The notes: generated by a model from the sequence alone, not told the origin. DNA of 63,940 bases, filler included, from Deltaproteobacteria bacterium (GCA_030698575.1; 10 parts of 10 records of this genome joined end to end with filler, not necessarily neighbours in it); one strand, 5' to 3'. Counted from the first letter of the whole stretch, positions 1 through 63,940 are shown. Translations and numbers: made by a program.

Positions 1-1429
1 GATCGACGCCGATCTGGAAGCGCACCTGGAGGAACAGATCGTCCCGGTGACTATCCATCAGGTCGTCGAGGAAGAAGGGCCTGTCGAACTCGGTGTGCTG
101 GTACTGGAGCCGCACGAGCATCATCTCGCTCTGGTGGAACGTCAGCCAGGTGGCCGCCGCCCAGGCCTGATCTCCCGCAAACGTTCCGTCGATGGGCTGC
201 ACGTAGTCGAATCGCGTGCCGGCCGACCACTTGGGATGGAACCGGTAGTCCACGAGCGAGTAGAGCCCCCAGCCGTCTTGCCCCGAGCCCCAGCGCGATC
301 TTTCGAGGTCCACGAGCAGATCGGCGATTTCCGCGTCGTCCAGCTCTCCCAGGAGCGACGCTACTTCCTCGGGCGATTCAACTCCAAGGACGTCCATGAG
401 AGAGATGTTGGTGTTGCTGCGCCGGCTCGCATACATGAACTCGCTCTGCCACAGGAGCTTCTTCGAACCCGGCATGAAGCGCGTGAGCGTCAGATCAACT
501 CCCGCGAGGTGCGCGTAGCGGTCGGAGTCTTCCTGGCTGGGGCCCGCCATAAGCGAGCCGCCGAGCTCGAGGCCGGTGCTGTCGTCGAGGTCGAAATAGG
601 ATTTCAGGTGGGTGTTGACGACGGGCCTGTTCTTCCCGGCGCAGAAGATCCGGCACTCGTCCTCGGGGTCACCGCCGTTCACGAACTCGATCGTGCCTTC
701 CAGGAAACCATCCCAGGGGTTCGGTATGAGCCGCTGGAGCCGGACGCCGGTATGCGAGAATCCCTCGGGACCCAGGAAGTCCTGGATCACGAGCGGCTCG
801 GTGACCATGGGAAGGGCGTTCAGATCGACAAGGTTCAGCTTTCCGAACTTTGACCGGAACTTGCCCACCTGTCCCTTCAGGGCGTAGGGGATGTCGAATC
901 GCGTCAGGAAGGCTTCCTCGATCTCGATTCCCTCGTCCTCGTTCAGCACGACGGCGAAGTCGGCGCGGCTGTAAGGATCGACGTACCCGCCGAAGACCAG
1001 CTCCAGCTCCCTGAAGCTGAACTGATCGCTCCCCGCGAGGCCGCTGTTCTCCGTCGTGGCGTTGCCGACCACGTCGCCCACCACGCCGATTTCCGGATTG
1101 AGCGAGGCCAGGCCTGAGGCGGGCGGCGGCACGGGAGGCGGCGTCGTGGACGGCGCCTGCGAGGCGGGGCCGGGAGGGCCGCCCGGACCGGGATAGGGAG
1201 CCGATACGAGAGGCTGCATGCGGGGCGTTTGCTGGAGTGCCCCGATGAGCTTCGACTGTTCCTCGACTGTCACCGCGAGTGTGCGGACAGTTTCGCGAAG
1301 CTCCGCCATCTCTTCCTGAACGCTTTTCTCCGCCGCGCCGCCCGCGGCGGCCGTTTCCGCCGCCGAGGCGGGCGCCAGCGGGTAAAGGGCGCTCAGGCTC
1401 CAAAGAACTGCCAGTGATGTCATGCGCAT
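1..1429 (-). CDS. Outer-membrane beta-barrel protein of the 'zinc-regulated TonB-dependent receptor'/metal-uptake porin type; 3' end runs off the window and it is missing from the ORF track
   Basis: Manual translation from ATG 1429 (SD GGAGAG) is open to base 2: signal peptide MRMTSLAVLWSLSALYPLAPASA, coiled coil, Pro-rich linker, then LNPEIGVVGD..FSFRELELVFGGYVDPY..EIEEAF..GKFRSKFGKLN and terminal strand DLFLQVRFQIGVD. Confidence 0.75.
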   Translation of the reverse strand, partial: MRMTSLAVLWSLSALYPLAPASAAETAAAGGAAEKSVQEEMAELRETVRTLAVTVEEQSKLIGALQQTPRMQPLVSAPYPGPGGPPGPASQAPSTTPPPVPPPASGLASLNPEIGVVGDVVGNATTENSGLAGSDQFSFRELELVFGGYVDPYSRADFAVVLNEDEGIEIEEAFLTRFDIPYALKGQVGKFRSKFGKLNLVDLNALPMVTEPLVIQDFLGPEGFSHTGVRLQRLIPNPWDGFLEGTIEFVNGGDPEDECRIFCAGKNRPVVNTHLKSYFDLDDSTGLELGGSLMAGPSQEDSDRYAHLAGVDLTLTRFMPGSKKLLWQSEFMYASRRSNTNISLMDVLGVESPEEVASLLGELDDAEIADLLVDLERSRWGSGQDGWGLYSLVDYRFHPKWSAGTRFDYVQPIDGTFAGDQAWAAATWLTFHQSEMMLVRLQYQHTEFDRPFFLDDLMDSHRDDLFLQVRFQIGVD

Positions 1430-1434
1430 GACGT

Positions 1435-1578
1435 TCTCTCTCCGGCGCGGCGCCAGATAGCCTGACGCGCGTTGCCGCAGGGGCCGCCGCCCGGCGCGCC
1501 AGCGCCGCCGGACCGGACCCGGTTCGGGGCAGTGATCCCTGACGGGAGACTCGAGGGGTGCTTCTAGAGGGAGAGAGA
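1435..1578 (-). promoter_or_regulatory. Putative SD/anti-SD translational switch
   Basis: mRNA UCUCUCUCC (1578-1570, immediately after the RGPP codons at 1590-1579) is perfectly complementary to GGAGAGAGA (1443-1435), the SD region of the ATG at 1429. Confidence 0.6.
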
Positions 1579-1911
1579 CGGAGGACCACGGGTGGTTCGT
1601 TGCGTGGGGAAGAGGCTCGGAACATCCAGGCGGACCGTGGTCCAGGGGAGGGCCGCAGCGTCGATGGAAGCGACAATCCGCGGGGCGTGTCCCAGCACGC
1701 CGTTGACGGCGTGCGTCCAGGCGCATCCGCGGCAGTCGAACTGCGCCGCGCCCGCCTCGCCGCCGTGCTGGTGGAGGGCGCTCGCGTCGACGGTCAGGAA
1801 CGCCAGGAGCGCGGCCAGCCCGAGGGCAATCGCCGCCAGGCCGCGCCGCCGTGCGGGACGGGGGCCGACTTTCACGGGCCTTCCTGTGGTGTGAAGCGAA
1901 TGCCGGGGCAC
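1564..1911 (-). CDS. DUF2946/CruR-like leader protein (TM or signal segment, HxH, CxxC, C-terminal RGPP)
   Basis: Hydrophobic segment, then ALHQH..DCRGC..H..H and C-terminus TTRGPPSLSL; lies directly upstream of the outer-membrane protein gene. Confidence 0.7.
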   Translation of the reverse strand: MPRHSLHTTGRPVKVGPRPARRRGLAAIALGLAALLAFLTVDASALHQHGGEAGAAQFDCRGCAWTHAVNGVLGHAPRIVASIDAAALPWTTVRLDVPSLFPTQRTTRGPPSLSL

Positions 1912-2084
1912 TTGCTGGCACTCCTTTTTTCGCGCGCCAGAGCGTAGCGGCGATGGCCTGGAGGTGTCAATAGGCCGGTTGCAGCCGCCATGCGCTTATC
2001 GTCGCCGCCCGCGCCGGACCTGAGCGGGCCCCTTCTCGGCGAAAGCCAGGCCGAGCGCTCGCTCGGCCGGATTCAGCGGTTCGG

Positions 2085-2630
2085 TCAGGTGTGTTCCTCT
2101 TCGTCTCCTGGATTCTCGCGCTGCTTGCGCCCCATCTCCGCAGGCAGCGAGACCTCGCCGGTCGCCTCGAAGGGAACCGCCTTGCTGCCGAGCCAGGAGC
2201 CCACCTCGAGCGAGGAGCGGAAGTCATAGCTGAGCGCCATGCGGTTCATCCCCCGCTGGATCACTTCCACGAAATTGCCGAACCCCACCTCGACCGGGAT
2301 TGTGATCACCTGCTCGCTCCGCGCGCCTATTTCCCGGGGACCGCCGGAGGGACCCGCGGGGATTTCAACGCCGTTCAGCGAAAGCTGGTAGCGCCACTCG
2401 CGTATCGTAATGCGGAACGGGTTCGGATTGTGAATGCGGACCCTGAGCGAGAGGGTGAGCCCCTTGAGCGATACGTCGGAGACCTCGGCGCCGTCGAAGT
2501 GCAGCGTGGGGCGGTCGAAGAACGGGGCCCCGAGTCGGCCGAGCGGGCCCAGGCGGTCGCAGCCCGAAAGGGCCAGCAGGAGGAGGGCCGCGAGCGGAAT
2601 CAAGACGCGCCGATCAGCGAAGCTTCTCAT
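2085..2630 (-). CDS. LEA type 2 / WHy-domain lipoprotein
   Basis: Lipobox LALSGC; motif LRVRIHNPNPF.I.I....YQLSLNG. Confidence 0.8.
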   Translation of the reverse strand: MRSFADRRVLIPLAALLLLALSGCDRLGPLGRLGAPFFDRPTLHFDGAEVSDVSLKGLTLSLRVRIHNPNPFRITIREWRYQLSLNGVEIPAGPSGGPREIGARSEQVITIPVEVGFGNFVEVIQRGMNRMALSYDFRSSLEVGSWLGSKAVPFEATGEVSLPAEMGRKQRENPGDEEEHT

Positions 2631-2660
2631 GCCAGGATGATCCCCTCATGCGGGGCAAAT

Positions 2661-3482
2661 TCAATCGGCGGGCCGGCCACTGCGCGCACGTGTCCGCCGG
2701 ATGATCTCCAGCATCGCGCCCTGGATCTTGCCGTTCGAGGCGACGATCAGGCGGCCGTCGATCTCGTTCGGGCGCCCCTCGAAGTCGGTGACCACGCCTC
2801 CGGCCTCGCGCACAATGAGTCCGCCGGCGGCCACGTCCCAGGGAGAGAGCTGCATCTCCCAGAAACCGTCGAAGCGCCCCATCGCCGTGTAGCAGAGGTT
2901 CAGTTCGGCGCTGCCGTCCCGGCGTACCGCCTGCGCCTCCATCATGAAGGCTTCGAAGTAGTCGAGGTTGTTGTCGGGATTCTCGCGGATGTCGTAGGCG
3001 AACCCGGTGGCGAGGAGCGAGTGGAGGACGTCCGTCCGGGCGCTCACGCGGATGGGACGGCCGTTCAACGTGGCGCCGCCGCCCAGCACAGCCACGAATT
3101 CCTCGTCGAGCACCGGGTCGAGAACCACGCCGAGCAGCACCCGCCCGGATTGCTCGAGCGCGATGGCGACGCAGAAGCGCGGGTAGCCGTGGGCGTAATT
3201 CGTCGTTCCGTCGAGCGGGTCTACAATCCAGCGGTACTCAGAATCCGATTCCCTGGAATAGCCTTCCTCGGCGAGGATTCGGTGATCGGGAAAAGCGGCA
3301 TGCAGGTGATCGACCACGGCGCGCTCGCAACGGTGATCGACCTCGGTGACGAGATTGATGTCCCCCTTCCGGCTCACTTCGATGGACGCGCCGTAGGAGT
3401 CGAGCTGGATCCGGCCGGCGAGGCGCGCGGCGGCTCGGGCCTCGCTGACAAAGCGCGCGAACTGCCGCTGATCGGCGCCCAC
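2661..3482 (-). CDS. suhB: Inositol monophosphatase family protein
   Basis: LVTEVD, WIVDPLDGTTNYAHG, RRDGSAELNLC, WDVAAG motifs. Confidence 0.93.
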   Translation of the reverse strand: MGADQRQFARFVSEARAAARLAGRIQLDSYGASIEVSRKGDINLVTEVDHRCERAVVDHLHAAFPDHRILAEEGYSRESDSEYRWIVDPLDGTTNYAHGYPRFCVAIALEQSGRVLLGVVLDPVLDEEFVAVLGGGATLNGRPIRVSARTDVLHSLLATGFAYDIRENPDNNLDYFEAFMMEAQAVRRDGSAELNLCYTAMGRFDGFWEMQLSPWDVAAGGLIVREAGGVVTDFEGRPNEIDGRLIVASNGKIQGAMLEIIRRTRARSGRPAD

Positions 3483-4874
3483 CTAGCCGACCTCGTCGAG
3501 GGGACGAAAGCGGAAGCGCACGCCGAGTTCTTCCTCGGCGATGCGGCGGCAGGCCTCGACGTCGACACCGGGCAGCCCCACGGCAGTCGCCTGCACGTCG
3601 GGGATATGCGCCCGCGCCAGGCGGATGAACTCCTTCACCTTCGGGTACGCCTCGGTCTTGTAGCGCGAGGGGCAGTAACGCGCGTAGGTCTCGGCGTCCT
3701 GCGCGTTGAGCGAGACCGAAACTGAATCGACGAGCCCCTCCAGCTCGGGGGTGATGTCCCTTCCGTGGACGAGGCTGCCGAGCCCGTCCGTGTTGAGCCG
3801 TACCTTGTGGCCACGCGCCTTGAGCCCGAGGGCGATCGCCTTCAGCTCTTCGAGCTTGAGCGTCGGCTCGCCGTAGCCGCAGAAGACCACCTCATCCGGC
3901 CGCGCTTCGGCCGTGGCCTGGTCGACCTCGGCGAGTACCACGTCGGGGTCGGGCCCCTTGGCGCCGATCTTCAGGAAGTACCCCTTCACCATGAAGTCCT
4001 CGAACTTGGGGCAGAAGGTGCAGGCGAGCGTGCAGCGGTTCGTCAGATTGACGTAGAGGCTGTTGCGAATGCGGTAGGTGATGCGCGGCTCGAGCGTTGG
4101 ATCGAGGCCGAAGAGCCTGCGCGCGTTGAGCGAGGTGATGCGCGCCACGTCCTCGAAGCTGAGCTTCTTCAACTCGGCGATCTTCTGCGCCACCAGCGAC
4201 ACGAAGGCCGGCTCGTTGCGCTTGCCCCGGTGGGGCGCGGGCGTGAGATAAGGGCAGTCGGTTTCGATGACGAGCTTCTCGATCGGCACCTTCTCCACAA
4301 TTTCACGGAGGTCGGCGGCGTTCCGGAAGGTCACGACACCGGAAATCGAAAGGTAGAGCCCGAGATCCAGGCAGCTCCGCGCCATGTCGTAGTCGCCGGA
4401 GAAGCAGTGCATGACGCCGCCGGGATACTCGTTTCGCATCTCGCGCAGGATCGCGACCGTGTCATCCTTGGCCTCCCGGCTGTGCACCACCACGGGCTTT
4501 CCGAGTTCACCGCCAAGCGCGAGGAACTCCCGAAACCTCGCCTGCTGCTCCTCCCTGGGCGAGTGCATGTAGTGGTAGTCGAGGCCGATTTCACCCACCC
4601 CAACGACTTTCGGGTCCTCCGACAAGTCCCGGTACTCCGGATTGGCCTCGAGCGACCACTCCTTGGCCTCGTGCGGATGCACGCCGATGGTGGCGAAGAC
4701 GCGCTCGTTGTCGCGGGCGAGCGCAAGCGCCCGGCGCGCGCCTTCGGGACCCTCGCCGGAGCCCACCACGACCATCCAGTCGAGGCCGGCCTCCCAGGCG
4801 CGCGAGAGCACCTCGCTGCGATCCTGGTCGAAGCGTGCGACGTCCACGTGGCTATGTGTATCGACGAGCGGCAT
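3483..4874 (-). CDS. tatD: TatD hydrolase fused to a TatD-associated radical SAM domain
   Basis: N-terminal DTHSH, GVHPH, GEIGLD, HCFSG, ETDCPYL; C-terminal YVNLTNRCTLACTFC (CxxxCxxC) and EVVFCGYGEPT; start placed at MPLVDTH (4874). Confidence 0.9.
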   Translation of the reverse strand: MPLVDTHSHVDVARFDQDRSEVLSRAWEAGLDWMVVVGSGEGPEGARRALALARDNERVFATIGVHPHEAKEWSLEANPEYRDLSEDPKVVGVGEIGLDYHYMHSPREEQQARFREFLALGGELGKPVVVHSREAKDDTVAILREMRNEYPGGVMHCFSGDYDMARSCLDLGLYLSISGVVTFRNAADLREIVEKVPIEKLVIETDCPYLTPAPHRGKRNEPAFVSLVAQKIAELKKLSFEDVARITSLNARRLFGLDPTLEPRITYRIRNSLYVNLTNRCTLACTFCPKFEDFMVKGYFLKIGAKGPDPDVVLAEVDQATAEARPDEVVFCGYGEPTLKLEELKAIALGLKARGHKVRLNTDGLGSLVHGRDITPELEGLVDSVSVSLNAQDAETYARYCPSRYKTEAYPKVKEFIRLARAHIPDVQATAVGLPGVDVEACRRIAEEELGVRFRFRPLDEVG

Positions 4875-4899
4875 GCGGCAGATGATAGCGGACGGCCCC

Positions 4900-6486
4900 T
4901 TACTTGGCATCCACGGGAGGAAGGATCTCGAGGCGCGGGAACAGCGGGTCGCCCTTGGTCACGCGCCCCTGCTCGGGAAACTTGAAGAAGTCGAGATCGG
5001 AATCGATCCGCTGCGCGTCCACCGAGCCGGGAAGCCCGAGCTGCGACCAGATGCTGGCGGCGGCGCCGGGCATGACGGGTTGAATGAGGATGGCCAGGAT
5101 CCGCAGCGTCTCTGCGCAGACATAGAGGATGTCGGCCACCTCGTCCGCGCGCGCGGGATCCTTCGCGATCTGGAAAGGCTTGCGTGCCGCGATGAAGCTG
5201 TCGAGGGCCGCGACGATGCGCCAGGCCTGCTCCAATGCGCGGCTCGGCAGCATCTCGTCCATCCCCCGCCTGTAGCCCTCGAGCGCGTCCCCCATATGGC
5301 TGTTGTTGATGAACGACTCCGACGCCTCGCGCACGGTCGGGGTCTTGCGTACGATCCCCACCTGGTACCGCACGATCATCGCCGTCGTGCGCGCGAGAAG
5401 ATTGCCGATCCCGTTCGCGAGATCGGCGTTGCAGCGGTCCTGCACGCGCTCCCAGGTGAAGTCGCCGTCGCGGTCGAAGGGGACCTCCGCCATGAGGAAG
5501 TAGCGCAGCGCATCGACGCCGACCTTCTCCGCGACCTCGACGGGGTCGAGCACCGTCCCGAGAGTCTTCGACATCTTGGCGCCCTGGAGGTTCACGAAGC
5601 CGTGGGCGTGGACCTTGAGGGGCGGCTCGAGGCCCGCGCTCCAGAGCAGTGCCGGCCAGATGATGCAGTGAAAGCGGGTGATATCCTTGCCGATCACATG
5701 CACGTCGGCGGGCCAGGTTTTCCTGAATCGCTCCTCATCCGTCCCGTAACCGGCTCCGGTGATGTAGTTGATGAGCGCGTCCACCCAGACATAGGCGACG
5801 GACCAATCGTCAAAGGGGAGGGGGATCCCCCATTTTACGCCCGCCCTCGAGATCGAAACGTCCTGCAGGCCGCCCCGGATCACATTCAGGATCTCGTTGC
5901 GGCGCATCTCCGGCTGAATGAAGCCGGGGTTCTTCTTCGTGATGTACTCGATCAGTTGGTCCTGGAACTTCGACAGCTTGAAGAACCAGTTCTGCTCGCG
6001 GATCCACTCGGGCTTGGTGCCGTGCGTCGGGCAGTTACCGCCTGCCAGGTCTTTTTCCTGGTAGAAGGCTTCGCAGGAAACGCAGTACCACCCTTCGTAG
6101 TGACCCTTGTAGATGTCGCCCTTGCCGTTGTCGTATATCGCCTGGAGGAACTTCCTGACGGCGTTCTTGTGAACCTCGTCGGTGGTTCGGATGAAGCGGT
6201 CGTAGGAGATTTCCAGCCGGCGCCATGTCGCCTCGAAGCGCTCCGCCATCTCGTCGCAGTAGGCCTGGGGGTCTTTCCCCAGTTCCCGCGCACGCTTCTC
6301 GACGTTCAGTGAGTGCTCGTCATTTCCCATGAGGAAATAGACGTCGTCGCCGCGCAGCCGGCGGTAGCGCGCGATCACGTCGGCGCCGATCTTCTCGTAG
6401 GCCGTGCCGAGGTGGGGCGTGGAGTTCGCGTAGTCGATCGCGGTGGTGATGAAGAACTTTTTTCCGCTGCCTGTGGGCATGGTCAT
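4900..6486 (-). CDS. metG: Methionyl-tRNA synthetase (short form without C-terminal tRNA-binding domain)
   Basis: ITTAIDYAN..HLGTAYE (HIGH-like), YCVSCE Zn knuckle, YVWVDAL, GKDITRFH, KMSKT. Confidence 0.96.
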   Translation of the reverse strand: MTMPTGSGKKFFITTAIDYANSTPHLGTAYEKIGADVIARYRRLRGDDVYFLMGNDEHSLNVEKRARELGKDPQAYCDEMAERFEATWRRLEISYDRFIRTTDEVHKNAVRKFLQAIYDNGKGDIYKGHYEGWYCVSCEAFYQEKDLAGGNCPTHGTKPEWIREQNWFFKLSKFQDQLIEYITKKNPGFIQPEMRRNEILNVIRGGLQDVSISRAGVKWGIPLPFDDWSVAYVWVDALINYITGAGYGTDEERFRKTWPADVHVIGKDITRFHCIIWPALLWSAGLEPPLKVHAHGFVNLQGAKMSKTLGTVLDPVEVAEKVGVDALRYFLMAEVPFDRDGDFTWERVQDRCNADLANGIGNLLARTTAMIVRYQVGIVRKTPTVREASESFINNSHMGDALEGYRRGMDEMLPSRALEQAWRIVAALDSFIAARKPFQIAKDPARADEVADILYVCAETLRILAILIQPVMPGAAASIWSQLGLPGSVDAQRIDSDLDFFKFPEQGRVTKGDPLFPRLEILPPVDAK

Positions 6487-7532
6487 GCCTCCCGGCGCGC
6501 GACAGCGCCGCCGGCGTTACGCCCCGGCCGGCCCTCGGGGCCCGCGAGATCGGCGAAGAGCCCCTGCAGGGCGAGGGCCGGCGTCACGTTCCGCCGGATG
6601 TCCTGCTGGGCTCGCAGGATGCGCGTGAAGGCGCGGGCTGCGCGGTCTGCGGCGCCGGGGACTCTCGCTTCGTCTTGCATCGCCCTGACTCGATCGCGGT
6701 GCGCGAGATCGGACTCGAGCCCGCCCGAGGCCAGCACCATCACGTCATGCGCCTTGAGCAGGAGGAGATCAAGAACCGCGAGCGCCCGGGCTCGTCCTTC
6801 CTCGGTGCCCCGCACTCCCTCGGCCCAGGCAAGCGCCGGCCCAAGAACGCCCGATTGGGCCGCGCCCTCAACCTCGAAGAGCGCGTCGCGATCAGGGAGC
6901 GCTCCGGCCTTACCGAGCGCCAGCGCACGCCCGAGGCTGCCGCGGGCGATTCCGGCGAGAAGATCCACCTGCTTCGGATCGATGTCCGCTCGCGCGGCCA
7001 GCGCTCTCCGGAGCGGCGCGTCCGGGATGGGGCCGAAGCCGACGCTCTGGCATCGCGAGAGAATTGTGCCGACGAGCGCGCTCGGGCGCGCGGTGACGAG
7101 AATGAACACGGTGCCCGCACCCGGCTCCTCGAGCGTTTTCAGGAACGCGTGCTGGGCGTCGAACGAAAGCGCGTCGGCCGGATCGACGATGGCGACCCGC
7201 TGGCGGCCGCCGTGGGAAGCAAGCTGGAGCTCCGCCTCGATGGCGTGAAAACGATCGATCGGAATGCGACTCTTTCCCTCGGGGATCTCGAGCACGTGCA
7301 GATCGGGATGGGTGCCAGCGCCGAAGCGAACACAGGATGCGCAACTACCACAGGCCTCCTCGCCGGCGGGATCATCGCAGAGAAGGGCCGCCGCGAAGGC
7401 GTCGGCGGCGCGTCGCTTGCCCACACCCCCGGGCCCCTGGAAGAGATAGGCGTGCGCCACCCGCCCCGCGCGTGTGGCGCGCCGAAGGATCTCGAGGGGC
7501 CGCTCTTGCCCAAGGATGTCGGAGAACCGCAT
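6483..7532 (-). CDS. holB: DNA polymerase III delta' subunit
   Basis: HAYLFQGPGGVGK, CGSCASC Zn module, HPDL, LKTLEEP, TILSRCQ; 4-nt overlap with metG. Confidence 0.92.
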   Translation of the reverse strand: MRFSDILGQERPLEILRRATRAGRVAHAYLFQGPGGVGKRRAADAFAAALLCDDPAGEEACGSCASCVRFGAGTHPDLHVLEIPEGKSRIPIDRFHAIEAELQLASHGGRQRVAIVDPADALSFDAQHAFLKTLEEPGAGTVFILVTARPSALVGTILSRCQSVGFGPIPDAPLRRALAARADIDPKQVDLLAGIARGSLGRALALGKAGALPDRDALFEVEGAAQSGVLGPALAWAEGVRGTEEGRARALAVLDLLLLKAHDVMVLASGGLESDLAHRDRVRAMQDEARVPGAADRAARAFTRILRAQQDIRRNVTPALALQGLFADLAGPEGRPGRNAGGAVARREA

Positions 7533-7698
7533 GGGTGTCCTCGAACTGCGCCCCGGGGGGCGCCGCGCGGGGCGCGCTGTTTCGCTGCGAACGCCGGCAG
7601 GAGGGTGGCGGTCAGAAGGTCAAACTATCATAATGGATCCAGTTTTCCCGCCCCACCGCGGCGCGCAGCGTGCCCGGTAACCGAGCCGAAGCACCCAC

Positions 7699-8382
7699 GT
7701 GATTCCCATCAAGGACGAGAACCCGAGCCGTTCCGCGCCGATCGTCACGGTGATCCTGATCGTCGTGAACGTCGCCGTCTACCTCTGGCAGGCGTCAGTG
7801 GGCCCGGAAGAGGAGTACGGAATCCTCCGCTGGGGGCTCACGCCGATCGAGCTCCGCGGGCTTTTCACCTATGCGCACGGTTCCTTCAGCGCCCAGCCCA
7901 TCGTGACGCTCTTCAGCTCGATGTTCCTCCACGGCCACCTGCTTCACCTGGCGGGGAACATGCTCTTCCTCTGGATCTTCGGGAACAACGTGGAGGACAC
8001 GCTCGGCCATTTTCGCTTCGTGCTTTTCTATCTCATAACCGGGGTGGCCGGGGCGCTGACGCAGGTTTTCACGACGGCGGATCCGACGGTTTCGATGATC
8101 GGCGCGAGCGGGGCCATCTCGGGGGTGCTGGGCGCATACCTCGTGCTTCACCCCTTTGCGCGCATCGTCACCCTCGTGCCGCTCTTCTTCTACTTCACGG
8201 TCGTGCGCATTCCCGCTTTTTTCTTCCTCATCTTCTGGTTCCTTATCCAGATCCTGGGCGGCGTCGCGGCCCAGGGCGCCAAGGGCGGGGGTGTCGCCTT
8301 TCTCGCGCACGTCGGGGGCTTCGTCGCGGGGATTATCCTGGTGCGCCCGCTCGCCCGCCAGAAGATTCCGCGGGCGCGGTGA
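7699..8382 (+). CDS. Rhomboid intramembrane serine protease
   Basis: MIPIKDENP start, SMFLHG..HLAGNM, GASGAISG, AHVGGF. Confidence 0.93.
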   Translation: MIPIKDENPSRSAPIVTVILIVVNVAVYLWQASVGPEEEYGILRWGLTPIELRGLFTYAHGSFSAQPIVTLFSSMFLHGHLLHLAGNMLFLWIFGNNVEDTLGHFRFVLFYLITGVAGALTQVFTTADPTVSMIGASGAISGVLGAYLVLHPFARIVTLVPLFFYFTVVRIPAFFFLIFWFLIQILGGVAAQGAKGGGVAFLAHVGGFVAGIILVRPLARQKIPRAR

Positions 8383-8421
8383 ATCCTGCGCTGGCGCTGA
8401 TAGCCTCCGGGCCGGGCCCGA

Positions 8422-9195
8422 TCACGGCTTCGCGGTCTCCTTCGTTCTGTCGATCACCTTGAAATCCTTCGGGATCGTGAACGGCTGCTCGGGCAGCTTC
8501 TCGTTGACCTTGAAAACGGTCGGCTCGATGGTGTCCTTTACCTCGGTGCCGCGCCAGTTCGACACGAGGATGTTCTTAACGCCGATGTCGCCGTACGTCC
8601 AGATCTCGGAGGTGCCATCAGCGATCGGGATGACGTAGTGCTTTGTCTTGTGCCCCATCAGATCTTCCTCGGTGATGGTCGCCCCGATCTCGGTCAGCTC
8701 CTCGTCGGTGATGGTCACGAGCCGCTTTTGCAGTTCGGTCTTTTTCTCTTTCGAAAGATCGTCGCGCCGGATGAGGAAGCGCATCGTAGGCAGCCAGAAC
8801 TCGAAGCGCTGGGCGATGATCAGCGGCGCCATTTCCACCCTCGCCACGATGGCGCTCTTCAACGACGGTGCCATGGACGTCTGGACGCCTTCCACGTTGA
8901 AGTACGAGCCCTGATCATCGGACGTCCGGCCGGGGTCTCCGGGAATCTTCCGGACCATGTCGCGCACTCCCGCCATCCGCTTGTAAACGAGCGCGCCGTT
9001 CTCGAAAGTCTTTGTCTCGAGGAAGATCTGGCGCGTGCCCGTGATGTTGCCGTCGTAGGTCCACGTCACCTCGAGGGTCTTGAAATTGTAGCCCTCCGGC
9101 GCGCCGGAATAGGTCTCCCCGTTGCAGGCGACCAGGGTGACGGCGAGAAGGAATGGGATGAGCCGGTGAAGGCTGAAACGGGTGAGCCCGGGCAC
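8422..9195 (-). CDS. Hypothetical lipoprotein
   Basis: GTG start with AAGGAG SD; lipobox LVAC; no family recognised. Confidence 0.7.
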   Translation of the reverse strand: MPGLTRFSLHRLIPFLLAVTLVACNGETYSGAPEGYNFKTLEVTWTYDGNITGTRQIFLETKTFENGALVYKRMAGVRDMVRKIPGDPGRTSDDQGSYFNVEGVQTSMAPSLKSAIVARVEMAPLIIAQRFEFWLPTMRFLIRRDDLSKEKKTELQKRLVTITDEELTEIGATITEEDLMGHKTKHYVIPIADGTSEIWTYGDIGVKNILVSNWRGTEVKDTIEPTVFKVNEKLPEQPFTIPKDFKVIDRTKETAKP

Positions 9196-9310
9196 GTTTT
9201 TCTCCTTGCGATAGTTGTTCTCCGGTCGCTCCTGGCGCCGGAAGCTCGTGACGGTATCACCCGCCCTCGCGCACTGTCAACGAAACCGCCCGAACACGCG
9301 CCGCGTTCGG

Positions 9311-9345
9311 AAAGAGAAAAGCCCCCTCGCGAGAGGAGGCTTTTC
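9311..9345 (-). terminator. Rho-independent terminator of nrdJ
   Basis: Hairpin GAAAAGCC..CTC-GCGA-GAG..GGCTTTTC with a U-rich tail on the minus strand, just after the stop. Confidence 0.8.
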
Positions 9346-9367
9346 AAGGCTGGCGGACCCTGGAGCT

Positions 9368-11971
9368 TCAGCTGCAGTTCGAGAATCCGCAGTCGAAGCA
9401 GGTGGGCTCCTTGCAGCCGCTCACGAACTCGACGTTCGTGGAGTAGCACTGCGGGCAAGTCGCCGAGATGCTCGCGTCGCGAGCCGGCGCGGCGGCGGGC
9501 TTGGCGCTCGCCGAGGCGCCGTTCCCGTTGGCCTTCATGTGGCCGTGCTTGATCAGGTGATCGCGCAGGATCTGGCTGAGCGCGTAGGGGATCGACTCGA
9601 CCCGCTTGGGGCCGAACCCGATGGGGCGATCGCCCTTGACCGAGTTCAGGTGCTTCAGGATGCGCTCGGCTTTTCCGCCGGTCTCGAGATACTTCGAGAG
9701 AAGGATGCCGATGACCGCGGTGAGCCCGGCGATCTCGGTTCCGAGCGGCGGGATGTTGGCGAACACCCGGAAGGGCCCGCGCTCGTCGTAGATGATGTTG
9801 ACGTGCAGCGGCCCGTAGCCCGTCTCCTTCTCGTAGTATTCACTCGTGACGCCGTGTTCAGCCGAGGGACGCCGGGACGGTAGAGGCGCGGGCGCTTCAT
9901 CCGCCGCCTTCTTGCCGATGTTGAGCACTTGCTGGGTCTTCGATCCGTCCCGGTAGACGGTGAGCCCCTTCACGCCGAGGTCGTAGGCGAGGAGATAGCC
10001 CCGTGCGATCTCCTCCTTGGTGGTTTCCTGCGCGCAGTTGATGGTCTTCGAGACCGCGTTGTCCGTATGGTTCTGGAAGGCGGCCTGGACCGCGATGTGG
10101 TGCTCGAAGGATACGTCGTGGGCCGTGGAAAAAATGTCCTGCACGTGCTTGGGGATCTCGGGGATGCCCCTGACCGCCTTGTGGTTCTCGTCGATCTTCT
10201 TCCACAGCTCCGATTCTTCCAGGCCGAAGTAGTCGTTCGCCTCGGCCACCGCCTTGAAATGCGGGTTGACCTCCCAAAACGTGTCTTCCTCGGCGGGTGT
10301 CTGGCCCTTCTTCAGGGCATCTATGCCGCGGGCGTTGTAGCGCGTGTAGGCGACGGCGAAGAACGGCTCGATGCCCGAGCCCTGAAGGCCGGCGGCGATG
10401 GCGATGGTGCCCGTGGGTGCGATGGTGGTCCGTGCGCAGTTGCGCGGAAGAACGTGCTGGCCGCGGAAGTGCTTGCCCTCGGGATCGTAGATGGAGTTCT
10501 TCCAGTTCGGGAAGACCCCGCGGCTGGCGGCGAGTTCGACGCTTGCATCCAGGGCCGACTCGTTGATGAAGCCCATAACCTCCTCGGCTTTCTCGATGGC
10601 CCGCTCTGAATCGTAGGGAATGTCGAGCGCCACAAGCGTCTCGGCCCAGCCCATTACGCCCAGGCCGATCCTCCGGTTACCCTTCGCCATGAGCTCGATC
10701 TCGGGGACCGGGTAGTCGTTCAGTTCGATGACGTTGTCGAGAAAGTGAACGCAGCTGAAGACCGTCTCGCGCAGACGCGTCCAGTCGATGCTCGATCCGC
10801 CGTTGTAGCCGGTGACGAACTTGCTGAGGTTGATCGAGCCGAGATTGCATGGCTCGTTCGGCAGCAGCGGCTGCTCGCCGCAGGGGTTCGTCGCCTCGAT
10901 CTCGCCCAGTTGGGGCGTGGGATTCGAACCGGAGGCGTTGATGCGGTCGAGGACCACGTAGCCAGGGTCACCGCATTCCCAGGCGCACTCGGCCATGAGG
11001 TCGAACAGCTCCCGCGACGGCAGGCGCTTGACGACTTCGCCGGTGCGCGGGTTCCTGAGCTCGATATCCTCCCCCTTCTTGACGGAGTCCATGAAGGCCG
11101 CGTCGATCCCGACAGAGATGTTGAAGTTCTCGAGGACGGTGTTGTTGCGCGCGCGCTTCATCGTGATGAAGTCGATGATGTCGGGATGCCAGTAGGGGAG
11201 GATGGCCATGTTGGCGCCGCGCCGCGTGCCGCCCTGCTTCACCTGCTCGGTGGCGGCGTCGAAGATTTTCATGAAGCTCAGCGGACCCGAGGCGATGCCC
11301 TTGGTGCTCAGGACGGCGTCCTCGGCGGGGCGGATGCGGCCAAAGGAGAATCCGGTGCCGCCCCCGCTCTTGTGGATGAGCGCCTGGTTCTTCACGGCGC
11401 CGAAGATTCCCTCGATGGAGTCGGGAACGGGAAGCACGTAGCAGGCTGAAAGCTGCTGCAGCTCCCGGCCGGCGTTCATGAGCGTCGGGGAGTTCGGCAG
11501 GAACTCGAAGCGCGCCATCAGCCGGTAGAACTTCAACTCCGTCTCGCGGACGACGTCGGCCGCGGCGGGATCCTCGGATGCCACCCTGTAAAGGTTGGTC
11601 ATCAGCTTCTTGAAGTTCGACACACGCTCCCGGTAACCGTGCATCTCGTGGTGGATGAGGAGCATCTCGACGGTCTCGCCGCCGCCGGCCTCTTTCCTGT
11701 CGATGTGATGGCTCACCCCTTCGAGGATCGCCGGCCGGAACCGCGCATCGTGAAGCAGCTCGCCAAGCGCGATGTTGCGCGCCACGTTCAGAAGCCAGGC
11801 CTCGGGTGATTTCGCATCTTTCAGGTACTTGTCGTTGATGACCTTGCGCTGGTTTTCCGTGAGCTGGAGGCTTTCAACCGACCCGGAAGTGTCGACATGC
11901 GTGGTTCCCATGGGCTCCATGATGACCTTTCCCCCCTGAACGTTGGCGGTTCCGTTTCCTGCCCGGGTCAC
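9368..11971 (-). CDS. nrdJ: Class II (adenosylcobalamin-dependent) ribonucleotide reductase with C-terminal TSCPD-like and Zn-ribbon region
   Basis: FLPNSPTLMNAG, QLSACYV, QGGTRRGANM, TNPCGEQPL, CNLGSINL, TTIAPTGT, DNAVSKTIN, KGLTVYRDGS; C-terminal CPQC..CFDCGFSNC; exact start uncertain. Confidence 0.95.
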   Translation of the reverse strand: MTRAGNGTANVQGGKVIMEPMGTTHVDTSGSVESLQLTENQRKVINDKYLKDAKSPEAWLLNVARNIALGELLHDARFRPAILEGVSHHIDRKEAGGGETVEMLLIHHEMHGYRERVSNFKKLMTNLYRVASEDPAAADVVRETELKFYRLMARFEFLPNSPTLMNAGRELQQLSACYVLPVPDSIEGIFGAVKNQALIHKSGGGTGFSFGRIRPAEDAVLSTKGIASGPLSFMKIFDAATEQVKQGGTRRGANMAILPYWHPDIIDFITMKRARNNTVLENFNISVGIDAAFMDSVKKGEDIELRNPRTGEVVKRLPSRELFDLMAECAWECGDPGYVVLDRINASGSNPTPQLGEIEATNPCGEQPLLPNEPCNLGSINLSKFVTGYNGGSSIDWTRLRETVFSCVHFLDNVIELNDYPVPEIELMAKGNRRIGLGVMGWAETLVALDIPYDSERAIEKAEEVMGFINESALDASVELAASRGVFPNWKNSIYDPEGKHFRGQHVLPRNCARTTIAPTGTIAIAAGLQGSGIEPFFAVAYTRYNARGIDALKKGQTPAEEDTFWEVNPHFKAVAEANDYFGLEESELWKKIDENHKAVRGIPEIPKHVQDIFSTAHDVSFEHHIAVQAAFQNHTDNAVSKTINCAQETTKEEIARGYLLAYDLGVKGLTVYRDGSKTQQVLNIGKKAADEAPAPLPSRRPSAEHGVTSEYYEKETGYGPLHVNIIYDERGPFRVFANIPPLGTEIAGLTAVIGILLSKYLETGGKAERILKHLNSVKGDRPIGFGPKRVESIPYALSQILRDHLIKHGHMKANGNGASASAKPAAAPARDASISATCPQCYSTNVEFVSGCKEPTCFDCGFSNCS

Positions 11972-12179
11972 GCTCCCCCCGCGGGATACGCGGCCTCTCC
12001 GCAGCCTAACTGCGCCCTGTGATCAGCCGCCCACGACCGTTCCCAGGGGGCGCCGGCAGGACTCGCCGGCACGGCTGAGCCCCGCAATAAGGGGAAAAGC
12101 CACCCCCGCCACGGCAGCTCGAGGCGCGCGTGGCTTGATCCGTCAGCATCGATAGGGAACGGGTCGGAAGGGGCTGTGA

Positions 12180-12227
12180 CCCTTATATCTTGTAGGGGCG
12201 CCAGCCAGTACTCACGACATCTTGTAG
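12180..12227. promoter_or_regulatory. Tandem NrdR boxes
   Basis: CCCTTATATCTTGTAG (12180-12195) and TCACGACATCTTGTAG (12212-12227), 32 bp apart, resemble the acaCwAtATaTwGtg consensus and lie upstream of nrdJ. Confidence 0.85.
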
Positions 12228-12248
12228 GCAGGCGGGAATGCCTGTCAA
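12219..12248 (-). promoter_or_regulatory. Putative sigma70 promoter of nrdJ overlapping the second NrdR box
   Basis: Perfect TTGACA (12248-12243) with -10-like TACAAG or CAAGAT at 16 or 18 nt spacing. Confidence 0.55.
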
Positions 12249-12304
12249 GAAGATTCGATCCGGGGTTGGACTAAAAATGTCACGGCGCCGGCCGGGGCCC
12301 GAAT

Positions 12305-13171
12305 CTAGGTGATGATCGGCAGCTCGAAGGGGGTGGCGCGGCGGATCTCTTCGAGGGGCGGGACCAGGCGCTCGGCGATGTCCCGGTAGAGCTTCGAGAC
12401 GGGGTGGTCGGGTTGGGCCGCCACGATGGGCGTTCCCGCGTCGCCGGCGGCGCGCACCGCCGGGTCGATGGGGATCTTGCCGAGGAAGGGAACGCCCAGC
12501 TCCTCCGCGCAGCGCTCGCCGCCGCCGGTGTCGAAGATGTCGGTTTCCTTGCCGCAGTGCGGGCAGCTGAAGGTGCTCATGTTCTCGATGATTCCCAGCA
12601 CGCGAACGTTCACCCGCTCGAACATCTTGAGCCCCTTGCGCGCGTCGATGAGTGCGACATCCTGCGGCGTGGTAACGATCACGGCGCCTGAAAGCGGCGC
12701 CAGCTGTGTGAGCGTCAACTGGGCATCGCCCGTTCCGGGCGGCAGATCGATGAGCAGATAGTCCAGCTCACCCCACAGCACGTCGCTCAGGAATTGCTGG
12801 ACGATGCCGTGGACCATGGGTCCCCGCCAGATGATCGGCGAGTCGTCATTGGTGAGAAAACCCATGGACACAAGCTTCAGGCCGTGGCGCTCGAGCGGCA
12901 CGAGCTTGCGCTCGGGCGTGACGGCGGGCGTCTTGTTGATGCCGAGCATGAGCGGGATGCTGGGGCCGTAGATGTCGGCGTCGAGGAGCCCGACGCGGCT
13001 CCCCCGGGCGGAGAGCGTCAGGGCGAGGTTGGTGGCCACCGTCGATTTTCCCACGCCGCCCTTGCCGCTCGCGATGGCCACGATGCTCTTGACCTCTTCG
13101 AGGATGCGGGCGGGGCGCGGAGCGGGCTTGGACGCGGGCCCGGACACAGGGTCAGAAACAGGGTCAGACAC
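12305..13171 (-). CDS. mrp: Mrp/ApbC (NBP35-family) Fe-S cluster carrier ATPase
   Basis: ASGKGGVGKST, LLDADIYGPS, IDLPPGTGD, VTTPQ, ENMSTFSCPHC; GTG 13171 has a GGAGG SD. Confidence 0.93.
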   Translation of the reverse strand: MSDPVSDPVSGPASKPAPRPARILEEVKSIVAIASGKGGVGKSTVATNLALTLSARGSRVGLLDADIYGPSIPLMLGINKTPAVTPERKLVPLERHGLKLVSMGFLTNDDSPIIWRGPMVHGIVQQFLSDVLWGELDYLLIDLPPGTGDAQLTLTQLAPLSGAVIVTTPQDVALIDARKGLKMFERVNVRVLGIIENMSTFSCPHCGKETDIFDTGGGERCAEELGVPFLGKIPIDPAVRAAGDAGTPIVAAQPDHPVSKLYRDIAERLVPPLEEIRRATPFELPIIT

Positions 13172-13369
13172 GACGGGATCCTCCGGGAGCCAGGGCGCCG
13201 GGGCGATTGCGGGCCGCGGCGGGGGCGGATGGTGCAAGCGGGGGAGAGGGTAGGTGTGCCCCGGGGGGGTGTCAACCGCGGCGCCCGGACGTTGCGCCCG
13301 GGCGCCGTTGCGCCTGTGGCCCCGGGGCCGGCTTGAAAGGGCGGCGGCCCTGCGCCATTATTCCTTCCC

Positions 13370-14038
13370 ATGAAGATCAAGGTGAAATTCTTCGCATCGC
13401 TCCGGGAGCGGGTGGGCGTTTCGGAGGCCGATCTCGAATGCCCGGACGGGACCTCCGTGGCGGGCCTGCGAGCCCGGCTCGCGGAGCGATACCGGCAGCC
13501 CGAGGCTTTCGCATCGACGCTCCTGGTTTCGGTGAACTGGGATCCGGCCGGAGAGGATCTCCTGCTGGCTGAGGGCGACGAGGTCGCGTTCCTCCCACCC
13601 ATGTCGGGGGGCGTGAATGGGGAGGGCGCCTTCTGGCTCTCCGAAACGCCGATCGACGCCGCGATGGTGGAAGAGAAGGTGCGGTGGGCCGGCTCCGGCG
13701 GAGTAGTCACCTTCCTCGGCGCCGTCCGCGCCGAATCGCGAGGCAAGAAGATAAGGCGCCTCGAGTACGAGGCGTACGGCGGCATGGCCGAGAAGAAGAT
13801 GCGGGAGATTGGCGAAGAGATGGCGCGTCGCTGGCCCGGCGTCCGCGTGGCCATCGCGCACCGCATCGGGGCGCTCGACGTCGGGGAGTTGGCTGTGGCG
13901 ATCGCGGTCGCGGCGCCGCACCGGGCCGAGGCCTTCGAAGCCTGTCGTTACGCCATCGACCGCCTGAAGGAAGTGGTTCCGATCTGGAAGAAAGAGATCG
14001 CCGAAGATGGCGCCTACTGGGTCGAGCCCCATGCCTGA
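13370..14038 (+). CDS. moaDE: MoaD-MoaE fusion (molybdopterin synthase, MoaX-like)
   Basis: Ubiquitin-like N-terminus (IKVKFFASLRE..GDEVAFLPPMSGG) followed in frame by MoaE (GGVVTFLGAVR, LEYEAY, HRIG, PIWKKE). Confidence 0.92.
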   Translation: MKIKVKFFASLRERVGVSEADLECPDGTSVAGLRARLAERYRQPEAFASTLLVSVNWDPAGEDLLLAEGDEVAFLPPMSGGVNGEGAFWLSETPIDAAMVEEKVRWAGSGGVVTFLGAVRAESRGKKIRRLEYEAYGGMAEKKMREIGEEMARRWPGVRVAIAHRIGALDVGELAVAIAVAAPHRAEAFEACRYAIDRLKEVVPIWKKEIAEDGAYWVEPHA

Positions 14039-14564
14039 TGAGCCGCGCAAGGCCCACGACCATCACCGCGAGACGTCTCCCCGCGACGCGCGCTGCTTCG
14101 TCCTGACGGTGAGCGACACGCGGGATCCCGATACCGATCGCTCGGGCCGGCTCATCGGGGAACTTGTGGAGGGGGCAGGGCTGCGCCTCTCGGGCGCGGA
14201 AATCGTTCCCGATGAACCGGCGCGCATTCGCGCCTCGATTGAAGCGAGGCTGGCCGATCCCGCGACCGACGTCATTCTCGTCACCGGTGGAACCGGAGTC
14301 GCCCCGCGGGACCGGACGGTGGAGGTCGTGCGGGAGCTTCTGGAACGCGAGCTTCCGGGCTTCGGGGAGATCTTCAGAATGCTGAGCTTTCGAGAGATAG
14401 GCGCCGCCGCCATGCTGTCACGGGCGCTGGCAGGCGTGGCGCGCGGGAAGGCCGTTTTTGCGCTCCCGGGCTCCGCCGACGCCGTGAAGCTCGCCATGAA
14501 CCAGATTATTCTGCCCGAAATCGGACACCTGCTTCGGGAACTCCGCAAGCAGGGGTCCGGCTAG
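14031..14564 (+). CDS. moaB: MogA/MoaB molybdenum cofactor biosynthesis protein
   Basis: LTVSDTR..DRSG, TGGTGVAPRD.T, LPGFGEIFR, AMLSRA.AG, LPGS. Confidence 0.9.
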   Translation: MPDEPRKAHDHHRETSPRDARCFVLTVSDTRDPDTDRSGRLIGELVEGAGLRLSGAEIVPDEPARIRASIEARLADPATDVILVTGGTGVAPRDRTVEVVRELLERELPGFGEIFRMLSFREIGAAAMLSRALAGVARGKAVFALPGSADAVKLAMNQIILPEIGHLLRELRKQGSG

Positions 14565-14629
14565 CTCGCCCGTACGCACTCGGGCGTGTGGCGGCGGATC
14601 TCAAGCGGTCTGTCGCAGGTGGGTGTTAC

Positions 14630-15037
14630 ATGAATGAATCCGGCAAGACTCTGGTCATTCTGCTCGTGGACGACGATCCTTCGATCGTCAAGGTAGTGGG
14701 AGCGCGCCTCCGATCGGAGGGGTACAAGGTCGTCACGGCGGCGGACGGCGAGGCGGCGGTCGAACGCGCCCGGTCGCTGTTGCCGGATCTGATCATCCTC
14801 GATGTCAATCTTCCCAAGCGCATCGGTTACAGCGTTTCGCGCATGCTCAAGCTCGACGGGCGGACCAGAAGGATTCCAATCCTCATGCTCACCGCGCGCG
14901 ATCAGGAGGCCGACTGGCGTCTGGGGGCGCTGACCGGGGCCGACGGCTACATGACGAAGCCCTTCGAGACCCAGGATCTGTTGCGGACCATCAGAAACCT
15001 TCTGGCCGCGGCCGGAAGGACGCCCTCCGACCCCTGA
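14630..15037 (+). CDS. Single-domain response regulator
   Basis: ILLVDDD, PDLIILDVNLP, LMLTA, GADGYMTKPF. Confidence 0.88.
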   Translation: MNESGKTLVILLVDDDPSIVKVVGARLRSEGYKVVTAADGEAAVERARSLLPDLIILDVNLPKRIGYSVSRMLKLDGRTRRIPILMLTARDQEADWRLGALTGADGYMTKPFETQDLLRTIRNLLAAAGRTPSDP

Positions 15038-15074
15038 GCCGATCCCTTCTGAGAGGTCGGATCCCTCGGGGGGC

Positions 15075-16727
15075 TCAGCGCCCGCCGCGGCGTCCCGTCG
15101 CGTGTCCGCGTCCGGCCAGCCTGCCGTTACTCCGCCCCTTTCCACGCGTGCGCGGCTTGCGCCGCCGGGGCGCGTCGTCGTCATCATCATCGGCCTTGTC
15201 GTGGACGAGCGGCGCCCAGTTGAGAAGCGTGTGCGCCAGCAGCCGCACGCCCACGCCCGTGGCGCCTCGAGGCGCGTAGGGCTTCTTCTTCATGGTCCAG
15301 GCCGTGCCTGCGATGTCCAGGTGAACCCAGGGCGTCTTGCCGACGAACTTCTGGAGGAAGCTCGCGCCGGCAATCGTCCCGGCCTCGCCCGCATTCCCGA
15401 TGTTCTTGATGTCGGCCACCTCGCTCTTGACGGCGTCGGCGTACTCCTCGAACATCGGCAGCTCCCAGACGCGCTCGTAGGTAGCCTCGCCGCTGGCCTT
15501 GATCCGGTCGGCAAGCGCCGCGTTGTTGGTCATGAGGCCGCTTGCGTGGGAGCCGAGGGCGACGACGCAGGCCCCGGTGAGGGTGGCCATGTCGACGATG
15601 GCGTCTGGTTTGAAGCTCAGGGCGTGGTGAAGGCCGTCTGCGAGGACGATTCTCCCCTCGGCGTCGGTATTGAGGACTTCGATGGTCACACCCGCGGCCG
15701 AAGTGAGGATGTCGCCGGGCTTGTAGGCGTTTCCGCCGGGCAGATTCTCTGCCGACGGAACGATGCAGACCACGTTGACGTCGGGTTTCAGGAGGGCCAT
15801 GGCGCGGGCCAGGGCGATGGTGGCCGCTCCTCCGCTCATGTCGAATTTCATCTCGTCCATCTTTCCGGGCGGTTTGAGCGAGATGCCTCCCGAGTCGAAG
15901 GTGATCCCCTTGCCCACCACGCAGACCGTCTGGGCCCCCTTCGTATTGCACCGGTACTCGAGCACGATGAGCCGCGGTTCGTTGCGGCTGCCGCGCGCGA
16001 CTCCGAGCAGCGCTCCCATCTTGGCCCGCGCTAGCTCGCGCGGCCCCCAGATGGTGCACCGGAGCCCCACCTCCCGCGCCATCTTCCTGGCTTCATCGGC
16101 GAGGTATTTCGGGGGGTGATCGGAGCCCGATCGGTTGGCCAGATCGCGGGCGAATACGACGCTGTCGGAGAGCGCGCTCCCCACGCGGGCCCCCTCTCGA
16201 ATCTCCCGGACCTTTGCGGCATCGTTATCGACGATCGTGAGCTGGGTGATCGGCTTGCTGTCGCTCTTTTTTCCGGACTTGTAGAGGGAGAATGCGTAGC
16301 CGCCGAGCCGGGTTCCCTCGACGATCGCCTGGGCGGCCTCGGCCGCGGAGATGTCCTCATCGCCCCCGCCGTCTTCGCCCACGCCGTGGAGCACGCTCAC
16401 CACGTGGGTCACCCCGAGACTCCGGGCCGCCTGGGCTGCGGTGCCCGCTGCCTGTCGCACCCGGTCGAGGATGAAGCGATTCTTCTTCCCGAGGCCGACG
16501 ACGAGCACTCTGCGGGCTTTCACTCCCCGGGTGGGGCGGAGGAGCAGCGTTTCGTTGGGCTTTCCCTTGAAATCCCCGTCCTTCAGGTAGGCCGAAAGCT
16601 GGCCCCGGGTGGCCTTGTCGATCGCGGCCGCGGCCCCGCCGGGCTTTGTCGTTCCCTCGAATAGATTGACGACCAGGAGGTCTGCGGGAGTCTTGGCGGC
16701 GTCGCCGACTTTTAGCGTTACTTTCAT
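15075..16727 (-). CDS. pepA: M17 leucyl aminopeptidase with a charged C-terminal extension
   Basis: VGKGITFDSGG, MKFDMSG, NTDAEGR, DMATLTGA, HLDIAGTAW. Confidence 0.95.
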   Translation of the reverse strand: MKVTLKVGDAAKTPADLLVVNLFEGTTKPGGAAAAIDKATRGQLSAYLKDGDFKGKPNETLLLRPTRGVKARRVLVVGLGKKNRFILDRVRQAAGTAAQAARSLGVTHVVSVLHGVGEDGGGDEDISAAEAAQAIVEGTRLGGYAFSLYKSGKKSDSKPITQLTIVDNDAAKVREIREGARVGSALSDSVVFARDLANRSGSDHPPKYLADEARKMAREVGLRCTIWGPRELARAKMGALLGVARGSRNEPRLIVLEYRCNTKGAQTVCVVGKGITFDSGGISLKPPGKMDEMKFDMSGGAATIALARAMALLKPDVNVVCIVPSAENLPGGNAYKPGDILTSAAGVTIEVLNTDAEGRIVLADGLHHALSFKPDAIVDMATLTGACVVALGSHASGLMTNNAALADRIKASGEATYERVWELPMFEEYADAVKSEVADIKNIGNAGEAGTIAGASFLQKFVGKTPWVHLDIAGTAWTMKKKPYAPRGATGVGVRLLAHTLLNWAPLVHDKADDDDDDAPRRRKPRTRGKGRSNGRLAGRGHATGRRGGR

Positions 16728-16967
16728 GGACTGGGATCACCCTCCGTCATGTGGTTGGCCCGGGGGCTTCGCGCGGCGGTTGCGCGCGCTCGGTCACCGG
16801 CGCTCGGAGACGAGGGCGTCCACGTGACACGTAACCGTGGAACCCGCGGCCATGGAACTGGCGGGAGAATAGGGTGGCGCGGAAGGGTTGTAAAGATTCG
16901 GCGGCCGGGTTCCGCCGGAAGAAGCGCTCAACGCTCCCTTTCCGGGGCGCGCCAGGCCAATAAGCCG

Positions 16968-16996
16968 TTGACTTTCCAACCCTCCTTCTCTAATTT
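16968..16996 (+). promoter_or_regulatory. Putative sigma70 promoter of tolQRAB
   Basis: TTGACT-17 nt-TAATTT about 40 nt upstream of tolQ. Confidence 0.5.
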
Positions 16997-17038
16997 GCAG
17001 GGTCTCCCCCAGAGCCACGGGAATTGGGATTTCATCAC

Positions 17039-17791
17039 ATGCCAGGCACTTTCCTTGCGGGCGCCGCTGCCGCGGGTCCGACCTTCCAGGGCGGCATACT
17101 CGACCTCATCTGGAACTCCGGCCCCGTCGTCAAGCTGGTTCTCATCATACTTTTCGGCTTCTCCTTCATCTCATGGGGAATCATTTTCTATAAGGCGCGC
17201 GTCATCAAGCGCGCGTTGGAGGAATCGACCGAGTTCCTCGAGATCTTCTGGGAGCGCCGGACGCTGGATCTCATCTACGAGGAGGCCAAGGGCCTCAGCG
17301 GGAGCCCGCTTTCGAACATCTTCCGCGCGGGCTTCATCGAACTGGTAAAGCTCAAGCGAGGCCGCAACGCGGGTGCAATTCCGCGTGTCGATCCGCGGGG
17401 GGCCGTCACTGTCGAGGCCGACCTCGACGAGGTCCTGAAGAAGATCCGCTGGACGAGCGCGGCGGAGATTAACCACCTCGAGCGGTACATCTCATTCCTG
17501 GCCACGACCGGTTCCACTGCTCCTTTCATCGGACTGTTCGGAACGGTGTGGGGGATCATGGATGCGTTCCGGCACATCGGCGTCAAGGGAGCTGCCAGCA
17601 TCGCAGTTGTCGCGCCGGGCATTTCCGAGGCGCTTGTCGCCACCGCCATCGGCCTGTTCGCCGCCATTCCCGCCGTGGTCGCGTACAACTACTTCGTCAG
17701 CAAAATCAGAGTCATCGTGAAGGAAATCGAGGGCTTCACGGACGATTACATGGCTGACCTGCGCAAGGCCTTCGAGAAGGAACTGGGATGA
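17039..17791 (+). CDS. tolQ: TolQ
   Basis: FLATTGSTAPFIGLFGTVWGIM, VAPGISEALVATAIGLFAAIPAV. Confidence 0.93.
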   Translation: MPGTFLAGAAAAGPTFQGGILDLIWNSGPVVKLVLIILFGFSFISWGIIFYKARVIKRALEESTEFLEIFWERRTLDLIYEEAKGLSGSPLSNIFRAGFIELVKLKRGRNAGAIPRVDPRGAVTVEADLDEVLKKIRWTSAAEINHLERYISFLATTGSTAPFIGLFGTVWGIMDAFRHIGVKGAASIAVVAPGISEALVATAIGLFAAIPAVVAYNYFVSKIRVIVKEIEGFTDDYMADLRKAFEKELG

Positions 17792-18192
17792 AGGTCGGAA
17801 AAGAGTCGGAGAGCCTCTCCGAAATCAACGTCACGCCCTTCGTCGATGTGATGCTGGTGCTGCTCATCATCTTCATGGTGACGACGCCGCTCATCCAGGC
17901 CGGCGTCGATGTGAATCTCCCGGAGGCCACCGCGGAAGGGCTCCGGGCTCCGGAGGATCCCACCATCATCAGCGTCAACAAGGATGGCCAGATATTCTTC
18001 GGAAAGGACAAGGAAGTTCCCTTTGACAAGCTGCAGAGCTTCGTCGCGGCCCTCAAGGAGAACAAGGGACTCGAGGAGATCTATCTCAAGGCGGACAAGG
18101 ACGTCTCGTACGGCATCGTGGTCAGGGTAATGGCCGAGGTAAAAGCCGCAGGAATTGATCGGCTTGGGATGATCACGCTTCCCGAGACATGA
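17788..18192 (+). CDS. tolR: TolR
   Basis: EINVTPFVDVMLVLLIIFMVT, KADKDVSYG; ATGA overlap with tolQ. Confidence 0.93.
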   Translation: MKVGKESESLSEINVTPFVDVMLVLLIIFMVTTPLIQAGVDVNLPEATAEGLRAPEDPTIISVNKDGQIFFGKDKEVPFDKLQSFVAALKENKGLEEIYLKADKDVSYGIVVRVMAEVKAAGIDRLGMITLPET

Positions 18193-18195
18193 GCC

Positions 18196-19017
18196 ATGGC
18201 CTCGTTCACCTTCGAAAATCTGTTCGGCGGGGAGATCGATCCCAAGCTGAAGCGCATGGTGGCGGTCTCCGCCTTCATGCACCTGACTCTCTTTGCTCTT
18301 ATTCTGATCATGGCACGCAACGCGCCGCTGCCGGTGAACTACCAGGCGAGCATCCAGGTCGCGCTGGTCGATCTCCCGGAGGTCAACGACCTGGAGCAGG
18401 TCAAGCTCGGCGCTCCGAAGCCCAAGCAGTTGCCTCCCCCCGAAGCGAAGAAGCCGGAGCCGAAGGCCGCGGAGAAGGCCAAGCCCGCCGAGCCAAAGAA
18501 AAAGATCGTCGCCCTCGAGGAAGCGAAGAAGACCGAGCAGAAGGCGGCGGACACCAAGGCGAAGAAAGAGCCGGTCCCCGCCGCCAGGATGGACAGCGCC
18601 GTCAACCGGCTCCGCGTTCAGAACACGGCCATCGCGCGGATCCGGCAGCGCGCCCTCGACACGGCCATGCCCGAGGGGACGGCCGGCGGAAACGTCCGCG
18701 GGATCGGCGCCCTGAAGGGGCTTGCCTATGACGCCCTCGTGAGGGGGCACTTGGAATACAACTGGGAACTGCCGCCGACCTTCCTGGGGCAGCACCTGAA
18801 CACCCAAGTCTACATGAAGATCGATCGGGACGGCCGCTTGATTGAATGGAAGATCGTCAGGGGATCGGGCAACTCGGTTTACGACGATACGGTGTACAGG
18901 GCCTTCCGGAAGATTGAACTGGGGCAGGGCTTTCCCCGGCCCGAGCCCGAGATTTACGACTCGATGCTGAAGGAAGGCTACGTCATCGATATGAAAGCCG
19001 AGGATTTCTTCTCTTGA
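18196..19017 (+). CDS. tolA: TolA / TonB C-terminal-domain protein
   Basis: Single TM with SxxxH, K/E/P-rich stalk, C-terminal TonB_C-like IDRDG..SGNSVYD; located between tolR and tolB. Confidence 0.85.
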   Translation: MASFTFENLFGGEIDPKLKRMVAVSAFMHLTLFALILIMARNAPLPVNYQASIQVALVDLPEVNDLEQVKLGAPKPKQLPPPEAKKPEPKAAEKAKPAEPKKKIVALEEAKKTEQKAADTKAKKEPVPAARMDSAVNRLRVQNTAIARIRQRALDTAMPEGTAGGNVRGIGALKGLAYDALVRGHLEYNWELPPTFLGQHLNTQVYMKIDRDGRLIEWKIVRGSGNSVYDDTVYRAFRKIELGQGFPRPEPEIYDSMLKEGYVIDMKAEDFFS

Positions 19018-19066
19018 ACCACCGGGATCGCCGGCATCAAAGGTTGAGCCAGAATTAAAGGTTGAA

Positions 19067-19450
19067 ATGACCCTTTCGCGCTTCCGCCCCGTTTCGCCGC
19101 TCCTGATCGCCCTGGCCGCCTTGACGCTGCTTCTGGCCGGCTGGGCGCGCGAGGCTTCGGCGCAGCGACGGCTGGAGGTCACCCCCTACGAGCGCAAGTT
19201 CAAGATCGCTATCCAGCCCTTCGTGGGAGACAGCGCGAGCACCAGTGGAACCGGCGGTGAGATCGCCCGCGTCGTCTCGAGCGACCTGGACTTCACGGGC
19301 ATCTTCCAGCCGCTGAACCCGAACTCGTTCCTGGAGGATCCCGGGCAGACGGCCGGCATCGACTTCGACACCTGGCGTGTCCTGGGGGCCGAGGCGCTGG
19401 TCAAGGGCAAGATCGTGGACGAGGGGGGCGGGCGGATCGCCATCGAGGCG
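19067..19450 (+). CDS. tolB: TolB N-terminus (truncated by contig end)
   Basis: Signal peptide, IAIQPF, VSSDLDFTGIF, DFDTWRVLGAEALVKG. Confidence 0.88.
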
Positions 19451-19550
19451 NNNNNNNNNNNNNNNNNNNNNNNNNNNNNNNNNNNNNNNNNNNNTTAATT
19501 AATTAANNNNNNNNNNNNNNNNNNNNNNNNNNNNNNNNNNNNNNNNNNNN
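19451..19550. other. Artificial contig linker; identical linkers at 28527-28626, 37374-37473, 42409-42508, 45279-45378, 48492-48591, 51262-51361, 55381-55480 and 60437-60536
   Basis: N44-TTAATTAATTAA-N44 (six-frame stop linker). Confidence 0.98.
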
Positions 19551-19608
19551 AGTTTTCATGCGCGTTCTCCTCACTGGCCGGGTCAGAGCTATTCGCACGC
19601 AGGGCCGG

Positions 19609-19710
19609 CTAGAGGATGGTGAGCCAGGGTGTGAGCAGCACGGCGGCCGCCACGATGGCGGCCGCAAGCAGATACTCACTTGCGGGGTGCCGGGGTTTGG
19701 TCGGTTCCAT
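19609..19710 (-). CDS. Putative 33-aa single-TM small protein
   Basis: MEPTKPRHPASEYLLAAAIVAAAVLLTPWLTIL with GGGGAG upstream; another GAGGAG+ATG at 19559 starts a gene cut by the contig edge. Confidence 0.4.
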   Translation of the reverse strand: MEPTKPRHPASEYLLAAAIVAAAVLLTPWLTIL

Positions 19711-19912
19711 CAGCAGATCTCCCCGCCAGTGCCTCCCCCCCGGCGGCACCGGCGTCTCCACCTTGCTTATCGGCCCGGTTTCCCGAACCCTGAGACGGCT
19801 GGATGCGGCGCCTGCCAATCGCCTTAGAAATCCTTTCCTGGCAAGACTTTTCGGGAGGCGGGCAAGCGGACCCATGCAACCTTTGCGGGCGCTGATCGCG
19901 GGATCGATCACC

Positions 19913-19945
19913 GCGGGTTTCGTAGTGAGCGGGTTTCGTAGTGAG
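19913..19945. repeat. Perfect 16-bp tandem direct repeat in a divergent intergenic region
   Basis: GCGGGTTTCGTAGTGA x2. Confidence 0.85.
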
Positions 19946-20090
19946 TCGCGCAGGAACTCTTTCGCCCGCGCGGTTCAATCCCCTTTAGCAGACTTACTCG
20001 CGAAACCTCCCGAGCTGTGATAGTGGGAGATCTCCCGCGCGTGTTTCCGTCGCGGTTTGTAATCCCATAAACATCGAAGGAGGGTTTGCA

Positions 20091-20459
20091 ATGGCCATGC
20101 GAAAGTTCCTGCTTGTTCTGGTAGCCGTGCTCCTGACGATTGCCTACACCCCGTCCTCCACCCCTGTGGCCGCCCAAGCCGGCGAAGAGGCCGCAAATCC
20201 GTCGGGACTGCCCTCACCGGAGACCAAGGCCGACTATGCGCTGATGGCCGACAAATACGCCGACCTCGCGAAGGCCGCCCAAGCCGAAGCGGAGAGGCAT
20301 CGAAAGATGGCCGCGTCTTACACGGGCGGGATGAAGGCTACGTATCGGGAGCATATGATTAAGCATTGCGACAAGATCGTTACACTGCAGGAGAACCTGG
20401 CGGCGGAATATGAAGGGCTTGCCGAGGCCTACCAAAAGGAAGCGGCGGGGATGGAGTAG
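20091..20459 (+). CDS. Small secreted helical protein, possibly metal-binding
   Basis: AGGAGGG SD, signal peptide, helical mature part with H..MA..Y and HM.KHC; converges on the czc operon. Confidence 0.75.
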   Translation: MAMRKFLLVLVAVLLTIAYTPSSTPVAAQAGEEAANPSGLPSPETKADYALMADKYADLAKAAQAEAERHRKMAASYTGGMKATYREHMIKHCDKIVTLQENLAAEYEGLAEAYQKEAAGME

Positions 20460-20506
20460 CAGGTTCACAAGGCATACTTGGCGTGGATGTGCCGGCCGAG
20501 TCGCCC

Positions 20507-21013
20507 TCAGGGAGATGCCGGTCCGTCGCGCCAGTACTTTCTGCGCGCCCCCAGCAGCTTGAGCTTCTCCTCCATTTCCCGGAGGCAGGAAATTTCGCAC
20601 TTGTCGACGGGTGCTTCGAATTCGTGCCGGTGCAGGATCCGGATGGGTAGTTCGATTTCGGGCCGTAGCTTGCGCTCGGGCGCGTAGTGGATCGCCCCGT
20701 CGAAAGCTCCCAGTTCGTAAGTGCTGTCGCGATCCCCATCAGGCAGGATCCATCGCGCGATGCGCCGTAGATCCTCGTACACCGCGACACAATCGGGGCA
20801 GCCGGCCCTAGTTTCGTGGTCGGCGTGTTCGTAGGTCCCTTCGAGCCTCATATCAAAACCGACCTGCACCGTCCTTCCGCTCCTGTCGCGATTGTTCTCC
20901 GCCCAGACCTCCCAGCAAACCTGATGTTTCTTCACGAGTGCGCGCAGCGCCTGCAGCTCTTCCTGGCGCTTCTTCTCTTGTAACGCCTTCTGGTCCTTCT
21001 CTCCCGGGACCAT
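20507..21013 (-). CDS. Hypothetical cytoplasmic protein with H-x2-H, CxxC and C-x3-C
   Basis: GGAGGT SD before ATG 21013; EHADHETRAGCPDC and DKCEISC. Confidence 0.75.
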   Translation of the reverse strand: MVPGEKDQKALQEKKRQEELQALRALVKKHQVCWEVWAENNRDRSGRTVQVGFDMRLEGTYEHADHETRAGCPDCVAVYEDLRRIARWILPDGDRDSTYELGAFDGAIHYAPERKLRPEIELPIRILHRHEFEAPVDKCEISCLREMEEKLKLLGARRKYWRDGPASP

Positions 21014-21146
21014 GGCCTTACCTCCAGGCAAATACCCATACAGCCCGTGAAGCGATTCATGCGGCAGTGCGTACCATCCGTCAAGGCGCAGACGCCCATC
21101 CCCCGTTCGAAGGCGCGCAGCTTCTGCGGAATACACCCGCAAATTC

Positions 21147-21494
21147 TCAGACGGCGCCCTCTCCCCTTTCCCCCGTTGCGATTCGGAGCGCATCCTCGAT
21201 TCCGGCGACGTAGATCTTGCCGTCGCCCGCAAGCCCCGTGTGGGCGGCGGCACGGATGGTCTCCATGGCCATTTCTATCTGTTCATCGCGACAGACGACG
21301 TCAATTTTCACCTGGGAACGAAGCACCTCCAGATCCTCCTCGCCTGCGTGTTCATGCCTTGCCGTTTCTCGCCAGGCGAGCCCAAATCCCTTCACCTCAT
21401 GCGCGCTCATCCCGGTCAGCCCCTCGACGGACCGCAAGGCATGTACCACGCTCGCAAGCTTGTGTGGCTGGATGTAGGCGGTGATGTGTTTCAT
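21147..21494 (-). CDS. PII-family protein of the heavy-metal-efflux-associated type
   Basis: MKHITAYIQPHKL..V..AL...GLTGMS..EVKGFG..VKIDVV..AHTGLAGDGKIYV..I.DALRI.TGERGE.AV; ATGA overlap with the czcA stop. Confidence 0.9.
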   Translation of the reverse strand: MKHITAYIQPHKLASVVHALRSVEGLTGMSAHEVKGFGLAWRETARHEHAGEEDLEVLRSQVKIDVVCRDEQIEMAMETIRAAAHTGLAGDGKIYVAGIEDALRIATGERGEGAV

Positions 21495-24400
21495 TGTCCT
21501 GGCTCCTTCATCGAAGCGCCCTCCGGCGCCTCCCTGTGGGGTATCACTGCAAACCACTTGTAGATAGCCGGGATGACCAGCAGCGTGAGGAGCGTCGAGG
21601 TGACGAGTCCGCCGAGGACGACGGTTGCGAGGGGCCTCTGCACCTCGCTGCCCGTCCCGCTCGAAAGAAGCAGCGGCACGAGCCCGAGCCCCGCCACGAG
21701 CACCGTCATCACCACCGGCCGGAGCCGGAGGCAGGCTCCCTCGATTGACGCCGCATCGACCGAGTATCCGTTCCTGAGAAGCTGGTTCATGTAGGTTACC
21801 AGCACCAGCCCATTCAGCAGGGCAATGCCGAAGAGCGCGATGAAGCCGACGGTTGCGGGAACCGACAGGTGCTGCCCGGAGAGGGCGAGGGCCACGATTC
21901 CGCCGACAAGCGCAAGCGGGATGTTGAGGAAGATGAGTGCCGCGTTCCGGATCGAGTTGAAGCTCGAGAAGAGGAACAGGAACAGCGCGAGCAACGTGAT
22001 CGGCACCACGACCGCGAGGCGGCGGTTCGCCTCCTGCTGAAGCTGGAATTGCCCTCCCCAAGTCACGAGGTACCCCGGCGGCAGATCCACCGCGCGGGAA
22101 ATCGCCGCGCGCGCCTCCTGAACAAACGAGGCAATGTCTCTCCCGACAACGTTACATTGGACGGCGATGAATCGCTGATTGTTCTCCCGCGTTATCTGCC
22201 GCGGCCCCACGAGCTCGCGGATGGACGCAAGCTGCGCCAGTGGCACGTGCACATTCCCCGGCCCTGCCACGAGGACGTTCCCGATGTCCTCGACGGTTTC
22301 GCGATAGGGCGGCGCGAAGCGGACGTAGATATCGAAACGGCGATTCCCCTCGAGTATCTGCCCGGAAACCACTCCTCCGATAGCGGCGCGAACGGCTCGC
22401 TGGACGTCGGCGACATTGATTCCGTAGCGCGCCACCTCCTGTCGGTCCACCTCGATCGCCACCTGCGGCGTACCGCTCACCTGGTCGACCTGCAGGTCTT
22501 CGGCGCCCTTCACCTGGCCGACGACTTCGGCAATCTCGGCGGCCTTGCGGGCCAGCACGTCGAGGTCATCACCGAACAGCTTGATCGCCAGCTCCGCCCG
22601 CACACCCTCGAGCAGCTCATCCACCGTCATCTGGATGGGCTGGCTGAGATTCGTCGAAACACCGGGGACGAGGCCAATTTCCTCCCGGATCAGCTCTTCG
22701 ATTTCAGACTGACCCTCGCCGCGCCATTCCGATTTAGGGTGCAGGAGCACGTACATTTCGGCGCTGTTCACGGGATCAGAGTGGGCTCCCACCTCTCCGC
22801 GGCCAATGCGCGTGACCACGCCGGAGACCTCCTGGATCTTCATGAGGCGGCGCTCAACGATCTGTGTGATCCGCGTGCTCTCCGTGAGCGAGATGGACGG
22901 GGCCATCGTGAGACGCAGGACAATCGTGCCCTCCTGCAGCCTCGGTGTGAATTCGGAGCCCAGAAAGGGAAAGACAGCGGCCCCGAGGGCCAGCAGCGTA
23001 GCGGCGAGCCCGACGGCCAAGCCCCGACGGCGGGTGAAAAAGGTGACCATCGGCCGGTAGAAGCGAATCATGGTTTCCACGATCGGCCCCGCGTCGGATT
23101 CCCCGCTGTCGGCCGCCTTTCGCGGACGGCGCATGAGCAGATAGGAGAAAACCGGGGCGAGTGCGATCGCGAAAATCAGCGATCCGGTCATCGAGAGCGC
23201 AATCGTGTAGGCCAGCGGCCTGAAGGTCTTTCCTTCCACCCCCTGCAGGGTGAACAGCGGCAGGAAGACGATGACAATAATCGAGATCCCGAATGCGATC
23301 GGGCGCGCGACTTCGGTGCACGCCCGGGCCACTATCCGCAGGCGGCTCTCGCCGCTCGGCGCCCCACGAAGCATCCGATCGACATTCTCGACCATGACCA
23401 CGGTCCCATCGACCATCATGCCTATCGCGATGGCCAGACCGCCCAGCGACATGAGGTTCGCCGACAAGCCGAGAACCCCCATCCAGAGCGTTGCGAAGAG
23501 GACCGAGAAAGGTATTGACAGCGCCAGAACGACGCTCGCGCGAAAGCCTCCCATGAAAACCACGATCACCAGCGTCACCAGCACGATCCCCTCGAGCAAC
23601 GCATCGGTGACGGTCCGGACGGCCGCCTCGACGATTGTCTTCTGCTCGTAATAGGGAACGATCCGCACGCCATCCGGCAGAATCCCGTTGATCTCCTCTA
23701 CCTTCTCTTCGATATGCCCGATGACGGTCGACGCGTTCGTCCCGAAGAGCTTGATGACCATCCCCGACACAACCTCTCCGATCCCGTTGCGCGTTTGCAC
23801 GCCCCTGCGGATGGCTCCTCCGATCTCGATATCGGCCAGCTCGTGAAGAAACACCGGTGTCCCATCGACCGTCTTGATGACGATGTTCTCGAGATCTTCC
23901 ACCCCTTTCGCCAGACCGATCGATCTGACGATGTACTCTTCCGCGTTTCTCTCAATGAACTGCGCTCCGACGTTCAGATTGTTCTCCTGGATACGATCGA
24001 TGATCTCTCCGATTGTCACGTCGTAGCTCAGGAGCGCTGGCGGATAGACCCGCACCTGAAACTGCTTCTCCCACCCGCCTATACCAAGGACTTCCGTGAC
24101 GCCCGGAACGGTTTGCAGATGGAATTTGACCACCCAGTCCTGAAGGGTGCGCAGCTCCTCAAGCGACATTTTTCCGGTAGAATCGTCCAGGTAGTAAAAA
24201 AGGACGAGGCCCATGCCTGTCGAGATCGGCCCCATCTCCGGCTCGCCGAATCCCTCCGGAATTGATTCGCGCGCCTCCTGGAGCCGCTCGTTCACCACTT
24301 GCCGTGCAAAGTAAATATCGACGTCATCTTCGAAATAGACGTTCACCACGGAGAGCCCGAAGTTCGAGACCGACCGGACCTTCCGCACCCCGGGGAGGCC

Positions 24401-24619
24401 GTTCATGGCGGTCTCGACGGGGTAGGTCACATATTTTTCAACGTCTTCCGGTGAAAGGCCTTCCGTTGTCGTGAAAACCTGGACAAGGTTCGGCGAAACG
24501 TCCGGGAAGGCGTCCACCGGAAGGCCGAGATAGCTCCTGAACCCCGCCGTCGCGACAACCACCCCGAGAATGACGAAGAGCAGGCGGTTTCTCAGACCAA
24601 ATTGAATGATTCGTTCCAT
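21491..24619 (-). CDS. czcA: Heavy-metal efflux RND permease (CzcA/CusA family)
   Basis: LPVDAFPDVS, NLMSLGGLAIAIGMMVDGTVVMVEN, EGKTFRPLA, RLRPVVMT, GSEVQRPLA. Confidence 0.95.
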   Translation of the reverse strand: MERIIQFGLRNRLLFVILGVVVATAGFRSYLGLPVDAFPDVSPNLVQVFTTTEGLSPEDVEKYVTYPVETAMNGLPGVRKVRSVSNFGLSVVNVYFEDDVDIYFARQVVNERLQEARESIPEGFGEPEMGPISTGMGLVLFYYLDDSTGKMSLEELRTLQDWVVKFHLQTVPGVTEVLGIGGWEKQFQVRVYPPALLSYDVTIGEIIDRIQENNLNVGAQFIERNAEEYIVRSIGLAKGVEDLENIVIKTVDGTPVFLHELADIEIGGAIRRGVQTRNGIGEVVSGMVIKLFGTNASTVIGHIEEKVEEINGILPDGVRIVPYYEQKTIVEAAVRTVTDALLEGIVLVTLVIVVFMGGFRASVVLALSIPFSVLFATLWMGVLGLSANLMSLGGLAIAIGMMVDGTVVMVENVDRMLRGAPSGESRLRIVARACTEVARPIAFGISIIVIVFLPLFTLQGVEGKTFRPLAYTIALSMTGSLIFAIALAPVFSYLLMRRPRKAADSGESDAGPIVETMIRFYRPMVTFFTRRRGLAVGLAATLLALGAAVFPFLGSEFTPRLQEGTIVLRLTMAPSISLTESTRITQIVERRLMKIQEVSGVVTRIGRGEVGAHSDPVNSAEMYVLLHPKSEWRGEGQSEIEELIREEIGLVPGVSTNLSQPIQMTVDELLEGVRAELAIKLFGDDLDVLARKAAEIAEVVGQVKGAEDLQVDQVSGTPQVAIEVDRQEVARYGINVADVQRAVRAAIGGVVSGQILEGNRRFDIYVRFAPPYRETVEDIGNVLVAGPGNVHVPLAQLASIRELVGPRQITRENNQRFIAVQCNVVGRDIASFVQEARAAISRAVDLPPGYLVTWGGQFQLQQEANRRLAVVVPITLLALFLFLFSSFNSIRNAALIFLNIPLALVGGIVALALSGQHLSVPATVGFIALFGIALLNGLVLVTYMNQLLRNGYSVDAASIEGACLRLRPVVMTVLVAGLGLVPLLLSSGTGSEVQRPLATVVLGGLVTSTLLTLLVIPAIYKWFAVIPHREAPEGASMKEPGQ

Positions 24620-24628
24620 GGTTTCGCC

Positions 24629-25615
24629 TCAGTGCCCGTGATCGCCCGAGAATGACTCCCGGGACATTTCGGCCTTGATGGTGAACCCTCCGCGCGCGGC
24701 GTAACGCTCGCCCGCGGACAGACCCGACGCCACCTCAACCGAGCCCTGACCGCGCCGGCGCAGCTCGACCTCGCGCGCCACGAAGCCATCGCTCTCCTGC
24801 ACGAAGACGACCGGCTTCCCCTCGATGTGCTCGATGGCCGTCTCGGGGACGGCGACCGGAACCTCCATCCGCTCGGCGATAACCCGTGCCGTCACGAAAA
24901 GGCCCGGCAGCCACGTCCCCTCGGGGTTCGGCAATACAACGCGCGCGATTGCCGTGCGCGTCGCCTCATTAACGATCGGGGAGACGTAGGAGATCTTTCC
25001 CCGGGTTTTCTGGAGCCCGGGGCCGGCGGAGATTTCGGCAGCAGAACCGACCCGCACGAAAGGAAGGTCCTTCTGGTAGACGCTGATATCGACCCAGAGG
25101 TCGCGAAGATCTGCCACGACAAAGGCGGCCTGCTCACTCGAGACAGGCTCTCCCAGCGTCAGGTGCTTCTCGATCACCAAGCCGTCGATGAGCGTCTTCA
25201 AAGGATATGGAGACAGGGATTCGCTCTCGATGATCGCCAGCACCTGCCCTGCCTTCACCGCGTCCCCTATCCGCGCGCGAACTTCACGGGCGATTCCCGC
25301 GAAACGCGGCGCTATGTGAGCGAGCCGATCTTGATTGGGGCGAACTTCTCCGGGAAGCGACACAACTTTCTCGATAATTCCCGGACCGGCCGTTTCAAGC
25401 TCGATGCCGAACTCGCGCATCACTTCGGGGGACAGCTTGATTGCTTTCTCGGTCGCGTGATCTCCTTGCTCCTCTCCGTGCGGTGCCGTCTCTGCGTTCT
25501 GCTCGTTTGCATTCTTCGGCCCGCCGTCACCGCAAGCGGTGACGGCGAGTGTCCCCAGGAAGACCAGCCCGAAGAACAACCACGCCCAAGCGAGGGACTT
25601 CATTTGCCTAGTCAT
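24629..25615 (-). CDS. czcB: RND membrane fusion protein (CzcB family)
   Basis: Lipoprotein-like N-terminus, His-containing termini, VKAGQVLAII, TRTAIARVVLPNPEG.W.PGLFV. Confidence 0.92.
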   Translation of the reverse strand: MTRQMKSLAWAWLFFGLVFLGTLAVTACGDGGPKNANEQNAETAPHGEEQGDHATEKAIKLSPEVMREFGIELETAGPGIIEKVVSLPGEVRPNQDRLAHIAPRFAGIAREVRARIGDAVKAGQVLAIIESESLSPYPLKTLIDGLVIEKHLTLGEPVSSEQAAFVVADLRDLWVDISVYQKDLPFVRVGSAAEISAGPGLQKTRGKISYVSPIVNEATRTAIARVVLPNPEGTWLPGLFVTARVIAERMEVPVAVPETAIEHIEGKPVVFVQESDGFVAREVELRRRGQGSVEVASGLSAGERYAARGGFTIKAEMSRESFSGDHGH

Positions 25616-27035
25616 CCTCTTCTTCCTCTCCGGGTTCAGGGGCCTCGCCCGCGAGGGGGGTCCCCGTCAGCCGCTCGATGTCGGCCTTGGCCACATGGTA
25701 GGCTTGGAGCGCCTCGAGCTCGCGCAAACTCAACTCCGAAAGCCGGCGCTGTGCATCGAGAACATCCACGTTTCGGAATAGCCCGAGCAGGTAACCTTCG
25801 CGCACCGCCTCGTAGGCCTCCCGAGCGCCGGGGATCAGATCCGACCTCAGGCCTTCGACCTCGTCGCGGCGGGCGATCAGCTCCCGGTAGGCCGTGTCAA
25901 GATCGGCGTGAAGGCGCGCCTCGGCCGCCGCTTGCTCCTTCTGCGCCTTTCGCAAATTCCCCCGCGCGGCAGCGATCGCACCCTGGTTGCGGTTGAAGAG
26001 CGGAAGCGGGACCTTGAGTCCGGCAATGAAGGCGTTCTCATCCAGCTCACTCAGGCGCCTCGCGCCGGCCAGGGCTGTTACGTCGGGGAATCGCTTCGCC
26101 TTCTCCCGCTCGACTACCGCCTCTCGCCGCGCAACTTCGCGCTGCCAGCGGGCCAGCTCGGGGCTTCGCTGGAGCCGGTTCCGCAGCTTCTCCAGATCCG
26201 GGGGCTGCGTCACCGCGGCCAGATCGCCCTCGACGCGAACGAAATCAGGCGCCAGCGCGCCCCAGGTCGCGGCGAGCTGCGCGCGCGCCGACTCGAGACC
26301 GCGCCGCGCCGTCGCAAGATCCAGTCGCGCCGCACCCTCCTCCACGCGCGCGCGTTTCTTTTCGACAGGAGAAGCGGCGCCCGCCTCCACGAGCCGATCC
26401 ACCGCGCCCGCCAAAGACTGAGCGAGACGGTGTAACTCTTCCTCCAGGGCGACCATCTTTTGCGCGGTGTGGACCCGGGCGAAGGCCTTGACGACATCCG
26501 CGTAGATCTCCAGGCGGGCGGCCTCGTACTCCCAGGCCGCCACTTCCGCGTCAATCGTCGCCGCACGGCGCCGTTTACCACGCTTTCCGCCTGTCTCGAT
26601 GAGCTGACTGATGGCCAGTGTTCCCTCCGTGGCGTCGAAACCGCTCAGTTCTCCGGAACCCGCGAACTCCTCGAGCTCCATTTCGAGTTCCGGATTCGGG
26701 AACAGTCCCTCCTGAAGCGCATCACCCTCACGAACACGAATTTCCCATGAGAATGAAGCCAGCTTCGGGCTCCGCTCGAGCGCCAGCGCCAGCGCCCCGG
26801 GGAGCGTCAACGACTTGTTCGATTCCGGCATCGCAACGGGAGCGGGGTCACCCGACGGCGCCGCACCCGGCGCGGGCGCCCGGTATGCGGCCAGGGATGC
26901 GCCGAGCGGACGCGGCTCAACCTTCGACGCCAGCGATTGTTTGCCAGCGCATGCAAGGGAAGACACAGCAAGGCTCAGCGCGATCACCAGGACGGCGCGC
27001 TGGACCTCGCCGACGGCTTTTCGTTTCAGTAGCAA
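25608..27035 (-). CDS. czcC: TolC-family outer-membrane factor (CzcC-like)
   Basis: PNPELE, QLIETGGKR..R, PLPLFNRNQG, DVLDAQR. Confidence 0.92.
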   Translation of the reverse strand: MLLKRKAVGEVQRAVLVIALSLAVSSLACAGKQSLASKVEPRPLGASLAAYRAPAPGAAPSGDPAPVAMPESNKSLTLPGALALALERSPKLASFSWEIRVREGDALQEGLFPNPELEMELEEFAGSGELSGFDATEGTLAISQLIETGGKRGKRRRAATIDAEVAAWEYEAARLEIYADVVKAFARVHTAQKMVALEEELHRLAQSLAGAVDRLVEAGAASPVEKKRARVEEGAARLDLATARRGLESARAQLAATWGALAPDFVRVEGDLAAVTQPPDLEKLRNRLQRSPELARWQREVARREAVVEREKAKRFPDVTALAGARRLSELDENAFIAGLKVPLPLFNRNQGAIAAARGNLRKAQKEQAAAEARLHADLDTAYRELIARRDEVEGLRSDLIPGAREAYEAVREGYLLGLFRNVDVLDAQRRLSELSLRELEALQAYHVAKADIERLTGTPLAGEAPEPGEEEEDD

Positions 27036-27177
27036 GCGGACCTCCGATCTCTTCGGGCAGAAGGGCGCGCCTCGGTGGCGACCACAGAGGCAACGCTGCG
27101 ACGGAACGGAGCAGAAGCCAGAGATTCGAGCAGTTCAGGTTGATCGATTGGTGATTATGGGAACGGAGATGCTTGGA

Positions 27178-27642
27178 TCAGCAGATGAGCGGTATGGGGC
27201 CTGAAGCCGTCAGAGGAAGTGGGTCGATCGAAAAATGGCTGCTCCGATTGCTTCTGGAAGCAAGCAGACCGAGCGAGCCGGCAGGCGCAACACATGCGGG
27301 CAGGAGCGCATGAACGTACGACTGCAGGTCCGGACGATGGGGACTGTCGATGCGCAGGCCCGGGGATTCCTGAAGATCGATGCAAGGCCCGCAGCAATCG
27401 TCAGGAACGTGCAGAAATTCCGTATCGCCGGAGCCCAGGGCAACGCTACTGAGCTTCGCGGGGTCGGCGCAACGGCCCGCCGTCACCGGCTCGAAAGATA
27501 CATGCCCGCCCTGCTCTATGCAGAGGGCGCTCCAGGCGTAGGTGCCGGATGCGCCCATCAAGACGAAGATAAGGGTGGATGAAAGGAAGGCAGCGGGGCT
27601 GAACCGCGACGCCAGCTTCGTCCGCGTTTTGTCAGAAGCCAT
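27178..27642 (-). CDS. Exported Cys/His-rich protein heading the czc operon
   Basis: Hydrophobic segment, then LCIEQGGHVSFE..C..H..DCCGPCID; start uncertain (27642 or 27684). Confidence 0.6.
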   Translation of the reverse strand: MASDKTRTKLASRFSPAAFLSSTLIFVLMGASGTYAWSALCIEQGGHVSFEPVTAGRCADPAKLSSVALGSGDTEFLHVPDDCCGPCIDLQESPGLRIDSPHRPDLQSYVHALLPACVAPAGSLGLLASRSNRSSHFSIDPLPLTASGPIPLIC

Positions 27643-27728
27643 GTTCACAGGCCTCATCGGCAGGGAGAGTTTCTTGGCCGGCACACTCTGGCCGACCGGA
27701 CTTAGAACGTCAAGCCCGGAGGAGATGC

Positions 27729-28100
27729 TCAGCGGCCGGTTTTCTCCGCACGGTAGAGCGCCAGGGTCCCGAAGATGGTCGAGTATGCCCTTTCGTTCAT
27801 CACCCGGCTGAAGCCCGCCTGCTCGAGCAGCGCTGGAAGCTCTCCCCGCACGTTGGCCCGTGTGTTGTCGACGCCGTCCAGAAGCTGGATTGAGAAGAAA
27901 AGCGTTCTCATAAGGACATTCGCTGGCCTTCCCCAGTCCGCGACATGTATCTCGCCGCCGGGCCGGAGCACCCGGCAGGCTTCACGCAGCGCGCGCTTGA
28001 AGGCGCCTTCGCGCGTGGTGAGGCGCACGACGGGATCGTAGATCGCCGTCAGGAAATTGAAACGGAGGGCCGGAACATACTTGTTGTCGGCGGCTGGCAC
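27729..28100 (-). pseudogene. Class I SAM methyltransferase with an in-frame internal deletion
   Basis: N-terminal YVPAL...LT..YDPVVRLTTRE..FKRAL joins directly to post-motif REACRVLRPGGEIHVADWG; no SAM-binding LDxGCG motif. Confidence 0.7.
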
Positions 28101-28144
28101 GGTTTGCGCTCGCTGCGATGAGCCGCATGAAGGCCGACGGGAAA

Positions 28145-28420
28145 CTAGGGCAGCACCCGCCTGAAGGGCCGGACCTCCCAGCTCTCGAAGATCCCCCGGG
28201 TGACATAGGGATCGTGGCGCGCCTGCTCACGCGCCACGTCTTCTGAAGCCGCTTCGAAGATGATGAGCGAGCCGCTCCCGTCGGTGAAAGGGCCGGCCAC
28301 GAGGATCTTCTCCGCCCTCGAGAAGGGCTCGAGGTAGGCGAGGTGCTCCTCGCGGAACTGCTTGCGCCTTTCGGCGCCCTGGGGGCCGTCGCGGCCAATC
28401 AGGACGTACAGGGGGGCCAT
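28145..28420 (-). CDS. YciI family protein
   Basis: R...REEHLAYL..AGPFTDGSGSLIIFEA..DPY. Confidence 0.9.
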   Translation of the reverse strand: MAPLYVLIGRDGPQGAERRKQFREEHLAYLEPFSRAEKILVAGPFTDGSGSLIIFEAASEDVAREQARHDPYVTRGIFESWEVRPFRRVLP

Positions 28421-28421
28421 G

Positions 28422-28526
28422 TCATGCTCCTTCGCCGCCGCCCACGCGGCGGCAGTAACGATCCATTTCAGGAACGGTGCCGCGGAAGAGATTGGGATGC
28501 AATATTTCCGCGAGCACCTCGAGGCT
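28422..28526 (-). CDS. C-terminal end of a BtuF/Fe-siderophore-type periplasmic binding protein (partial)
   Basis: Manual translation SLEVLAEILHPNLF...GEGA*. Confidence 0.55.
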   Translation of the reverse strand, partial: SLEVLAEILHPNLFRGTVPEMDRYCRRVGGGEGA

Positions 28527-28626
28527 NNNNNNNNNNNNNNNNNNNNNNNNNNNNNNNNNNNNNNNNNNNNTTAATTAATTAANNNNNNNNNNNNNNNNNN
28601 NNNNNNNNNNNNNNNNNNNNNNNNNN

Positions 28627-28957
28627 CGTCGACTACGCGCGCGCCTACATGGAGTTGCAGATGATGACCAACGCCGCCAGCGAGGGCGCGCGAATGGCCA
28701 TCATCTCCTCGGATCCCTCCGTGACGGATGCAAGCGTCGAGAATCTCGTGATCAGCTTTTTTAACAACCCGCCGCCTCCCACCTTGGATGTCGTCGTCGA
28801 TCCGCCTCTTGCGGGGACGTCGTCCGGAGACGTTGTCAGTGTGCGGGTCAGCCAGGACTTCGATCCGATCTTCCTCGGTTTCTTTAAATGGTTCGATTCG
28901 GATCTGGGATTCATACCCAGTACGCTGAGTTATGCGGCGTCCGGTCGTAGAATGTGA
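28627..28957 (+). CDS. tadE: TadE-like pseudopilin (5' truncated)
   Basis: VDYARAY....TNAASEGARMA motif. Confidence 0.8.
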
Positions 28958-29167
28958 TGTAAAGGAAATATCCTTCTTCCGCCCTTCCTACCGGAAGGGG
29001 CGCCCAGCGGGGGTTGGGTCTCCGGAAGCAGGCCGCCGAGCCGTTTGCAGTCGCCGGTGTGAACGGGCGCCCTGGATCTCCAGAAGGCGCCCGTGCATGT
29101 TCCGGCGGGTGCAAGGGCTTTATCAGGCGTAAGAGGATCCGCACCAGGGGTCGTTTGGAGGGACACC

Positions 29168-30409
29168 ATGATCAGGTCCGATGACAGCCACGGAAACTTC
29201 CGGGTTTGCGCCCGGAAGGGCGGGAGCGAGCGGGGCGCGGTGGCCATCATCGTTGCGGTCTCCATGTTCGCCCTCGTTGCCCTCATACTTCTTGCAGTCC
29301 AGGTCGGGACCATCGGGACCGTCCGCGCGCTCCTCCAGGGGAGCGCCGACGAGGCCGCGATGGCGGGAGCGTCGCAGCTCGACGGCACCGACGCAGGCCT
29401 TTCGGACGCGAACACCCAGGCGATGAGCATCCTTTCGGGCGGCAAGAACTTCCCGAGCGCGATGAACGAGGGGAGCGATCTCAGCATCGCGGGTGACGCC
29501 TTCGAGACCGGCACCTGGGATCTGCTGAATCCCCAGAATGGCTTCACCCCCAGCACGGATGCGGAGGTGGCAAACGCCGTCCGGGTGCGAGGGCGCAAGC
29601 TCAGCAGCCTGAACGGGCCTGTCGACATGTTCCTCGGCGGCGTCTTCGGTCCGGATACGGTCGGACTCTTCCGGACGGGCATCGCGGCGCTCGGGGTGGC
29701 GTCCTCGACCTCCTGCCCGCCCGATCTCCCCATCGCGATCTGTAAACAGGAGATCCCGTGCGGCGAGAAGATCAGAATTCTCCAGACGCCGAGCCCGGTC
29801 GACAATGCCGGCTGGTGGACCTTCCCCGAGGACGTTTCGGTGAACTCGAACGAACTCAAGGGGCTGGTCAAGAATTGCGGCACCGTACCGAAGGTGCGCA
29901 CGGGCGAATGCATCAATCTGGGCAACGGCCAGAACACCAGCGTCTATCAGAAACTCTCAGATCGATTGAAAGAGTACAACGCAACACACGCCTGCGGTTC
30001 GGGAAACGTCCTTCTGCCGGATCCCGAGAACCCCAGCTGCGAGAGCTGCGGCGTGGCGACGGCGGGCGATCCGATCGACATCAACGGCGACGGCGTTGTG
30101 AACGACCAGGACTGCGGGATGCCGACCGTCATCCCGATGATCCCCTGCGACGCCAACATCGCCAACGACTGCAGCAACGATCCCGACACTCTCAGTAACT
30201 TCAACCAGGCGCGCCAGGTCTCGGGCTTCGTCTATTTCGTGATCACGGCGGTGAAGGACCAGGCCTCGCCCAAGTACGTGGATGGATATGGCATCTGTGG
30301 CGTCACCCTCCCCGATACCCCCACAGGGCCTGGGCCGAGCTGCAGCCCCACGGACCCGAGCGCCTGCGCGACGGAGCCGATCCTTGTGAACGCGAATCTC
30401 CGCGACTAG
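29168..30409 (+). CDS. tadG: TadG-like Tad pilus protein with a Cys-rich C-terminal region
   Basis: ERGAVAIIVA prepilin-like site, LQGSADEAAMAGA, ANAVRV; 14 Cys in the C-terminal half. Confidence 0.8.
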   Translation: MIRSDDSHGNFRVCARKGGSERGAVAIIVAVSMFALVALILLAVQVGTIGTVRALLQGSADEAAMAGASQLDGTDAGLSDANTQAMSILSGGKNFPSAMNEGSDLSIAGDAFETGTWDLLNPQNGFTPSTDAEVANAVRVRGRKLSSLNGPVDMFLGGVFGPDTVGLFRTGIAALGVASSTSCPPDLPIAICKQEIPCGEKIRILQTPSPVDNAGWWTFPEDVSVNSNELKGLVKNCGTVPKVRTGECINLGNGQNTSVYQKLSDRLKEYNATHACGSGNVLLPDPENPSCESCGVATAGDPIDINGDGVVNDQDCGMPTVIPMIPCDANIANDCSNDPDTLSNFNQARQVSGFVYFVITAVKDQASPKYVDGYGICGVTLPDTPTGPGPSCSPTDPSACATEPILVNANLRD

Positions 30410-30430
30410 CGCGCGGACCTTCCGGGAACG

Positions 30431-30465
30431 GGCCCGCCGGGACTTTCCCGGCGGGCCGTTTCTTT
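30431..30465 (+). terminator. Rho-independent terminator
   Basis: GGCCCGCCGGGA-CTT-TCCCGGCGGGCC followed by GTTTCTTT. Confidence 0.85.
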
Positions 30466-30624
30466 GTCCGCGACGGGGGGCGAGTCCGGGGATGCGACTT
30501 GCTTGCGCCGGGTGGGTGGGCAATATTGCATGGGAAGCACGGGGCTCCGGCGGCATGGCCGCCGCCCCGGGTTCGCCGAGTGCGGGTCTGTCCGGCCGGA
30601 GCGGGCAGTCATTCGAGAGGAAGC

Positions 30625-32655
30625 ATGAGCGCTGAGACGAAGGAAGGCGCCGTAGGGCACCAGATCGTTGGGAAGGGCGGGCAGCCCGAGAGAGAGCAGC
30701 CCTGGATCTTCCGGACCTACGCGGGCCACACGAGCGCCCGGGCTTCGAACGATCTCTACCGCGCGAATCTCGAGAAGGGGCAGACCGGCCTCTCGATAGC
30801 TTTCGATCTGCCCACCCAGTGCGGCTACGACTCCGATCATCCCATCGCCCGCCCCGAGGCGGGAAAGGTGGGCGTGCCGATCAATTCCATCGAGGACTTC
30901 CACATCCTCTTCGAGCAGATCCCGCTCGAAAAGATGAATACCTCGATGACGATCAACGCCACGGCCATGTGGCTCCTCGCCCTCTACGTGGGGGTGGCGC
31001 GCGAACGGGGCGTGGATCAGTCGCTCCTCATCGGGACGACGCAGAACGACATCATCAAGGAATATCTCGCGCGCGGCACCTACATCTTTCCGCCCGAAGC
31101 CAGCATGCGGATGATCGCGCAGATGTACGAATACTGCCTCGAGAAGATCCCCAACTGGAACCCCTCGAACATCTGCTCCTATCACCTGCAGGAGGCCGGC
31201 GCGACGCCTGCACAGGAGCTGGCCTTCGCCCTGGCGACCGCCATCGGGATCCTCGATCTGATCAAGGAGCGAGGGAAGTTCACCGAGGAACAGTTCGAGC
31301 GATCCGTGGGCCGCATCAGCTTTTTTGTGAACGCGGGAATCCGGTTCATCGAGGAAACGTGCAAGATGCGCGCTTTCACGGAGCTGTGGGATGAATTCAC
31401 GGCGGATCGCTTTGGCGTGAAGAACGAGAAGTACCGCCGCTTTCGCTACGGCGTCCAGGTCAACTCGCTCGGCCTCACCGAGAACCAGCCCGAGAACAAC
31501 GCCTGGCGCATCCTGCTCGAGACCCTCGGCGTGACCCTCAGCCGCAACGCGCGCTGCCGCGCGCTTCAGCTTCCTTGCTGGAACGAGGCGATGAGCCTGC
31601 CCCGCCCCTGGGACCAGCAGTGGTCGCTTCGCCTCCAGCAGATCCTCGCCTACGAGACGGATCTTCTCGAGTACCCCGACATCTTCGACGGCAGCCCCGT
31701 CATCCGATCGAAAGTTGACGACTTGAAGAAGGAGGCCCGGCTGGAAATCGGGAAGATTCTCGACATGGGTGGCGTGCGCCCGGCGATCGAATCGGGATAC
31801 ATGAAGTCGGCGCTCGTTCAATCGATGGCGGAGCGGGTGCGAAAGATCAACACGGGCGAAATGACCGTCGTGGGCGTGAACCGCTGGACCGAGGGGATAC
31901 CCTCGCCGCTTCTCTCGGGGAATGACGGCGGACTCTTCAAGATCGACGACGCGTCGGTGAAGGAAACCATCGATGCGCTCGACAAGGTCCGCAAGAATCG
32001 CGACGAGAAGCGCGCCCGGAAAGCGCTCGATGTTCTCAGGAAGGCGGCGCGCGAAGGCCTGGACATGATGGAGCCCTCGATCGAATGCGCTCTGGCGCGC
32101 GTCACCACAGGGGAGTGGGCGGGCGCGCTGCGCGAGGTGTTCGGCGAGTACCGGCCCGCGACAGGCATTGAGGGCCAGCACCTGGGCCTCGAGAACGAGC
32201 GCGTGGCTGCGATCCGGGCGCGCATCGACCGGCTCGTCGGGGAGCTGGGGCGCCGCCCGCGGATCATCGTCGGAAAACCCGGGCTCGATGGCCACTCGAA
32301 CGGCGCGGAGGTCATCGCCGTGTCGGCCCGGCACGTCGGCTTCGACGTGATCTACTCCGGTATCCGCCTCTCCCCGGAGGAGATCGTGCAATCCGCGGTG
32401 GAGGAGGGGGCCGATCTCATCGGCGTCTCCGTGCTGAGCGGCTCGCACCTGGAGCTGGCCCGCCAGATCATGAATGAGCTCCGGAAAGCCGGCGCGGAAA
32501 AGCGAATCAACGTCGTCCTGGGGGGAATTGTTCCTTCAGGAGACTTCGAAGCCCTGGAGAAGATCGGCATCAAGCGCATCTTCACGCCAGCGGACTTCGG
32601 GCTGGCGGACATCATGGACCAGCTCGTCGGCCTTCTGGAAGAGTCGCCTGAATGA
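30625..32655 (+). CDS. ecm: Ethylmalonyl-CoA mutase (MeaA/Ecm), B12-dependent
   Basis: WIFRTYAGH, GQTGLSIAFDLPTQ.GYD, SMTINATA, RYGVQVNSLGLTE.QPENN, GKPGLDGHSNGA. Confidence 0.88.
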   Translation: MSAETKEGAVGHQIVGKGGQPEREQPWIFRTYAGHTSARASNDLYRANLEKGQTGLSIAFDLPTQCGYDSDHPIARPEAGKVGVPINSIEDFHILFEQIPLEKMNTSMTINATAMWLLALYVGVARERGVDQSLLIGTTQNDIIKEYLARGTYIFPPEASMRMIAQMYEYCLEKIPNWNPSNICSYHLQEAGATPAQELAFALATAIGILDLIKERGKFTEEQFERSVGRISFFVNAGIRFIEETCKMRAFTELWDEFTADRFGVKNEKYRRFRYGVQVNSLGLTENQPENNAWRILLETLGVTLSRNARCRALQLPCWNEAMSLPRPWDQQWSLRLQQILAYETDLLEYPDIFDGSPVIRSKVDDLKKEARLEIGKILDMGGVRPAIESGYMKSALVQSMAERVRKINTGEMTVVGVNRWTEGIPSPLLSGNDGGLFKIDDASVKETIDALDKVRKNRDEKRARKALDVLRKAAREGLDMMEPSIECALARVTTGEWAGALREVFGEYRPATGIEGQHLGLENERVAAIRARIDRLVGELGRRPRIIVGKPGLDGHSNGAEVIAVSARHVGFDVIYSGIRLSPEEIVQSAVEEGADLIGVSVLSGSHLELARQIMNELRKAGAEKRINVVLGGIVPSGDFEALEKIGIKRIFTPADFGLADIMDQLVGLLEESPE

Positions 32656-33620
32656 AGGAGCAGGTCGAGAAGGCGCTGGCGCACGATCGCTACGCCGTCT
32701 CGAAGCTCATATCGATCTTCGAGGACTCCCGCCCCGAAGCCCTCGGGCAGCGGGCCGAAGCGCTGGCCCTGCTCGAGCGGCACCCCGGCCGGCGCAGCGG
32801 CACCATTCTCGGCGTGACCGGCGCCCCTGGTTGCGGCAAATCCACGCTCATCGGCGCGCTCGCCCTGCGCATGGCGGAACTCGATCCCGACATTTCCGTC
32901 GCGGTTCTCGCCGTCGATCCCTCGAGCCCCAAGTCGGGTGGCGCCTTGCTGGGCGACCGCACCCGCGTGCGATTCCCGCCTGACACCCAGCGGCTGTTTT
33001 TCAGAAGCCAGGCCACCGCCACCGAACTGGGCGGCCTCGGCCCTGGCAGCTTCCACGTCTGCCGGCTCATGCACCTGCTTTTCGGCGCTGTTTTCATCGA
33101 AACTGTTGGCATCGGGCAGAGCGAGCTTGATGTGCGCTATCTGGCTGATCGCCTCTACCTCGTTCTCCAGCCCCTGGGGGGCGACGAGATCCAGTTCATG
33201 AAGGCGGGCATCATGGAGGTGCCCGACGCCATCATCCTGAACAAATGCGATCAAGGCGAGGCCGCGCAGCGGAGCTACCACGCTCTGAAGAGCAGCCTCA
33301 CCCTCGCCCGGCCCTTCGAGCCCGAACCGATTCCCGTGTATCAGGTGAGCGGCAAGACCGGAGAGGGGATCGAAGGGCTGGCCCGGGACATGCTTGACGC
33401 CGCGCGGAAGCCCGGCGCTGCCGGCATGGCGGCCAAGGAAGACTACTTCTTCGCGAAGTGGGTGCGGGACGAGTGGGGAAGGATGGGGACCGAATTCCTG
33501 AGTGATCAGGTCGGAGGGCCCCGCGGATTTCTCGATCGGGCGAAGAGCTTCGATGCCGCCCAGGCCGATTTCTCGAGCGGCGTCCGCGCCTGGCTCGCGA
33601 AACCACGGAAGGGCGAATAG
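32652..33620 (+). CDS. meaB: MeaB-family GTPase chaperone
   Basis: GVTGAPGCGKSTL, VDPSSPKSGGALLGDR, ETVGIGQSE, GDEIQFMKAGIME, NKCD. Confidence 0.9.
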   Translation: MKEQVEKALAHDRYAVSKLISIFEDSRPEALGQRAEALALLERHPGRRSGTILGVTGAPGCGKSTLIGALALRMAELDPDISVAVLAVDPSSPKSGGALLGDRTRVRFPPDTQRLFFRSQATATELGGLGPGSFHVCRLMHLLFGAVFIETVGIGQSELDVRYLADRLYLVLQPLGGDEIQFMKAGIMEVPDAIILNKCDQGEAAQRSYHALKSSLTLARPFEPEPIPVYQVSGKTGEGIEGLARDMLDAARKPGAAGMAAKEDYFFAKWVRDEWGRMGTEFLSDQVGGPRGFLDRAKSFDAAQADFSSGVRAWLAKPRKGE

Positions 33621-33621
33621 C

Positions 33622-33810
33622 ATGAATCGTTATGTTCTCTACGCCATCCTCGCGTTTCTCTTCATCTTCACGCTTCAGAACTACAGGGCGGTGGAAATAA
33701 GCTTCCTCTTCTGGTCTCTCGAGCTCAGCGCTTCCATTCTCATTTTTGTGGTTCTTCTGGCGGGTTGCCTGGTGGGCTACCTGTTCCGCTCCCGCGGCCA
33801 GGGCGGCTGA
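33622..33810 (+). CDS. LapA-like small membrane protein
   Basis: IFTLQN...V.ISFLFW pattern; two TM segments. Confidence 0.8.
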   Translation: MNRYVLYAILAFLFIFTLQNYRAVEISFLFWSLELSASILIFVVLLAGCLVGYLFRSRGQGG

Positions 33811-33838
33811 GCGAAGGGACGAGATCTTGCCGGTACCC

Positions 33839-35458
33839 ATGATTGCGGCGCTCCTCGGAGGGATTGGCCTCTTCCTCCTGGGCATGCGGCTCATGACGGA
33901 GGGGCTGAAGCTCGCCACGGGCCGGGCGCTACGCGGCATCCTCATCCGCTCCACGGGAACCCGCCTGCGGGGAGTCCTCTCAGGCGCCCTGATCACCTCC
34001 ATCGTGCAGTCCTCCAGTGCAGTTACCGTGGCTACCATCGGATTCGTCAACGCGGGGATTCTCTCCCTCGCCCAGGCGATCGCGATCATCTACGGCAGCA
34101 ACGTCGGGACGACCGCGACCGCCTGGATCGTCGCGCTCGTCGGCTTCCACGTGAACATCAAGGCCCTTGCCCTGCCAGCCGTGGGCCTGGGGATGCTCCT
34201 GTCGATGATGGGCCGGGAGGCGCGCTGGCGGGCCGCCGGACAGGCCGTGGCAGGCCTCGGCGTTTTCTTCCTCGGGATCGATGTGCTGCAAAACGCCTTC
34301 CAGGGGCTGGGGGAGGGGATGCGTCTCGACGGGGTCCCGGCCGACGGAATGCCCGGCCTGCTGGCGTTCCTTGCGGTCGGTTTCCTGCTCACGCTTCTGA
34401 CCCAATCCTCGAGCGCTGCGCTTGCCATCACGCTCACGGCGGCCGCCGGGCAGGTGATCCCCATCGAGAGCGCCGCTGCGGCCGTCATCGGCGCCAATGT
34501 CGGCACGACTTCCACGGCGGCGCTGTCGGCGCTTGGCGCGACGCCGAATGCGAAGCGGGCCGCAGGCGCCCATCTTGCCTTCAATGTGCTCACGGGGGCT
34601 GTCGCACTGCTGCTGCTTCCCTGGCTGGTTCCGGCGCTCGTGCGTCTTCGAATCGGACTCGGCTTCGAAGCGGCGCCCGCCGCGGTTCTGGCGCTGTTCC
34701 ATACCACTTTCAACGTGCTGGGAATCCTGCTGCTGTGGCCCTTCACGGACAGGCTCGTCCGTTACCTCCAGACCCGCTTCCGGAGCCAGGAGGAAAACGA
34801 GTCCAGGCCCGTCTACCTGGACCGGAACGTGCTCGCCGCCCCGAGCCTCGCAGTCCAGGCGCTTACCATGGAATTGCGGAGGATCGGCTCGATCGCTTTG
34901 CGCATGGCGAAGGGGGTCCAGAGCATCGAGGGACCGGCCGGGTCGGCGCTGGCGAGCGATCGGAACGTGATTGACGCCCTGGTCGAGGCAGTGGGCGGCT
35001 TCAGCAATCTCATTCAGCGGGGACAGGTTCCGAAGGATCTGGAAGATGCGCTCCCGAACGCACTCCGCGTCTCTAGGTACTACTCGGAGCTGGCCGAGCT
35101 GGCGACCAACGTGGCCGTGGAGCAGGCGGTCCTGGAACCGATCGAGCACCCCGAGCTCGCAGCTGAGCAAGCCGGCTTCAGAAGGCTCGTCGTCGAGATG
35201 CTCGAGCGCGCGGAGGTCGGATCGAAGGATTTCTCGCTGGATGACTGCGCGGCGGCGCTAGCGGAGGTGGAGGAGGCTTACCAGGCCATGAAGAACAGCT
35301 TCCTTCGCGCGGGCACGCGGGGGGAACTGCGAGTAAGGGCCATGGTGGACGTTCTCGATCTCTACAGCGACATCCGGCGGATGGCGCAGCAGGCGGAGAA
35401 GGGGGCGCTCCAGCTGGCAAGCCTCGAAGCCTTCTCGCGGGACGAGAACGCTCGCTAG
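33839..35458 (+). CDS. Na/Pi cotransporter family protein with PhoU-like C-terminus
   Basis: GGIGLFLLGM.LMTEGL, QSSS x2, GSNVGTT/GANVGTT, HTTFN. Confidence 0.92.
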   Translation: MIAALLGGIGLFLLGMRLMTEGLKLATGRALRGILIRSTGTRLRGVLSGALITSIVQSSSAVTVATIGFVNAGILSLAQAIAIIYGSNVGTTATAWIVALVGFHVNIKALALPAVGLGMLLSMMGREARWRAAGQAVAGLGVFFLGIDVLQNAFQGLGEGMRLDGVPADGMPGLLAFLAVGFLLTLLTQSSSAALAITLTAAAGQVIPIESAAAAVIGANVGTTSTAALSALGATPNAKRAAGAHLAFNVLTGAVALLLLPWLVPALVRLRIGLGFEAAPAAVLALFHTTFNVLGILLLWPFTDRLVRYLQTRFRSQEENESRPVYLDRNVLAAPSLAVQALTMELRRIGSIALRMAKGVQSIEGPAGSALASDRNVIDALVEAVGGFSNLIQRGQVPKDLEDALPNALRVSRYYSELAELATNVAVEQAVLEPIEHPELAAEQAGFRRLVVEMLERAEVGSKDFSLDDCAAALAEVEEAYQAMKNSFLRAGTRGELRVRAMVDVLDLYSDIRRMAQQAEKGALQLASLEAFSRDENAR

Positions 35459-35925
35459 AAGCCCTCGCGCTTCAGCTTTGCGCGCGTGGCCATCGCCGCC
35501 GCCTCCTGGACGATCTCTGCCTCGATGGTTCCGGCCAGGTCCGCCATCTCCTGGCCGAGGAGGAGCAGTACGTCGTCGAGCGAGACGATACCGACCAGCC
35601 GTCCTTCTTCGTCGACGATGGGAATGCGGCGCACGCCGTAGTGGTGCATCTTGCGAGTGACGTCGTGCAGCGTCTCCTTCACTGACGCCGTCCGGATGGG
35701 AGCGCGGACAAGCCCCTCGATCGTCGCTTTGCGCGGATCGCCACCCTCCGCCAGAAGGACCACGAGATCACGGTCAGTGATGATTCCGAGGGGCGAGTTG
35801 TCGTGCGGGCTGGTGACTACCACCGCGCCCACCGAGAACTCGACCATCTCCCGGGCCGCCTCGGTCACGGTGCTCGTCGGATGCACGGTGCGGACGGGCC
35901 GCCGGGTCAGTTTTTCCAGGGACAT
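35455..35925 (-). CDS. CBS-pair protein
   Basis: VGAVVV..GIITDRDLV..GVRRIPIVDEEGRLVGIVSLDD; GAGGAGG SD. Confidence 0.9.
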   Translation of the reverse strand: MSLEKLTRRPVRTVHPTSTVTEAAREMVEFSVGAVVVTSPHDNSPLGIITDRDLVVLLAEGGDPRKATIEGLVRAPIRTASVKETLHDVTRKMHHYGVRRIPIVDEEGRLVGIVSLDDVLLLLGQEMADLAGTIEAEIVQEAAAMATRAKLKREGF

Positions 35926-36096
35926 GGCCTTTCCTCCTCTGGAAGGGGCATGCGCGTTCGAGGGGCTCCGGCCGGACGGCCGGAACCGCCCCCGATCCTC
36001 TTTCCTAGCAAGCCCCGTGCCGAGAGGATCGGCCCCTGATTCCGGGCGGTCAAGCGGGCAGGGACGTGCAATCTCGTCAGTCATCGCCCCAGCGGA

Positions 36097-36182
36097 TGCA
36101 ATATTTTCACCATTGGAGACCTGTCAGCGAGAGAAATCCCGCGATGTTTCGCGATCCCATTGGCGGCGGCGACAAACTTGCA
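36097..36182. promoter_or_regulatory. Back-to-back sigma54-like -24/-12 elements
   Basis: Minus strand TGGTGAAAATATTGCA (36112-36097) and plus strand CGGCGACAAACTTGCA (36167-36182), both with GG-N10-GC spacing. Confidence 0.5.
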
Positions 36183-36270
36183 TCAGGCTATAGAAGTGGG
36201 GGATCGTGATGGGGCGGCTTCCGGCCGTATCCAGAACCAAACAGGCTGCATCATGAAAAGGAGATAAAAG

Positions 36271-36474
36271 ATGCATCGCTCGGAGATGGAGGCCAGGGTT
36301 CCCTGCGCCGGTTGCGGCGCCGCGATAGCCGATGACAGCCGGTCCTTCGCCTTCGGCGAGAACCAGCTGCTGTGCTGGGGGTGCGCGCTACGCAGGGGCG
36401 GATCTTTCGATGCGGAAGAAGACCAGTGGTCAACGGATCCGCGCACCGACGACCTGATGGCTGAAGAAAGCTGA
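36271..36474 (+). CDS. Small Zn-finger-like protein
   Basis: AGGAG SD; CAGC...CWGC. Confidence 0.65.
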   Translation: MHRSEMEARVPCAGCGAAIADDSRSFAFGENQLLCWGCALRRGGSFDAEEDQWSTDPRTDDLMAEES

Positions 36475-36521
36475 GAATCGCAACAAGAGTCATGCCGCCT
36501 CGTGCGGGCAAGGAGCCATGG

Positions 36522-37064
36522 ATGGAGATTCACTGGAGGAACAGCAACGGGATTCCGAAGGCTGCGATCGACAAGATAGAAGCGCGGCTTCAGGCGCTGG
36601 CCGAGAGCCATGGGGACCTCATCGACGTCCGGATCAGCATCAAGCCCACGGCCCACCATCGGCACGGCGGCCACGAGGTGACGATTGCCTGCCATGCGAG
36701 AAGAAAGGAGATCGTGGCGGCCCGCATCCGCCCGGAGGTCGGGCTGGCGCTGACCGAGGCTGTCGACGCCCTCGAGAAGCAAGTCCACAAGCTGAGGCAG
36801 AAGCGTCGCAGCAAGCGCACCGAGCGGCCCGCAGCGCCGCCCTACCTCGGCATCGTCGATTCGGTCAATCGCGAGGAAGGATACGGCTTCATACTCACGG
36901 ACGACGGGGAGAAGGTGTACTTCCACAGGAACGCGGTGCACGGCGGGCTTGCCTTCGACCATCTCGAGGAAGGGCTGCGGGTGGCGCTGAACGTCGAGCC
37001 CGGCGAGAAGGGGCCCCAGGCCACCACGGTGGACAGCGCGCCGCCGGATGCGCCCGTTCCCTGA
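36522..37064 (+). CDS. HPF/RaiA-like ribosome-associated protein fused to a cold-shock domain
   Basis: N-terminal HPF-like region (DKIEARL..L..HHRHG..A.DALEKQ); C-terminal EGYGFI.TDDGEKVYFHRNAV..GEKGPQA. Confidence 0.88.
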   Translation: MEIHWRNSNGIPKAAIDKIEARLQALAESHGDLIDVRISIKPTAHHRHGGHEVTIACHARRKEIVAARIRPEVGLALTEAVDALEKQVHKLRQKRRSKRTERPAAPPYLGIVDSVNREEGYGFILTDDGEKVYFHRNAVHGGLAFDHLEEGLRVALNVEPGEKGPQATTVDSAPPDAPVP

Positions 37065-37124
37065 GGCTTGAGGGGAGCGCCTGCCCAGCCCGCACCGTCA
37101 GCGACTTCAGACTAGACTAAAGCA

Positions 37125-37153
37125 AGGGCCCCCGGCCTTCCGGCAGGGGGCCC
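37125..37153. terminator. Hairpin between convergent genes
   Basis: GGGCCCCC-GGCCTTCCGGCA-GGGGGCCC, preceded by an A-rich run. Confidence 0.6.
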
Positions 37154-37178
37154 ACGCTTGTCGGGCGCCTTCGTGAAC

Positions 37179-37373
37179 CTACTTGGTGTAGGCCTTGAAG
37201 GGGCCGTCCGCCCAGGTGTAGGCGGAAAGATCCTTCTGTCCCTTCGCCGACGGGTGGAAGCAGTCGAAGGGAGAGACCTGGTCGGGAGTGAACGTCGTGT
37301 CGAACGTCACGGTGGTGTACTGGTAGTAGTGGTGCGTGTCGTTCGCGTTGAATTCGTTCACCAGGTTCTGAAG
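37179..37373 (-). CDS. C-terminus of an SGNH/GDSL hydrolase (partial)
   Basis: Block V motif DCFHPS..GQ..L...TW. Confidence 0.7.
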   Translation of the reverse strand, partial: LQNLVNEFNANDTHHYYQYTTVTFDTTFTPDQVSPFDCFHPSAKGQKDLSAYTWADGPFKAYTK

Positions 37374-37473
37374 NNNNNNNNNNNNNNNNNNNNNNNNNNN
37401 NNNNNNNNNNNNNNNNNTTAATTAATTAANNNNNNNNNNNNNNNNNNNNNNNNNNNNNNNNNNNNNNNNNNNN

Positions 37474-37713
37474 ATCGTCACCCTCGGGTTCCTCGGCCTC
37501 TTCTACCAGCGATGCCTCGCCGGCGAGTCCAGAGCCGAGCGGGCGCTGTTCGCCGCGGGGACGCTGCTCTTCGCGGCGGCCATTCTGGCCGAAGTTGTCG
37601 GCATGCAGCTTCGCGAGAGCGCTTACTACGCTGCGTTCCTTCTCTCCGAGGAATCCAGCGAGATGCTCGGGGCGACGGCGTTTCTGGGCTGGGCAGTCGG
37701 AACGAGGAGGTAG
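37474..37713 (+). CDS. C-terminus of a multi-pass membrane protein (partial)
   Basis: Manual translation IVTLGFLGLFY...EESSEMLGATAFLGWAVGTRR*. Confidence 0.55.
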   Translation: MVTLGFLGLFYQRCLAGESRAERALFAAGTLLFAAAILAEVVGMQLRESAYYAAFLLSEESSEMLGATAFLGWAVGTRR

Positions 37714-37720
37714 GCGCGCT

Positions 37721-38677
37721 TCAGGCCGCGCCGCTCGTGGAGATGAAATCGCAGACCGCTTCGGCCAGCAGCCCCGGCTGATCGTGATGAACCATGTGGC
37801 CCGCGTCGGCGATCTCACGCGTGCGCAGATCGCGGAAGCAGGACAGGCGGTCGCCCACGTCGAAATGGCGGAATGCGCTCTCGCCGCCCGTGAGGAACAG
37901 CACCGGGCACTCGACCCGCCGGAAGAAGGCCTGCGCCTGCGGCAGGTGGAAGGGCTGCGGCGCGCGCGTGCGATGGAGCGGATCGGATTTCCAGACGAGC
38001 CTGCCGTCCGGAAGAGCGCGCGTGCCACTCTTCGCCAGGTAGCGCGCCAGGTCGTCGCCGGGAAGCGGGTGGAGCCGCTGGAGGCTCTTCGCGGCCGCGT
38101 CGAGGCTTTCGACCTCTCCGTGCTCGCGCTTCCCGGCGCGGCGCACGCCCTCGAACCATTCCCTGTAGCGATCCGGCGCCTCCTCGATGTTGCCGGCCTG
38201 CGGGCCGACCCCCTCGATCACCACGAGCTGCGCCACCCGCTCGGGCCAGGCGCCCGCCACCACGCAGGCGGCCATGCCGCCCATCGAGTGGCCCAGGAGC
38301 GCAAAGCGCTTCGCGCCCACCGCGTCGGCCACCCCAAGCACGTCGAGCGTGTAGTCCGGAAAATGATAGTAGCCGCCCTGCACCCAGTCGCTGTCGCCGT
38401 GGCCGCGAAGATTCACCGCGATGACGGGGCGGGGCGCAACGCCGGCGGCCAAAGATTGTTCAAGGAACGCATCGACGAAGGGGACGAACGACCAGGCGTG
38501 ATCGAGAAAACCGTGGAGGAGGAGAAGCGGAAGCGAAGCGCCGTCGCCCGGCTTCGCGGGCGCACCGACGTTCCCGGGAAGATTCCAGGCGAGGTAGTGA
38601 ATCTCCATGCGGTTCACGCGAACGCGCCCTTCGCGCATCGTCATCTCTTCACCACTTCCGTCGAGCGGCCGCCGCAC
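37721..38677 (-). CDS. Alpha/beta hydrolase
   Basis: LLLHGFLDH, LRGHGDS, GHSMGG, AGHMVHHDQP; start may be near 38644. Confidence 0.9.
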   Translation of the reverse strand: MRRPLDGSGEEMTMREGRVRVNRMEIHYLAWNLPGNVGAPAKPGDGASLPLLLLHGFLDHAWSFVPFVDAFLEQSLAAGVAPRPVIAVNLRGHGDSDWVQGGYYHFPDYTLDVLGVADAVGAKRFALLGHSMGGMAACVVAGAWPERVAQLVVIEGVGPQAGNIEEAPDRYREWFEGVRRAGKREHGEVESLDAAAKSLQRLHPLPGDDLARYLAKSGTRALPDGRLVWKSDPLHRTRAPQPFHLPQAQAFFRRVECPVLFLTGGESAFRHFDVGDRLSCFRDLRTREIADAGHMVHHDQPGLLAEAVCDFISTSGAA

Positions 38678-38752
38678 CGCTTACTGGACAGGCGGTCCCG
38701 CCGGGGTTAGGGTCGATCTGAAGATCAATCAAAATGACAAAAGGAGCAACGC

Positions 38753-39700
38753 ATGGCCGCACCCAAGATCCGTTTCGGCGTCCAGACCGCGCCCCAGAAC
38801 TGCACCTGGGAAGATCTGGCCCGGGCCTGGGAGGAGCTGGACACACTCGGTTTCGACACCGCCTGGACTTTTGATCACTACGTCCCGATTTTCAGCGATC
38901 CCTCGGGGCCCTGCCTCGAGGGGTGGCTCACCCTGGCCGCCCTCGCGGCGCGAACGAAGAAACTGCGGCTCGGCACGCTTGTCACGGGTGTCACCTACCG
39001 CAACCCGGCGCACCTAGCCAAGCTCGGCGCCACGCTCGATCACATCAGCAACGGCCGTCTCGAGTTCGGAATTGGTGGCGCGTGGTTCGAGCCGGAACAC
39101 GATGCCTACAATTTCCCCTTCCCGCCTGTTGGCGAGCGCCTCGACATGCTCGACGAGGCGCTTCACATCATTCGCCAGATGTGGACGGAGAAGGCGCCGA
39201 GCTTTCAGGGGCGGCACTATAGCATCCGCGAAGCCCGCTGCGAGCCGAAGCCCGTGCAGAAGCCGCACCCGCCCATCCTCGTCGGGGGCGGGGGCGAGAA
39301 GAAGACGCTTCGCCTGGTGGCTCGCCACGCGCAGATGTGGAACGCCTTCGGCTCGGCCGAGGTGTTCGAGCGCAAGATTGGGATACTTGCCGATCACTGC
39401 AAGAAGGAAGGGACCGACGTCGACGCGATCGAGAAGAGCGTGCTCATCCCGGTTACGGTGACCGATGATCCCGAGGCGGCGAACCGGCTCGTGCGCGGCA
39501 TCAGCGGTTCGATGGGGCTTTCGGAGGAGCAGGCGCGGGCGCAGGTGCTCGCCGGAAATCCCGACGAGGTGGAGGCGCAGGTCCGTCGCTACCTGAAGGC
39601 CGGCGTGACGCACTTCATCGCCATGACCTTCGCCCCCTTCGACCGCCAGATGGTGGGGCTGCGGCGTTTCGCGAAGGAAGTGATTCCGAGATTCCGGTAG
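38753..39700 (+). CDS. Luciferase-like (LLM) oxidoreductase, probably F420-dependent class
   Basis: GFDTAWTFDH, EGW.TLAALAART, RLGTLVTGVTYRNP, P.PVQKPHPPILVGGGGEKKTL. Confidence 0.9.
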   Translation: MAAPKIRFGVQTAPQNCTWEDLARAWEELDTLGFDTAWTFDHYVPIFSDPSGPCLEGWLTLAALAARTKKLRLGTLVTGVTYRNPAHLAKLGATLDHISNGRLEFGIGGAWFEPEHDAYNFPFPPVGERLDMLDEALHIIRQMWTEKAPSFQGRHYSIREARCEPKPVQKPHPPILVGGGGEKKTLRLVARHAQMWNAFGSAEVFERKIGILADHCKKEGTDVDAIEKSVLIPVTVTDDPEAANRLVRGISGSMGLSEEQARAQVLAGNPDEVEAQVRRYLKAGVTHFIAMTFAPFDRQMVGLRRFAKEVIPRFR

Positions 39701-39703
39701 GGG

Positions 39704-40519
39704 CTACTCCTGGCTGCTCTCGGGATCGCCGGGGGTGACGCGGATTTCGGGCGGCGGGCGCAGTCCGCCTGCCTCCAGGCCGAGCGCGGCGCGCAGATCG
39801 ATGTCGGCCCCGGGCGTTCCCGGGTCGATGGCGGGATCGGGGCCAGGCATGCCGTCGGCTCCCCAGGTGAGAAAGACGCGCGAGCCCTTGCCGAGTTCGT
39901 AGTGGTAGTCGTAGCCCCAGGGGTCGTATTCGAGAGATGTGATTCCGTGCAACAGCGCCACTCGCCCGATGCGCGCCTGCAGCTCGCTGGCCGTGGCGGG
40001 CGGCGCCTCGGCGCTTGCCGCCAGGCGATCGAACGCAGCATCGACGAAGATGACGGTCTGCCGCGCGCGCAGCACGTTGTAAGTCTGGCTTCGCAGGAAG
40101 AGATGAATGCCGGCGACCAGCGCGATCGCGGCAACGATGCGGAGCACGTGCGGGAAAGCGTCGATGATGTGGATGAGCACGACGAAGCCGACCACGGCGG
40201 CCAGTCCGTAGACCGCGCCGGCCAGATCGACCGCAAAAATGCCGAGCATGCCGGCCGCGAGCCCAAGCCCCAGCGCGCCCGAACGCGGGGCCTTTCGGTC
40301 GACCTGCCCGAGCCAGGGGGCCGAGAGAGGCGCGCTCGCCATGCCCGCGATGATGCCGAACGCCGCCGCCACCCCGAGGCCCACGGCGAGCGCCGCCCAG
40401 GCCGGCTCGGCCGGATCGCGAAGATCCAGCACCAGGACGCGCAGGACCACCATCCCGCCATAGGTCAGCAGGAACCCGCCGGTGGTCAGTGCCCAGATCT
40501 TCAGGATGGCGCGGCTCAT
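39704..40519 (-). CDS. Multi-TM membrane protein with a GspG-like C-terminal domain
   Basis: About five hydrophobic segments, then DPWGYDYHY...TWGADGMPG...DID. Confidence 0.7.
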   Translation of the reverse strand: MSRAILKIWALTTGGFLLTYGGMVVLRVLVLDLRDPAEPAWAALAVGLGVAAAFGIIAGMASAPLSAPWLGQVDRKAPRSGALGLGLAAGMLGIFAVDLAGAVYGLAAVVGFVVLIHIIDAFPHVLRIVAAIALVAGIHLFLRSQTYNVLRARQTVIFVDAAFDRLAASAEAPPATASELQARIGRVALLHGITSLEYDPWGYDYHYELGKGSRVFLTWGADGMPGPDPAIDPGTPGADIDLRAALGLEAGGLRPPPEIRVTPGDPESSQE

Positions 40520-40537
40520 GGTGATACCCCTTTGCCG

Positions 40538-41398
40538 CTAGTCTAACCCGGATGCGCGTTGAAAGCCCTGGATCAGATCCCCGAGCCGCCGCGCGTGCTC
40601 TTCCTCCGCCGCGGCCATGAGGCGGAACTCGGAGGCGAGGACCTCCTCCTCCCAGGCCGCGAACTGTTCGGCGCTCCGTCCGTAGGATCGGATGGCGAAC
40701 CGCTCAAGCAGAAGATCGCACCGCAGCATCCACCGATCGCCCAGCCGCGCCGTCATCCAGCCAATCGCCGTCGATATGAGCGCGACGACCCCGCCGAGGC
40801 GAGGCCCCCGGGAGCCCAGGCGACCCAGCGCATCGAGCCCGGCCGAGGCGTGCTCGCGCTCCGTCTCGGCGAAATCTTGCAGCGCCTGGCCCAGCCCCAC
40901 CTGCCGCGCCGCATGCGCGTGCTGCTGGTAGATGGCGTCCGCGCCGAACTCGTTCAGCACGTCCCAGCGGATGCGGTGAACGAGCCGCAACAGCGGCGCC
41001 TGCGCGCCGCGCCGGAGCGCGATGAGCGCGCCGGTCGCGCCGAGCAACGCCAGGTTCTTGATGACGCCGCCATAGGGATCGAGCAGGACGGCCGGCGTCT
41101 GCACGACGAGGATCGCGCTGAAGCACGCAAGGAGCCCGAGCATCGTCCACAGAACGGGCAGGGCGAGGATGCCCAGGAAGAGAAGCAGGCCCAGCAGGAT
41201 CTCGAAGGCGCCCAGCATCGGAACGAGCGTCTCGGCGGGCATGGGAAGGAACGGGGCCGTGCGTGTGAAGGCTTCTATCTCGGCGGGACCCAGAAAAATG
41301 ATCTTGGGGAGCAGGCCCTCGAGCAGCCAGACGGCGGCGAGCGAGATACGAAGAAGGTCATCGGCCCGCACCAGCGCGCGATTGACCGTGGCGTCCAT
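40538..41398 (-). CDS. DoxX-like membrane domain fused to a Coq7/ferritin-like di-iron domain
   Basis: LRISLAAVWLLEGLLPK..DPYGGVIKNLALL, then EFGADAIY..EREH..ERFAIRSY..EEEH; GGAGGT SD. Confidence 0.8.
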   Translation of the reverse strand: MDATVNRALVRADDLLRISLAAVWLLEGLLPKIIFLGPAEIEAFTRTAPFLPMPAETLVPMLGAFEILLGLLLFLGILALPVLWTMLGLLACFSAILVVQTPAVLLDPYGGVIKNLALLGATGALIALRRGAQAPLLRLVHRIRWDVLNEFGADAIYQQHAHAARQVGLGQALQDFAETEREHASAGLDALGRLGSRGPRLGGVVALISTAIGWMTARLGDRWMLRCDLLLERFAIRSYGRSAEQFAAWEEEVLASEFRLMAAAEEEHARRLGDLIQGFQRASGLD

Positions 41399-41424
41399 CG
41401 ACTACCTCCGCCGGGGGGAGGCCC

Positions 41425-41844
41425 TTACTCGAAGAAGGCGCGAATGATCTCGCTGTTCTTTCTTATCTCTTCCATGTTTCCCTCGCGAGGAATCCACGGA
41501 AGTTTGATCGGATCGTTCGTATAGCGGGGAATGATGTGCATGTGAAAGTGGAAAACCGTTTGAAAGGCCTGGAGCCCGTTCGCCTGCAGCAGGTTGAGAC
41601 CGTCGGGCTCGAGCGTTTTGCGCACGGCGTCCGCCACGCGCTTGGTGACGTTCATGACGTCGGCGCACTCGGCCTCGCTCATCTCGTAGATGTTCTCGCG
41701 GTGCGCTTTGGGAACGACGAGGGAGTGTCCGCGCGTGGCGGGGTTGATGTCCATGAAGCAGAGCGTCCGCTCGTCCTCGTAGAGTTTCATCGAGGGGAGC
41801 TCGCCCCGGACTATCTTGCAGAAAACACAATGCCCTTCAGCCAT
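41425..41844 (-). CDS. HIT family nucleotide hydrolase
   Basis: CVFCKIV.GE.P, FMDINP..GHSLVVPK.H, QTVFHFHMHIIPR. Confidence 0.93.
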   Translation of the reverse strand: MAEGHCVFCKIVRGELPSMKLYEDERTLCFMDINPATRGHSLVVPKAHRENIYEMSEAECADVMNVTKRVADAVRKTLEPDGLNLLQANGLQAFQTVFHFHMHIIPRYTNDPIKLPWIPREGNMEEIRKNSEIIRAFFE

Positions 41845-41873
41845 GATCCTCTTGCCTCGTTTGTCCGACCCCG

Positions 41874-42326
41874 TCAGGCCTGCCCCTCGCAGCGCGCTTT
41901 CAGGCCCGCCAGCCCCGTCTTGTAGACCGAATGGTGCGGTCCGGCGCCCATGAGGCCAACCCCGATGTGGTTGATCAGGTTGTTCGAGCGCGCGTGGCAG
42001 GTGAACGTCGCCACGGTGAGGGCGCCCTGACGCTCGAAGGTCCACACGCCGGTTCCCACGTAGTCTCCCTCGTCGTAGGTCTCCTCGATGCGCTCGTTCG
42101 GGACGATCTTGCGGATCGTGCGGACGAAGTTCGGCTTGGGCTGGATGACGGGGATGTTGATCACGTGACGGACCCGCGTGCCTTCCTTGACCGGCCCGCC
42201 GCCTTCGACCTCGCACTGGTAGTGCTTCCACCAGGCGTGGTGATTCGCGTAGTCGAGAACGGCCTCGAACACCTTGTCTGCGGGTGCCTGGATGCTGATC
42301 GAGTCGACGGCGTCAAGCTTTGGCAT
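41874..42326 (-). CDS. SRPBCC/START-fold protein
   Basis: SISIQAPADKVFEAVLDY....WW and G.G.WTFE. Confidence 0.8.
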   Translation of the reverse strand: MPKLDAVDSISIQAPADKVFEAVLDYANHHAWWKHYQCEVEGGGPVKEGTRVRHVINIPVIQPKPNFVRTIRKIVPNERIEETYDEGDYVGTGVWTFERQGALTVATFTCHARSNNLINHIGVGLMGAGPHHSVYKTGLAGLKARCEGQA

Positions 42327-42368
42327 CGTGTTCCTCCGGCATGTTGGGGCGCGAGTTTAACACGCCCG

Positions 42369-42408
42369 CGCATGTCATTGCGAGGAGCGAGCACGGTAAG
42401 CCCCTGCC
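42369..42408 (+). repeat. Left arm of a TGTCATTGCGAG-type palindromic repeat, cut by the contig end
   Basis: CGCATGTCATTGCGAGG is the exact reverse complement of 43278-43294 and 45637-45653. Confidence 0.75.
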
Positions 42409-42517
42409 NNNNNNNNNNNNNNNNNNNNNNNNNNNNNNNNNNNNNNNNNNNNTTAATTAATTAANNNNNNNNNNNNNNNNNNNNNNNNNNNNNNNNNNNN
42501 NNNNNNNNGTCAGTTGA

Positions 42518-42660
42518 ATGGGGTCAGGCACCTTTATTTTAGCGGTGCGCTCTGGATGAAACAGCCTGGCCTCCGATCTCGCTAAAATAAAGATGCCAGA
42601 CCCCACCCGTTAAAATAACGGTGCCAGACCCCGCCCGCTAAAATAAAGATGCCAGACCCC
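42518..42660. repeat. REP/REPIN-like cluster A, copy 1
   Basis: GGGGTCAGGCACCTTTATTTTAGCG, spacer, then three inverted CGCTAAAATAAAGATGCCAGACCCC-type units at 28-bp period. Confidence 0.9.
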
Positions 42661-42661
42661 A

Positions 42662-43222
42662 CTACTTCACCAGCGCATCCATCTCGGACTGGAGGTCCTG
42701 TAAACGCTTCTCGTCGGCGGCGCGGGCCGCGGGGGAGCCGGACCGGGCGCGGGACTGGATGGCGAGGGTCTCGGTGCGGATGGCCTCGAGCTTCGCCTCG
42801 CGCGCGTTGCCGTCGCCCACCTGAAGCTTGGCGAGCGCCTCGTTGATCTTGGCCGCCTCGGCGGCCTGCCGGGCCTGCTCTTCCTTCGCGAACTTTGCAA
42901 ACGCCCCCTTCCGCGAGACCAGATCGGGCGCCTGGCCCTCGGCGCGGCTCCGCTGCACCGCCGTCAAGGGCTCTCCGAGCTTGCCGGCTGCCCCGCGCAG
43001 CGCAGCACCAGGCGCAACCCGCATCTTGTCAGCGGCGGCCGGCATCCGGCGCATAACACCGGCCGGCGCATCGGGGGCCGCGCCCCGCGTTGATGGCGCC
43101 TCGGTCGTGGCCGGCGCATCGGTGTCCATTTGTCGCAGGCTTTCCTCCGATCCGCGCGGCGCCAGGAACACCAGGGCGAGCAGCATCGGCAGAAGCAGTG
43201 CGCGGTGATTTCGAAACCCCAT
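42662..43222 (-). CDS. Exported Ala-rich coiled-coil hypothetical protein
   Basis: GAGGAG SD before ATG 43222, signal-like segment, helical C-terminus. Confidence 0.65.
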   Translation of the reverse strand: MGFRNHRALLLPMLLALVFLAPRGSEESLRQMDTDAPATTEAPSTRGAAPDAPAGVMRRMPAAADKMRVAPGAALRGAAGKLGEPLTAVQRSRAEGQAPDLVSRKGAFAKFAKEEQARQAAEAAKINEALAKLQVGDGNAREAKLEAIRTETLAIQSRARSGSPAARAADEKRLQDLQSEMDALVK

Positions 43223-43248
43223 GATCGTTCTCCTCTTCCTAGTAGCGC

Positions 43249-43294
43249 GGGGGATTGCTTCGGCCCCCCTTCGGGGGCCTCGCAATGACATGCG
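43249..43294 (+). repeat. Right half of the TGTCATTGCGAG-type palindromic repeat
   Basis: GGGGATTGCTTCG-hairpin-CCTCGCAATGACATGCG. Confidence 0.8.
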
Positions 43295-43312
43295 ATGCGC
43301 ACGCGCCGCGCG

Positions 43313-44473
43313 TCACTTGTAAGGCACGCCCTTCGGGCCGACGATGAAGATGTCGCAGCTGTAAGTGGCCAGCTGCCCCTTGCCGAGGTGCCAGTTGACC
43401 TTCGGGCTCCACGAAGTCGCGCCCTCGGTGAAACCCGCCCCGAGCGTGGCGACCTTCTCGTTGTACAGCGAGCCGCTCACGAACCCGCCGAGATCGTAGA
43501 GCGCCCAGCCGTTCTTGAGGCTGATCTGGTACTGGTCGGTGCCCATGCCGAGGCCCATGCCGAGGCCGGCCGCGCCCTCGTGCCAGCCGCAGAGGCTCGC
43601 CCCCGCCTTGACGACGCAGCCCGTCCAGGGCTCGTTGGTCGCGACGGTGGCGCCGGGGCCCATCTTAACTGTCCAGTTGCACGTGTTCTGCTGGGCCGTG
43701 GCCGCGCAGGTCGTGGCGCCCACGTCGCCGGCCTTCAGGCGCACGACATCGCGCTTCGCCCGGAACTTGAGCGCGAAGGGCTCCGACTTCTGGCCACCGC
43801 TCGTCTCGACGACCAGCTTGGCCGTGTGATCGCTTACGCCCGCAATGTCGCTCGGCACCTGGAAGCCGATGCCCTTGGGCGCCCACTGCACTACGTTGAG
43901 CTGGCGTGAGCCGAAATCGCCCGTGAGCGTGCCCTTGCCCATCGTGCTCCCGAAGCCCGAGCCGAAGGCGATGAAGGTCATGCCCGGCTCGACCAGGCCG
44001 AGCCCTCCCGTCACCTTCGGAACCAGGTAGGCCGCCAGCGCCTTCAGAATGTTGGCGGCCGCCATGCTCGCTGTGTTCCCGGCCGGTTGCTTCGCCGAGG
44101 GCAAGTCGGCACCGCCCTTGGCCTTGACGGTGAGGTTCGCTGTGGCGCTCCCCTGGCAGCCCTTTCCCGGCGACGCGGTGACCGTGTAGGTCTTCGCCGC
44201 GGCGAACTTGTGCGGCGGTGGGCTGGTGTTGACCGACTTGTTGAAATCGACCGGGGCGAGCTTCTGCGCCGGCGAGCCGTCGCCGTAGTCGAGTGTCACC
44301 TCCGGGCAGCTCCCCTGTCCCGAGAGGGTCGCCTGCACCCCCTGGTTGATCTCAGCGGGGTTCGGCTGGAGCGAGAGGCCCGTGAGGGTGCCGGCTGCGC
44401 GCGCGGGTGCAGGGGTCAGGAGCAACGCGATGGCGGCAAGCGCCGGCGCGGCAAGACTTCTCGTGCTTTTCAT
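43313..44473 (-). CDS. Secreted protein with PKD-like and IPT/TIG-like beta domains
   Basis: Signal peptide (ARA), LDYGDGS..HKF...KTYTVT (PKD-like), G.GFG...G....VVQW....I.FQVP (IPT-like), Cys-containing C-terminal domain. Confidence 0.75.
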   Translation of the reverse strand: MKSTRSLAAPALAAIALLLTPAPARAAGTLTGLSLQPNPAEINQGVQATLSGQGSCPEVTLDYGDGSPAQKLAPVDFNKSVNTSPPPHKFAAAKTYTVTASPGKGCQGSATANLTVKAKGGADLPSAKQPAGNTASMAAANILKALAAYLVPKVTGGLGLVEPGMTFIAFGSGFGSTMGKGTLTGDFGSRQLNVVQWAPKGIGFQVPSDIAGVSDHTAKLVVETSGGQKSEPFALKFRAKRDVVRLKAGDVGATTCAATAQQNTCNWTVKMGPGATVATNEPWTGCVVKAGASLCGWHEGAAGLGMGLGMGTDQYQISLKNGWALYDLGGFVSGSLYNEKVATLGAGFTEGATSWSPKVNWHLGKGQLATYSCDIFIVGPKGVPYK

Positions 44474-44542
44474 GGGCGCGATCCTCGTATGAATCGGGAG
44501 CGGGATGGTAATAGCGCGGCGCGACGGAGAGCAATCAAATTA

Positions 44543-44677
44543 ATGGGGTCAGGCACCTTTTCATGGGGTCAGGCACCTTTATTTTAGCGGTTCCCTCTGG
44601 ATGAGACAGCCTGGCCTCCAATCCCGCTAAAATAAAGATGCCAGACCCCTCCCGCTAAAATAAAGGTGCCTGACCCC
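44543..44677. repeat. REP/REPIN-like cluster A, copy 2
   Basis: Two GGGGTCAGGCACCTTT left arms, a spacer similar to copy 1 and two inverted right arms; same orientation as copy 1. Confidence 0.9.
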
Positions 44678-44766
44678 AATGCCGGCATCGGTGGTTAGCT
44701 CCGCCGGGGTGTGGCATCATGCGCGGGTCACGCAAACCGGAAACCTGACGCCTGCAAGCGAACTCC

Positions 44767-45278
44767 ATGACGCCGAACGAAGCACCTTCCAGCGGCCGCG
44801 CCGAAGCGGGCTCGAGCCGACCGCCCGGCAGCGGGCTGGTCCGCGAGGGGCTCCTGCGCGGGCTCTTCTTCGGGCTGAGCTATGCCGTGGCCGAGGCGAT
44901 CCTCTACGTGCCGGCGGCCCTCCGCATGCACCTGCAGGCGCCGCTGTACGCCATCCTGAACGCTCTCGCCTTCGACCTGGTCGCGGGCGCCCTGCTGGCT
45001 CTTGCGCTGAGTCCTATGCTCGGGCGCAAGCGCGGCGGGCTCTGGCACACCCTCCTCTGCATCGGCGCATTGAGCGCGATCGTCCTCTGGCTCTCGCCCA
45101 GGTTCATGACAGCCATGGCGATGGCGGGGATCATGCTGACGCTCACGCTCGCCTTGCACGCGACCGGCCTCTGGATGCGCCGCCGCCCGGCCCTCGCGAA
45201 ACTGAGCCTGCCCGCCGCGCTCATCCTTTTCGTGGCGGCCTACGGCGTGCCGCGCGCGCTCACCCCCACGCCGCCGGT
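44767..45278 (+). CDS. Multi-TM N-terminus of a membrane protein, possibly a membrane-anchored sulfatase (3' truncated)
   Basis: About five TM segments, then a Pro-rich linker at the contig end; no catalytic domain visible. Confidence 0.55.
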
Positions 45279-45416
45279 NNNNNNNNNNNNNNNNNNNNNN
45301 NNNNNNNNNNNNNNNNNNNNNNTTAATTAATTAANNNNNNNNNNNNNNNNNNNNNNNNNNNNNNNNNNNNNNNNNNNNGCGCGAGGGGGTGCGTCGCCTT
45401 TCGCGCCGCGCGGGGG

Positions 45417-45554
45417 CGGGACCCGCCGAGCACGGGAAGCCCGGGCGACGCCGCTGCGCTCCGCGGACACGGGACCGCCGAGCACGGGAAGCCCGGGCGA
45501 CGCCGCTGCGCTCCGCGGACACGGGACCGCCGAGCACGGGAAGCCCGGGCGACG
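45417..45554. repeat. 52-bp tandem repeat (about 2.6 copies)
   Basis: CCGCCGAGCACGGGAAGCCCGGGCGACGCCGCTGCGCTCCGCGGACACGGGA starting at 45423, 45475 and 45527. Confidence 0.92.
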
Positions 45555-45573
45555 TTCCCGCGGCGAGCGCGGA

Positions 45574-45653
45574 GGGGATTGCTTCGTCGGGCCTCTATTA
45601 CGTTCTCTCGGCCCGCGCTCCGCGCGGGACCTCGGGCCTCGCAATGACATGCG
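45574..45653 (+). repeat. Right half of the TGTCATTGCGAG-type palindromic repeat
   Basis: GGGGATTGCTTCG...CCTCGCAATGACATGCG. Confidence 0.8.
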
Positions 45654-45690
45654 GGCAGCGATCGACGACAGGCGGGGAGGCGCCGGCCAT

Positions 45691-45731
45691 AGAAAAGGGC
45701 CGGAGGCGCCGCACGGCGCGCCCGGCCCTTT
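45691..45731 (-). terminator. Rho-independent terminator of the aldolase gene
   Basis: AAAGGGCCGG..CCGGCCCTTT stem with a U-tail on the minus strand. Confidence 0.75.
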
Positions 45732-45750
45732 GATCAGACGTCGGCCTTGC

Positions 45751-47130
45751 TCACTTCCCGGGCTTCGAAAGCGGCACAGCCACGGGCTTGACGTGTTTGT
45801 CGACCAGCTCGCGCGTCTTTCCGACCTTCAGCTGGTGGAAGAGGAAATCGAACTTGGCCTCGAGGTCAGCCGCGATGCGGTTTCGTACGTCCGAGGAAAG
45901 GCTCCACATCTGCCGCTTGAAGGGGCCGAAGGCCTTCTTCCGCGTCTTGTAAATGAACTGCTCCTCGGTTTCCCCTTCCTTCTTCTCGCCGGCGCACGCC
46001 TCGTGAAGATGGGCGTGGATCTCTCGCTTGAGATCCTCCGGGAAGTGCCCGCCGTCGTAGGTGAGGTTCTGAAAACCTGTGGCGAGATGCACCTCGCAGG
46101 CCGCGGATTCGGGGAAGTGGTGGAACGCCTCGTCGGGGAGCGTCGACGCGCCATGCTGCACAGCGCCGGCAATGCCGTACTCCTCGACACACACACGGGA
46201 GAGCCGGGCCAGGGTATCGAAGTCGAGCTTGACCTCTGCAACCGATCCGTCGGGCAGCGGAATACCGCCGTGGCTCGTGCCGGTCTGGATGCTCACCTTG
46301 TCGACACCGACGGTTCCCTTCCCGATGAGATCGAGGTAGCCGTTCAGGTACTCGCGGAGTTCCTCCTCCGTGCTGTTCTTCTTGCCGACTTCGCCGATTT
46401 CGCCCCCCACGGCGATCGTCACGCCCTTCGGCTCGCACTCGCGGACGACCCGCGTCAGTTCGGCGCAGACCTCGAAGTTGTCGCGCTGCTGCTCGCGCAC
46501 GCTTCCGCGGGACAGATCGACCAGGGTCGATGAATCGATGTCGATGTTGAGAAAGCCGCCGGGTATCGCCTCGCGGATCAGATCGGCGATCACCTTCGTC
46601 TCCTTCTTCGGGTCTTCCTTGTACTTCGCCACGCTCATCTGGAAGTGATCTCCCTGGATGAACATCGGGCCCTTCCACCCCTCCTTGATGCCGGCCGCGA
46701 GCACGACGGCCGTATATTCAGCGGGCCGCTGGTGGGTGTAGCCGATCTCGCTCTTGGCGATCTCGAAGATGACCGCCGCAACCTCGTTCTTGAGCGCGGC
46801 CCTCAGGGCGGCCCGGGTGGTGTCGTAGGCGAGTCCGCGAACGTTGATGGCCGGAACCGTGAAACCGCCGCAGTCCTTCCGGCCCATCGCGGCATAGAGG
46901 GGATAGATCGATGCCGACTCGATGCCGACTTCACGCGCCGCCGCACGGATCGCCCATCGCGCCGTGTCGCGAACCGCCTCGTTCTCGGCGAACACGGCGC
47001 TCCACACCAGCGTGTCGACGCCTTCCTCTCTCAGCTTCGAGGCGCTCGCGACGCGAACGCCGTCCGCCGATGGCTCGACCACGCCCTTCAGCGACGACCA
47101 GAGCTCATCCACACTTTTGACAATTTTCAT
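45751..47130 (-). CDS. Class II fructose-bisphosphate aldolase family protein (long form)
   Basis: FTVPAINVR, FIQGDH, DIDSSTL, GGEIGEVG, GTSHGG, VQHGASTL; GGAGG SD. Confidence 0.85.
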   Translation of the reverse strand: MKIVKSVDELWSSLKGVVEPSADGVRVASASKLREEGVDTLVWSAVFAENEAVRDTARWAIRAAAREVGIESASIYPLYAAMGRKDCGGFTVPAINVRGLAYDTTRAALRAALKNEVAAVIFEIAKSEIGYTHQRPAEYTAVVLAAGIKEGWKGPMFIQGDHFQMSVAKYKEDPKKETKVIADLIREAIPGGFLNIDIDSSTLVDLSRGSVREQQRDNFEVCAELTRVVRECEPKGVTIAVGGEIGEVGKKNSTEEELREYLNGYLDLIGKGTVGVDKVSIQTGTSHGGIPLPDGSVAEVKLDFDTLARLSRVCVEEYGIAGAVQHGASTLPDEAFHHFPESAACEVHLATGFQNLTYDGGHFPEDLKREIHAHLHEACAGEKKEGETEEQFIYKTRKKAFGPFKRQMWSLSSDVRNRIAADLEAKFDFLFHQLKVGKTRELVDKHVKPVAVPLSKPGK

Positions 47131-47179
47131 TGAAGCGCCTCCATTCCTTGGACTTGTTCCATCCGGGGGCAACCGACCG

Positions 47180-48491
47180 TCAATTCCCGTTCTCCTCCCG
47201 GCCGATCAGTTCCTGGAGCTCGTCCGCGTCGACGACCTCCCGTTCGATGAGCGCCGCGGCTATTGCTTCGAGATCCTTCCGGCGCCTGTTCAGAATATCA
47301 AGCGCGCGAGACCGCGCCTCCTCCACAAGCCGCGAAACTTCCGCATCCACTCGCTGCGCCGTCTCCGCGCCGTAGCTCGGCGAGTGCTGCCAGGGCACGT
47401 CGAGGAAGGCCGGGCGGCGTTCTCGCTCGTAGACAACGGGCCCGAGCTTTTCGCTCATGCCGTACTCGGTGACCATTGCGCGGGCGATGTCGGTGGCCCG
47501 CTGCAAGTCGTCCAGGGCCCCCGTGCTGACTTCGCCGAACACGACCTCCTCGGCGCCGCGGCCGCCGAGCAGCACCGCAAGGCGGTCGAGCAACTCGGGC
47601 TGCGTCATCAGGTAGCGATCTTCGGTGGGAAGCTGCTGGGTGAAGCCGAGCGCGCCGATGCTCCTCGGAATGATCGATATCTTGTGCACCGGCGCGGCGT
47701 TCGGGCAGGACATGGCCGTCAACGCGTGCCCCGCCTCGTGATAGGCCACGATGCGCTTCTCTCGGGGCGAGAGGATGCGGCTCCGCCTCTCCAGCCCCGC
47801 AAGCACGCGATCAATCGCCTCCTCGAATTGCGCCATCTCGACAGCATCGCGCTCCCGCCGCCCGGCGAGCAGCGCCGCCTCGTTAACCAGCGCGGCGAGA
47901 TCGGCGCCCACCATTCCCGGAGTGCGCGCAGCGATGGTCTCGAGCTTCACGTCCGGAGCCAGCTTCACGCCCCTGGCATGGATCCGGAGGATCGCCTCGC
48001 GGCCGCGGAGATCGGGCCGATCGACGATGATACGCCTGTCGAATCGGCCGGCTCGCAGAAGCGCGGGGTCCAGGATCTCGGGCCGGTTCGTCGCCGCCAT
48101 GATGATCACGCCCCGTTTGAGGGCCTCGGGATCGAAACCGTCCATTTCGGCGAGGAGCTGATTCAGGGTCTGCTCTCGCTCGTCGTTCCCGCCCATCACC
48201 GGGCCCATTGCCCGCGCCTTGCCGATCGCGTCCAGCTCGTCGATGAAGATGATGCAGGGCGCCTGCGCCGCTGCCTGCTTGAAGAGATCGCGCACGCGCG
48301 CCGCGCCCACGCCGACGAACATCTCCACGAAATCCGATCCTGACAGGCTGAAAAAGGGAACCTTCGCCTCGCCCGCCACCGCCTTGGCCAGGAGCGTCTT
48401 GCCGGTCCCCGGCGCCCCGACGAGCAGGACCCCCTTGGGAATGCGCCCTCCGAGTCGCTGGTACTTCTCGGGGGTGCTCAGAAATTCGACG
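47180..48491 (-). CDS. ftsH: ATP-dependent Zn metalloprotease FtsH (5' truncated)
   Basis: [51 protein letters not shown]. Confidence 0.95.
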
Positions 48492-48646
48492 NNNNNNNNN
48501 NNNNNNNNNNNNNNNNNNNNNNNNNNNNNNNNNNNTTAATTAATTAANNNNNNNNNNNNNNNNNNNNNNNNNNNNNNNNNNNNNNNNNNNNCCGCCGGCG
48601 CGAATGCGCCGCCGTGCGCGCCGGCCCATCGACGTCCGGCGCCGCC

Positions 48647-49111
48647 TCATCGGAGCCCGTTCCCGTTTTGGCCACGTGGGCAAACCGGCCCCCTCGACGC
48701 CTCGGCTGCACCACCGCGCTGGACGGCCTCGCCGGCAGCCGCGGCGCCCTCCTCCGCGGCCGCGCGTCGCAGAGAGGCCAGGCTCGCCATCCGCCCATGC
48801 GCCACCTGGACCTGCCACTCGGCCAGACACTCCCGACAGCCCGCCAGAAAGATCGCGATCGGATGCCCCGTCTCGACGGCTCTCGCCCCGATCTGGAAGA
48901 ACCGCTCCACCACCTCCATCGCCTCGATGTCGGGCATCGCCGCCAGCACCATCCGGCGGAACCGCTCCCCCGGCGGACTCGGCTCCCGCCCCCGCGGCAC
49001 CGCCTGCAGGGCGGCGGACACCTGCGCCTGCAGCCCCACCGCCGACACCTCGCCCGCGACCTTCAGCCACATCCGCCACTGCCCCAGCCGCTCGATGGCC
49101 GGCACCACCAT
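48647..49111 (-). CDS. Hypothetical protein translationally coupled to vapC (or a gene remnant)
   Basis: ATG overlaps the vapC stop (TGATG); no family recognised. Confidence 0.35.
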   Translation of the reverse strand: MVVPAIERLGQWRMWLKVAGEVSAVGLQAQVSAALQAVPRGREPSPPGERFRRMVLAAMPDIEAMEVVERFFQIGARAVETGHPIAIFLAGCRECLAEWQVQVAHGRMASLASLRRAAAEEGAAAAGEAVQRGGAAEASRGPVCPRGQNGNGLR

Positions 49112-49521
49112 CACGGCTCCACAACCTCCACCGCGACCTCGCTGCATCGTCTCAGGGCCACATCGCCGGTCAGCACGAGATCGGCCCGCTCCTCGATCGC
49201 CGTGGCCAGGTGAATCGCGTCCGGTGTCCTGAACCCATGCCGGGCGCGAAGCTCGGTGGCACGCTCGATGACCCTGTCGCTGACGTCCGCGAGGGTCAAG
49301 CGGCGGGCCCCGAAGAACTCATCGTACGCTGCCAGCAGCCTGGAATCCGCCTCTTTGAGCGGGCGCGTGCGGCATTCCAGTCGTGAGAGGCGTGACGTGA
49401 CGATCCGTGACTCTGGGTCGGCCCCGTGCCGCGCCACGCGAGCGACCACGGCCGCGTGAAACGGGCTCGATGCCTCGACCAGATAGATGATGCAGGAGGC
49501 GTCCAGGTAGAGCCTGCTCAC
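49111..49521 (-). CDS. vapC: VapC PIN-domain toxin
   Basis: LYLDASCIIYLVE, S.LSRLEC, A.ELRARHGFRTPDAIHLATA, LTGD. Confidence 0.92.
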   Translation of the reverse strand: MSRLYLDASCIIYLVEASSPFHAAVVARVARHGADPESRIVTSRLSRLECRTRPLKEADSRLLAAYDEFFGARRLTLADVSDRVIERATELRARHGFRTPDAIHLATAIEERADLVLTGDVALRRCSEVAVEVVEP

Positions 49522-49754
49522 CGGTTTCCCCAGCTCGCCCTGTCCTCCTGCATCTGGCGGTCGATATCCGCCTTCAGCCGCTGTCCCGGCGGCAGCCCCG
49601 CGATCAGGTCGAAAACGTCGCGCACGGGCGGCAACCCCTCGGATGCGGCGCGGACGATGACCTCAACGGCACCGTAAAGGCTGGTCACCGGCTCATCGAG
49701 TTCGATATGCCGCGGGTCAGATAATCGCCCCCGTACGACGATAGCCTTGTCCAT
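49518..49754 (-). CDS. Putative antitoxin
   Basis: 78 aa, GGAGGAG SD, GTGA overlap with vapC; C-terminus DIDRQMQEDRASW. Confidence 0.8.
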   Translation of the reverse strand: MDKAIVVRGRLSDPRHIELDEPVTSLYGAVEVIVRAASEGLPPVRDVFDLIAGLPPGQRLKADIDRQMQEDRASWGNR

Positions 49755-49837
49755 GTGCTCCTCCCCTCGCTCCCTTGTCTGCCGGCTCCGTGTCCTGCTC
49801 TTGCCTCACGATTATGCACCACGTCGCCCGCGGAGAT

Positions 49838-49941
49838 GGGGTCGGGGGTCAGGGGTCAGGTCTTGAAATCCGACATCGCGACCGAAGCAAACCCTGATAC
49901 CCGCTCGCATGTGATAGGTCAAGATCAGACCCCCAGACCCC
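49838..49941. repeat. REP-like inverted repeat pair (family B)
   Basis: GGGGTCAGGTCTTG ... CAAGATCAGACCCC with extra GGGGTC/GACCCC stutters. Confidence 0.75.
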
Positions 49942-49974
49942 CGGAGAGCAGGAACCGGCCCGGACGCTGTGCCA

Positions 49975-50330
49975 TCGGCGACGAGCTGCACCGCACGCTC
50001 AAGGCGCGCGCCGCCTTCGAGGGGCTCACGCTGTCCGGCTCCCTGCTCCGGGAGGCCCCGCACACCACCGAGCGGCCGACGCTCGCCGAGCTGAGGCAGC
50101 GGCTCGCGAAGCGAGCCCCGGTGGCCCCCCGCGTGTCGCCCGCCCGGGCTATCAGGGCGGAGCGCGAGCTGTCAACGGTCGACCAGGCGGCGACGCAGCG
50201 CTCCAGTGATCGTCGAGGACCGGCTCGGGCCGGGCCCCGAAGGGCGACATGGCCGGCGCGCGGGGGAGGACCTCACCGCGACCTCCTGGCGCTGGCCGCA
50301 GCGCCCGAGCGGAATGCGCGAGCGCATCGG
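49975..50330 (+). pseudogene. Degenerate second vapBC pair (FitA-like RHH antitoxin plus PIN remnant)
   Basis: DELHRTLKARAA.EG.TLS..LLRE....ERPTLAELRQRL..R.PV....SPA.AIRAER without its own start; followed by GTG-IV and PHRDLL fragments. Confidence 0.65.
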
Positions 50331-50651
50331 GCGGCCGCTCGAGGGCGGCCCACCGCCTCTCCGTCATCGCCGTCACGATCGGGCCCGGCTGGACCGAGTT
50401 CGCGCGGATGCCTGCCGTCGCCGGCTGGGTGGACCATCGCGGTCGTGAGCGGCGCCCGGCGTCCTCCAGATGAATACCTGGGCGATCGTGAGGGGAGCGG
50501 CCCCTCGGGTCCCGGCGGCATCCTTGGCTACAGCCGGACGGGGAGCACGGTGACGCTCAGCTCAGCGCGCTCCCGGTGGGTCACCTCACAGTCCGGATGC
50601 AGTAGCGGATCTTCCCGATCGCGCGGACTTTGACGGGCACTGGATCATCCT

Positions 50652-50843
50652 AGGGGTGCACTCCACCGGCGTAAACCGGTGATGTCCGGTGATGTGGTGA
50701 GGACCCGCATGGATAGCGGCGCCTCACCGCGTCTGCGTCGAGCGCCGGCGCTCAGTGCCGAAGCGGTGAGAACCCGCATCAACAGCGGCGCCTCACCGCA
50801 TCACCGGTTCTACCCGGATGTCCGTGTCTTGGAGTGCAGCCCT
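50652..50843. mobile_element. 192-bp MITE/REPIN-like element
   Basis: 14-bp terminal IRs AGGGGTGCACTCCA / TGGAGTGCAGCCCT (1 mismatch); two internal 35-bp hairpin direct repeats (50696-50730, 50765-50799). Confidence 0.7.
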
Positions 50844-51237
50844 GAGGGTGGCGCCCAGGGACTCGGCGGCGTCCTCGATGAGCGGGACCTCGTGGCGGGC
50901 GCAGATCTCGATGATGGCGTCCATGTCGGCCGGCTGGCCGTAAAGGTGGACGGCGATGACGGCCTTGGGCCTGGTGCCCCGGTGGATGCGGTCGGTGAGG
51001 GCCTGCTCCAGCAGGGCCGGGTCCATGTTCCAGGAGCGGGGCTCGCTGTCCACGAACACCGGGGTGGCGCCCGGGGGGTTGCGGGGCGCCGGGGTCGCGG
51101 CAGATCTCCTGCTCGAAGGCCTCGAGGTCGGGGCCGGCGGGGGCGATCCAGTTGGTGCGGAAGGCCTCGTGGACGAAGTCCAGCTCGCGCCCGCACATGT
51201 GAGGCGGCGAGAGGTAGAGGCGGGGCGGGGCGCTCAT
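50844..51237 (-). pseudogene. DegT/DnrJ/PglE-type sugar aminotransferase pseudogene
   Basis: RLYLSPPHM.G.E..F..NWIAP.GP, deletion plus frameshift, then GATPVFVDSE..SWNMDP..PKAVIAVHLYG..IEDAAESLGAT, cut by the 192-bp element. Confidence 0.85.
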
Positions 51238-51361
51238 GCCGGCCGCCCGCGGCGCGCCGGGNNNNNNNNNNNNNNNNNNNNNNNNNNNNNNNNNNNNNNN
51301 NNNNNTTAATTAATTAANNNNNNNNNNNNNNNNNNNNNNNNNNNNNNNNNNNNNNNNNNNN

Positions 51362-52300
51362 GTCGTAGAGCTTGACCGGCAGGTACTTGATGAATTTCCA
51401 CGGTTCTTCCCTCCAGAATTCGATGACCTTCCTGCGGTAGGCTCTGCTCGTCTCCAGTGCCAGGCGGCCATCGTGCGCCTGTCTCTCATATTGGACGAAC
51501 TCTGGATTGTCCTTGAAAAAACGCTGGAATGCCGGGCTCGCCAGCGGCGGGTTGTGCCCGCCGGAGTAAGGATTGTTGCCGGCCCACAAGGCTCTACCGG
51601 AAATCGACGAAGAGAGGATTAACTTGTCGAAGGTCATGTAATTCCTGATGACCCATGGCGATAGCGCGAGGGCGTAGCAAACAAGATAGGCACCGATGGT
51701 AATCGCGCGTCGATTCTTGAAACGAGCGAAAATGACGACGAGAAGAGAATAAGGCAGAAGTCCAGATCTTGTTAGATCTGCAAGCCCGAGGGAGAAACCT
51801 GAAAGGGCCGAGGCCGATGTCTGGTTGTTCTTGAACCACAAGACCGTGCAGCAAGTGGACAGGATGATAAGAAATGTAAACAGCCCCTCTGACTGGACAA
51901 TCCTGCAGGACAGGATAGCCGGCACGTAGGCGCTATATAACAATGGAGGGAGGTATACTAGCCACCGTCGCTTCAGGCCGGAATAGAGACCAAGACTAAT
52001 GAGATAGATCAAATAGCATGAAAGCGTATCCAGAAGCGATTGAATAACAAGTACAGGGGCGATGCGATGCCCGAATATTGAGTAAGTCGTCGCTAGAAAA
52101 ACCGGATAGCCTGGGAGCCTGTGCAGCGTCGGAACATGTTCTACAATCGCATAACTTCCCTCCATGACGTGCCTGGCGATCAAATCGTACTGCAGAGCAT
52201 CTTTCCTTACTTCCGGCAGGGGATTCGCGAAGACGACGTAAAGTCTGATAGATAGGCATGCCACGAGGATCGGCAGGATCGGCCATCGCCGACTTGCGCA
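51362..52300 (-). CDS. GT-C (ArnT/PMT-like) membrane glycosyltransferase (3' truncated, start uncertain)
   Basis: DALQYD.IA, R.PGYP.FLA..Y.IFG, SEGLF, PWVIRNY, LWAGNNP. Confidence 0.8.
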
Positions 52301-52779
52301 CGAGGGGTTCAAGTCACGACTCCATCGTGGATTTCCACCGGGGGAGAGGGGCCTGGCCGACGCGTGTCCAGCCGGCAAGCGAGAACCCAACGGGGCCCTC
52401 TCACCATGTCGGCCCGTCCTCAGAAGAGGTCCGGCCCGCCTGGCGGAAGTGTTGACCGCGTAGACCTCGCATCCTCCGCCAGCGGGTAGAGGATCGAGGC
52501 GGAGGGGCAGAGCTGCCGGTCCGTCCGTACCGGGTGACACCGTGTCGCCAATCGAGCGTGTATGTCAAGCACGATCCTGATCGAGGCTGCACTCGAAGCC
52601 CTTCACGTCCGGGCTGGTGACGCAGGCGCCGACGGCGGCGCGCGCTGCTTGAAGCGCCACGTGGCTGCCCCTATAATGTAAATTCCTGCGCACCCCGAGC
52701 GGGAGGGTGCGCTTCGGCGGGGGCGCGCCGAAAAGGTGCGCTCGCCGGGCGCGTCACATGCGGCCCCATCGACGAAAGT

Positions 52780-53050
52780 ATGCGTGTCTTGACGAAGAGC
52801 CAGCTCAATCCGCTTCGCTCTCCACTCGTCCCCGGGGTTTCTCTCCTCCTTGCGTTTTGCGTTCTCGTTCTTTCCAGCGGCATCGGGATAGGCCTCGCGG
52901 ACGGCGGGATTCCCGTTTCCCAGGGGCACCGGTCGCTCGACGGTCGGATTCCCCATCGAGATTTCTTCAGCCTCGTCGGTCCGATGAGCACGTACGTGGC
53001 CGCCGGCCTGATGAAGATCGGTAGCGCCTCGATGAGCACCCTGGCCTTGG
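52780..53050 (+). pseudogene. N-terminal fragment of a GT-C-type membrane protein
   Basis: TM segment, then D.G....R.LDG.IPHRDFF..VGP...Y.AA..MK; similarity is lost after about 90 codons. Confidence 0.5.
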
Positions 53051-53051
53051 C

Positions 53052-53127
53052 CGCAGCAGCTGCGGAGATCACCCATGAACAGCGCGTGGGCGCAGGGCGT
53101 GACGAAGCATGGCTTGGGCGGCCTCAT
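53052..53127 (-). pseudogene. Inverted degenerate copy of the 5' end of the GT4 gene at 54496
   Basis: MRPPKPCFVTPCAHALFMGDLR versus MRSPRICFVTPYAHALFTGDPR. Confidence 0.75.
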
Positions 53128-53305
53128 GGATCCTTGAAACTTGTCCGAGCAAACTCGGCCGTCGGTCTTGACCGCCGCATCGGTCCTTCGGAACGGCTCC
53201 GCAATCAGATGCGCTCGGGTAGTTGGGGATCATGCCAGCGAGGGGCGTGTGGCGGTGATGAGCCGGGGGCCGACTCGAGCCCGGCGTTTAACCAACGGAA
53301 GCGCC

Positions 53306-54409
53306 ATGACATTGCGAATCAGAGCCTTTGATCACGCGCCGGAGAGCGAAGACTGGCGGAGGCAGCGGGCGCTGTTCGACCGCGTGCTCGGCCCGGAGAT
53401 CGGCGCTCTTCGCGATCGCGCTCTCCGCTGGGTCACGCTGGGAAACCCGGTCGATCTCGACGAGCCGCGCCGGTACGTCGTCGACGACGGCGGGACGATT
53501 GTCGCGAGCCTCGGGCGCATGCCTGTGCGCTTCTCCGTGCGCGGCGAACCGATGCTCATGCGCTACAGCCACGATCTGCTCGTCGATCCGGCCTACCGCG
53601 GGCAGAAGCTTGCGCAGCGGCTGGTGAGCGAAGTCGCGGAGAGGTCCGACTCGCCCGTCGGCGGGCTCTGGATGAACGCCCCCTCCTACGCGATCCATCT
53701 GCGATGCGGGTGGCGCGGCATGCCCCCCGCCCGGAGCCAGATGCGAGTTCTCGATGCCGCGGCTTTTCTGGGGCGGAGGATGGCGCCGGGGCTGGCGCGC
53801 CTGGCGGCCGCGCCGGCTCGCGGACTTCTCGCGATTGCGTCGCCCGACGCCTGGGGGAGCGGCCCGGCGGGCTACGAGGTGTCGGAGGAGGGGGAACCGG
53901 GCGTGGATGCCGACGCCCTGTGGTCCGAGGTGGCCCCCAGGCTCGGCGTGGCCGCGGTCCGGGACGCCGCCTACCTCCGCTGGCGCTTCGTGGAAGCGCC
54001 CCACGCGCAGTACACGCTGCTTCAGGTTCGGCGGGAGGGCGCGTTGCGCGGCCACGCCGCGCTCCGGCTTCCACTCCCCGAGGCGCCGGACTCGAGCGCC
54101 GTCATCGTGGATCTGCTGGCCTGCCCCTCGGAGCCGCGCGCCATCACCGCGCTCGCCCGGGCGGCCCTCGCACTTGCGCGCGCGCGCGGCGCGACCTCGC
54201 TCATGGCCTTCACGACCCTTCCCCCCTTCCGGCGCGCGCTGGCCCGGCTCGGTTTCCTCCGGGCGCCGCGCCCGCAGACTTTCGTCCTTTCGAATCTGGA
54301 GAACTCGACACACGCCCGCGCGATCGCCGATGCGTCGTCCTGGTATCTCACCTTCACCGACTCGGACGGCGACATGTGGACCGGCGCGCAGCCCCCCGAG
54401 CGTATTTGA
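53306..54409 (+). CDS. GNAT-family acyltransferase (two-domain, surface-polysaccharide-locus type)
   Basis: DLLVDPAYRGQKLA, RDAAYLRWRF..P...Y, WYLTF.DSD. Confidence 0.8.
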   Translation: MTLRIRAFDHAPESEDWRRQRALFDRVLGPEIGALRDRALRWVTLGNPVDLDEPRRYVVDDGGTIVASLGRMPVRFSVRGEPMLMRYSHDLLVDPAYRGQKLAQRLVSEVAERSDSPVGGLWMNAPSYAIHLRCGWRGMPPARSQMRVLDAAAFLGRRMAPGLARLAAAPARGLLAIASPDAWGSGPAGYEVSEEGEPGVDADALWSEVAPRLGVAAVRDAAYLRWRFVEAPHAQYTLLQVRREGALRGHAALRLPLPEAPDSSAVIVDLLACPSEPRAITALARAALALARARGATSLMAFTTLPPFRRALARLGFLRAPRPQTFVLSNLENSTHARAIADASSWYLTFTDSDGDMWTGAQPPERI

Positions 54410-54495
54410 CTACGGCCCTCGCTGCCGGAACCGATGAGACTCGTTGTACGGCAGTCGCAGCCGGCTCCGCCCGAACCCGGAAAACCCGGAATAAA

Positions 54496-55380
54496 ATGAG
54501 ATCACCCAGGATCTGCTTCGTCACTCCTTACGCGCACGCGCTCTTCACGGGCGATCCGCGGGGTTTCGGTGGCGCCGAGGTGCAGCAGCGGCTCATCTCA
54601 CGAGCGCTCGTCGCAAGGGGGTGGGACGTCTCGTTCGTGAGTTACGCGCCGGGGCCGCCGCGTGAGGAGATCGTCGAGAACATCCGGTTCTGGACCGTTC
54701 CGACGCCCCCGCGTGGATCCCGAAGCATGCTCCGGAAGCCGGCTCTCTTCGGGCTGTGGGGGGGGATGCGCCGGGCGAATGCCGATCTTTACTACCAGCG
54801 ATGCGCGGGATCGATCACGGGTGTCGCCGCGCTTTTCGCGCGGCTGCGCGGGCTGCCCTTCCTGTTCTCCGTGGCGAACGATCGCGATCTCGACGGGAGC
54901 TTTCTGCGCGAGGCGACGGTGCCGCAGGGGCTGCTTTACCGGTTGGGTGTCCGCTTGGCGACCCGCGTGATCGTGCAGACGCGAAAGCAGGAAAAGCTCC
55001 TTGCCGAGCGGTGGGGGAGGGAGGGCGTGCTCGTCGCCAGCGCCTGCGCGCTCCCCGCCGATCCGCTCCCCCCGGCCTCGGCCCGCCAGGAGGTTCTCTG
55101 GGTGGGAAACATGCTCCCCAAGAAGCGCCCCCAGCTCATGGCCGAGCTTGCGTCCATGCTCCCCGAGGTCACTTTCACCATGATCGTGCCGGCGCTTGGG
55201 GACAGCGCCTTCGTGCGGGAGGTTCTCGCGGCGCTGGAGAAGGCGCCCAACCTCCACCGGCTTGGCCGGGTGCCCTACATCGACATGCCCGGGCACTACC
55301 GGAAGGCCGCGCTCGTCGTCAGCACCTCCTCGGCGGAGGGGTTCGCAAACGTTTTCCTGGAGGCCTGGGCGAGCCGTACG
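54496..55380 (+). CDS. GT4 glycosyltransferase (3' truncated)
   Basis: GGAEVQQ, ADLYYQR, VLWVGN...KRP, STS..EGFANVFLEAW. Confidence 0.9.
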
Positions 55381-55480
55381 NNNNNNNNNNNNNNNNNNNN
55401 NNNNNNNNNNNNNNNNNNNNNNNNTTAATTAATTAANNNNNNNNNNNNNNNNNNNNNNNNNNNNNNNNNNNNNNNNNNNN

Positions 55481-55882
55481 GGCCCTCCGTTGCTGCTCGC
55501 CGGACTCGTCGTCGCCGCATGGGCTGAAGACTTCGCTTTCGTCGGCGGTGGGACAATCGCCCTGCTCGCGTTCCTTGCCGTTCTCGCCTACGCCGTGGAC
55601 TTCATCGCCAGCGCCCTGGGCGCCAAGCATTTCGGCGCGAGCAAACGCGCCGTGATCGGTTCCCTTGTCGGGCTACTCGTCGGCCTCTTCTTCGGGCTGC
55701 CGGGCATCATCATCGGGCCTTTCATCGGCGCGATGCTCGGCGAGCTGTCCGTGCGCCGTGACATCGAGGCCGCCGGGCGCGCGGGAGTGGGCGCGACGCT
55801 GGGACTGGTTGTGGGCACCGCCGTGAAGTTCGCCATCGCGGGGTCGATGGTCGGCATCTTTCTGCTTGCGCGGTTTATTTGA
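55481..55882 (+). CDS. DUF456 family membrane protein (5' truncated)
   Basis: GAKHFGASKRA..G..VG..G.II GPFIGA.LGEL pattern. Confidence 0.8.
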   Translation, partial: GPPLLLAGLVVAAWAEDFAFVGGGTIALLAFLAVLAYAVDFIASALGAKHFGASKRAVIGSLVGLLVGLFFGLPGIIIGPFIGAMLGELSVRRDIEAAGRAGVGATLGLVVGTAVKFAIAGSMVGIFLLARFI

Positions 55883-56039
55883 CTGCGAACCTTGCGGAGC
55901 AAGGCCCTTTCCCCGCAGCTTCGTGGAATGAGCTCGGGGGTAACATCTTGCATCCCCCGCCAAACCCGTGCGATCCTCCCGGCAGTCACCATTGCAAGTG
56001 TGCATAGCGTTCGAAGCAAAGAAACGCCGGGAGGAGTGA

Positions 56040-56450
56040 GTGATGCCCGATCGGCAGGAGCAGCTGCTCCGCGCGGCCTTTCTCGCAGGCGCCGTGACCG
56101 ACGCGCTTGCGCTTGTCCCGATGCTTGTCCCCGGGATGGCCAGGCTTCTCTGGGGCTTCGATGATCCCACCGGAAGTTACCGCTTCGCGATGGGATACGG
56201 CGCTTCCCTCATGCTCGGCTGGACGGGTCTCCTGCTGTGGGCCTACCGCCGGCCGCTGGAGCGCCGCTTCGTGGCCGCGCTCACGGTGCTCGTGATCTAC
56301 GGGCTCGTGATCACCGAGATCGCCGCCGTGCTCGCGGGCGACCTCGCCGCTTGGCGGATGATTCCGACCTGGTGCCTGCAGGCGATCCTGCTCGGTTTGT
56401 TCGCCACCGCCTACCATTACCGGACGTTCCGCCGCTGGGCGGCGGCCTGA
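56040..56450 (+). CDS. Hypothetical four-TM membrane protein
   Basis: GGAGGAG SD; GA.LMLGWT.LLLWA.R.P.ERR. Confidence 0.75.
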   Translation: MMPDRQEQLLRAAFLAGAVTDALALVPMLVPGMARLLWGFDDPTGSYRFAMGYGASLMLGWTGLLLWAYRRPLERRFVAALTVLVIYGLVITEIAAVLAGDLAAWRMIPTWCLQAILLGLFATAYHYRTFRRWAAA

Positions 56451-56511
56451 GAGGCGGGACGCTCGAAAGCAAGCGGCAGGCCTGTTTCGCGCACCCGTCC
56501 GGAGGTCTGAC

Positions 56512-57243
56512 ATGCGTTCCTGGGTTGTCTTTCTCAGCGCCGTGATTCTTGCCCTTGGCATCGCGCGGGCCGGCCTGAAGATCGGCGAGGGATTTGAGGC
56601 GGGGCGAGAGAGCGATCGCTTCGTCACTGTGAAGGGATTTTCGGAGCGCGAGGTGACGGCCGACGTGGCGCTCTGGCCGTTGCAGTTCGTGGTGACCAGC
56701 GACGATCTGTCGGCGGCCCAGGCGCAGCTGGCCGCCAACCTCGATCTTGCCCGCGCGTTCCTCACGCGCCAGGGCCTCGCGGCGGAGGAGATCGAGCTTC
56801 AGGGCGTGCGGGTCACCGACGCGCGCGCCAATAGCTACCAATCGACTCCCGCCACGTCCCGGTATGTGATCAACCAGACCCTCATGGTCCGATCGGGAAA
56901 ACCGGATCGAATCCTGGCGGCAAGCCAGGCTCTCGGCGAACTGGTGAAGGCGGGCGTCGTCCTCACCTCGGGCCAGGATTACGGCTACGCCGGCCCGACT
57001 TACCTCTATACCCGGCTCAACGACGTGAAGCCCGAGATGATCGCCGAGGCCACCGCCCGGGCGCGGGAAGCGGCGGAGAAATTCGCGGCCGACTCCGGGA
57101 GCCGTCTGGGCGGGATCCGCCGGGCCAACCAGGGGGTCTTCCAGATCCTTCCGCGCGACGAGGCGCCCGGCATCCAGGAGGGGAGCCAGATCAACAAGCG
57201 CGTGCGCGTCGTCACGACGGTTGATTACTTTCTCGCCGACTGA
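56512..57243 (+). CDS. SIMPL-domain (DUF541) periplasmic protein
   Basis: R.VTVKG.SEREV.AD, KPEMIAEAT..AR.AA.KFA.DSG..LG.IRRANQG.F.I, K.VRVVTTVDY. Confidence 0.88.
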   Translation: MRSWVVFLSAVILALGIARAGLKIGEGFEAGRESDRFVTVKGFSEREVTADVALWPLQFVVTSDDLSAAQAQLAANLDLARAFLTRQGLAAEEIELQGVRVTDARANSYQSTPATSRYVINQTLMVRSGKPDRILAASQALGELVKAGVVLTSGQDYGYAGPTYLYTRLNDVKPEMIAEATARAREAAEKFAADSGSRLGGIRRANQGVFQILPRDEAPGIQEGSQINKRVRVVTTVDYFLAD

Positions 57244-57437
57244 CGGGCCGGTGCCGGAGCCCCGGCTCCGATGGAAGATCCCGAACACGTGTTTCATTTG
57301 AATTCGCTGCTCGCCGCCGTTCTCGCCTGTCTCGTTCTCCAGTTCGCCATCGGCCCTCTGTATCGTGGAGGGCATCCGGGCCTGAGCGGCGATCGGCGCG
57401 GCTTTACGCAGCGCATGGCGGCGCTTATCCTCTCTCC

Positions 57438-58625
57438 ATGCCTGCGATCACCCTGAAACCCGGCCGTGAGAAGTCCATCCTTCGAAGACACCCGTGGATA
57501 TTCTCGGGCGCCATCGAGCGCATGGATGGAAAGCCCGAGCCCGGAGAGACCGTCGAGATCCTGTCCGCGGCCGGCGCTCTGCTCGGGCGGGGGGCCTATT
57601 CGCCCCGCTCGCAGATCACCGTCCGCATGTGGAGCTTCGATCCCGGCGAGGAGGTCGGCCCGGCGCTCTTCCATTCCCGGCTCACGCGCGCGATCGAGGT
57701 CCGGGCGCCGCTCCTTGCCGGCGGCGACCGGGGTGCCTGCCGACTCGTGAACGCGGAGTCGGATCTTCTCCCGGGGCTGATCGTCGACCGCTATGCCGAC
57801 TTCCTCGTCTGCCAGTTCCTCGCCGCGGGCGTCGAGCGCTGGAAGCCCGATATCGTCAAGCTCCTCGCCGATCTCTCGCCCTGCCGTGGCGTATTCGAGC
57901 GCTCCGACGTCGAGGTGCGCCGGAAGGAGGGGCTCGCGCTGGTGAAGGGGGTGCTTCACGGCGACGATCCGCCGGCCCTCATCGAGATTCTGGAGAACGG
58001 CTGCCGTTACCTTGTGGACGTCGTGAACGGGCAGAAGACCGGTTTCTTTCTCGATCAGCGGGACAGCCGCGTTCGCATGGCGCAGCATGCGAAGGGCAGG
58101 GAGGTCCTGAACGGCTTCGCCTACACCGGTGGCTTCGGTATCGCGGCGGCGAGGGCGGGGGCAGCCCGTGTGGTCAATGTTGAGTCCTCCGCGTCAGCCA
58201 TCGATCTTGCCCGCAGGAACGTCGCGCTGAACGGCCTCGAAGGAGAATCCTTCGAGATCGTCAAGGGGGACGTCTTCCGGGTGATGAGAGACATGGTCGA
58301 AGCGGGCCGCGGGTTCGATCTCGTCGTGGTCGATCCGCCGAAGTACGCCGACGCCAGGAAACACGTCGATCGGGCGGCGCGTGCCTACAAGGATGTGAAC
58401 CTCCAGGCCTTCAAGCTGCTGCGGCCTGGAGGAATACTCTTCACATTCTCCTGTTCCGGAGCGATCGAGCCGGATCTGTTCCAGAAGATTGTCGCCGACG
58501 CCGCGCTCGACGCCGGCCGTTTCGCACAGATCCTCGAGTGGCTCACGCAGGCGCCCGACCATCCCGTCGCGCTCCCCTTTCCGGAAGGGCGCTACCTGAA
58601 AGGACTCGTCTGCAGGGCAGGGTGA
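57438..58625 (+). CDS. rlmI: RlmI-like 23S rRNA m5C methyltransferase
   Basis: PUA-like RHPWIFSG, ESD.LPGLIVDRY, GQKTGFFLDQR, FAYTGGF, DPP, TFSCS, PDHP. Confidence 0.9.
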   Translation: MPAITLKPGREKSILRRHPWIFSGAIERMDGKPEPGETVEILSAAGALLGRGAYSPRSQITVRMWSFDPGEEVGPALFHSRLTRAIEVRAPLLAGGDRGACRLVNAESDLLPGLIVDRYADFLVCQFLAAGVERWKPDIVKLLADLSPCRGVFERSDVEVRRKEGLALVKGVLHGDDPPALIEILENGCRYLVDVVNGQKTGFFLDQRDSRVRMAQHAKGREVLNGFAYTGGFGIAAARAGAARVVNVESSASAIDLARRNVALNGLEGESFEIVKGDVFRVMRDMVEAGRGFDLVVVDPPKYADARKHVDRAARAYKDVNLQAFKLLRPGGILFTFSCSGAIEPDLFQKIVADAALDAGRFAQILEWLTQAPDHPVALPFPEGRYLKGLVCRAG

Positions 58626-58679
58626 GGGAACGTCGGCGATCGATCGAAATGCGCAGGGTTATTTTTTCAAGGAGCCATC

Positions 58680-59366
58680 ATGCCGAGCGAGACCGGTTCC
58701 ATCCGCTTTTACTTCGACTACATCTCATCGAACGCTTACCTGGCCTGGGCGCGGCTCCCGGAGCTGGCTGCGCGCTACGGCCGTTCGGTCGAGCCGGTTC
58801 CGTCGCTCTTCGCCGGGCTCCTGAACGCGCACGGGCAGCTCGGTCCCGCCGAGGTGCTTCCGAAGGCCTGGTGGATGTGCAAGAACAACCTGCGCAAGGC
58901 AGCCCTCATCGATCTCCCGCTTCGTGCCCCGGCCGCCCACCCCTTCAACCCGCTCCTCCCGCTCCGTGTCTCGTCGCTCAGCATGCCCGCCGGCACGAAA
59001 TCGAAGCTCATCAGCGGGCTGTTCGCGGGGCACTGGGCGCGCCGGGTGGACATCAGCAAGCCGGATGCCGTAGCCGCAATCGCTACGGAGGCGGGCCTCG
59101 ACGGCGAAAAGGCGCTCCGGGAAGCGCAGGCGCCCGAGATCAAGCAGCATCTGCGAGAAACAACCGAAGCGGCTGTCGCCGAAGGGGTTTTCGGCGTGCC
59201 GACGATGATCGTCGATGGCGAGCTGTTCTGGGGATACGACGATTTTCCCTACCTCGAGCGTTTCCTGGCCGGGGAGGATCCGCTCGACCGGGAGGCGCTC
59301 ACGGAATGGGCTGAGATTCCGCGCGCCGTCCGGCGAAGGCGTCCCGGAGAAAGCGCCGCCCCATGA
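58680..59366 (+). CDS. 2-hydroxychromene-2-carboxylate isomerase / kappa-GST (DsbA family)
   Basis: FYFDYISSNAYLA, HPFNP, GVFGVPT.IVDGELFWG.D. Confidence 0.88.
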   Translation: MPSETGSIRFYFDYISSNAYLAWARLPELAARYGRSVEPVPSLFAGLLNAHGQLGPAEVLPKAWWMCKNNLRKAALIDLPLRAPAAHPFNPLLPLRVSSLSMPAGTKSKLISGLFAGHWARRVDISKPDAVAAIATEAGLDGEKALREAQAPEIKQHLRETTEAAVAEGVFGVPTMIVDGELFWGYDDFPYLERFLAGEDPLDREALTEWAEIPRAVRRRRPGESAAP

Positions 59367-59857
59367 GCCCCGAGGTCGAAGCCGCGCGCGAGGCCGATCT
59401 CCCCGCCATTGCGACGCTCAATGTCACGGCCTACGGCGAATTCGAGCCGCGTATGACGCCTGAGGGATGGGCGGGGATGGCCGCGAGTGTCGCGGCGGTC
59501 GAGACCGTGGCCGAGCGAGCCGCTTTCCTTCTGGTGCGTGACGGCGGCGAGATCGCCGCCTCCGTCGCATACGTGCCCCCGGGCGATTCGGACGTTCCCT
59601 TTCCGGCGGCCTGGGCCTCGATCTTGCTTCTCGCGGTCTCTCCCCGCTGCAGGGGGCGCGGCCTGGCGCGCGGGCTGCTCGATGCATGCATTGCCCGGGC
59701 GCGCGACGAGGGTGCCCGGATCATCGGTCTCTACACGAGTGAGTTGATGACGGGCGCCCTCCATCTCTACGAATCTGCCGGCTTCGTCGAGGACTGCGAA
59801 CTGGCGCGCCGCCACGGCCTTCGCTACTGGCGCTACAAACTCACGTTACGCGAATGA
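59363..59857 (+). CDS. GNAT N-acetyltransferase
   Basis: LAVSPRCRGRGLA, LYT...M..A..LYES.GF. Confidence 0.85.
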   Translation: MSPEVEAAREADLPAIATLNVTAYGEFEPRMTPEGWAGMAASVAAVETVAERAAFLLVRDGGEIAASVAYVPPGDSDVPFPAAWASILLLAVSPRCRGRGLARGLLDACIARARDEGARIIGLYTSELMTGALHLYESAGFVEDCELARRHGLRYWRYKLTLRE

Positions 59858-59901
59858 GCGCGACCGTCCCCCCCTACGGATGCCGGGGCGGGAGGAGAAT
59901 C

Positions 59902-60351
59902 ATGATGACCGGAAAATGTCTTTGCGGAGAGATCCGTTACGAAATCGAGGCCGCTCTGGGTCCCATGACCTACTGTCACTGCAGCATGTGCCGCCGGGCG
60001 AGCGGCACGGCCTTCGCCACGAACGCCTCCGTCCGAACGCGCGCCCTGCGTTTCATCTCAGGGGAGGGCGTGATTTGTGAGTATGAATCGTCGCCCGGAA
60101 AGTTTCGTGCCTTTTGCCCGCGCTGCGGATCGCCGATCTACAGCCGGCGCGCCGACGATCCCGGGACGCTTCGCTTGCGCCTGGGCACGCTCGACGGCGA
60201 TCCGGGCCAGCGCCCGGTCATACACGTCTCGGTAGGATCGAAAGCGCCCTGGTTCGAGCTGACCGACGGGCTTCCCTGGCTCCTCGAGGACGCGCCCGCT
60301 CCGCCCGTCGAATGGGACGAGTCCGGGGAGGAAGGGGAGCGCACAACTTGA
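59902..60351 (+). CDS. GFA family (Zn-binding) protein
   Basis: G.CLCG.IRY, CHCSMCRR, R.FCPRCGS. Confidence 0.9.
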   Translation: MMTGKCLCGEIRYEIEAALGPMTYCHCSMCRRASGTAFATNASVRTRALRFISGEGVICEYESSPGKFRAFCPRCGSPIYSRRADDPGTLRLRLGTLDGDPGQRPVIHVSVGSKAPWFELTDGLPWLLEDAPAPPVEWDESGEEGERTT

Positions 60352-60436
60352 CCGCGTCCCCCGCCGCTCCGACGGTGTCACTGCCGTCACGGCGCCGGCC
60401 CTGGGTGGCCGTCCTGCTCTCGCTCTTCGCGCCGGG
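60348..60436 (+). CDS. 5' end of a membrane protein, possibly signal peptidase I (truncated)
   Basis: TTGA overlap; RRPWVAVLLSLFAPG. Confidence 0.4.
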
Positions 60437-60536
60437 NNNNNNNNNNNNNNNNNNNNNNNNNNNNNNNNNNNNNNNNNNNNTTAATTAATTAANNNNNNNN
60501 NNNNNNNNNNNNNNNNNNNNNNNNNNNNNNNNNNNN

Positions 60537-61694
60537 GAAGCCGCGCTGCCGCATGTCGCCCACGTGGGGCAGCGCCGCAATCTCCTTCAGGCGCCGCGTG
60601 AGACGGCGGATCTTCGGCTGGAGCTTCTCGAGCGTCCGCTCCTTATCGAACAAATCGAGATTCGCGATCGCCGCGGCGCACGCCAGCGGGTTGCCCGTGT
60701 AGGTGTGGCCGTGGAAGAACGTCTTGAACTCGTCGTAGCGACCCAGGAAGGCCTGGAAGATCGTTTCGGTGGTGAGCGTCGCGGCAAGCGGCAGCGTGCC
60801 GCCCGTGATCCCCTTGGCGAGGCAGAGGATGTCGGGCGCCACGCCCTCCTGCTCGCAGGCGAACATCGTGCCCGTGCGGCCGAACCCGGTGGCAACTTCG
60901 TCGAGAATGAGCAGCACGTTGTGATCGGAGCAGAGCCGCCTGAGCGCGGCCAGCCAGCCCGCCGGCTGCGGGATCATTCCCGCCGCGCCCTGCATCACGG
61001 GCTCGACGATGGCGGCGGCGATCTCGCCGGAATGGGCGCGCAGCATGTTTTCCACGATCTCCAGGCTTCGCCTTCCGCAGGCCGCTTCGTCCAGATTGTC
61101 GGGACAGCGGTAGCCGTGCGGGGCCGGGGCTTTGTAACCTGTGAACAACAGCTGGCGGTAGGTCTCGTGGAACAGATCAATTCCGCCCACCGAGACGGCG
61201 CCGATCGTGTCGCCGTGGTAGGCGTTCTCGAAGTGGAGGAATCGCGTGCGCGAGGTTTCGCCACGAAGCTGCCAGTGCTGGAAAGCAATCTTGAGGGCGA
61301 TCTCGACGGCTGTGCTGCCGGAGTCGGAATAGAAGACGCGGGTCAGGCCTGCGGGCGCTATGCGCACGAGGCGGTCGGCCAGCTCGATGGCGGGCACGTT
61401 GCCGAGTCCGAGGAGGGTCGAGTGCGCTATGCGATCGACCTGCTGCTTGATCGCCCGGTCGATCGCGCGCCGCCGGTGGCCGTGTACAGTGACCCAGAGC
61501 GATGACACGCCGTCGAGGTAGCGGTTCCCCTCGACGTCGATGAGCCACGAACCCTCGCCCCGCTCGATGACTAGCGGCTCCTCCCGCAACCACTCCTGCA
61601 TCTGCGTGAAGGGATGCCAGAGCGCGCGCTGGTCCTTCTCGATGAGATCCTTGCGCCGCTGGGCGCGCTCCGCGTCGGTCAGGCGTTCCGTCAT
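60537..61694 (-). CDS. bioA: Adenosylmethionine-8-amino-7-oxononanoate aminotransferase (3' truncated)
   Basis: [65 protein letters not shown] overlap with bioF. Confidence 0.95.
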
Positions 61695-62881
61695 GAGATG
61701 ATCCCCATTCGCCGCCCTACCCGATCGAAGGCTTCCAGCGCGCGGTCGAGCTGATCCTTGGCGTGCGTGGCCATCGCGCAGACGCGAAGCCGTGAGGCGC
61801 CCTCCGGCACCGAGGGCGGGCGGATCCCCTGGGCAAACACGCCGGCGTCGAGCAGGGCCTCGCAGAAGGGCATCACCTGCGACGCATCGGCGATGAAGAC
61901 GGGCAGGATGTGCGTCTCGCTCCCGCCGAGATCGTAGCCGAGCGAACGGAGCCCCTCGCGCAGGTGGCGGGTGTTTTCCCAGAGGCGCGCGCGGTGTTCG
62001 GGCTCGTCCTCGAGCACGCGAAGGGCGGCGAGTGAGGAGGCCAACGCCGCGGGGGGGAGCGCGCAGGTGAAGATGAAACCGCGGGCGCGATTGATGAGCG
62101 TCTCGCGAAGCTCGCGCGGTCCCGCCACCCAGGCGCCGAAGCTCCCGAGCGACTTGCCGAGCGTTCCCATCTGGATTGGCACGCGCCCCGCGAGCCCGAA
62201 GTGCTCGGCCGTGCCGCGGCCGCGCTCGCCGAGAACGCCGGTGCCGTGGCTGTCGTCGAGGAGAAGCCAGGCGCCCTCGCGCTCGCACACGGCCAGGAGA
62301 TCGGGCAGCGGCGACAGATCGCCGTCCATCGAGTAGACGCCGTCTACCAGGACGAGCTTGCGCCGGGCCTCGGCATTGGCCCGGAGCGCGGCTTCGAGCG
62401 TCTGCGGGTCGTTGTGGCGAAAGACCTCCGTGCGCGCGCGCGAGAGACGGCAACCGTCGACCAGGCTTGCGTGCGCGAGGGCATCGCTGAAGATCACGTC
62501 CCCCTCGCCGGCGATCGCCGGGATCATGCCGACGTTCGCCAGATAGCCCGTGGCGAAGACGAGGGCGGACTCGGCGCCGACGAAGAGCGCCAGCGCTTCC
62601 TCCAGTTCCTCGTACAGGGGATGATTGCCGGCAATGAGGCGGCTCGAGCCCGACGCCGTGCCGTGCCGCGCGGTGGCCTCGCGGGCCGCGGCGACGAGGC
62701 GCGGGTGCCGCGCGAGGCCCAGATAGTTGGAGGAGGAGAGCAGGACGACCTCGCGGCCATCGACGCGCGTGACCGGCTCCTGGAGCGAATCGAAATGCCG
62801 GAGCCAACGGTACTGCCCGGCTTCGCGGAGCGTGTCGAGATCGGTGGAAAGGGCGGCACGCAGGCTGTCGGAGGCGCTCAT
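61691..62881 (-). CDS. bioF: 8-amino-7-oxononanoate synthase
   Basis: [58 protein letters not shown]. Confidence 0.95.
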
Positions 62882-62930
62882 CCAGGGTCCACGTTAGGGG
62901 CCGGATCTGAATAACAGAGGGCCGCCATTG

Positions 62931-62960
62931 TGTCAACTTGCCAGGAAGATTAGGTTGACA
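62931..62960. promoter_or_regulatory. BirA biotin operator
   Basis: TGTCAAC-N16-GTTGACA palindrome about 50 nt upstream of bioF. Confidence 0.88.
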
Positions 62961-62999
62961 ATAGGCCAAACAATTGATTTTATTCTCTAATTTCGACAG

Positions 63000-63042
63000 A
63001 AAGAGGGACTGTCCCACTTAATAAGTGGGACAGTCCCTCTTT
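63000..63042. repeat. Perfect 21-bp inverted repeat (REP-like, probably also a terminator)
   Basis: AAAGAGGGACTGTCCCACTTA-A-TAAGTGGGACAGTCCCTCTTT; each arm holds an internal GGGAC(T/A)GTCCC palindrome. Confidence 0.85.
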
Positions 63043-63044
63043 TG

Positions 63045-63848
63045 CTAGGCGTCGACGCGGGCGAGGAACTCGGAAAGGGCGCGGTTCACCGGTTCGGGCT
63101 TCTCGAGGGGCGACATGTGCCCGGCGCCGGGGATGGTGACGAGCGTGGCGCCGGGGATCGATCGCGCAATGAGTTCCGAGTGGGCGGGCACGGTCGCGGA
63201 GTCCTGCTCGCCGACGATGACGAGCGTGGGCGCCTTGATGGCGGAAATCTTCTTCGACACGTCGTCGCGTCGCGTGACGGCGAACACCGCCCACTTGAGC
63301 GCCTCGGAATTGCCGTCGATGAACTTCTTGCGGTAGGCCGCGATCTGATCCGGCTGATCGCGGTTGAAGTCCGCGGCGAAGAAGATCGGCATCACGCCCT
63401 CGACGACCGTCTCGGGCCCCTGCTCGGCGGCCATGTTCGCCATCATCTCGTAGTTGGGGATGTTGGCCTCTTCCTCCCCCTCGGCGCTCGAATCGAGGAT
63501 CAACAGCGACCGGACCAGATCGGGCCGCTTGAGCGCGAGCCGCATGGCCATCATGCCTCCCTGCGAGAGGCCGACCCAATGCGCCTGCTTGATGCCGAGG
63601 TGCTCGGCCAGCGCGATGTTGTCGTCAACGTAGTCGTGGATCGTCCACTCCTTGTGCACGCCGCCGCTCCGGCCATGGTTCCGGTAGTCGACGTTGATGC
63701 ACCGGTAGTTGCCGGAGAGGGCCTTCACCTGGTGGACGAACATCTCGTGGTCCCAGACCAGGCTGTGGCCGAAGATGACCGGGATTCCCTTTCCGACGTC
63801 CTCGTAGAAGATGTCTACGCCGTTCACTCGTGCCGTGGGCATGAGCAT
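63045..63848 (-). CDS. Alpha/beta hydrolase (enol-lactonase-like)
   Basis: D.RNHGRS, GLSQGG nucleophile, GEQD, AGHMSPLEKP. Confidence 0.88.
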   Translation of the reverse strand: MLMPTARVNGVDIFYEDVGKGIPVIFGHSLVWDHEMFVHQVKALSGNYRCINVDYRNHGRSGGVHKEWTIHDYVDDNIALAEHLGIKQAHWVGLSQGGMMAMRLALKRPDLVRSLLILDSSAEGEEEANIPNYEMMANMAAEQGPETVVEGVMPIFFAADFNRDQPDQIAAYRKKFIDGNSEALKWAVFAVTRRDDVSKKISAIKAPTLVIVGEQDSATVPAHSELIARSIPGATLVTIPGAGHMSPLEKPEPVNRALSEFLARVDA

Positions 63849-63940
63849 GTCTCCATTCCGGGGGTGGGTTGATGGCCAAGGCTAGCACATCCCCGGAAAA
63901 GCGAGGACCGCTTGACACCCCGGCCCGCGTTCCTCTACTA

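Follow-up and report, generated by a model that had tools for sequence, protein, structure and literature searches.

A putative metal-sensing arrest leader that may gate a porin and ZnuA-type operon through an anti-SD element in its last codons

In a 63,940-nucleotide stretch of DNA (the window, filler included) from the Deltaproteobacteria bacterium genome GCA_030698575.1, we found a leader ORF that ends in an arrest-type RGPP motif and carries in its last codons an anti-SD sequence complementary to the SD region of the downstream outer-membrane porin gene. The leader and the anti-SD/SD pair are well supported as a real and widespread regulatory module, and we are highly confident that the leader is a cis-acting arrest leader of some kind. 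For the whole chain of events, in which the arrest leader keeps the SD open in zinc limitation and metal binding releases the arrest, we estimate a probability of about 0.6.

We propose that the leader senses metal as a nascent chain, in the manner of CruR and CutF, and would control a zinc-type uptake operon at translation initiation. By analogy with CruR and the Streptomyces peptides, the ribosome may arrest at RGPP, its P and A sites occupied by the two proline codons. Because the stalled ribosome would cover positions +7 to +15, that is, the anti-SD, the porin SD would be freed and the operon would be on; the coverage was shown computationally. When metal is sufficient, a metal ion, most likely Zn(II), may bridge the HxH beside the membrane helix and the CxxC, which together give a His2Cys2 set, a typical set of zinc ligands. 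The CxxC lies about 45 residues from the arrest site, presumably just outside the tunnel, and the folding brought about by the metal may pull the chain and release the stall. Translation would then terminate four codons later, the anti-SD/SD helix would close, and the porin would be off. From then on, the distal genes may be shut down through Rho polarity.

RESULTS

Features of the leader locus

Table 1. Positions of the leader, its putative control elements and the porin gene in the window
Feature	Position	Strand	Remark
Weak sigma70-like promoter candidate: TTGACA 1970-1965, 18 nt, TACGCT 1946-1941	1941..1970	-	Read from sequence
Leader SD, AGGAG	1921..1925	-	9 nt 5' of GTG 1911
Leader ORF (uORF), 115 aa, CruR/CutF-like	1564..1911	-	ORF reading and leader-profile match
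Alternative leader SD, GGAAGG	1884-1879	-	Precedes GTG 1875
N-terminal hydrophobic helix (signal peptide or anchor), aa 25-45	1777..1839	-	Predicted helix 21-45
HxH (HQH, aa 47-49; His47, His49), candidate metal ligands	1765..1773	-	
CxxC (CRGC, aa 60-63; Cys60, Cys63), candidate metal ligands	1723..1734	-	44 residues before Arg
RGPP arrest-type motif, aa 108-111	1579..1590	-	Followed by SLSL-stop
Predicted P-site and A-site codons	1584-1582 (P), 1581-1579 (A)	-	Geometry borrowed from the CruR toeprint in the available part of PMC12992588
Anti-SD, TCTCTCTCC	1570..1578	-	Within the final leader codons; +7 to +15 relative to the P-site codon
Structured intergenic region, 134 nt	1430..1563	-	Closed by the anti-SD/SD helix
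Porin SD region, GGAGAGAGA	1435..1443	-	5 nt before ATG 1429
Outer-membrane porin gene, 476 aa, cut by contig end	1..1429	-	First gene of the operon in relatives

The hydrophobic segment, HQH, CRGC and RGPP-SLSL-stop that the initial annotation had described in a 115-residue leader were all located in the leader ORF of Table 1. Gene callers start the leader at the later GTG (1875), giving a product of 103 residues (P0310). The leader promoter candidate fell below the threshold of the consensus scan, which returned 0 sites, and is therefore only putative. The export signal of the leader was judged via hydropathy, not with a signal-peptide predictor. The predicted structure of the leader (pTM 0.35) consisted of helices only, and the ligand geometry is not readable from it. 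The window leader matched the leader profile with an E value of 2e-12 (the profile included the window's own sequence) and had no NCBIfam match.

The genome holds a second copy of the locus, with the same leader, a porin that is 87% identical, and a ZnuA-family gene 3' of the porin. This copy is either a paralog or derives from a co-binned strain; the contamination of the genome is 4.6%.

Conservation of the leader upstream of porin genes

We collected 175 porin matches in 176 loci (set 1, which includes the window locus, the second copy and some duplicates). The named records were mostly from Omnitrophota, Planctomycetota and Acidobacteriota. Among the 149 loci with at least 450 nt upstream, 118 had an ORF ending in R[AG]PP-stop within 900 nt upstream of the porin, so that the arrest motif proved to be conserved in homologs, a check that the initial annotation had called for. 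One of the 118 motif-bearing loci (L093) is doubtful. The control motif A[AG]PP was found in 3/149 loci, and the leader motif was found in 3/149 loci on the opposite strand and in 3/99 further upstream. Of the other 31 loci, 25 had profile matches ending in RSPP, HAPP, KAPP or RDPP, two (L010 and L159) were leader-like by eye, and four had no leader. RSPP and RDPP are reported to be partly arrest-permissive, and few tetrapeptides are avoided as strongly as RGPP and RAPP.

A wide genome sample (set 2) gave a similar picture. The porin was found in 89/401 sampled genomes, and 68 porin loci, mostly the better-scoring ones, were examined. A leader preceded the porin at 55 of the 67 loci with room: 45 had both the motif and a profile match, 5 the profile match only and 5 the motif only. 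Three of the 12 loci with neither had ORFs ending in APKxSPP. The profile match alone, with gene context not part of the count, retrieved 6098 representatives at E ≤ 0.001. Carriers that are in culture include Nitrospina (cluster of L276), Anaeromyxobacter diazotrophicus (L319) and Sulfurovum mangrovi (L328).

The leaders have a mean column identity of 15%, and only HxH, CxxC and RxPP are conserved, the RxPP by selection of the leaders. His occupied each HxH position in 104 of 107 aligned leaders, and Cys occupied the two CxxC positions in 105 and 95 of them. A CxxC in range was present in 93 of 110 leaders, with a CxxC-to-Arg spacing of 43-46 in 91 of the 93. An N-terminal hydrophobic segment was present in 101/110 leaders and a second one in 55/107.

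The HMM comparison with DUF2946 (PF11162), also suggested in the initial annotation, gave no match for the window leader, which matched no Pfam family at E ≤ 1. Weak matches were obtained with 52 of the 107 aligned leaders at E ≤ 0.05 (best 7.6e-6). Two leaders scored 17 and 21.8 bits against a gathering cut-off of 23.7, and one leader homolog has a precomputed PF11162 annotation. The window leader is, by analogy, one that would work like a DUF2946 leader yet fails the PF11162 model.

Pairing of the anti-SD with the porin SD in the window

The nine nucleotides that follow the RGPP codons (1578-1570) are the exact reverse complement of 1443-1435, in agreement with the perfect complementarity to the downstream SD that had been noted initially. 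The helix formed by the two segments dominates the fold, with an ensemble probability of 0.96. A complement of 9 nt or longer to the porin SD zone occurred in 60/19432 (0.3%) of the 18-nt zones on the contig minus strand. When a stalled-ribosome footprint was modeled in the window, SD opening became less costly, at 5.3 instead of 12.0 kcal/mol; folding with and without the footprint, as the initial annotation had advised, thus showed that the footprint opens the porin SD in the model.

A competing GC helix (1512-1502 with 1453-1441), which had also been postulated, is complementary on paper and was rejected: its ensemble probability was about 0 with or without the ribosome footprint. The segment 1453-1446 pairs locally instead, with partners between 1465 and 1474. 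In the second copy of the locus, a 37-nt insertion splits the segment of the "competing helix" from the SD, and the anti-SD/SD pair is retained with 10 bp. No RNA family or riboswitch in Rfam matched any of 12 loci, the window locus included, and no terminator-like site was found on the coding strand of the intergenic region in a search for intrinsic terminators.

Covariation and footprint analyses across loci

To compare pairing across loci, we used 115 unique leader/SD pairs of set 1, with one short-spacer locus dropped. Porin starts were assigned from pairing with the 16S tail and from hydropathy, without reference to the leader. The zone +7..+24, counted from the predicted P-site codon, paired with its own SD at -11.4 kcal/mol and with swapped SDs at -8.6 kcal/mol (z -13). 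Three neighboring control zones gave z values of -0.75, -1.3 and 0.03, so the signal in set 1 was confined to +7..+24. Kin among the loci are not independent in these statistics; after clustering at 70% identity, the median z was -7.8 (n=58), and at 60% the signal was weaker (n=25, median z -3.1, range -4.4 to -1.6). The own SD also outperformed the SDs of the three nearest relatives in 79/115 loci (p 7e-6). In the wide sample the covariation was replicated (n=50, z -7.5; GC-matched, -6.2), and the Pro-Pro zone also gave a weaker signal (z -2.7). The covariation of anti-SD and SD that the initial annotation had asked to be examined in homologs was thus found in both sets.

The footprint reduced the SD opening cost by more than 1 kcal/mol in 83/115 loci (it rose in 4) and in 32/50 loci of the wide sample (it rose in 1). 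Control footprints, including one placed 8 codons upstream, had no net effect on SD opening. Three near relatives with long spacers (L097, L098, L017) gained nothing from the footprint and a fourth (L002) gained little. The SD pairing probability exceeded 0.3 in 59/115 loci, and the cognate pair was within the best 10% in 42/115. As computed, an SD-hiding stem with one arm under the stalled ribosome is clear in about half to two thirds of the loci.

The porin and its operon

The downstream gene, which the ORF track had skipped, is real and starts at ATG 1429. Judged from its paralog, the window porin leaves the contig about 5 residues short of its end. The porin model (50-sequence alignment, pLDDT 80) has 16 beta strands, an N-terminal helix (34-66) and no plug, and its best fold matches are porins, e.g., MOMP, OprP and chitoporin. 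TonB-dependent receptors are 22-strand barrels with a plug domain. The initial view of the protein as a metal-uptake outer-membrane receptor therefore holds for the outer membrane, and by the model a TonB-dependent receptor is ruled out in favor of a 16-strand porin. Conserved porin positions are largely Asp/Glu plus a few His, and the majority of distant homologs carry a His pair before the terminal aromatic residue at the C-terminus; the acidic residues and the His pair would fit a cation-preferring pore. The Atlas gives the porin automatic names only (one cluster is 22% Porin_O_P), and cluster names for the family were only "porin" or "hypothetical".

In relatives, the operon consists of the porin, a ZnuA-type SBP and an ABC-3 permease, with the permease usually next after the SBP. 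A ZnuA-family SBP lies directly 3' of the porin in 130 of 151 set 1 loci with room, and an SBP follows the porin in 61/68 loci of the wide sample. For this genome, the SBP could be read after the porin of the second copy, since the contig ends within the window copy. The SBP (PF01297) and the permease (PF00950) have the features of cluster A-I ABC importers, namely a ZnuA-family SBP with three His ligands and an ABC-3 permease. His65, His144 and His208 of the SBP were each kept in 123-124 of 124 sequences, and the third ligand site is Glu in the Fe/Mn binders YfeA and MntC and His in ZnuA and here. The best models for one representative each of the SBP, permease and ATPase, and for this genome's SBP, were AztC, AztB and AztA, below cut-off (SBP against the AztC equivalog model, 101 and 118 bits; cut-off, 350 bits). 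The best whole-length PDB matches of the SBP were YfeA and MntC. From sequence, the operon is probably a zinc-type uptake system with a ZnuA/AztC-like SBP and an ABC-3 permease. NicO-like genes were found near 6 loci.

Metal specificity and direction of control

The operon context suggests that the metal of the leader is most likely zinc, and since the genes are importers, the operon would be on in metal scarcity. Palindromes resembling operators lie at the promoter in three leaderless copies. Among 327 loci, exact matches to TGTTATnnnATAACA occurred in the Vibrio campbellii copy (L327) alone, which has two such boxes, one of them 17/19 identical to a Caulobacter Zur-regulon box. In the leaderless copy L051, ATGCAACnnnGTTGCAT is a perfect predicted Desulfovibrio-type Zur box; its complete genome encodes a single Fur-family protein, with FurB/Zur structures among its top PDB matches (3MWM, which we take to be a Zur structure). 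The leaderless copy L013 has a Fur-like box and, by eye, an apparent divergent Fur-family gene. A Fur-like box was also seen at L277, and in the L168/170/173 locus type a box and a leader occur together. In the wide sample, leaderless and leader-bearing loci could not be told apart by three Zur/Fur consensus boxes, so a systematic replacement of the leader by Zur/Fur boxes was not borne out with them, and the box evidence consists of the three hand-picked cases.

We found no Fur-family gene in this genome (91.6% complete). A general absence of Fur-family regulators from leader genomes was rejected, as 46 of 50 such genomes have one. In a soft classification of 71 proteins by a Fur-family tree and family motifs, 49 fell in the Fur-like clade and 19 in other groups, mostly PerR-like. 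Judged from the tree, family motifs and a single PDB check, Fur-like or PerR-like rather than Zur-like proteins appear to be present in most of the 49 genomes with a leader, which are incomplete MAGs. We hold tentatively, with more doubt than belief, the broader proposition that a zinc-sensing nascent chain, with a His2Cys2 site while stalled, is a common uncharacterized alternative to Zur: it would gate the porin/ZnuA operon (in about a fifth of sampled bacterial genomes) via the covarying anti-SD, Zur would be mostly missing in the lineages that use it, and Zur boxes would take over where the leader is lost.

One RNA run contained 5% of the words, only in short pieces from relatives, which is too thin for expression.

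DISCUSSION

Alternative explanations

It is possible that the same stalling and SD switch responds to a metal other than zinc (Cu, or Mn, Fe(II), Ni or Co) or to several metals, a reading with a minor but real chance. The CxxC with its 44-45 spacing is the layout of the Cu-responsive CruR, and such leaders have been shown for copper and not for zinc. His-rich CutF-like proteins may bind Ni or Co according to the available part of Öztürk 2023 (PMC9973294). The NicO-like genes, the YfeA and MntC matches of the SBP and the Fur-like boxes at L013 and L277 also speak for this reading. Zinc is favored, however, by the three-His SBP with its best-scoring Azt models, by the Zur-type boxes in two leaderless copies, and by the added, near-invariant HxH that completes the ligand set. 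A different departure concerns the direction of control or the signal. Metal could induce or prolong the stall, as in CutF, which stalls with Cu present and opens an SD stem, or the leader could sense Sec/YidC, since RAPP/RGPP leaders also monitor Sec and the second hydrophobic segment seen in about half of the leaders could be pulled by insertion. We consider these improbable: the genes under control are importers, their leaderless versions have boxes of the repressor type that overlie the promoter, and besides the arrest motif the conserved residues are HxH and CxxC only.

There is also a slim chance of a CruR-type Rho control, in which the stall would hide a C-rich rut site and the match of the pyrimidine tail to the SD would be incidental. 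This mechanism is established for CruR. Since the arrest zone is rich in C and poor in G (in the window, the 60 nt around the P-site contain 30 C and 8 G; C/G is 1.9-2.5 there in homologs) and the rho gene is encoded in this genome, Rho could do work here. A rut site, however, predicts no cognate-specific pairing, whereas the tails match their own SD over those of relatives, in one zone; the Rho and SD mechanisms can act in series. Finally, the small protein could be an exported metal chaperone of the operon, with RGPP and the pairing non-regulatory. It has an export signal and metal ligands and is annotated as a protein by gene callers, but this is very improbable for a sequence so variable outside HxH, CxxC and RxPP at fixed spacing, with such avoided tetrapeptides and an RNA that covaries. 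The reading that we prefer is the arrest leader that opens the porin SD in zinc limitation.

Relation to known systems

The comparisons below refer to the available parts of the cited papers. CruR (Bp2923, DUF2946/PF11162) was described by Roy et al. 2022 (PMC9426467), with 45 +/- 1-2 residues between CxxC and the RAPP-type motif, and its arrest was shown by Fujiwara et al. 2025 (PMC12992588), who showed RAPP/RGPP-leader arrest for CruR and 7 Streptomyces proteins. CruR is likewise a uORF with an export signal, a CxxC, a 44-45-residue spacing and a C-terminal R[AG]PP 3-4 residues from the stop, and it heads an outer-membrane metal-uptake operon with the same probable direction (stall on, metal off). 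The window leader shares the CxxC, an RGPP at 44 residues, the export signal and the position at the head of a metal operon. However, CruR senses Cu, acts by Rho termination and precedes a TonB-dependent transporter, whereas here a porin goes with an ABC system of the ZnuA type, the HxH is near-invariant, the anti-SD in the last codons covaries with the SD, and the window leader lies outside PF11162. The word "zinc" has 0 occurrences in the available part of the CruR paper (the spelling "Zn" is outside this count).

CutF of Rhodobacter capsulatus (Öztürk et al. 2023, PMC9973294; bioRxiv 10.1101/2025.02.05.636593) is also an exported Cys-containing leader, and the ribosome stalled on it unfolds a stem in which the SD of the next gene is concealed. 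It differs in having CxxxC and PPP, in its EF-P dependence, in a stem described as intergenic, and in stalling with Cu present, which induces a detoxifying oxidase; the present leader carries RGPP and precedes an importer, with an anti-SD that is predicted to lie under the stalled ribosome. The arrest peptides of the SecM, MifM, VemP and ApdA/ApdP type (Fujiwara et al. 2024, PMC10987492) share the RAPP/RGPP-type motif, the disruption of an SD-sequestering stem by the stall and the release by pulling force, but they monitor Sec/YidC, control sec or yidC genes and have no metal site.

The initial annotation knew of no description of this coupling for this outer-membrane protein family. For CutF, it is already published that a metal-sensing leader, when stalled, opens a stem over the SD; for this porin operon, no such description was found in the literature searched. 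CruR, CutF and SecM supply all the principles. The probable zinc link, a zinc-sensing leader, the regulation of this operon and the anti-SD/SD covariation were not found in the literature searched, which covered few subscription journals and supplements in part.

The characterized metal-sensing arrest peptides in that literature (CruR, CutF) are copper responders. If true, the zinc-limitation reading would carry the principle over to the uptake of zinc and into many phyla that have received little study, and the leader could explain the control of zinc import in genomes without a recognizable Zur. The covariation points to nucleotides for mutation and makes testable a question left open in the available part of Fujiwara et al. 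2025 (PMC12992588), namely if and in what way RAPP/RGPP arrest controls non-Sec genes. A porin family that has had no name also gains a probable class of substrate.

The 4B source list of PMC12992588, in its available part, contains at least 9 RAPP leaders before similarly named receptors. The receptor name was carried by 0 of 10 porin homologs looked up. By name and length, the listed receptors may belong to this porin family: the downstream genes, at about 1.2-1.5 kb, are of this porin's size. Judged by eye, the rows share the arrangement of signal, His, mostly CxxC and RAPP, and one of the listed leaders is annotated as "DUF2946 domain-containing protein".

Expression of the leader

The sequences upstream of the porin leaders were analyzed in set 1 (176 porin loci). 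A TAnnnT hexamer was found 5 to 9 nt before the ATG in 43 of the 90 leaders that start with ATG (for example, L028, L054, L056, L065, L114 and L162), often with TTGAC farther upstream, and a Shine-Dalgarno (SD) sequence was present in only 10 of the 90. Many of the leaders in set 1 may be translated from leaderless mRNAs. The leader in the window has an SD sequence instead.

Variants of the leader

A subgroup of leaders (L269, L278, L303, L304, L307, L309, L316 and L319) ends in [AV]PK[QLTH]SPP or IPGQSPP in place of RxPP, and these leaders occupy the same position before the porin as the RxPP leaders. The variant end is a candidate for an unrecognised arrest motif.

When 107 leaders were aligned, a second strongly hydrophobic segment was found between the CxxC and arrest motifs in 55 leaders. 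In such a topology, HxH and CxxC would both lie in the loop that connects two membrane helices. No second hydrophobic segment is present in the leader of the window.

Another small ORF in the genome of the window (G000) is exported-looking and ends in RAPP-x4-stop without a CxxC motif; it matches the leader profile weakly, with an E value of 0.002 (see the table).

Genes of the operon and of the genome

In most of the set 1 operons (for example, L020, L023, L030 and L046), the binding protein and permease genes have no adjacent ATPase gene; the ATPase family is present in 28 loci, compared with 127 for the permease family. A gene with a diadenylate-cyclase domain follows the permease in several operons among L022, L103, L104, L107, L108, L117 and L126.

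No Fur-family gene was found in the whole genome G000 (91.6% complete) by a search that matches 13 of 14 control genomes. The only ZnuA-family gene found in G000 lies behind the second porin copy.

Porin paralogs without a leader

The porin paralogs L266, L285, L308 and L311, which have no leader, also lack the C-terminal His pair and end in FERPEPF or KFYNLF, and they possibly have a different substrate. A 5' region is conserved between L308 and L311, and no match to it was found in Rfam.

Other features

The leader and porin finding is confined to the contig at positions 1 to 19450, and from 19451 on the window consists of other contigs between paired runs of N. The table includes a fused gene of the window.

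Coordinates of the fused gene and of the additional small ORF
Feature	Location	Strand	Remarks
TatD-family nuclease fused to TatD-associated radical SAM domain	3483-4910	(-)	One ORF of 475 aa; both parts pass the NCBIfam cut-offs
Small ORF ending in RAPP	G000, contig C306, 6049-6484	(+)
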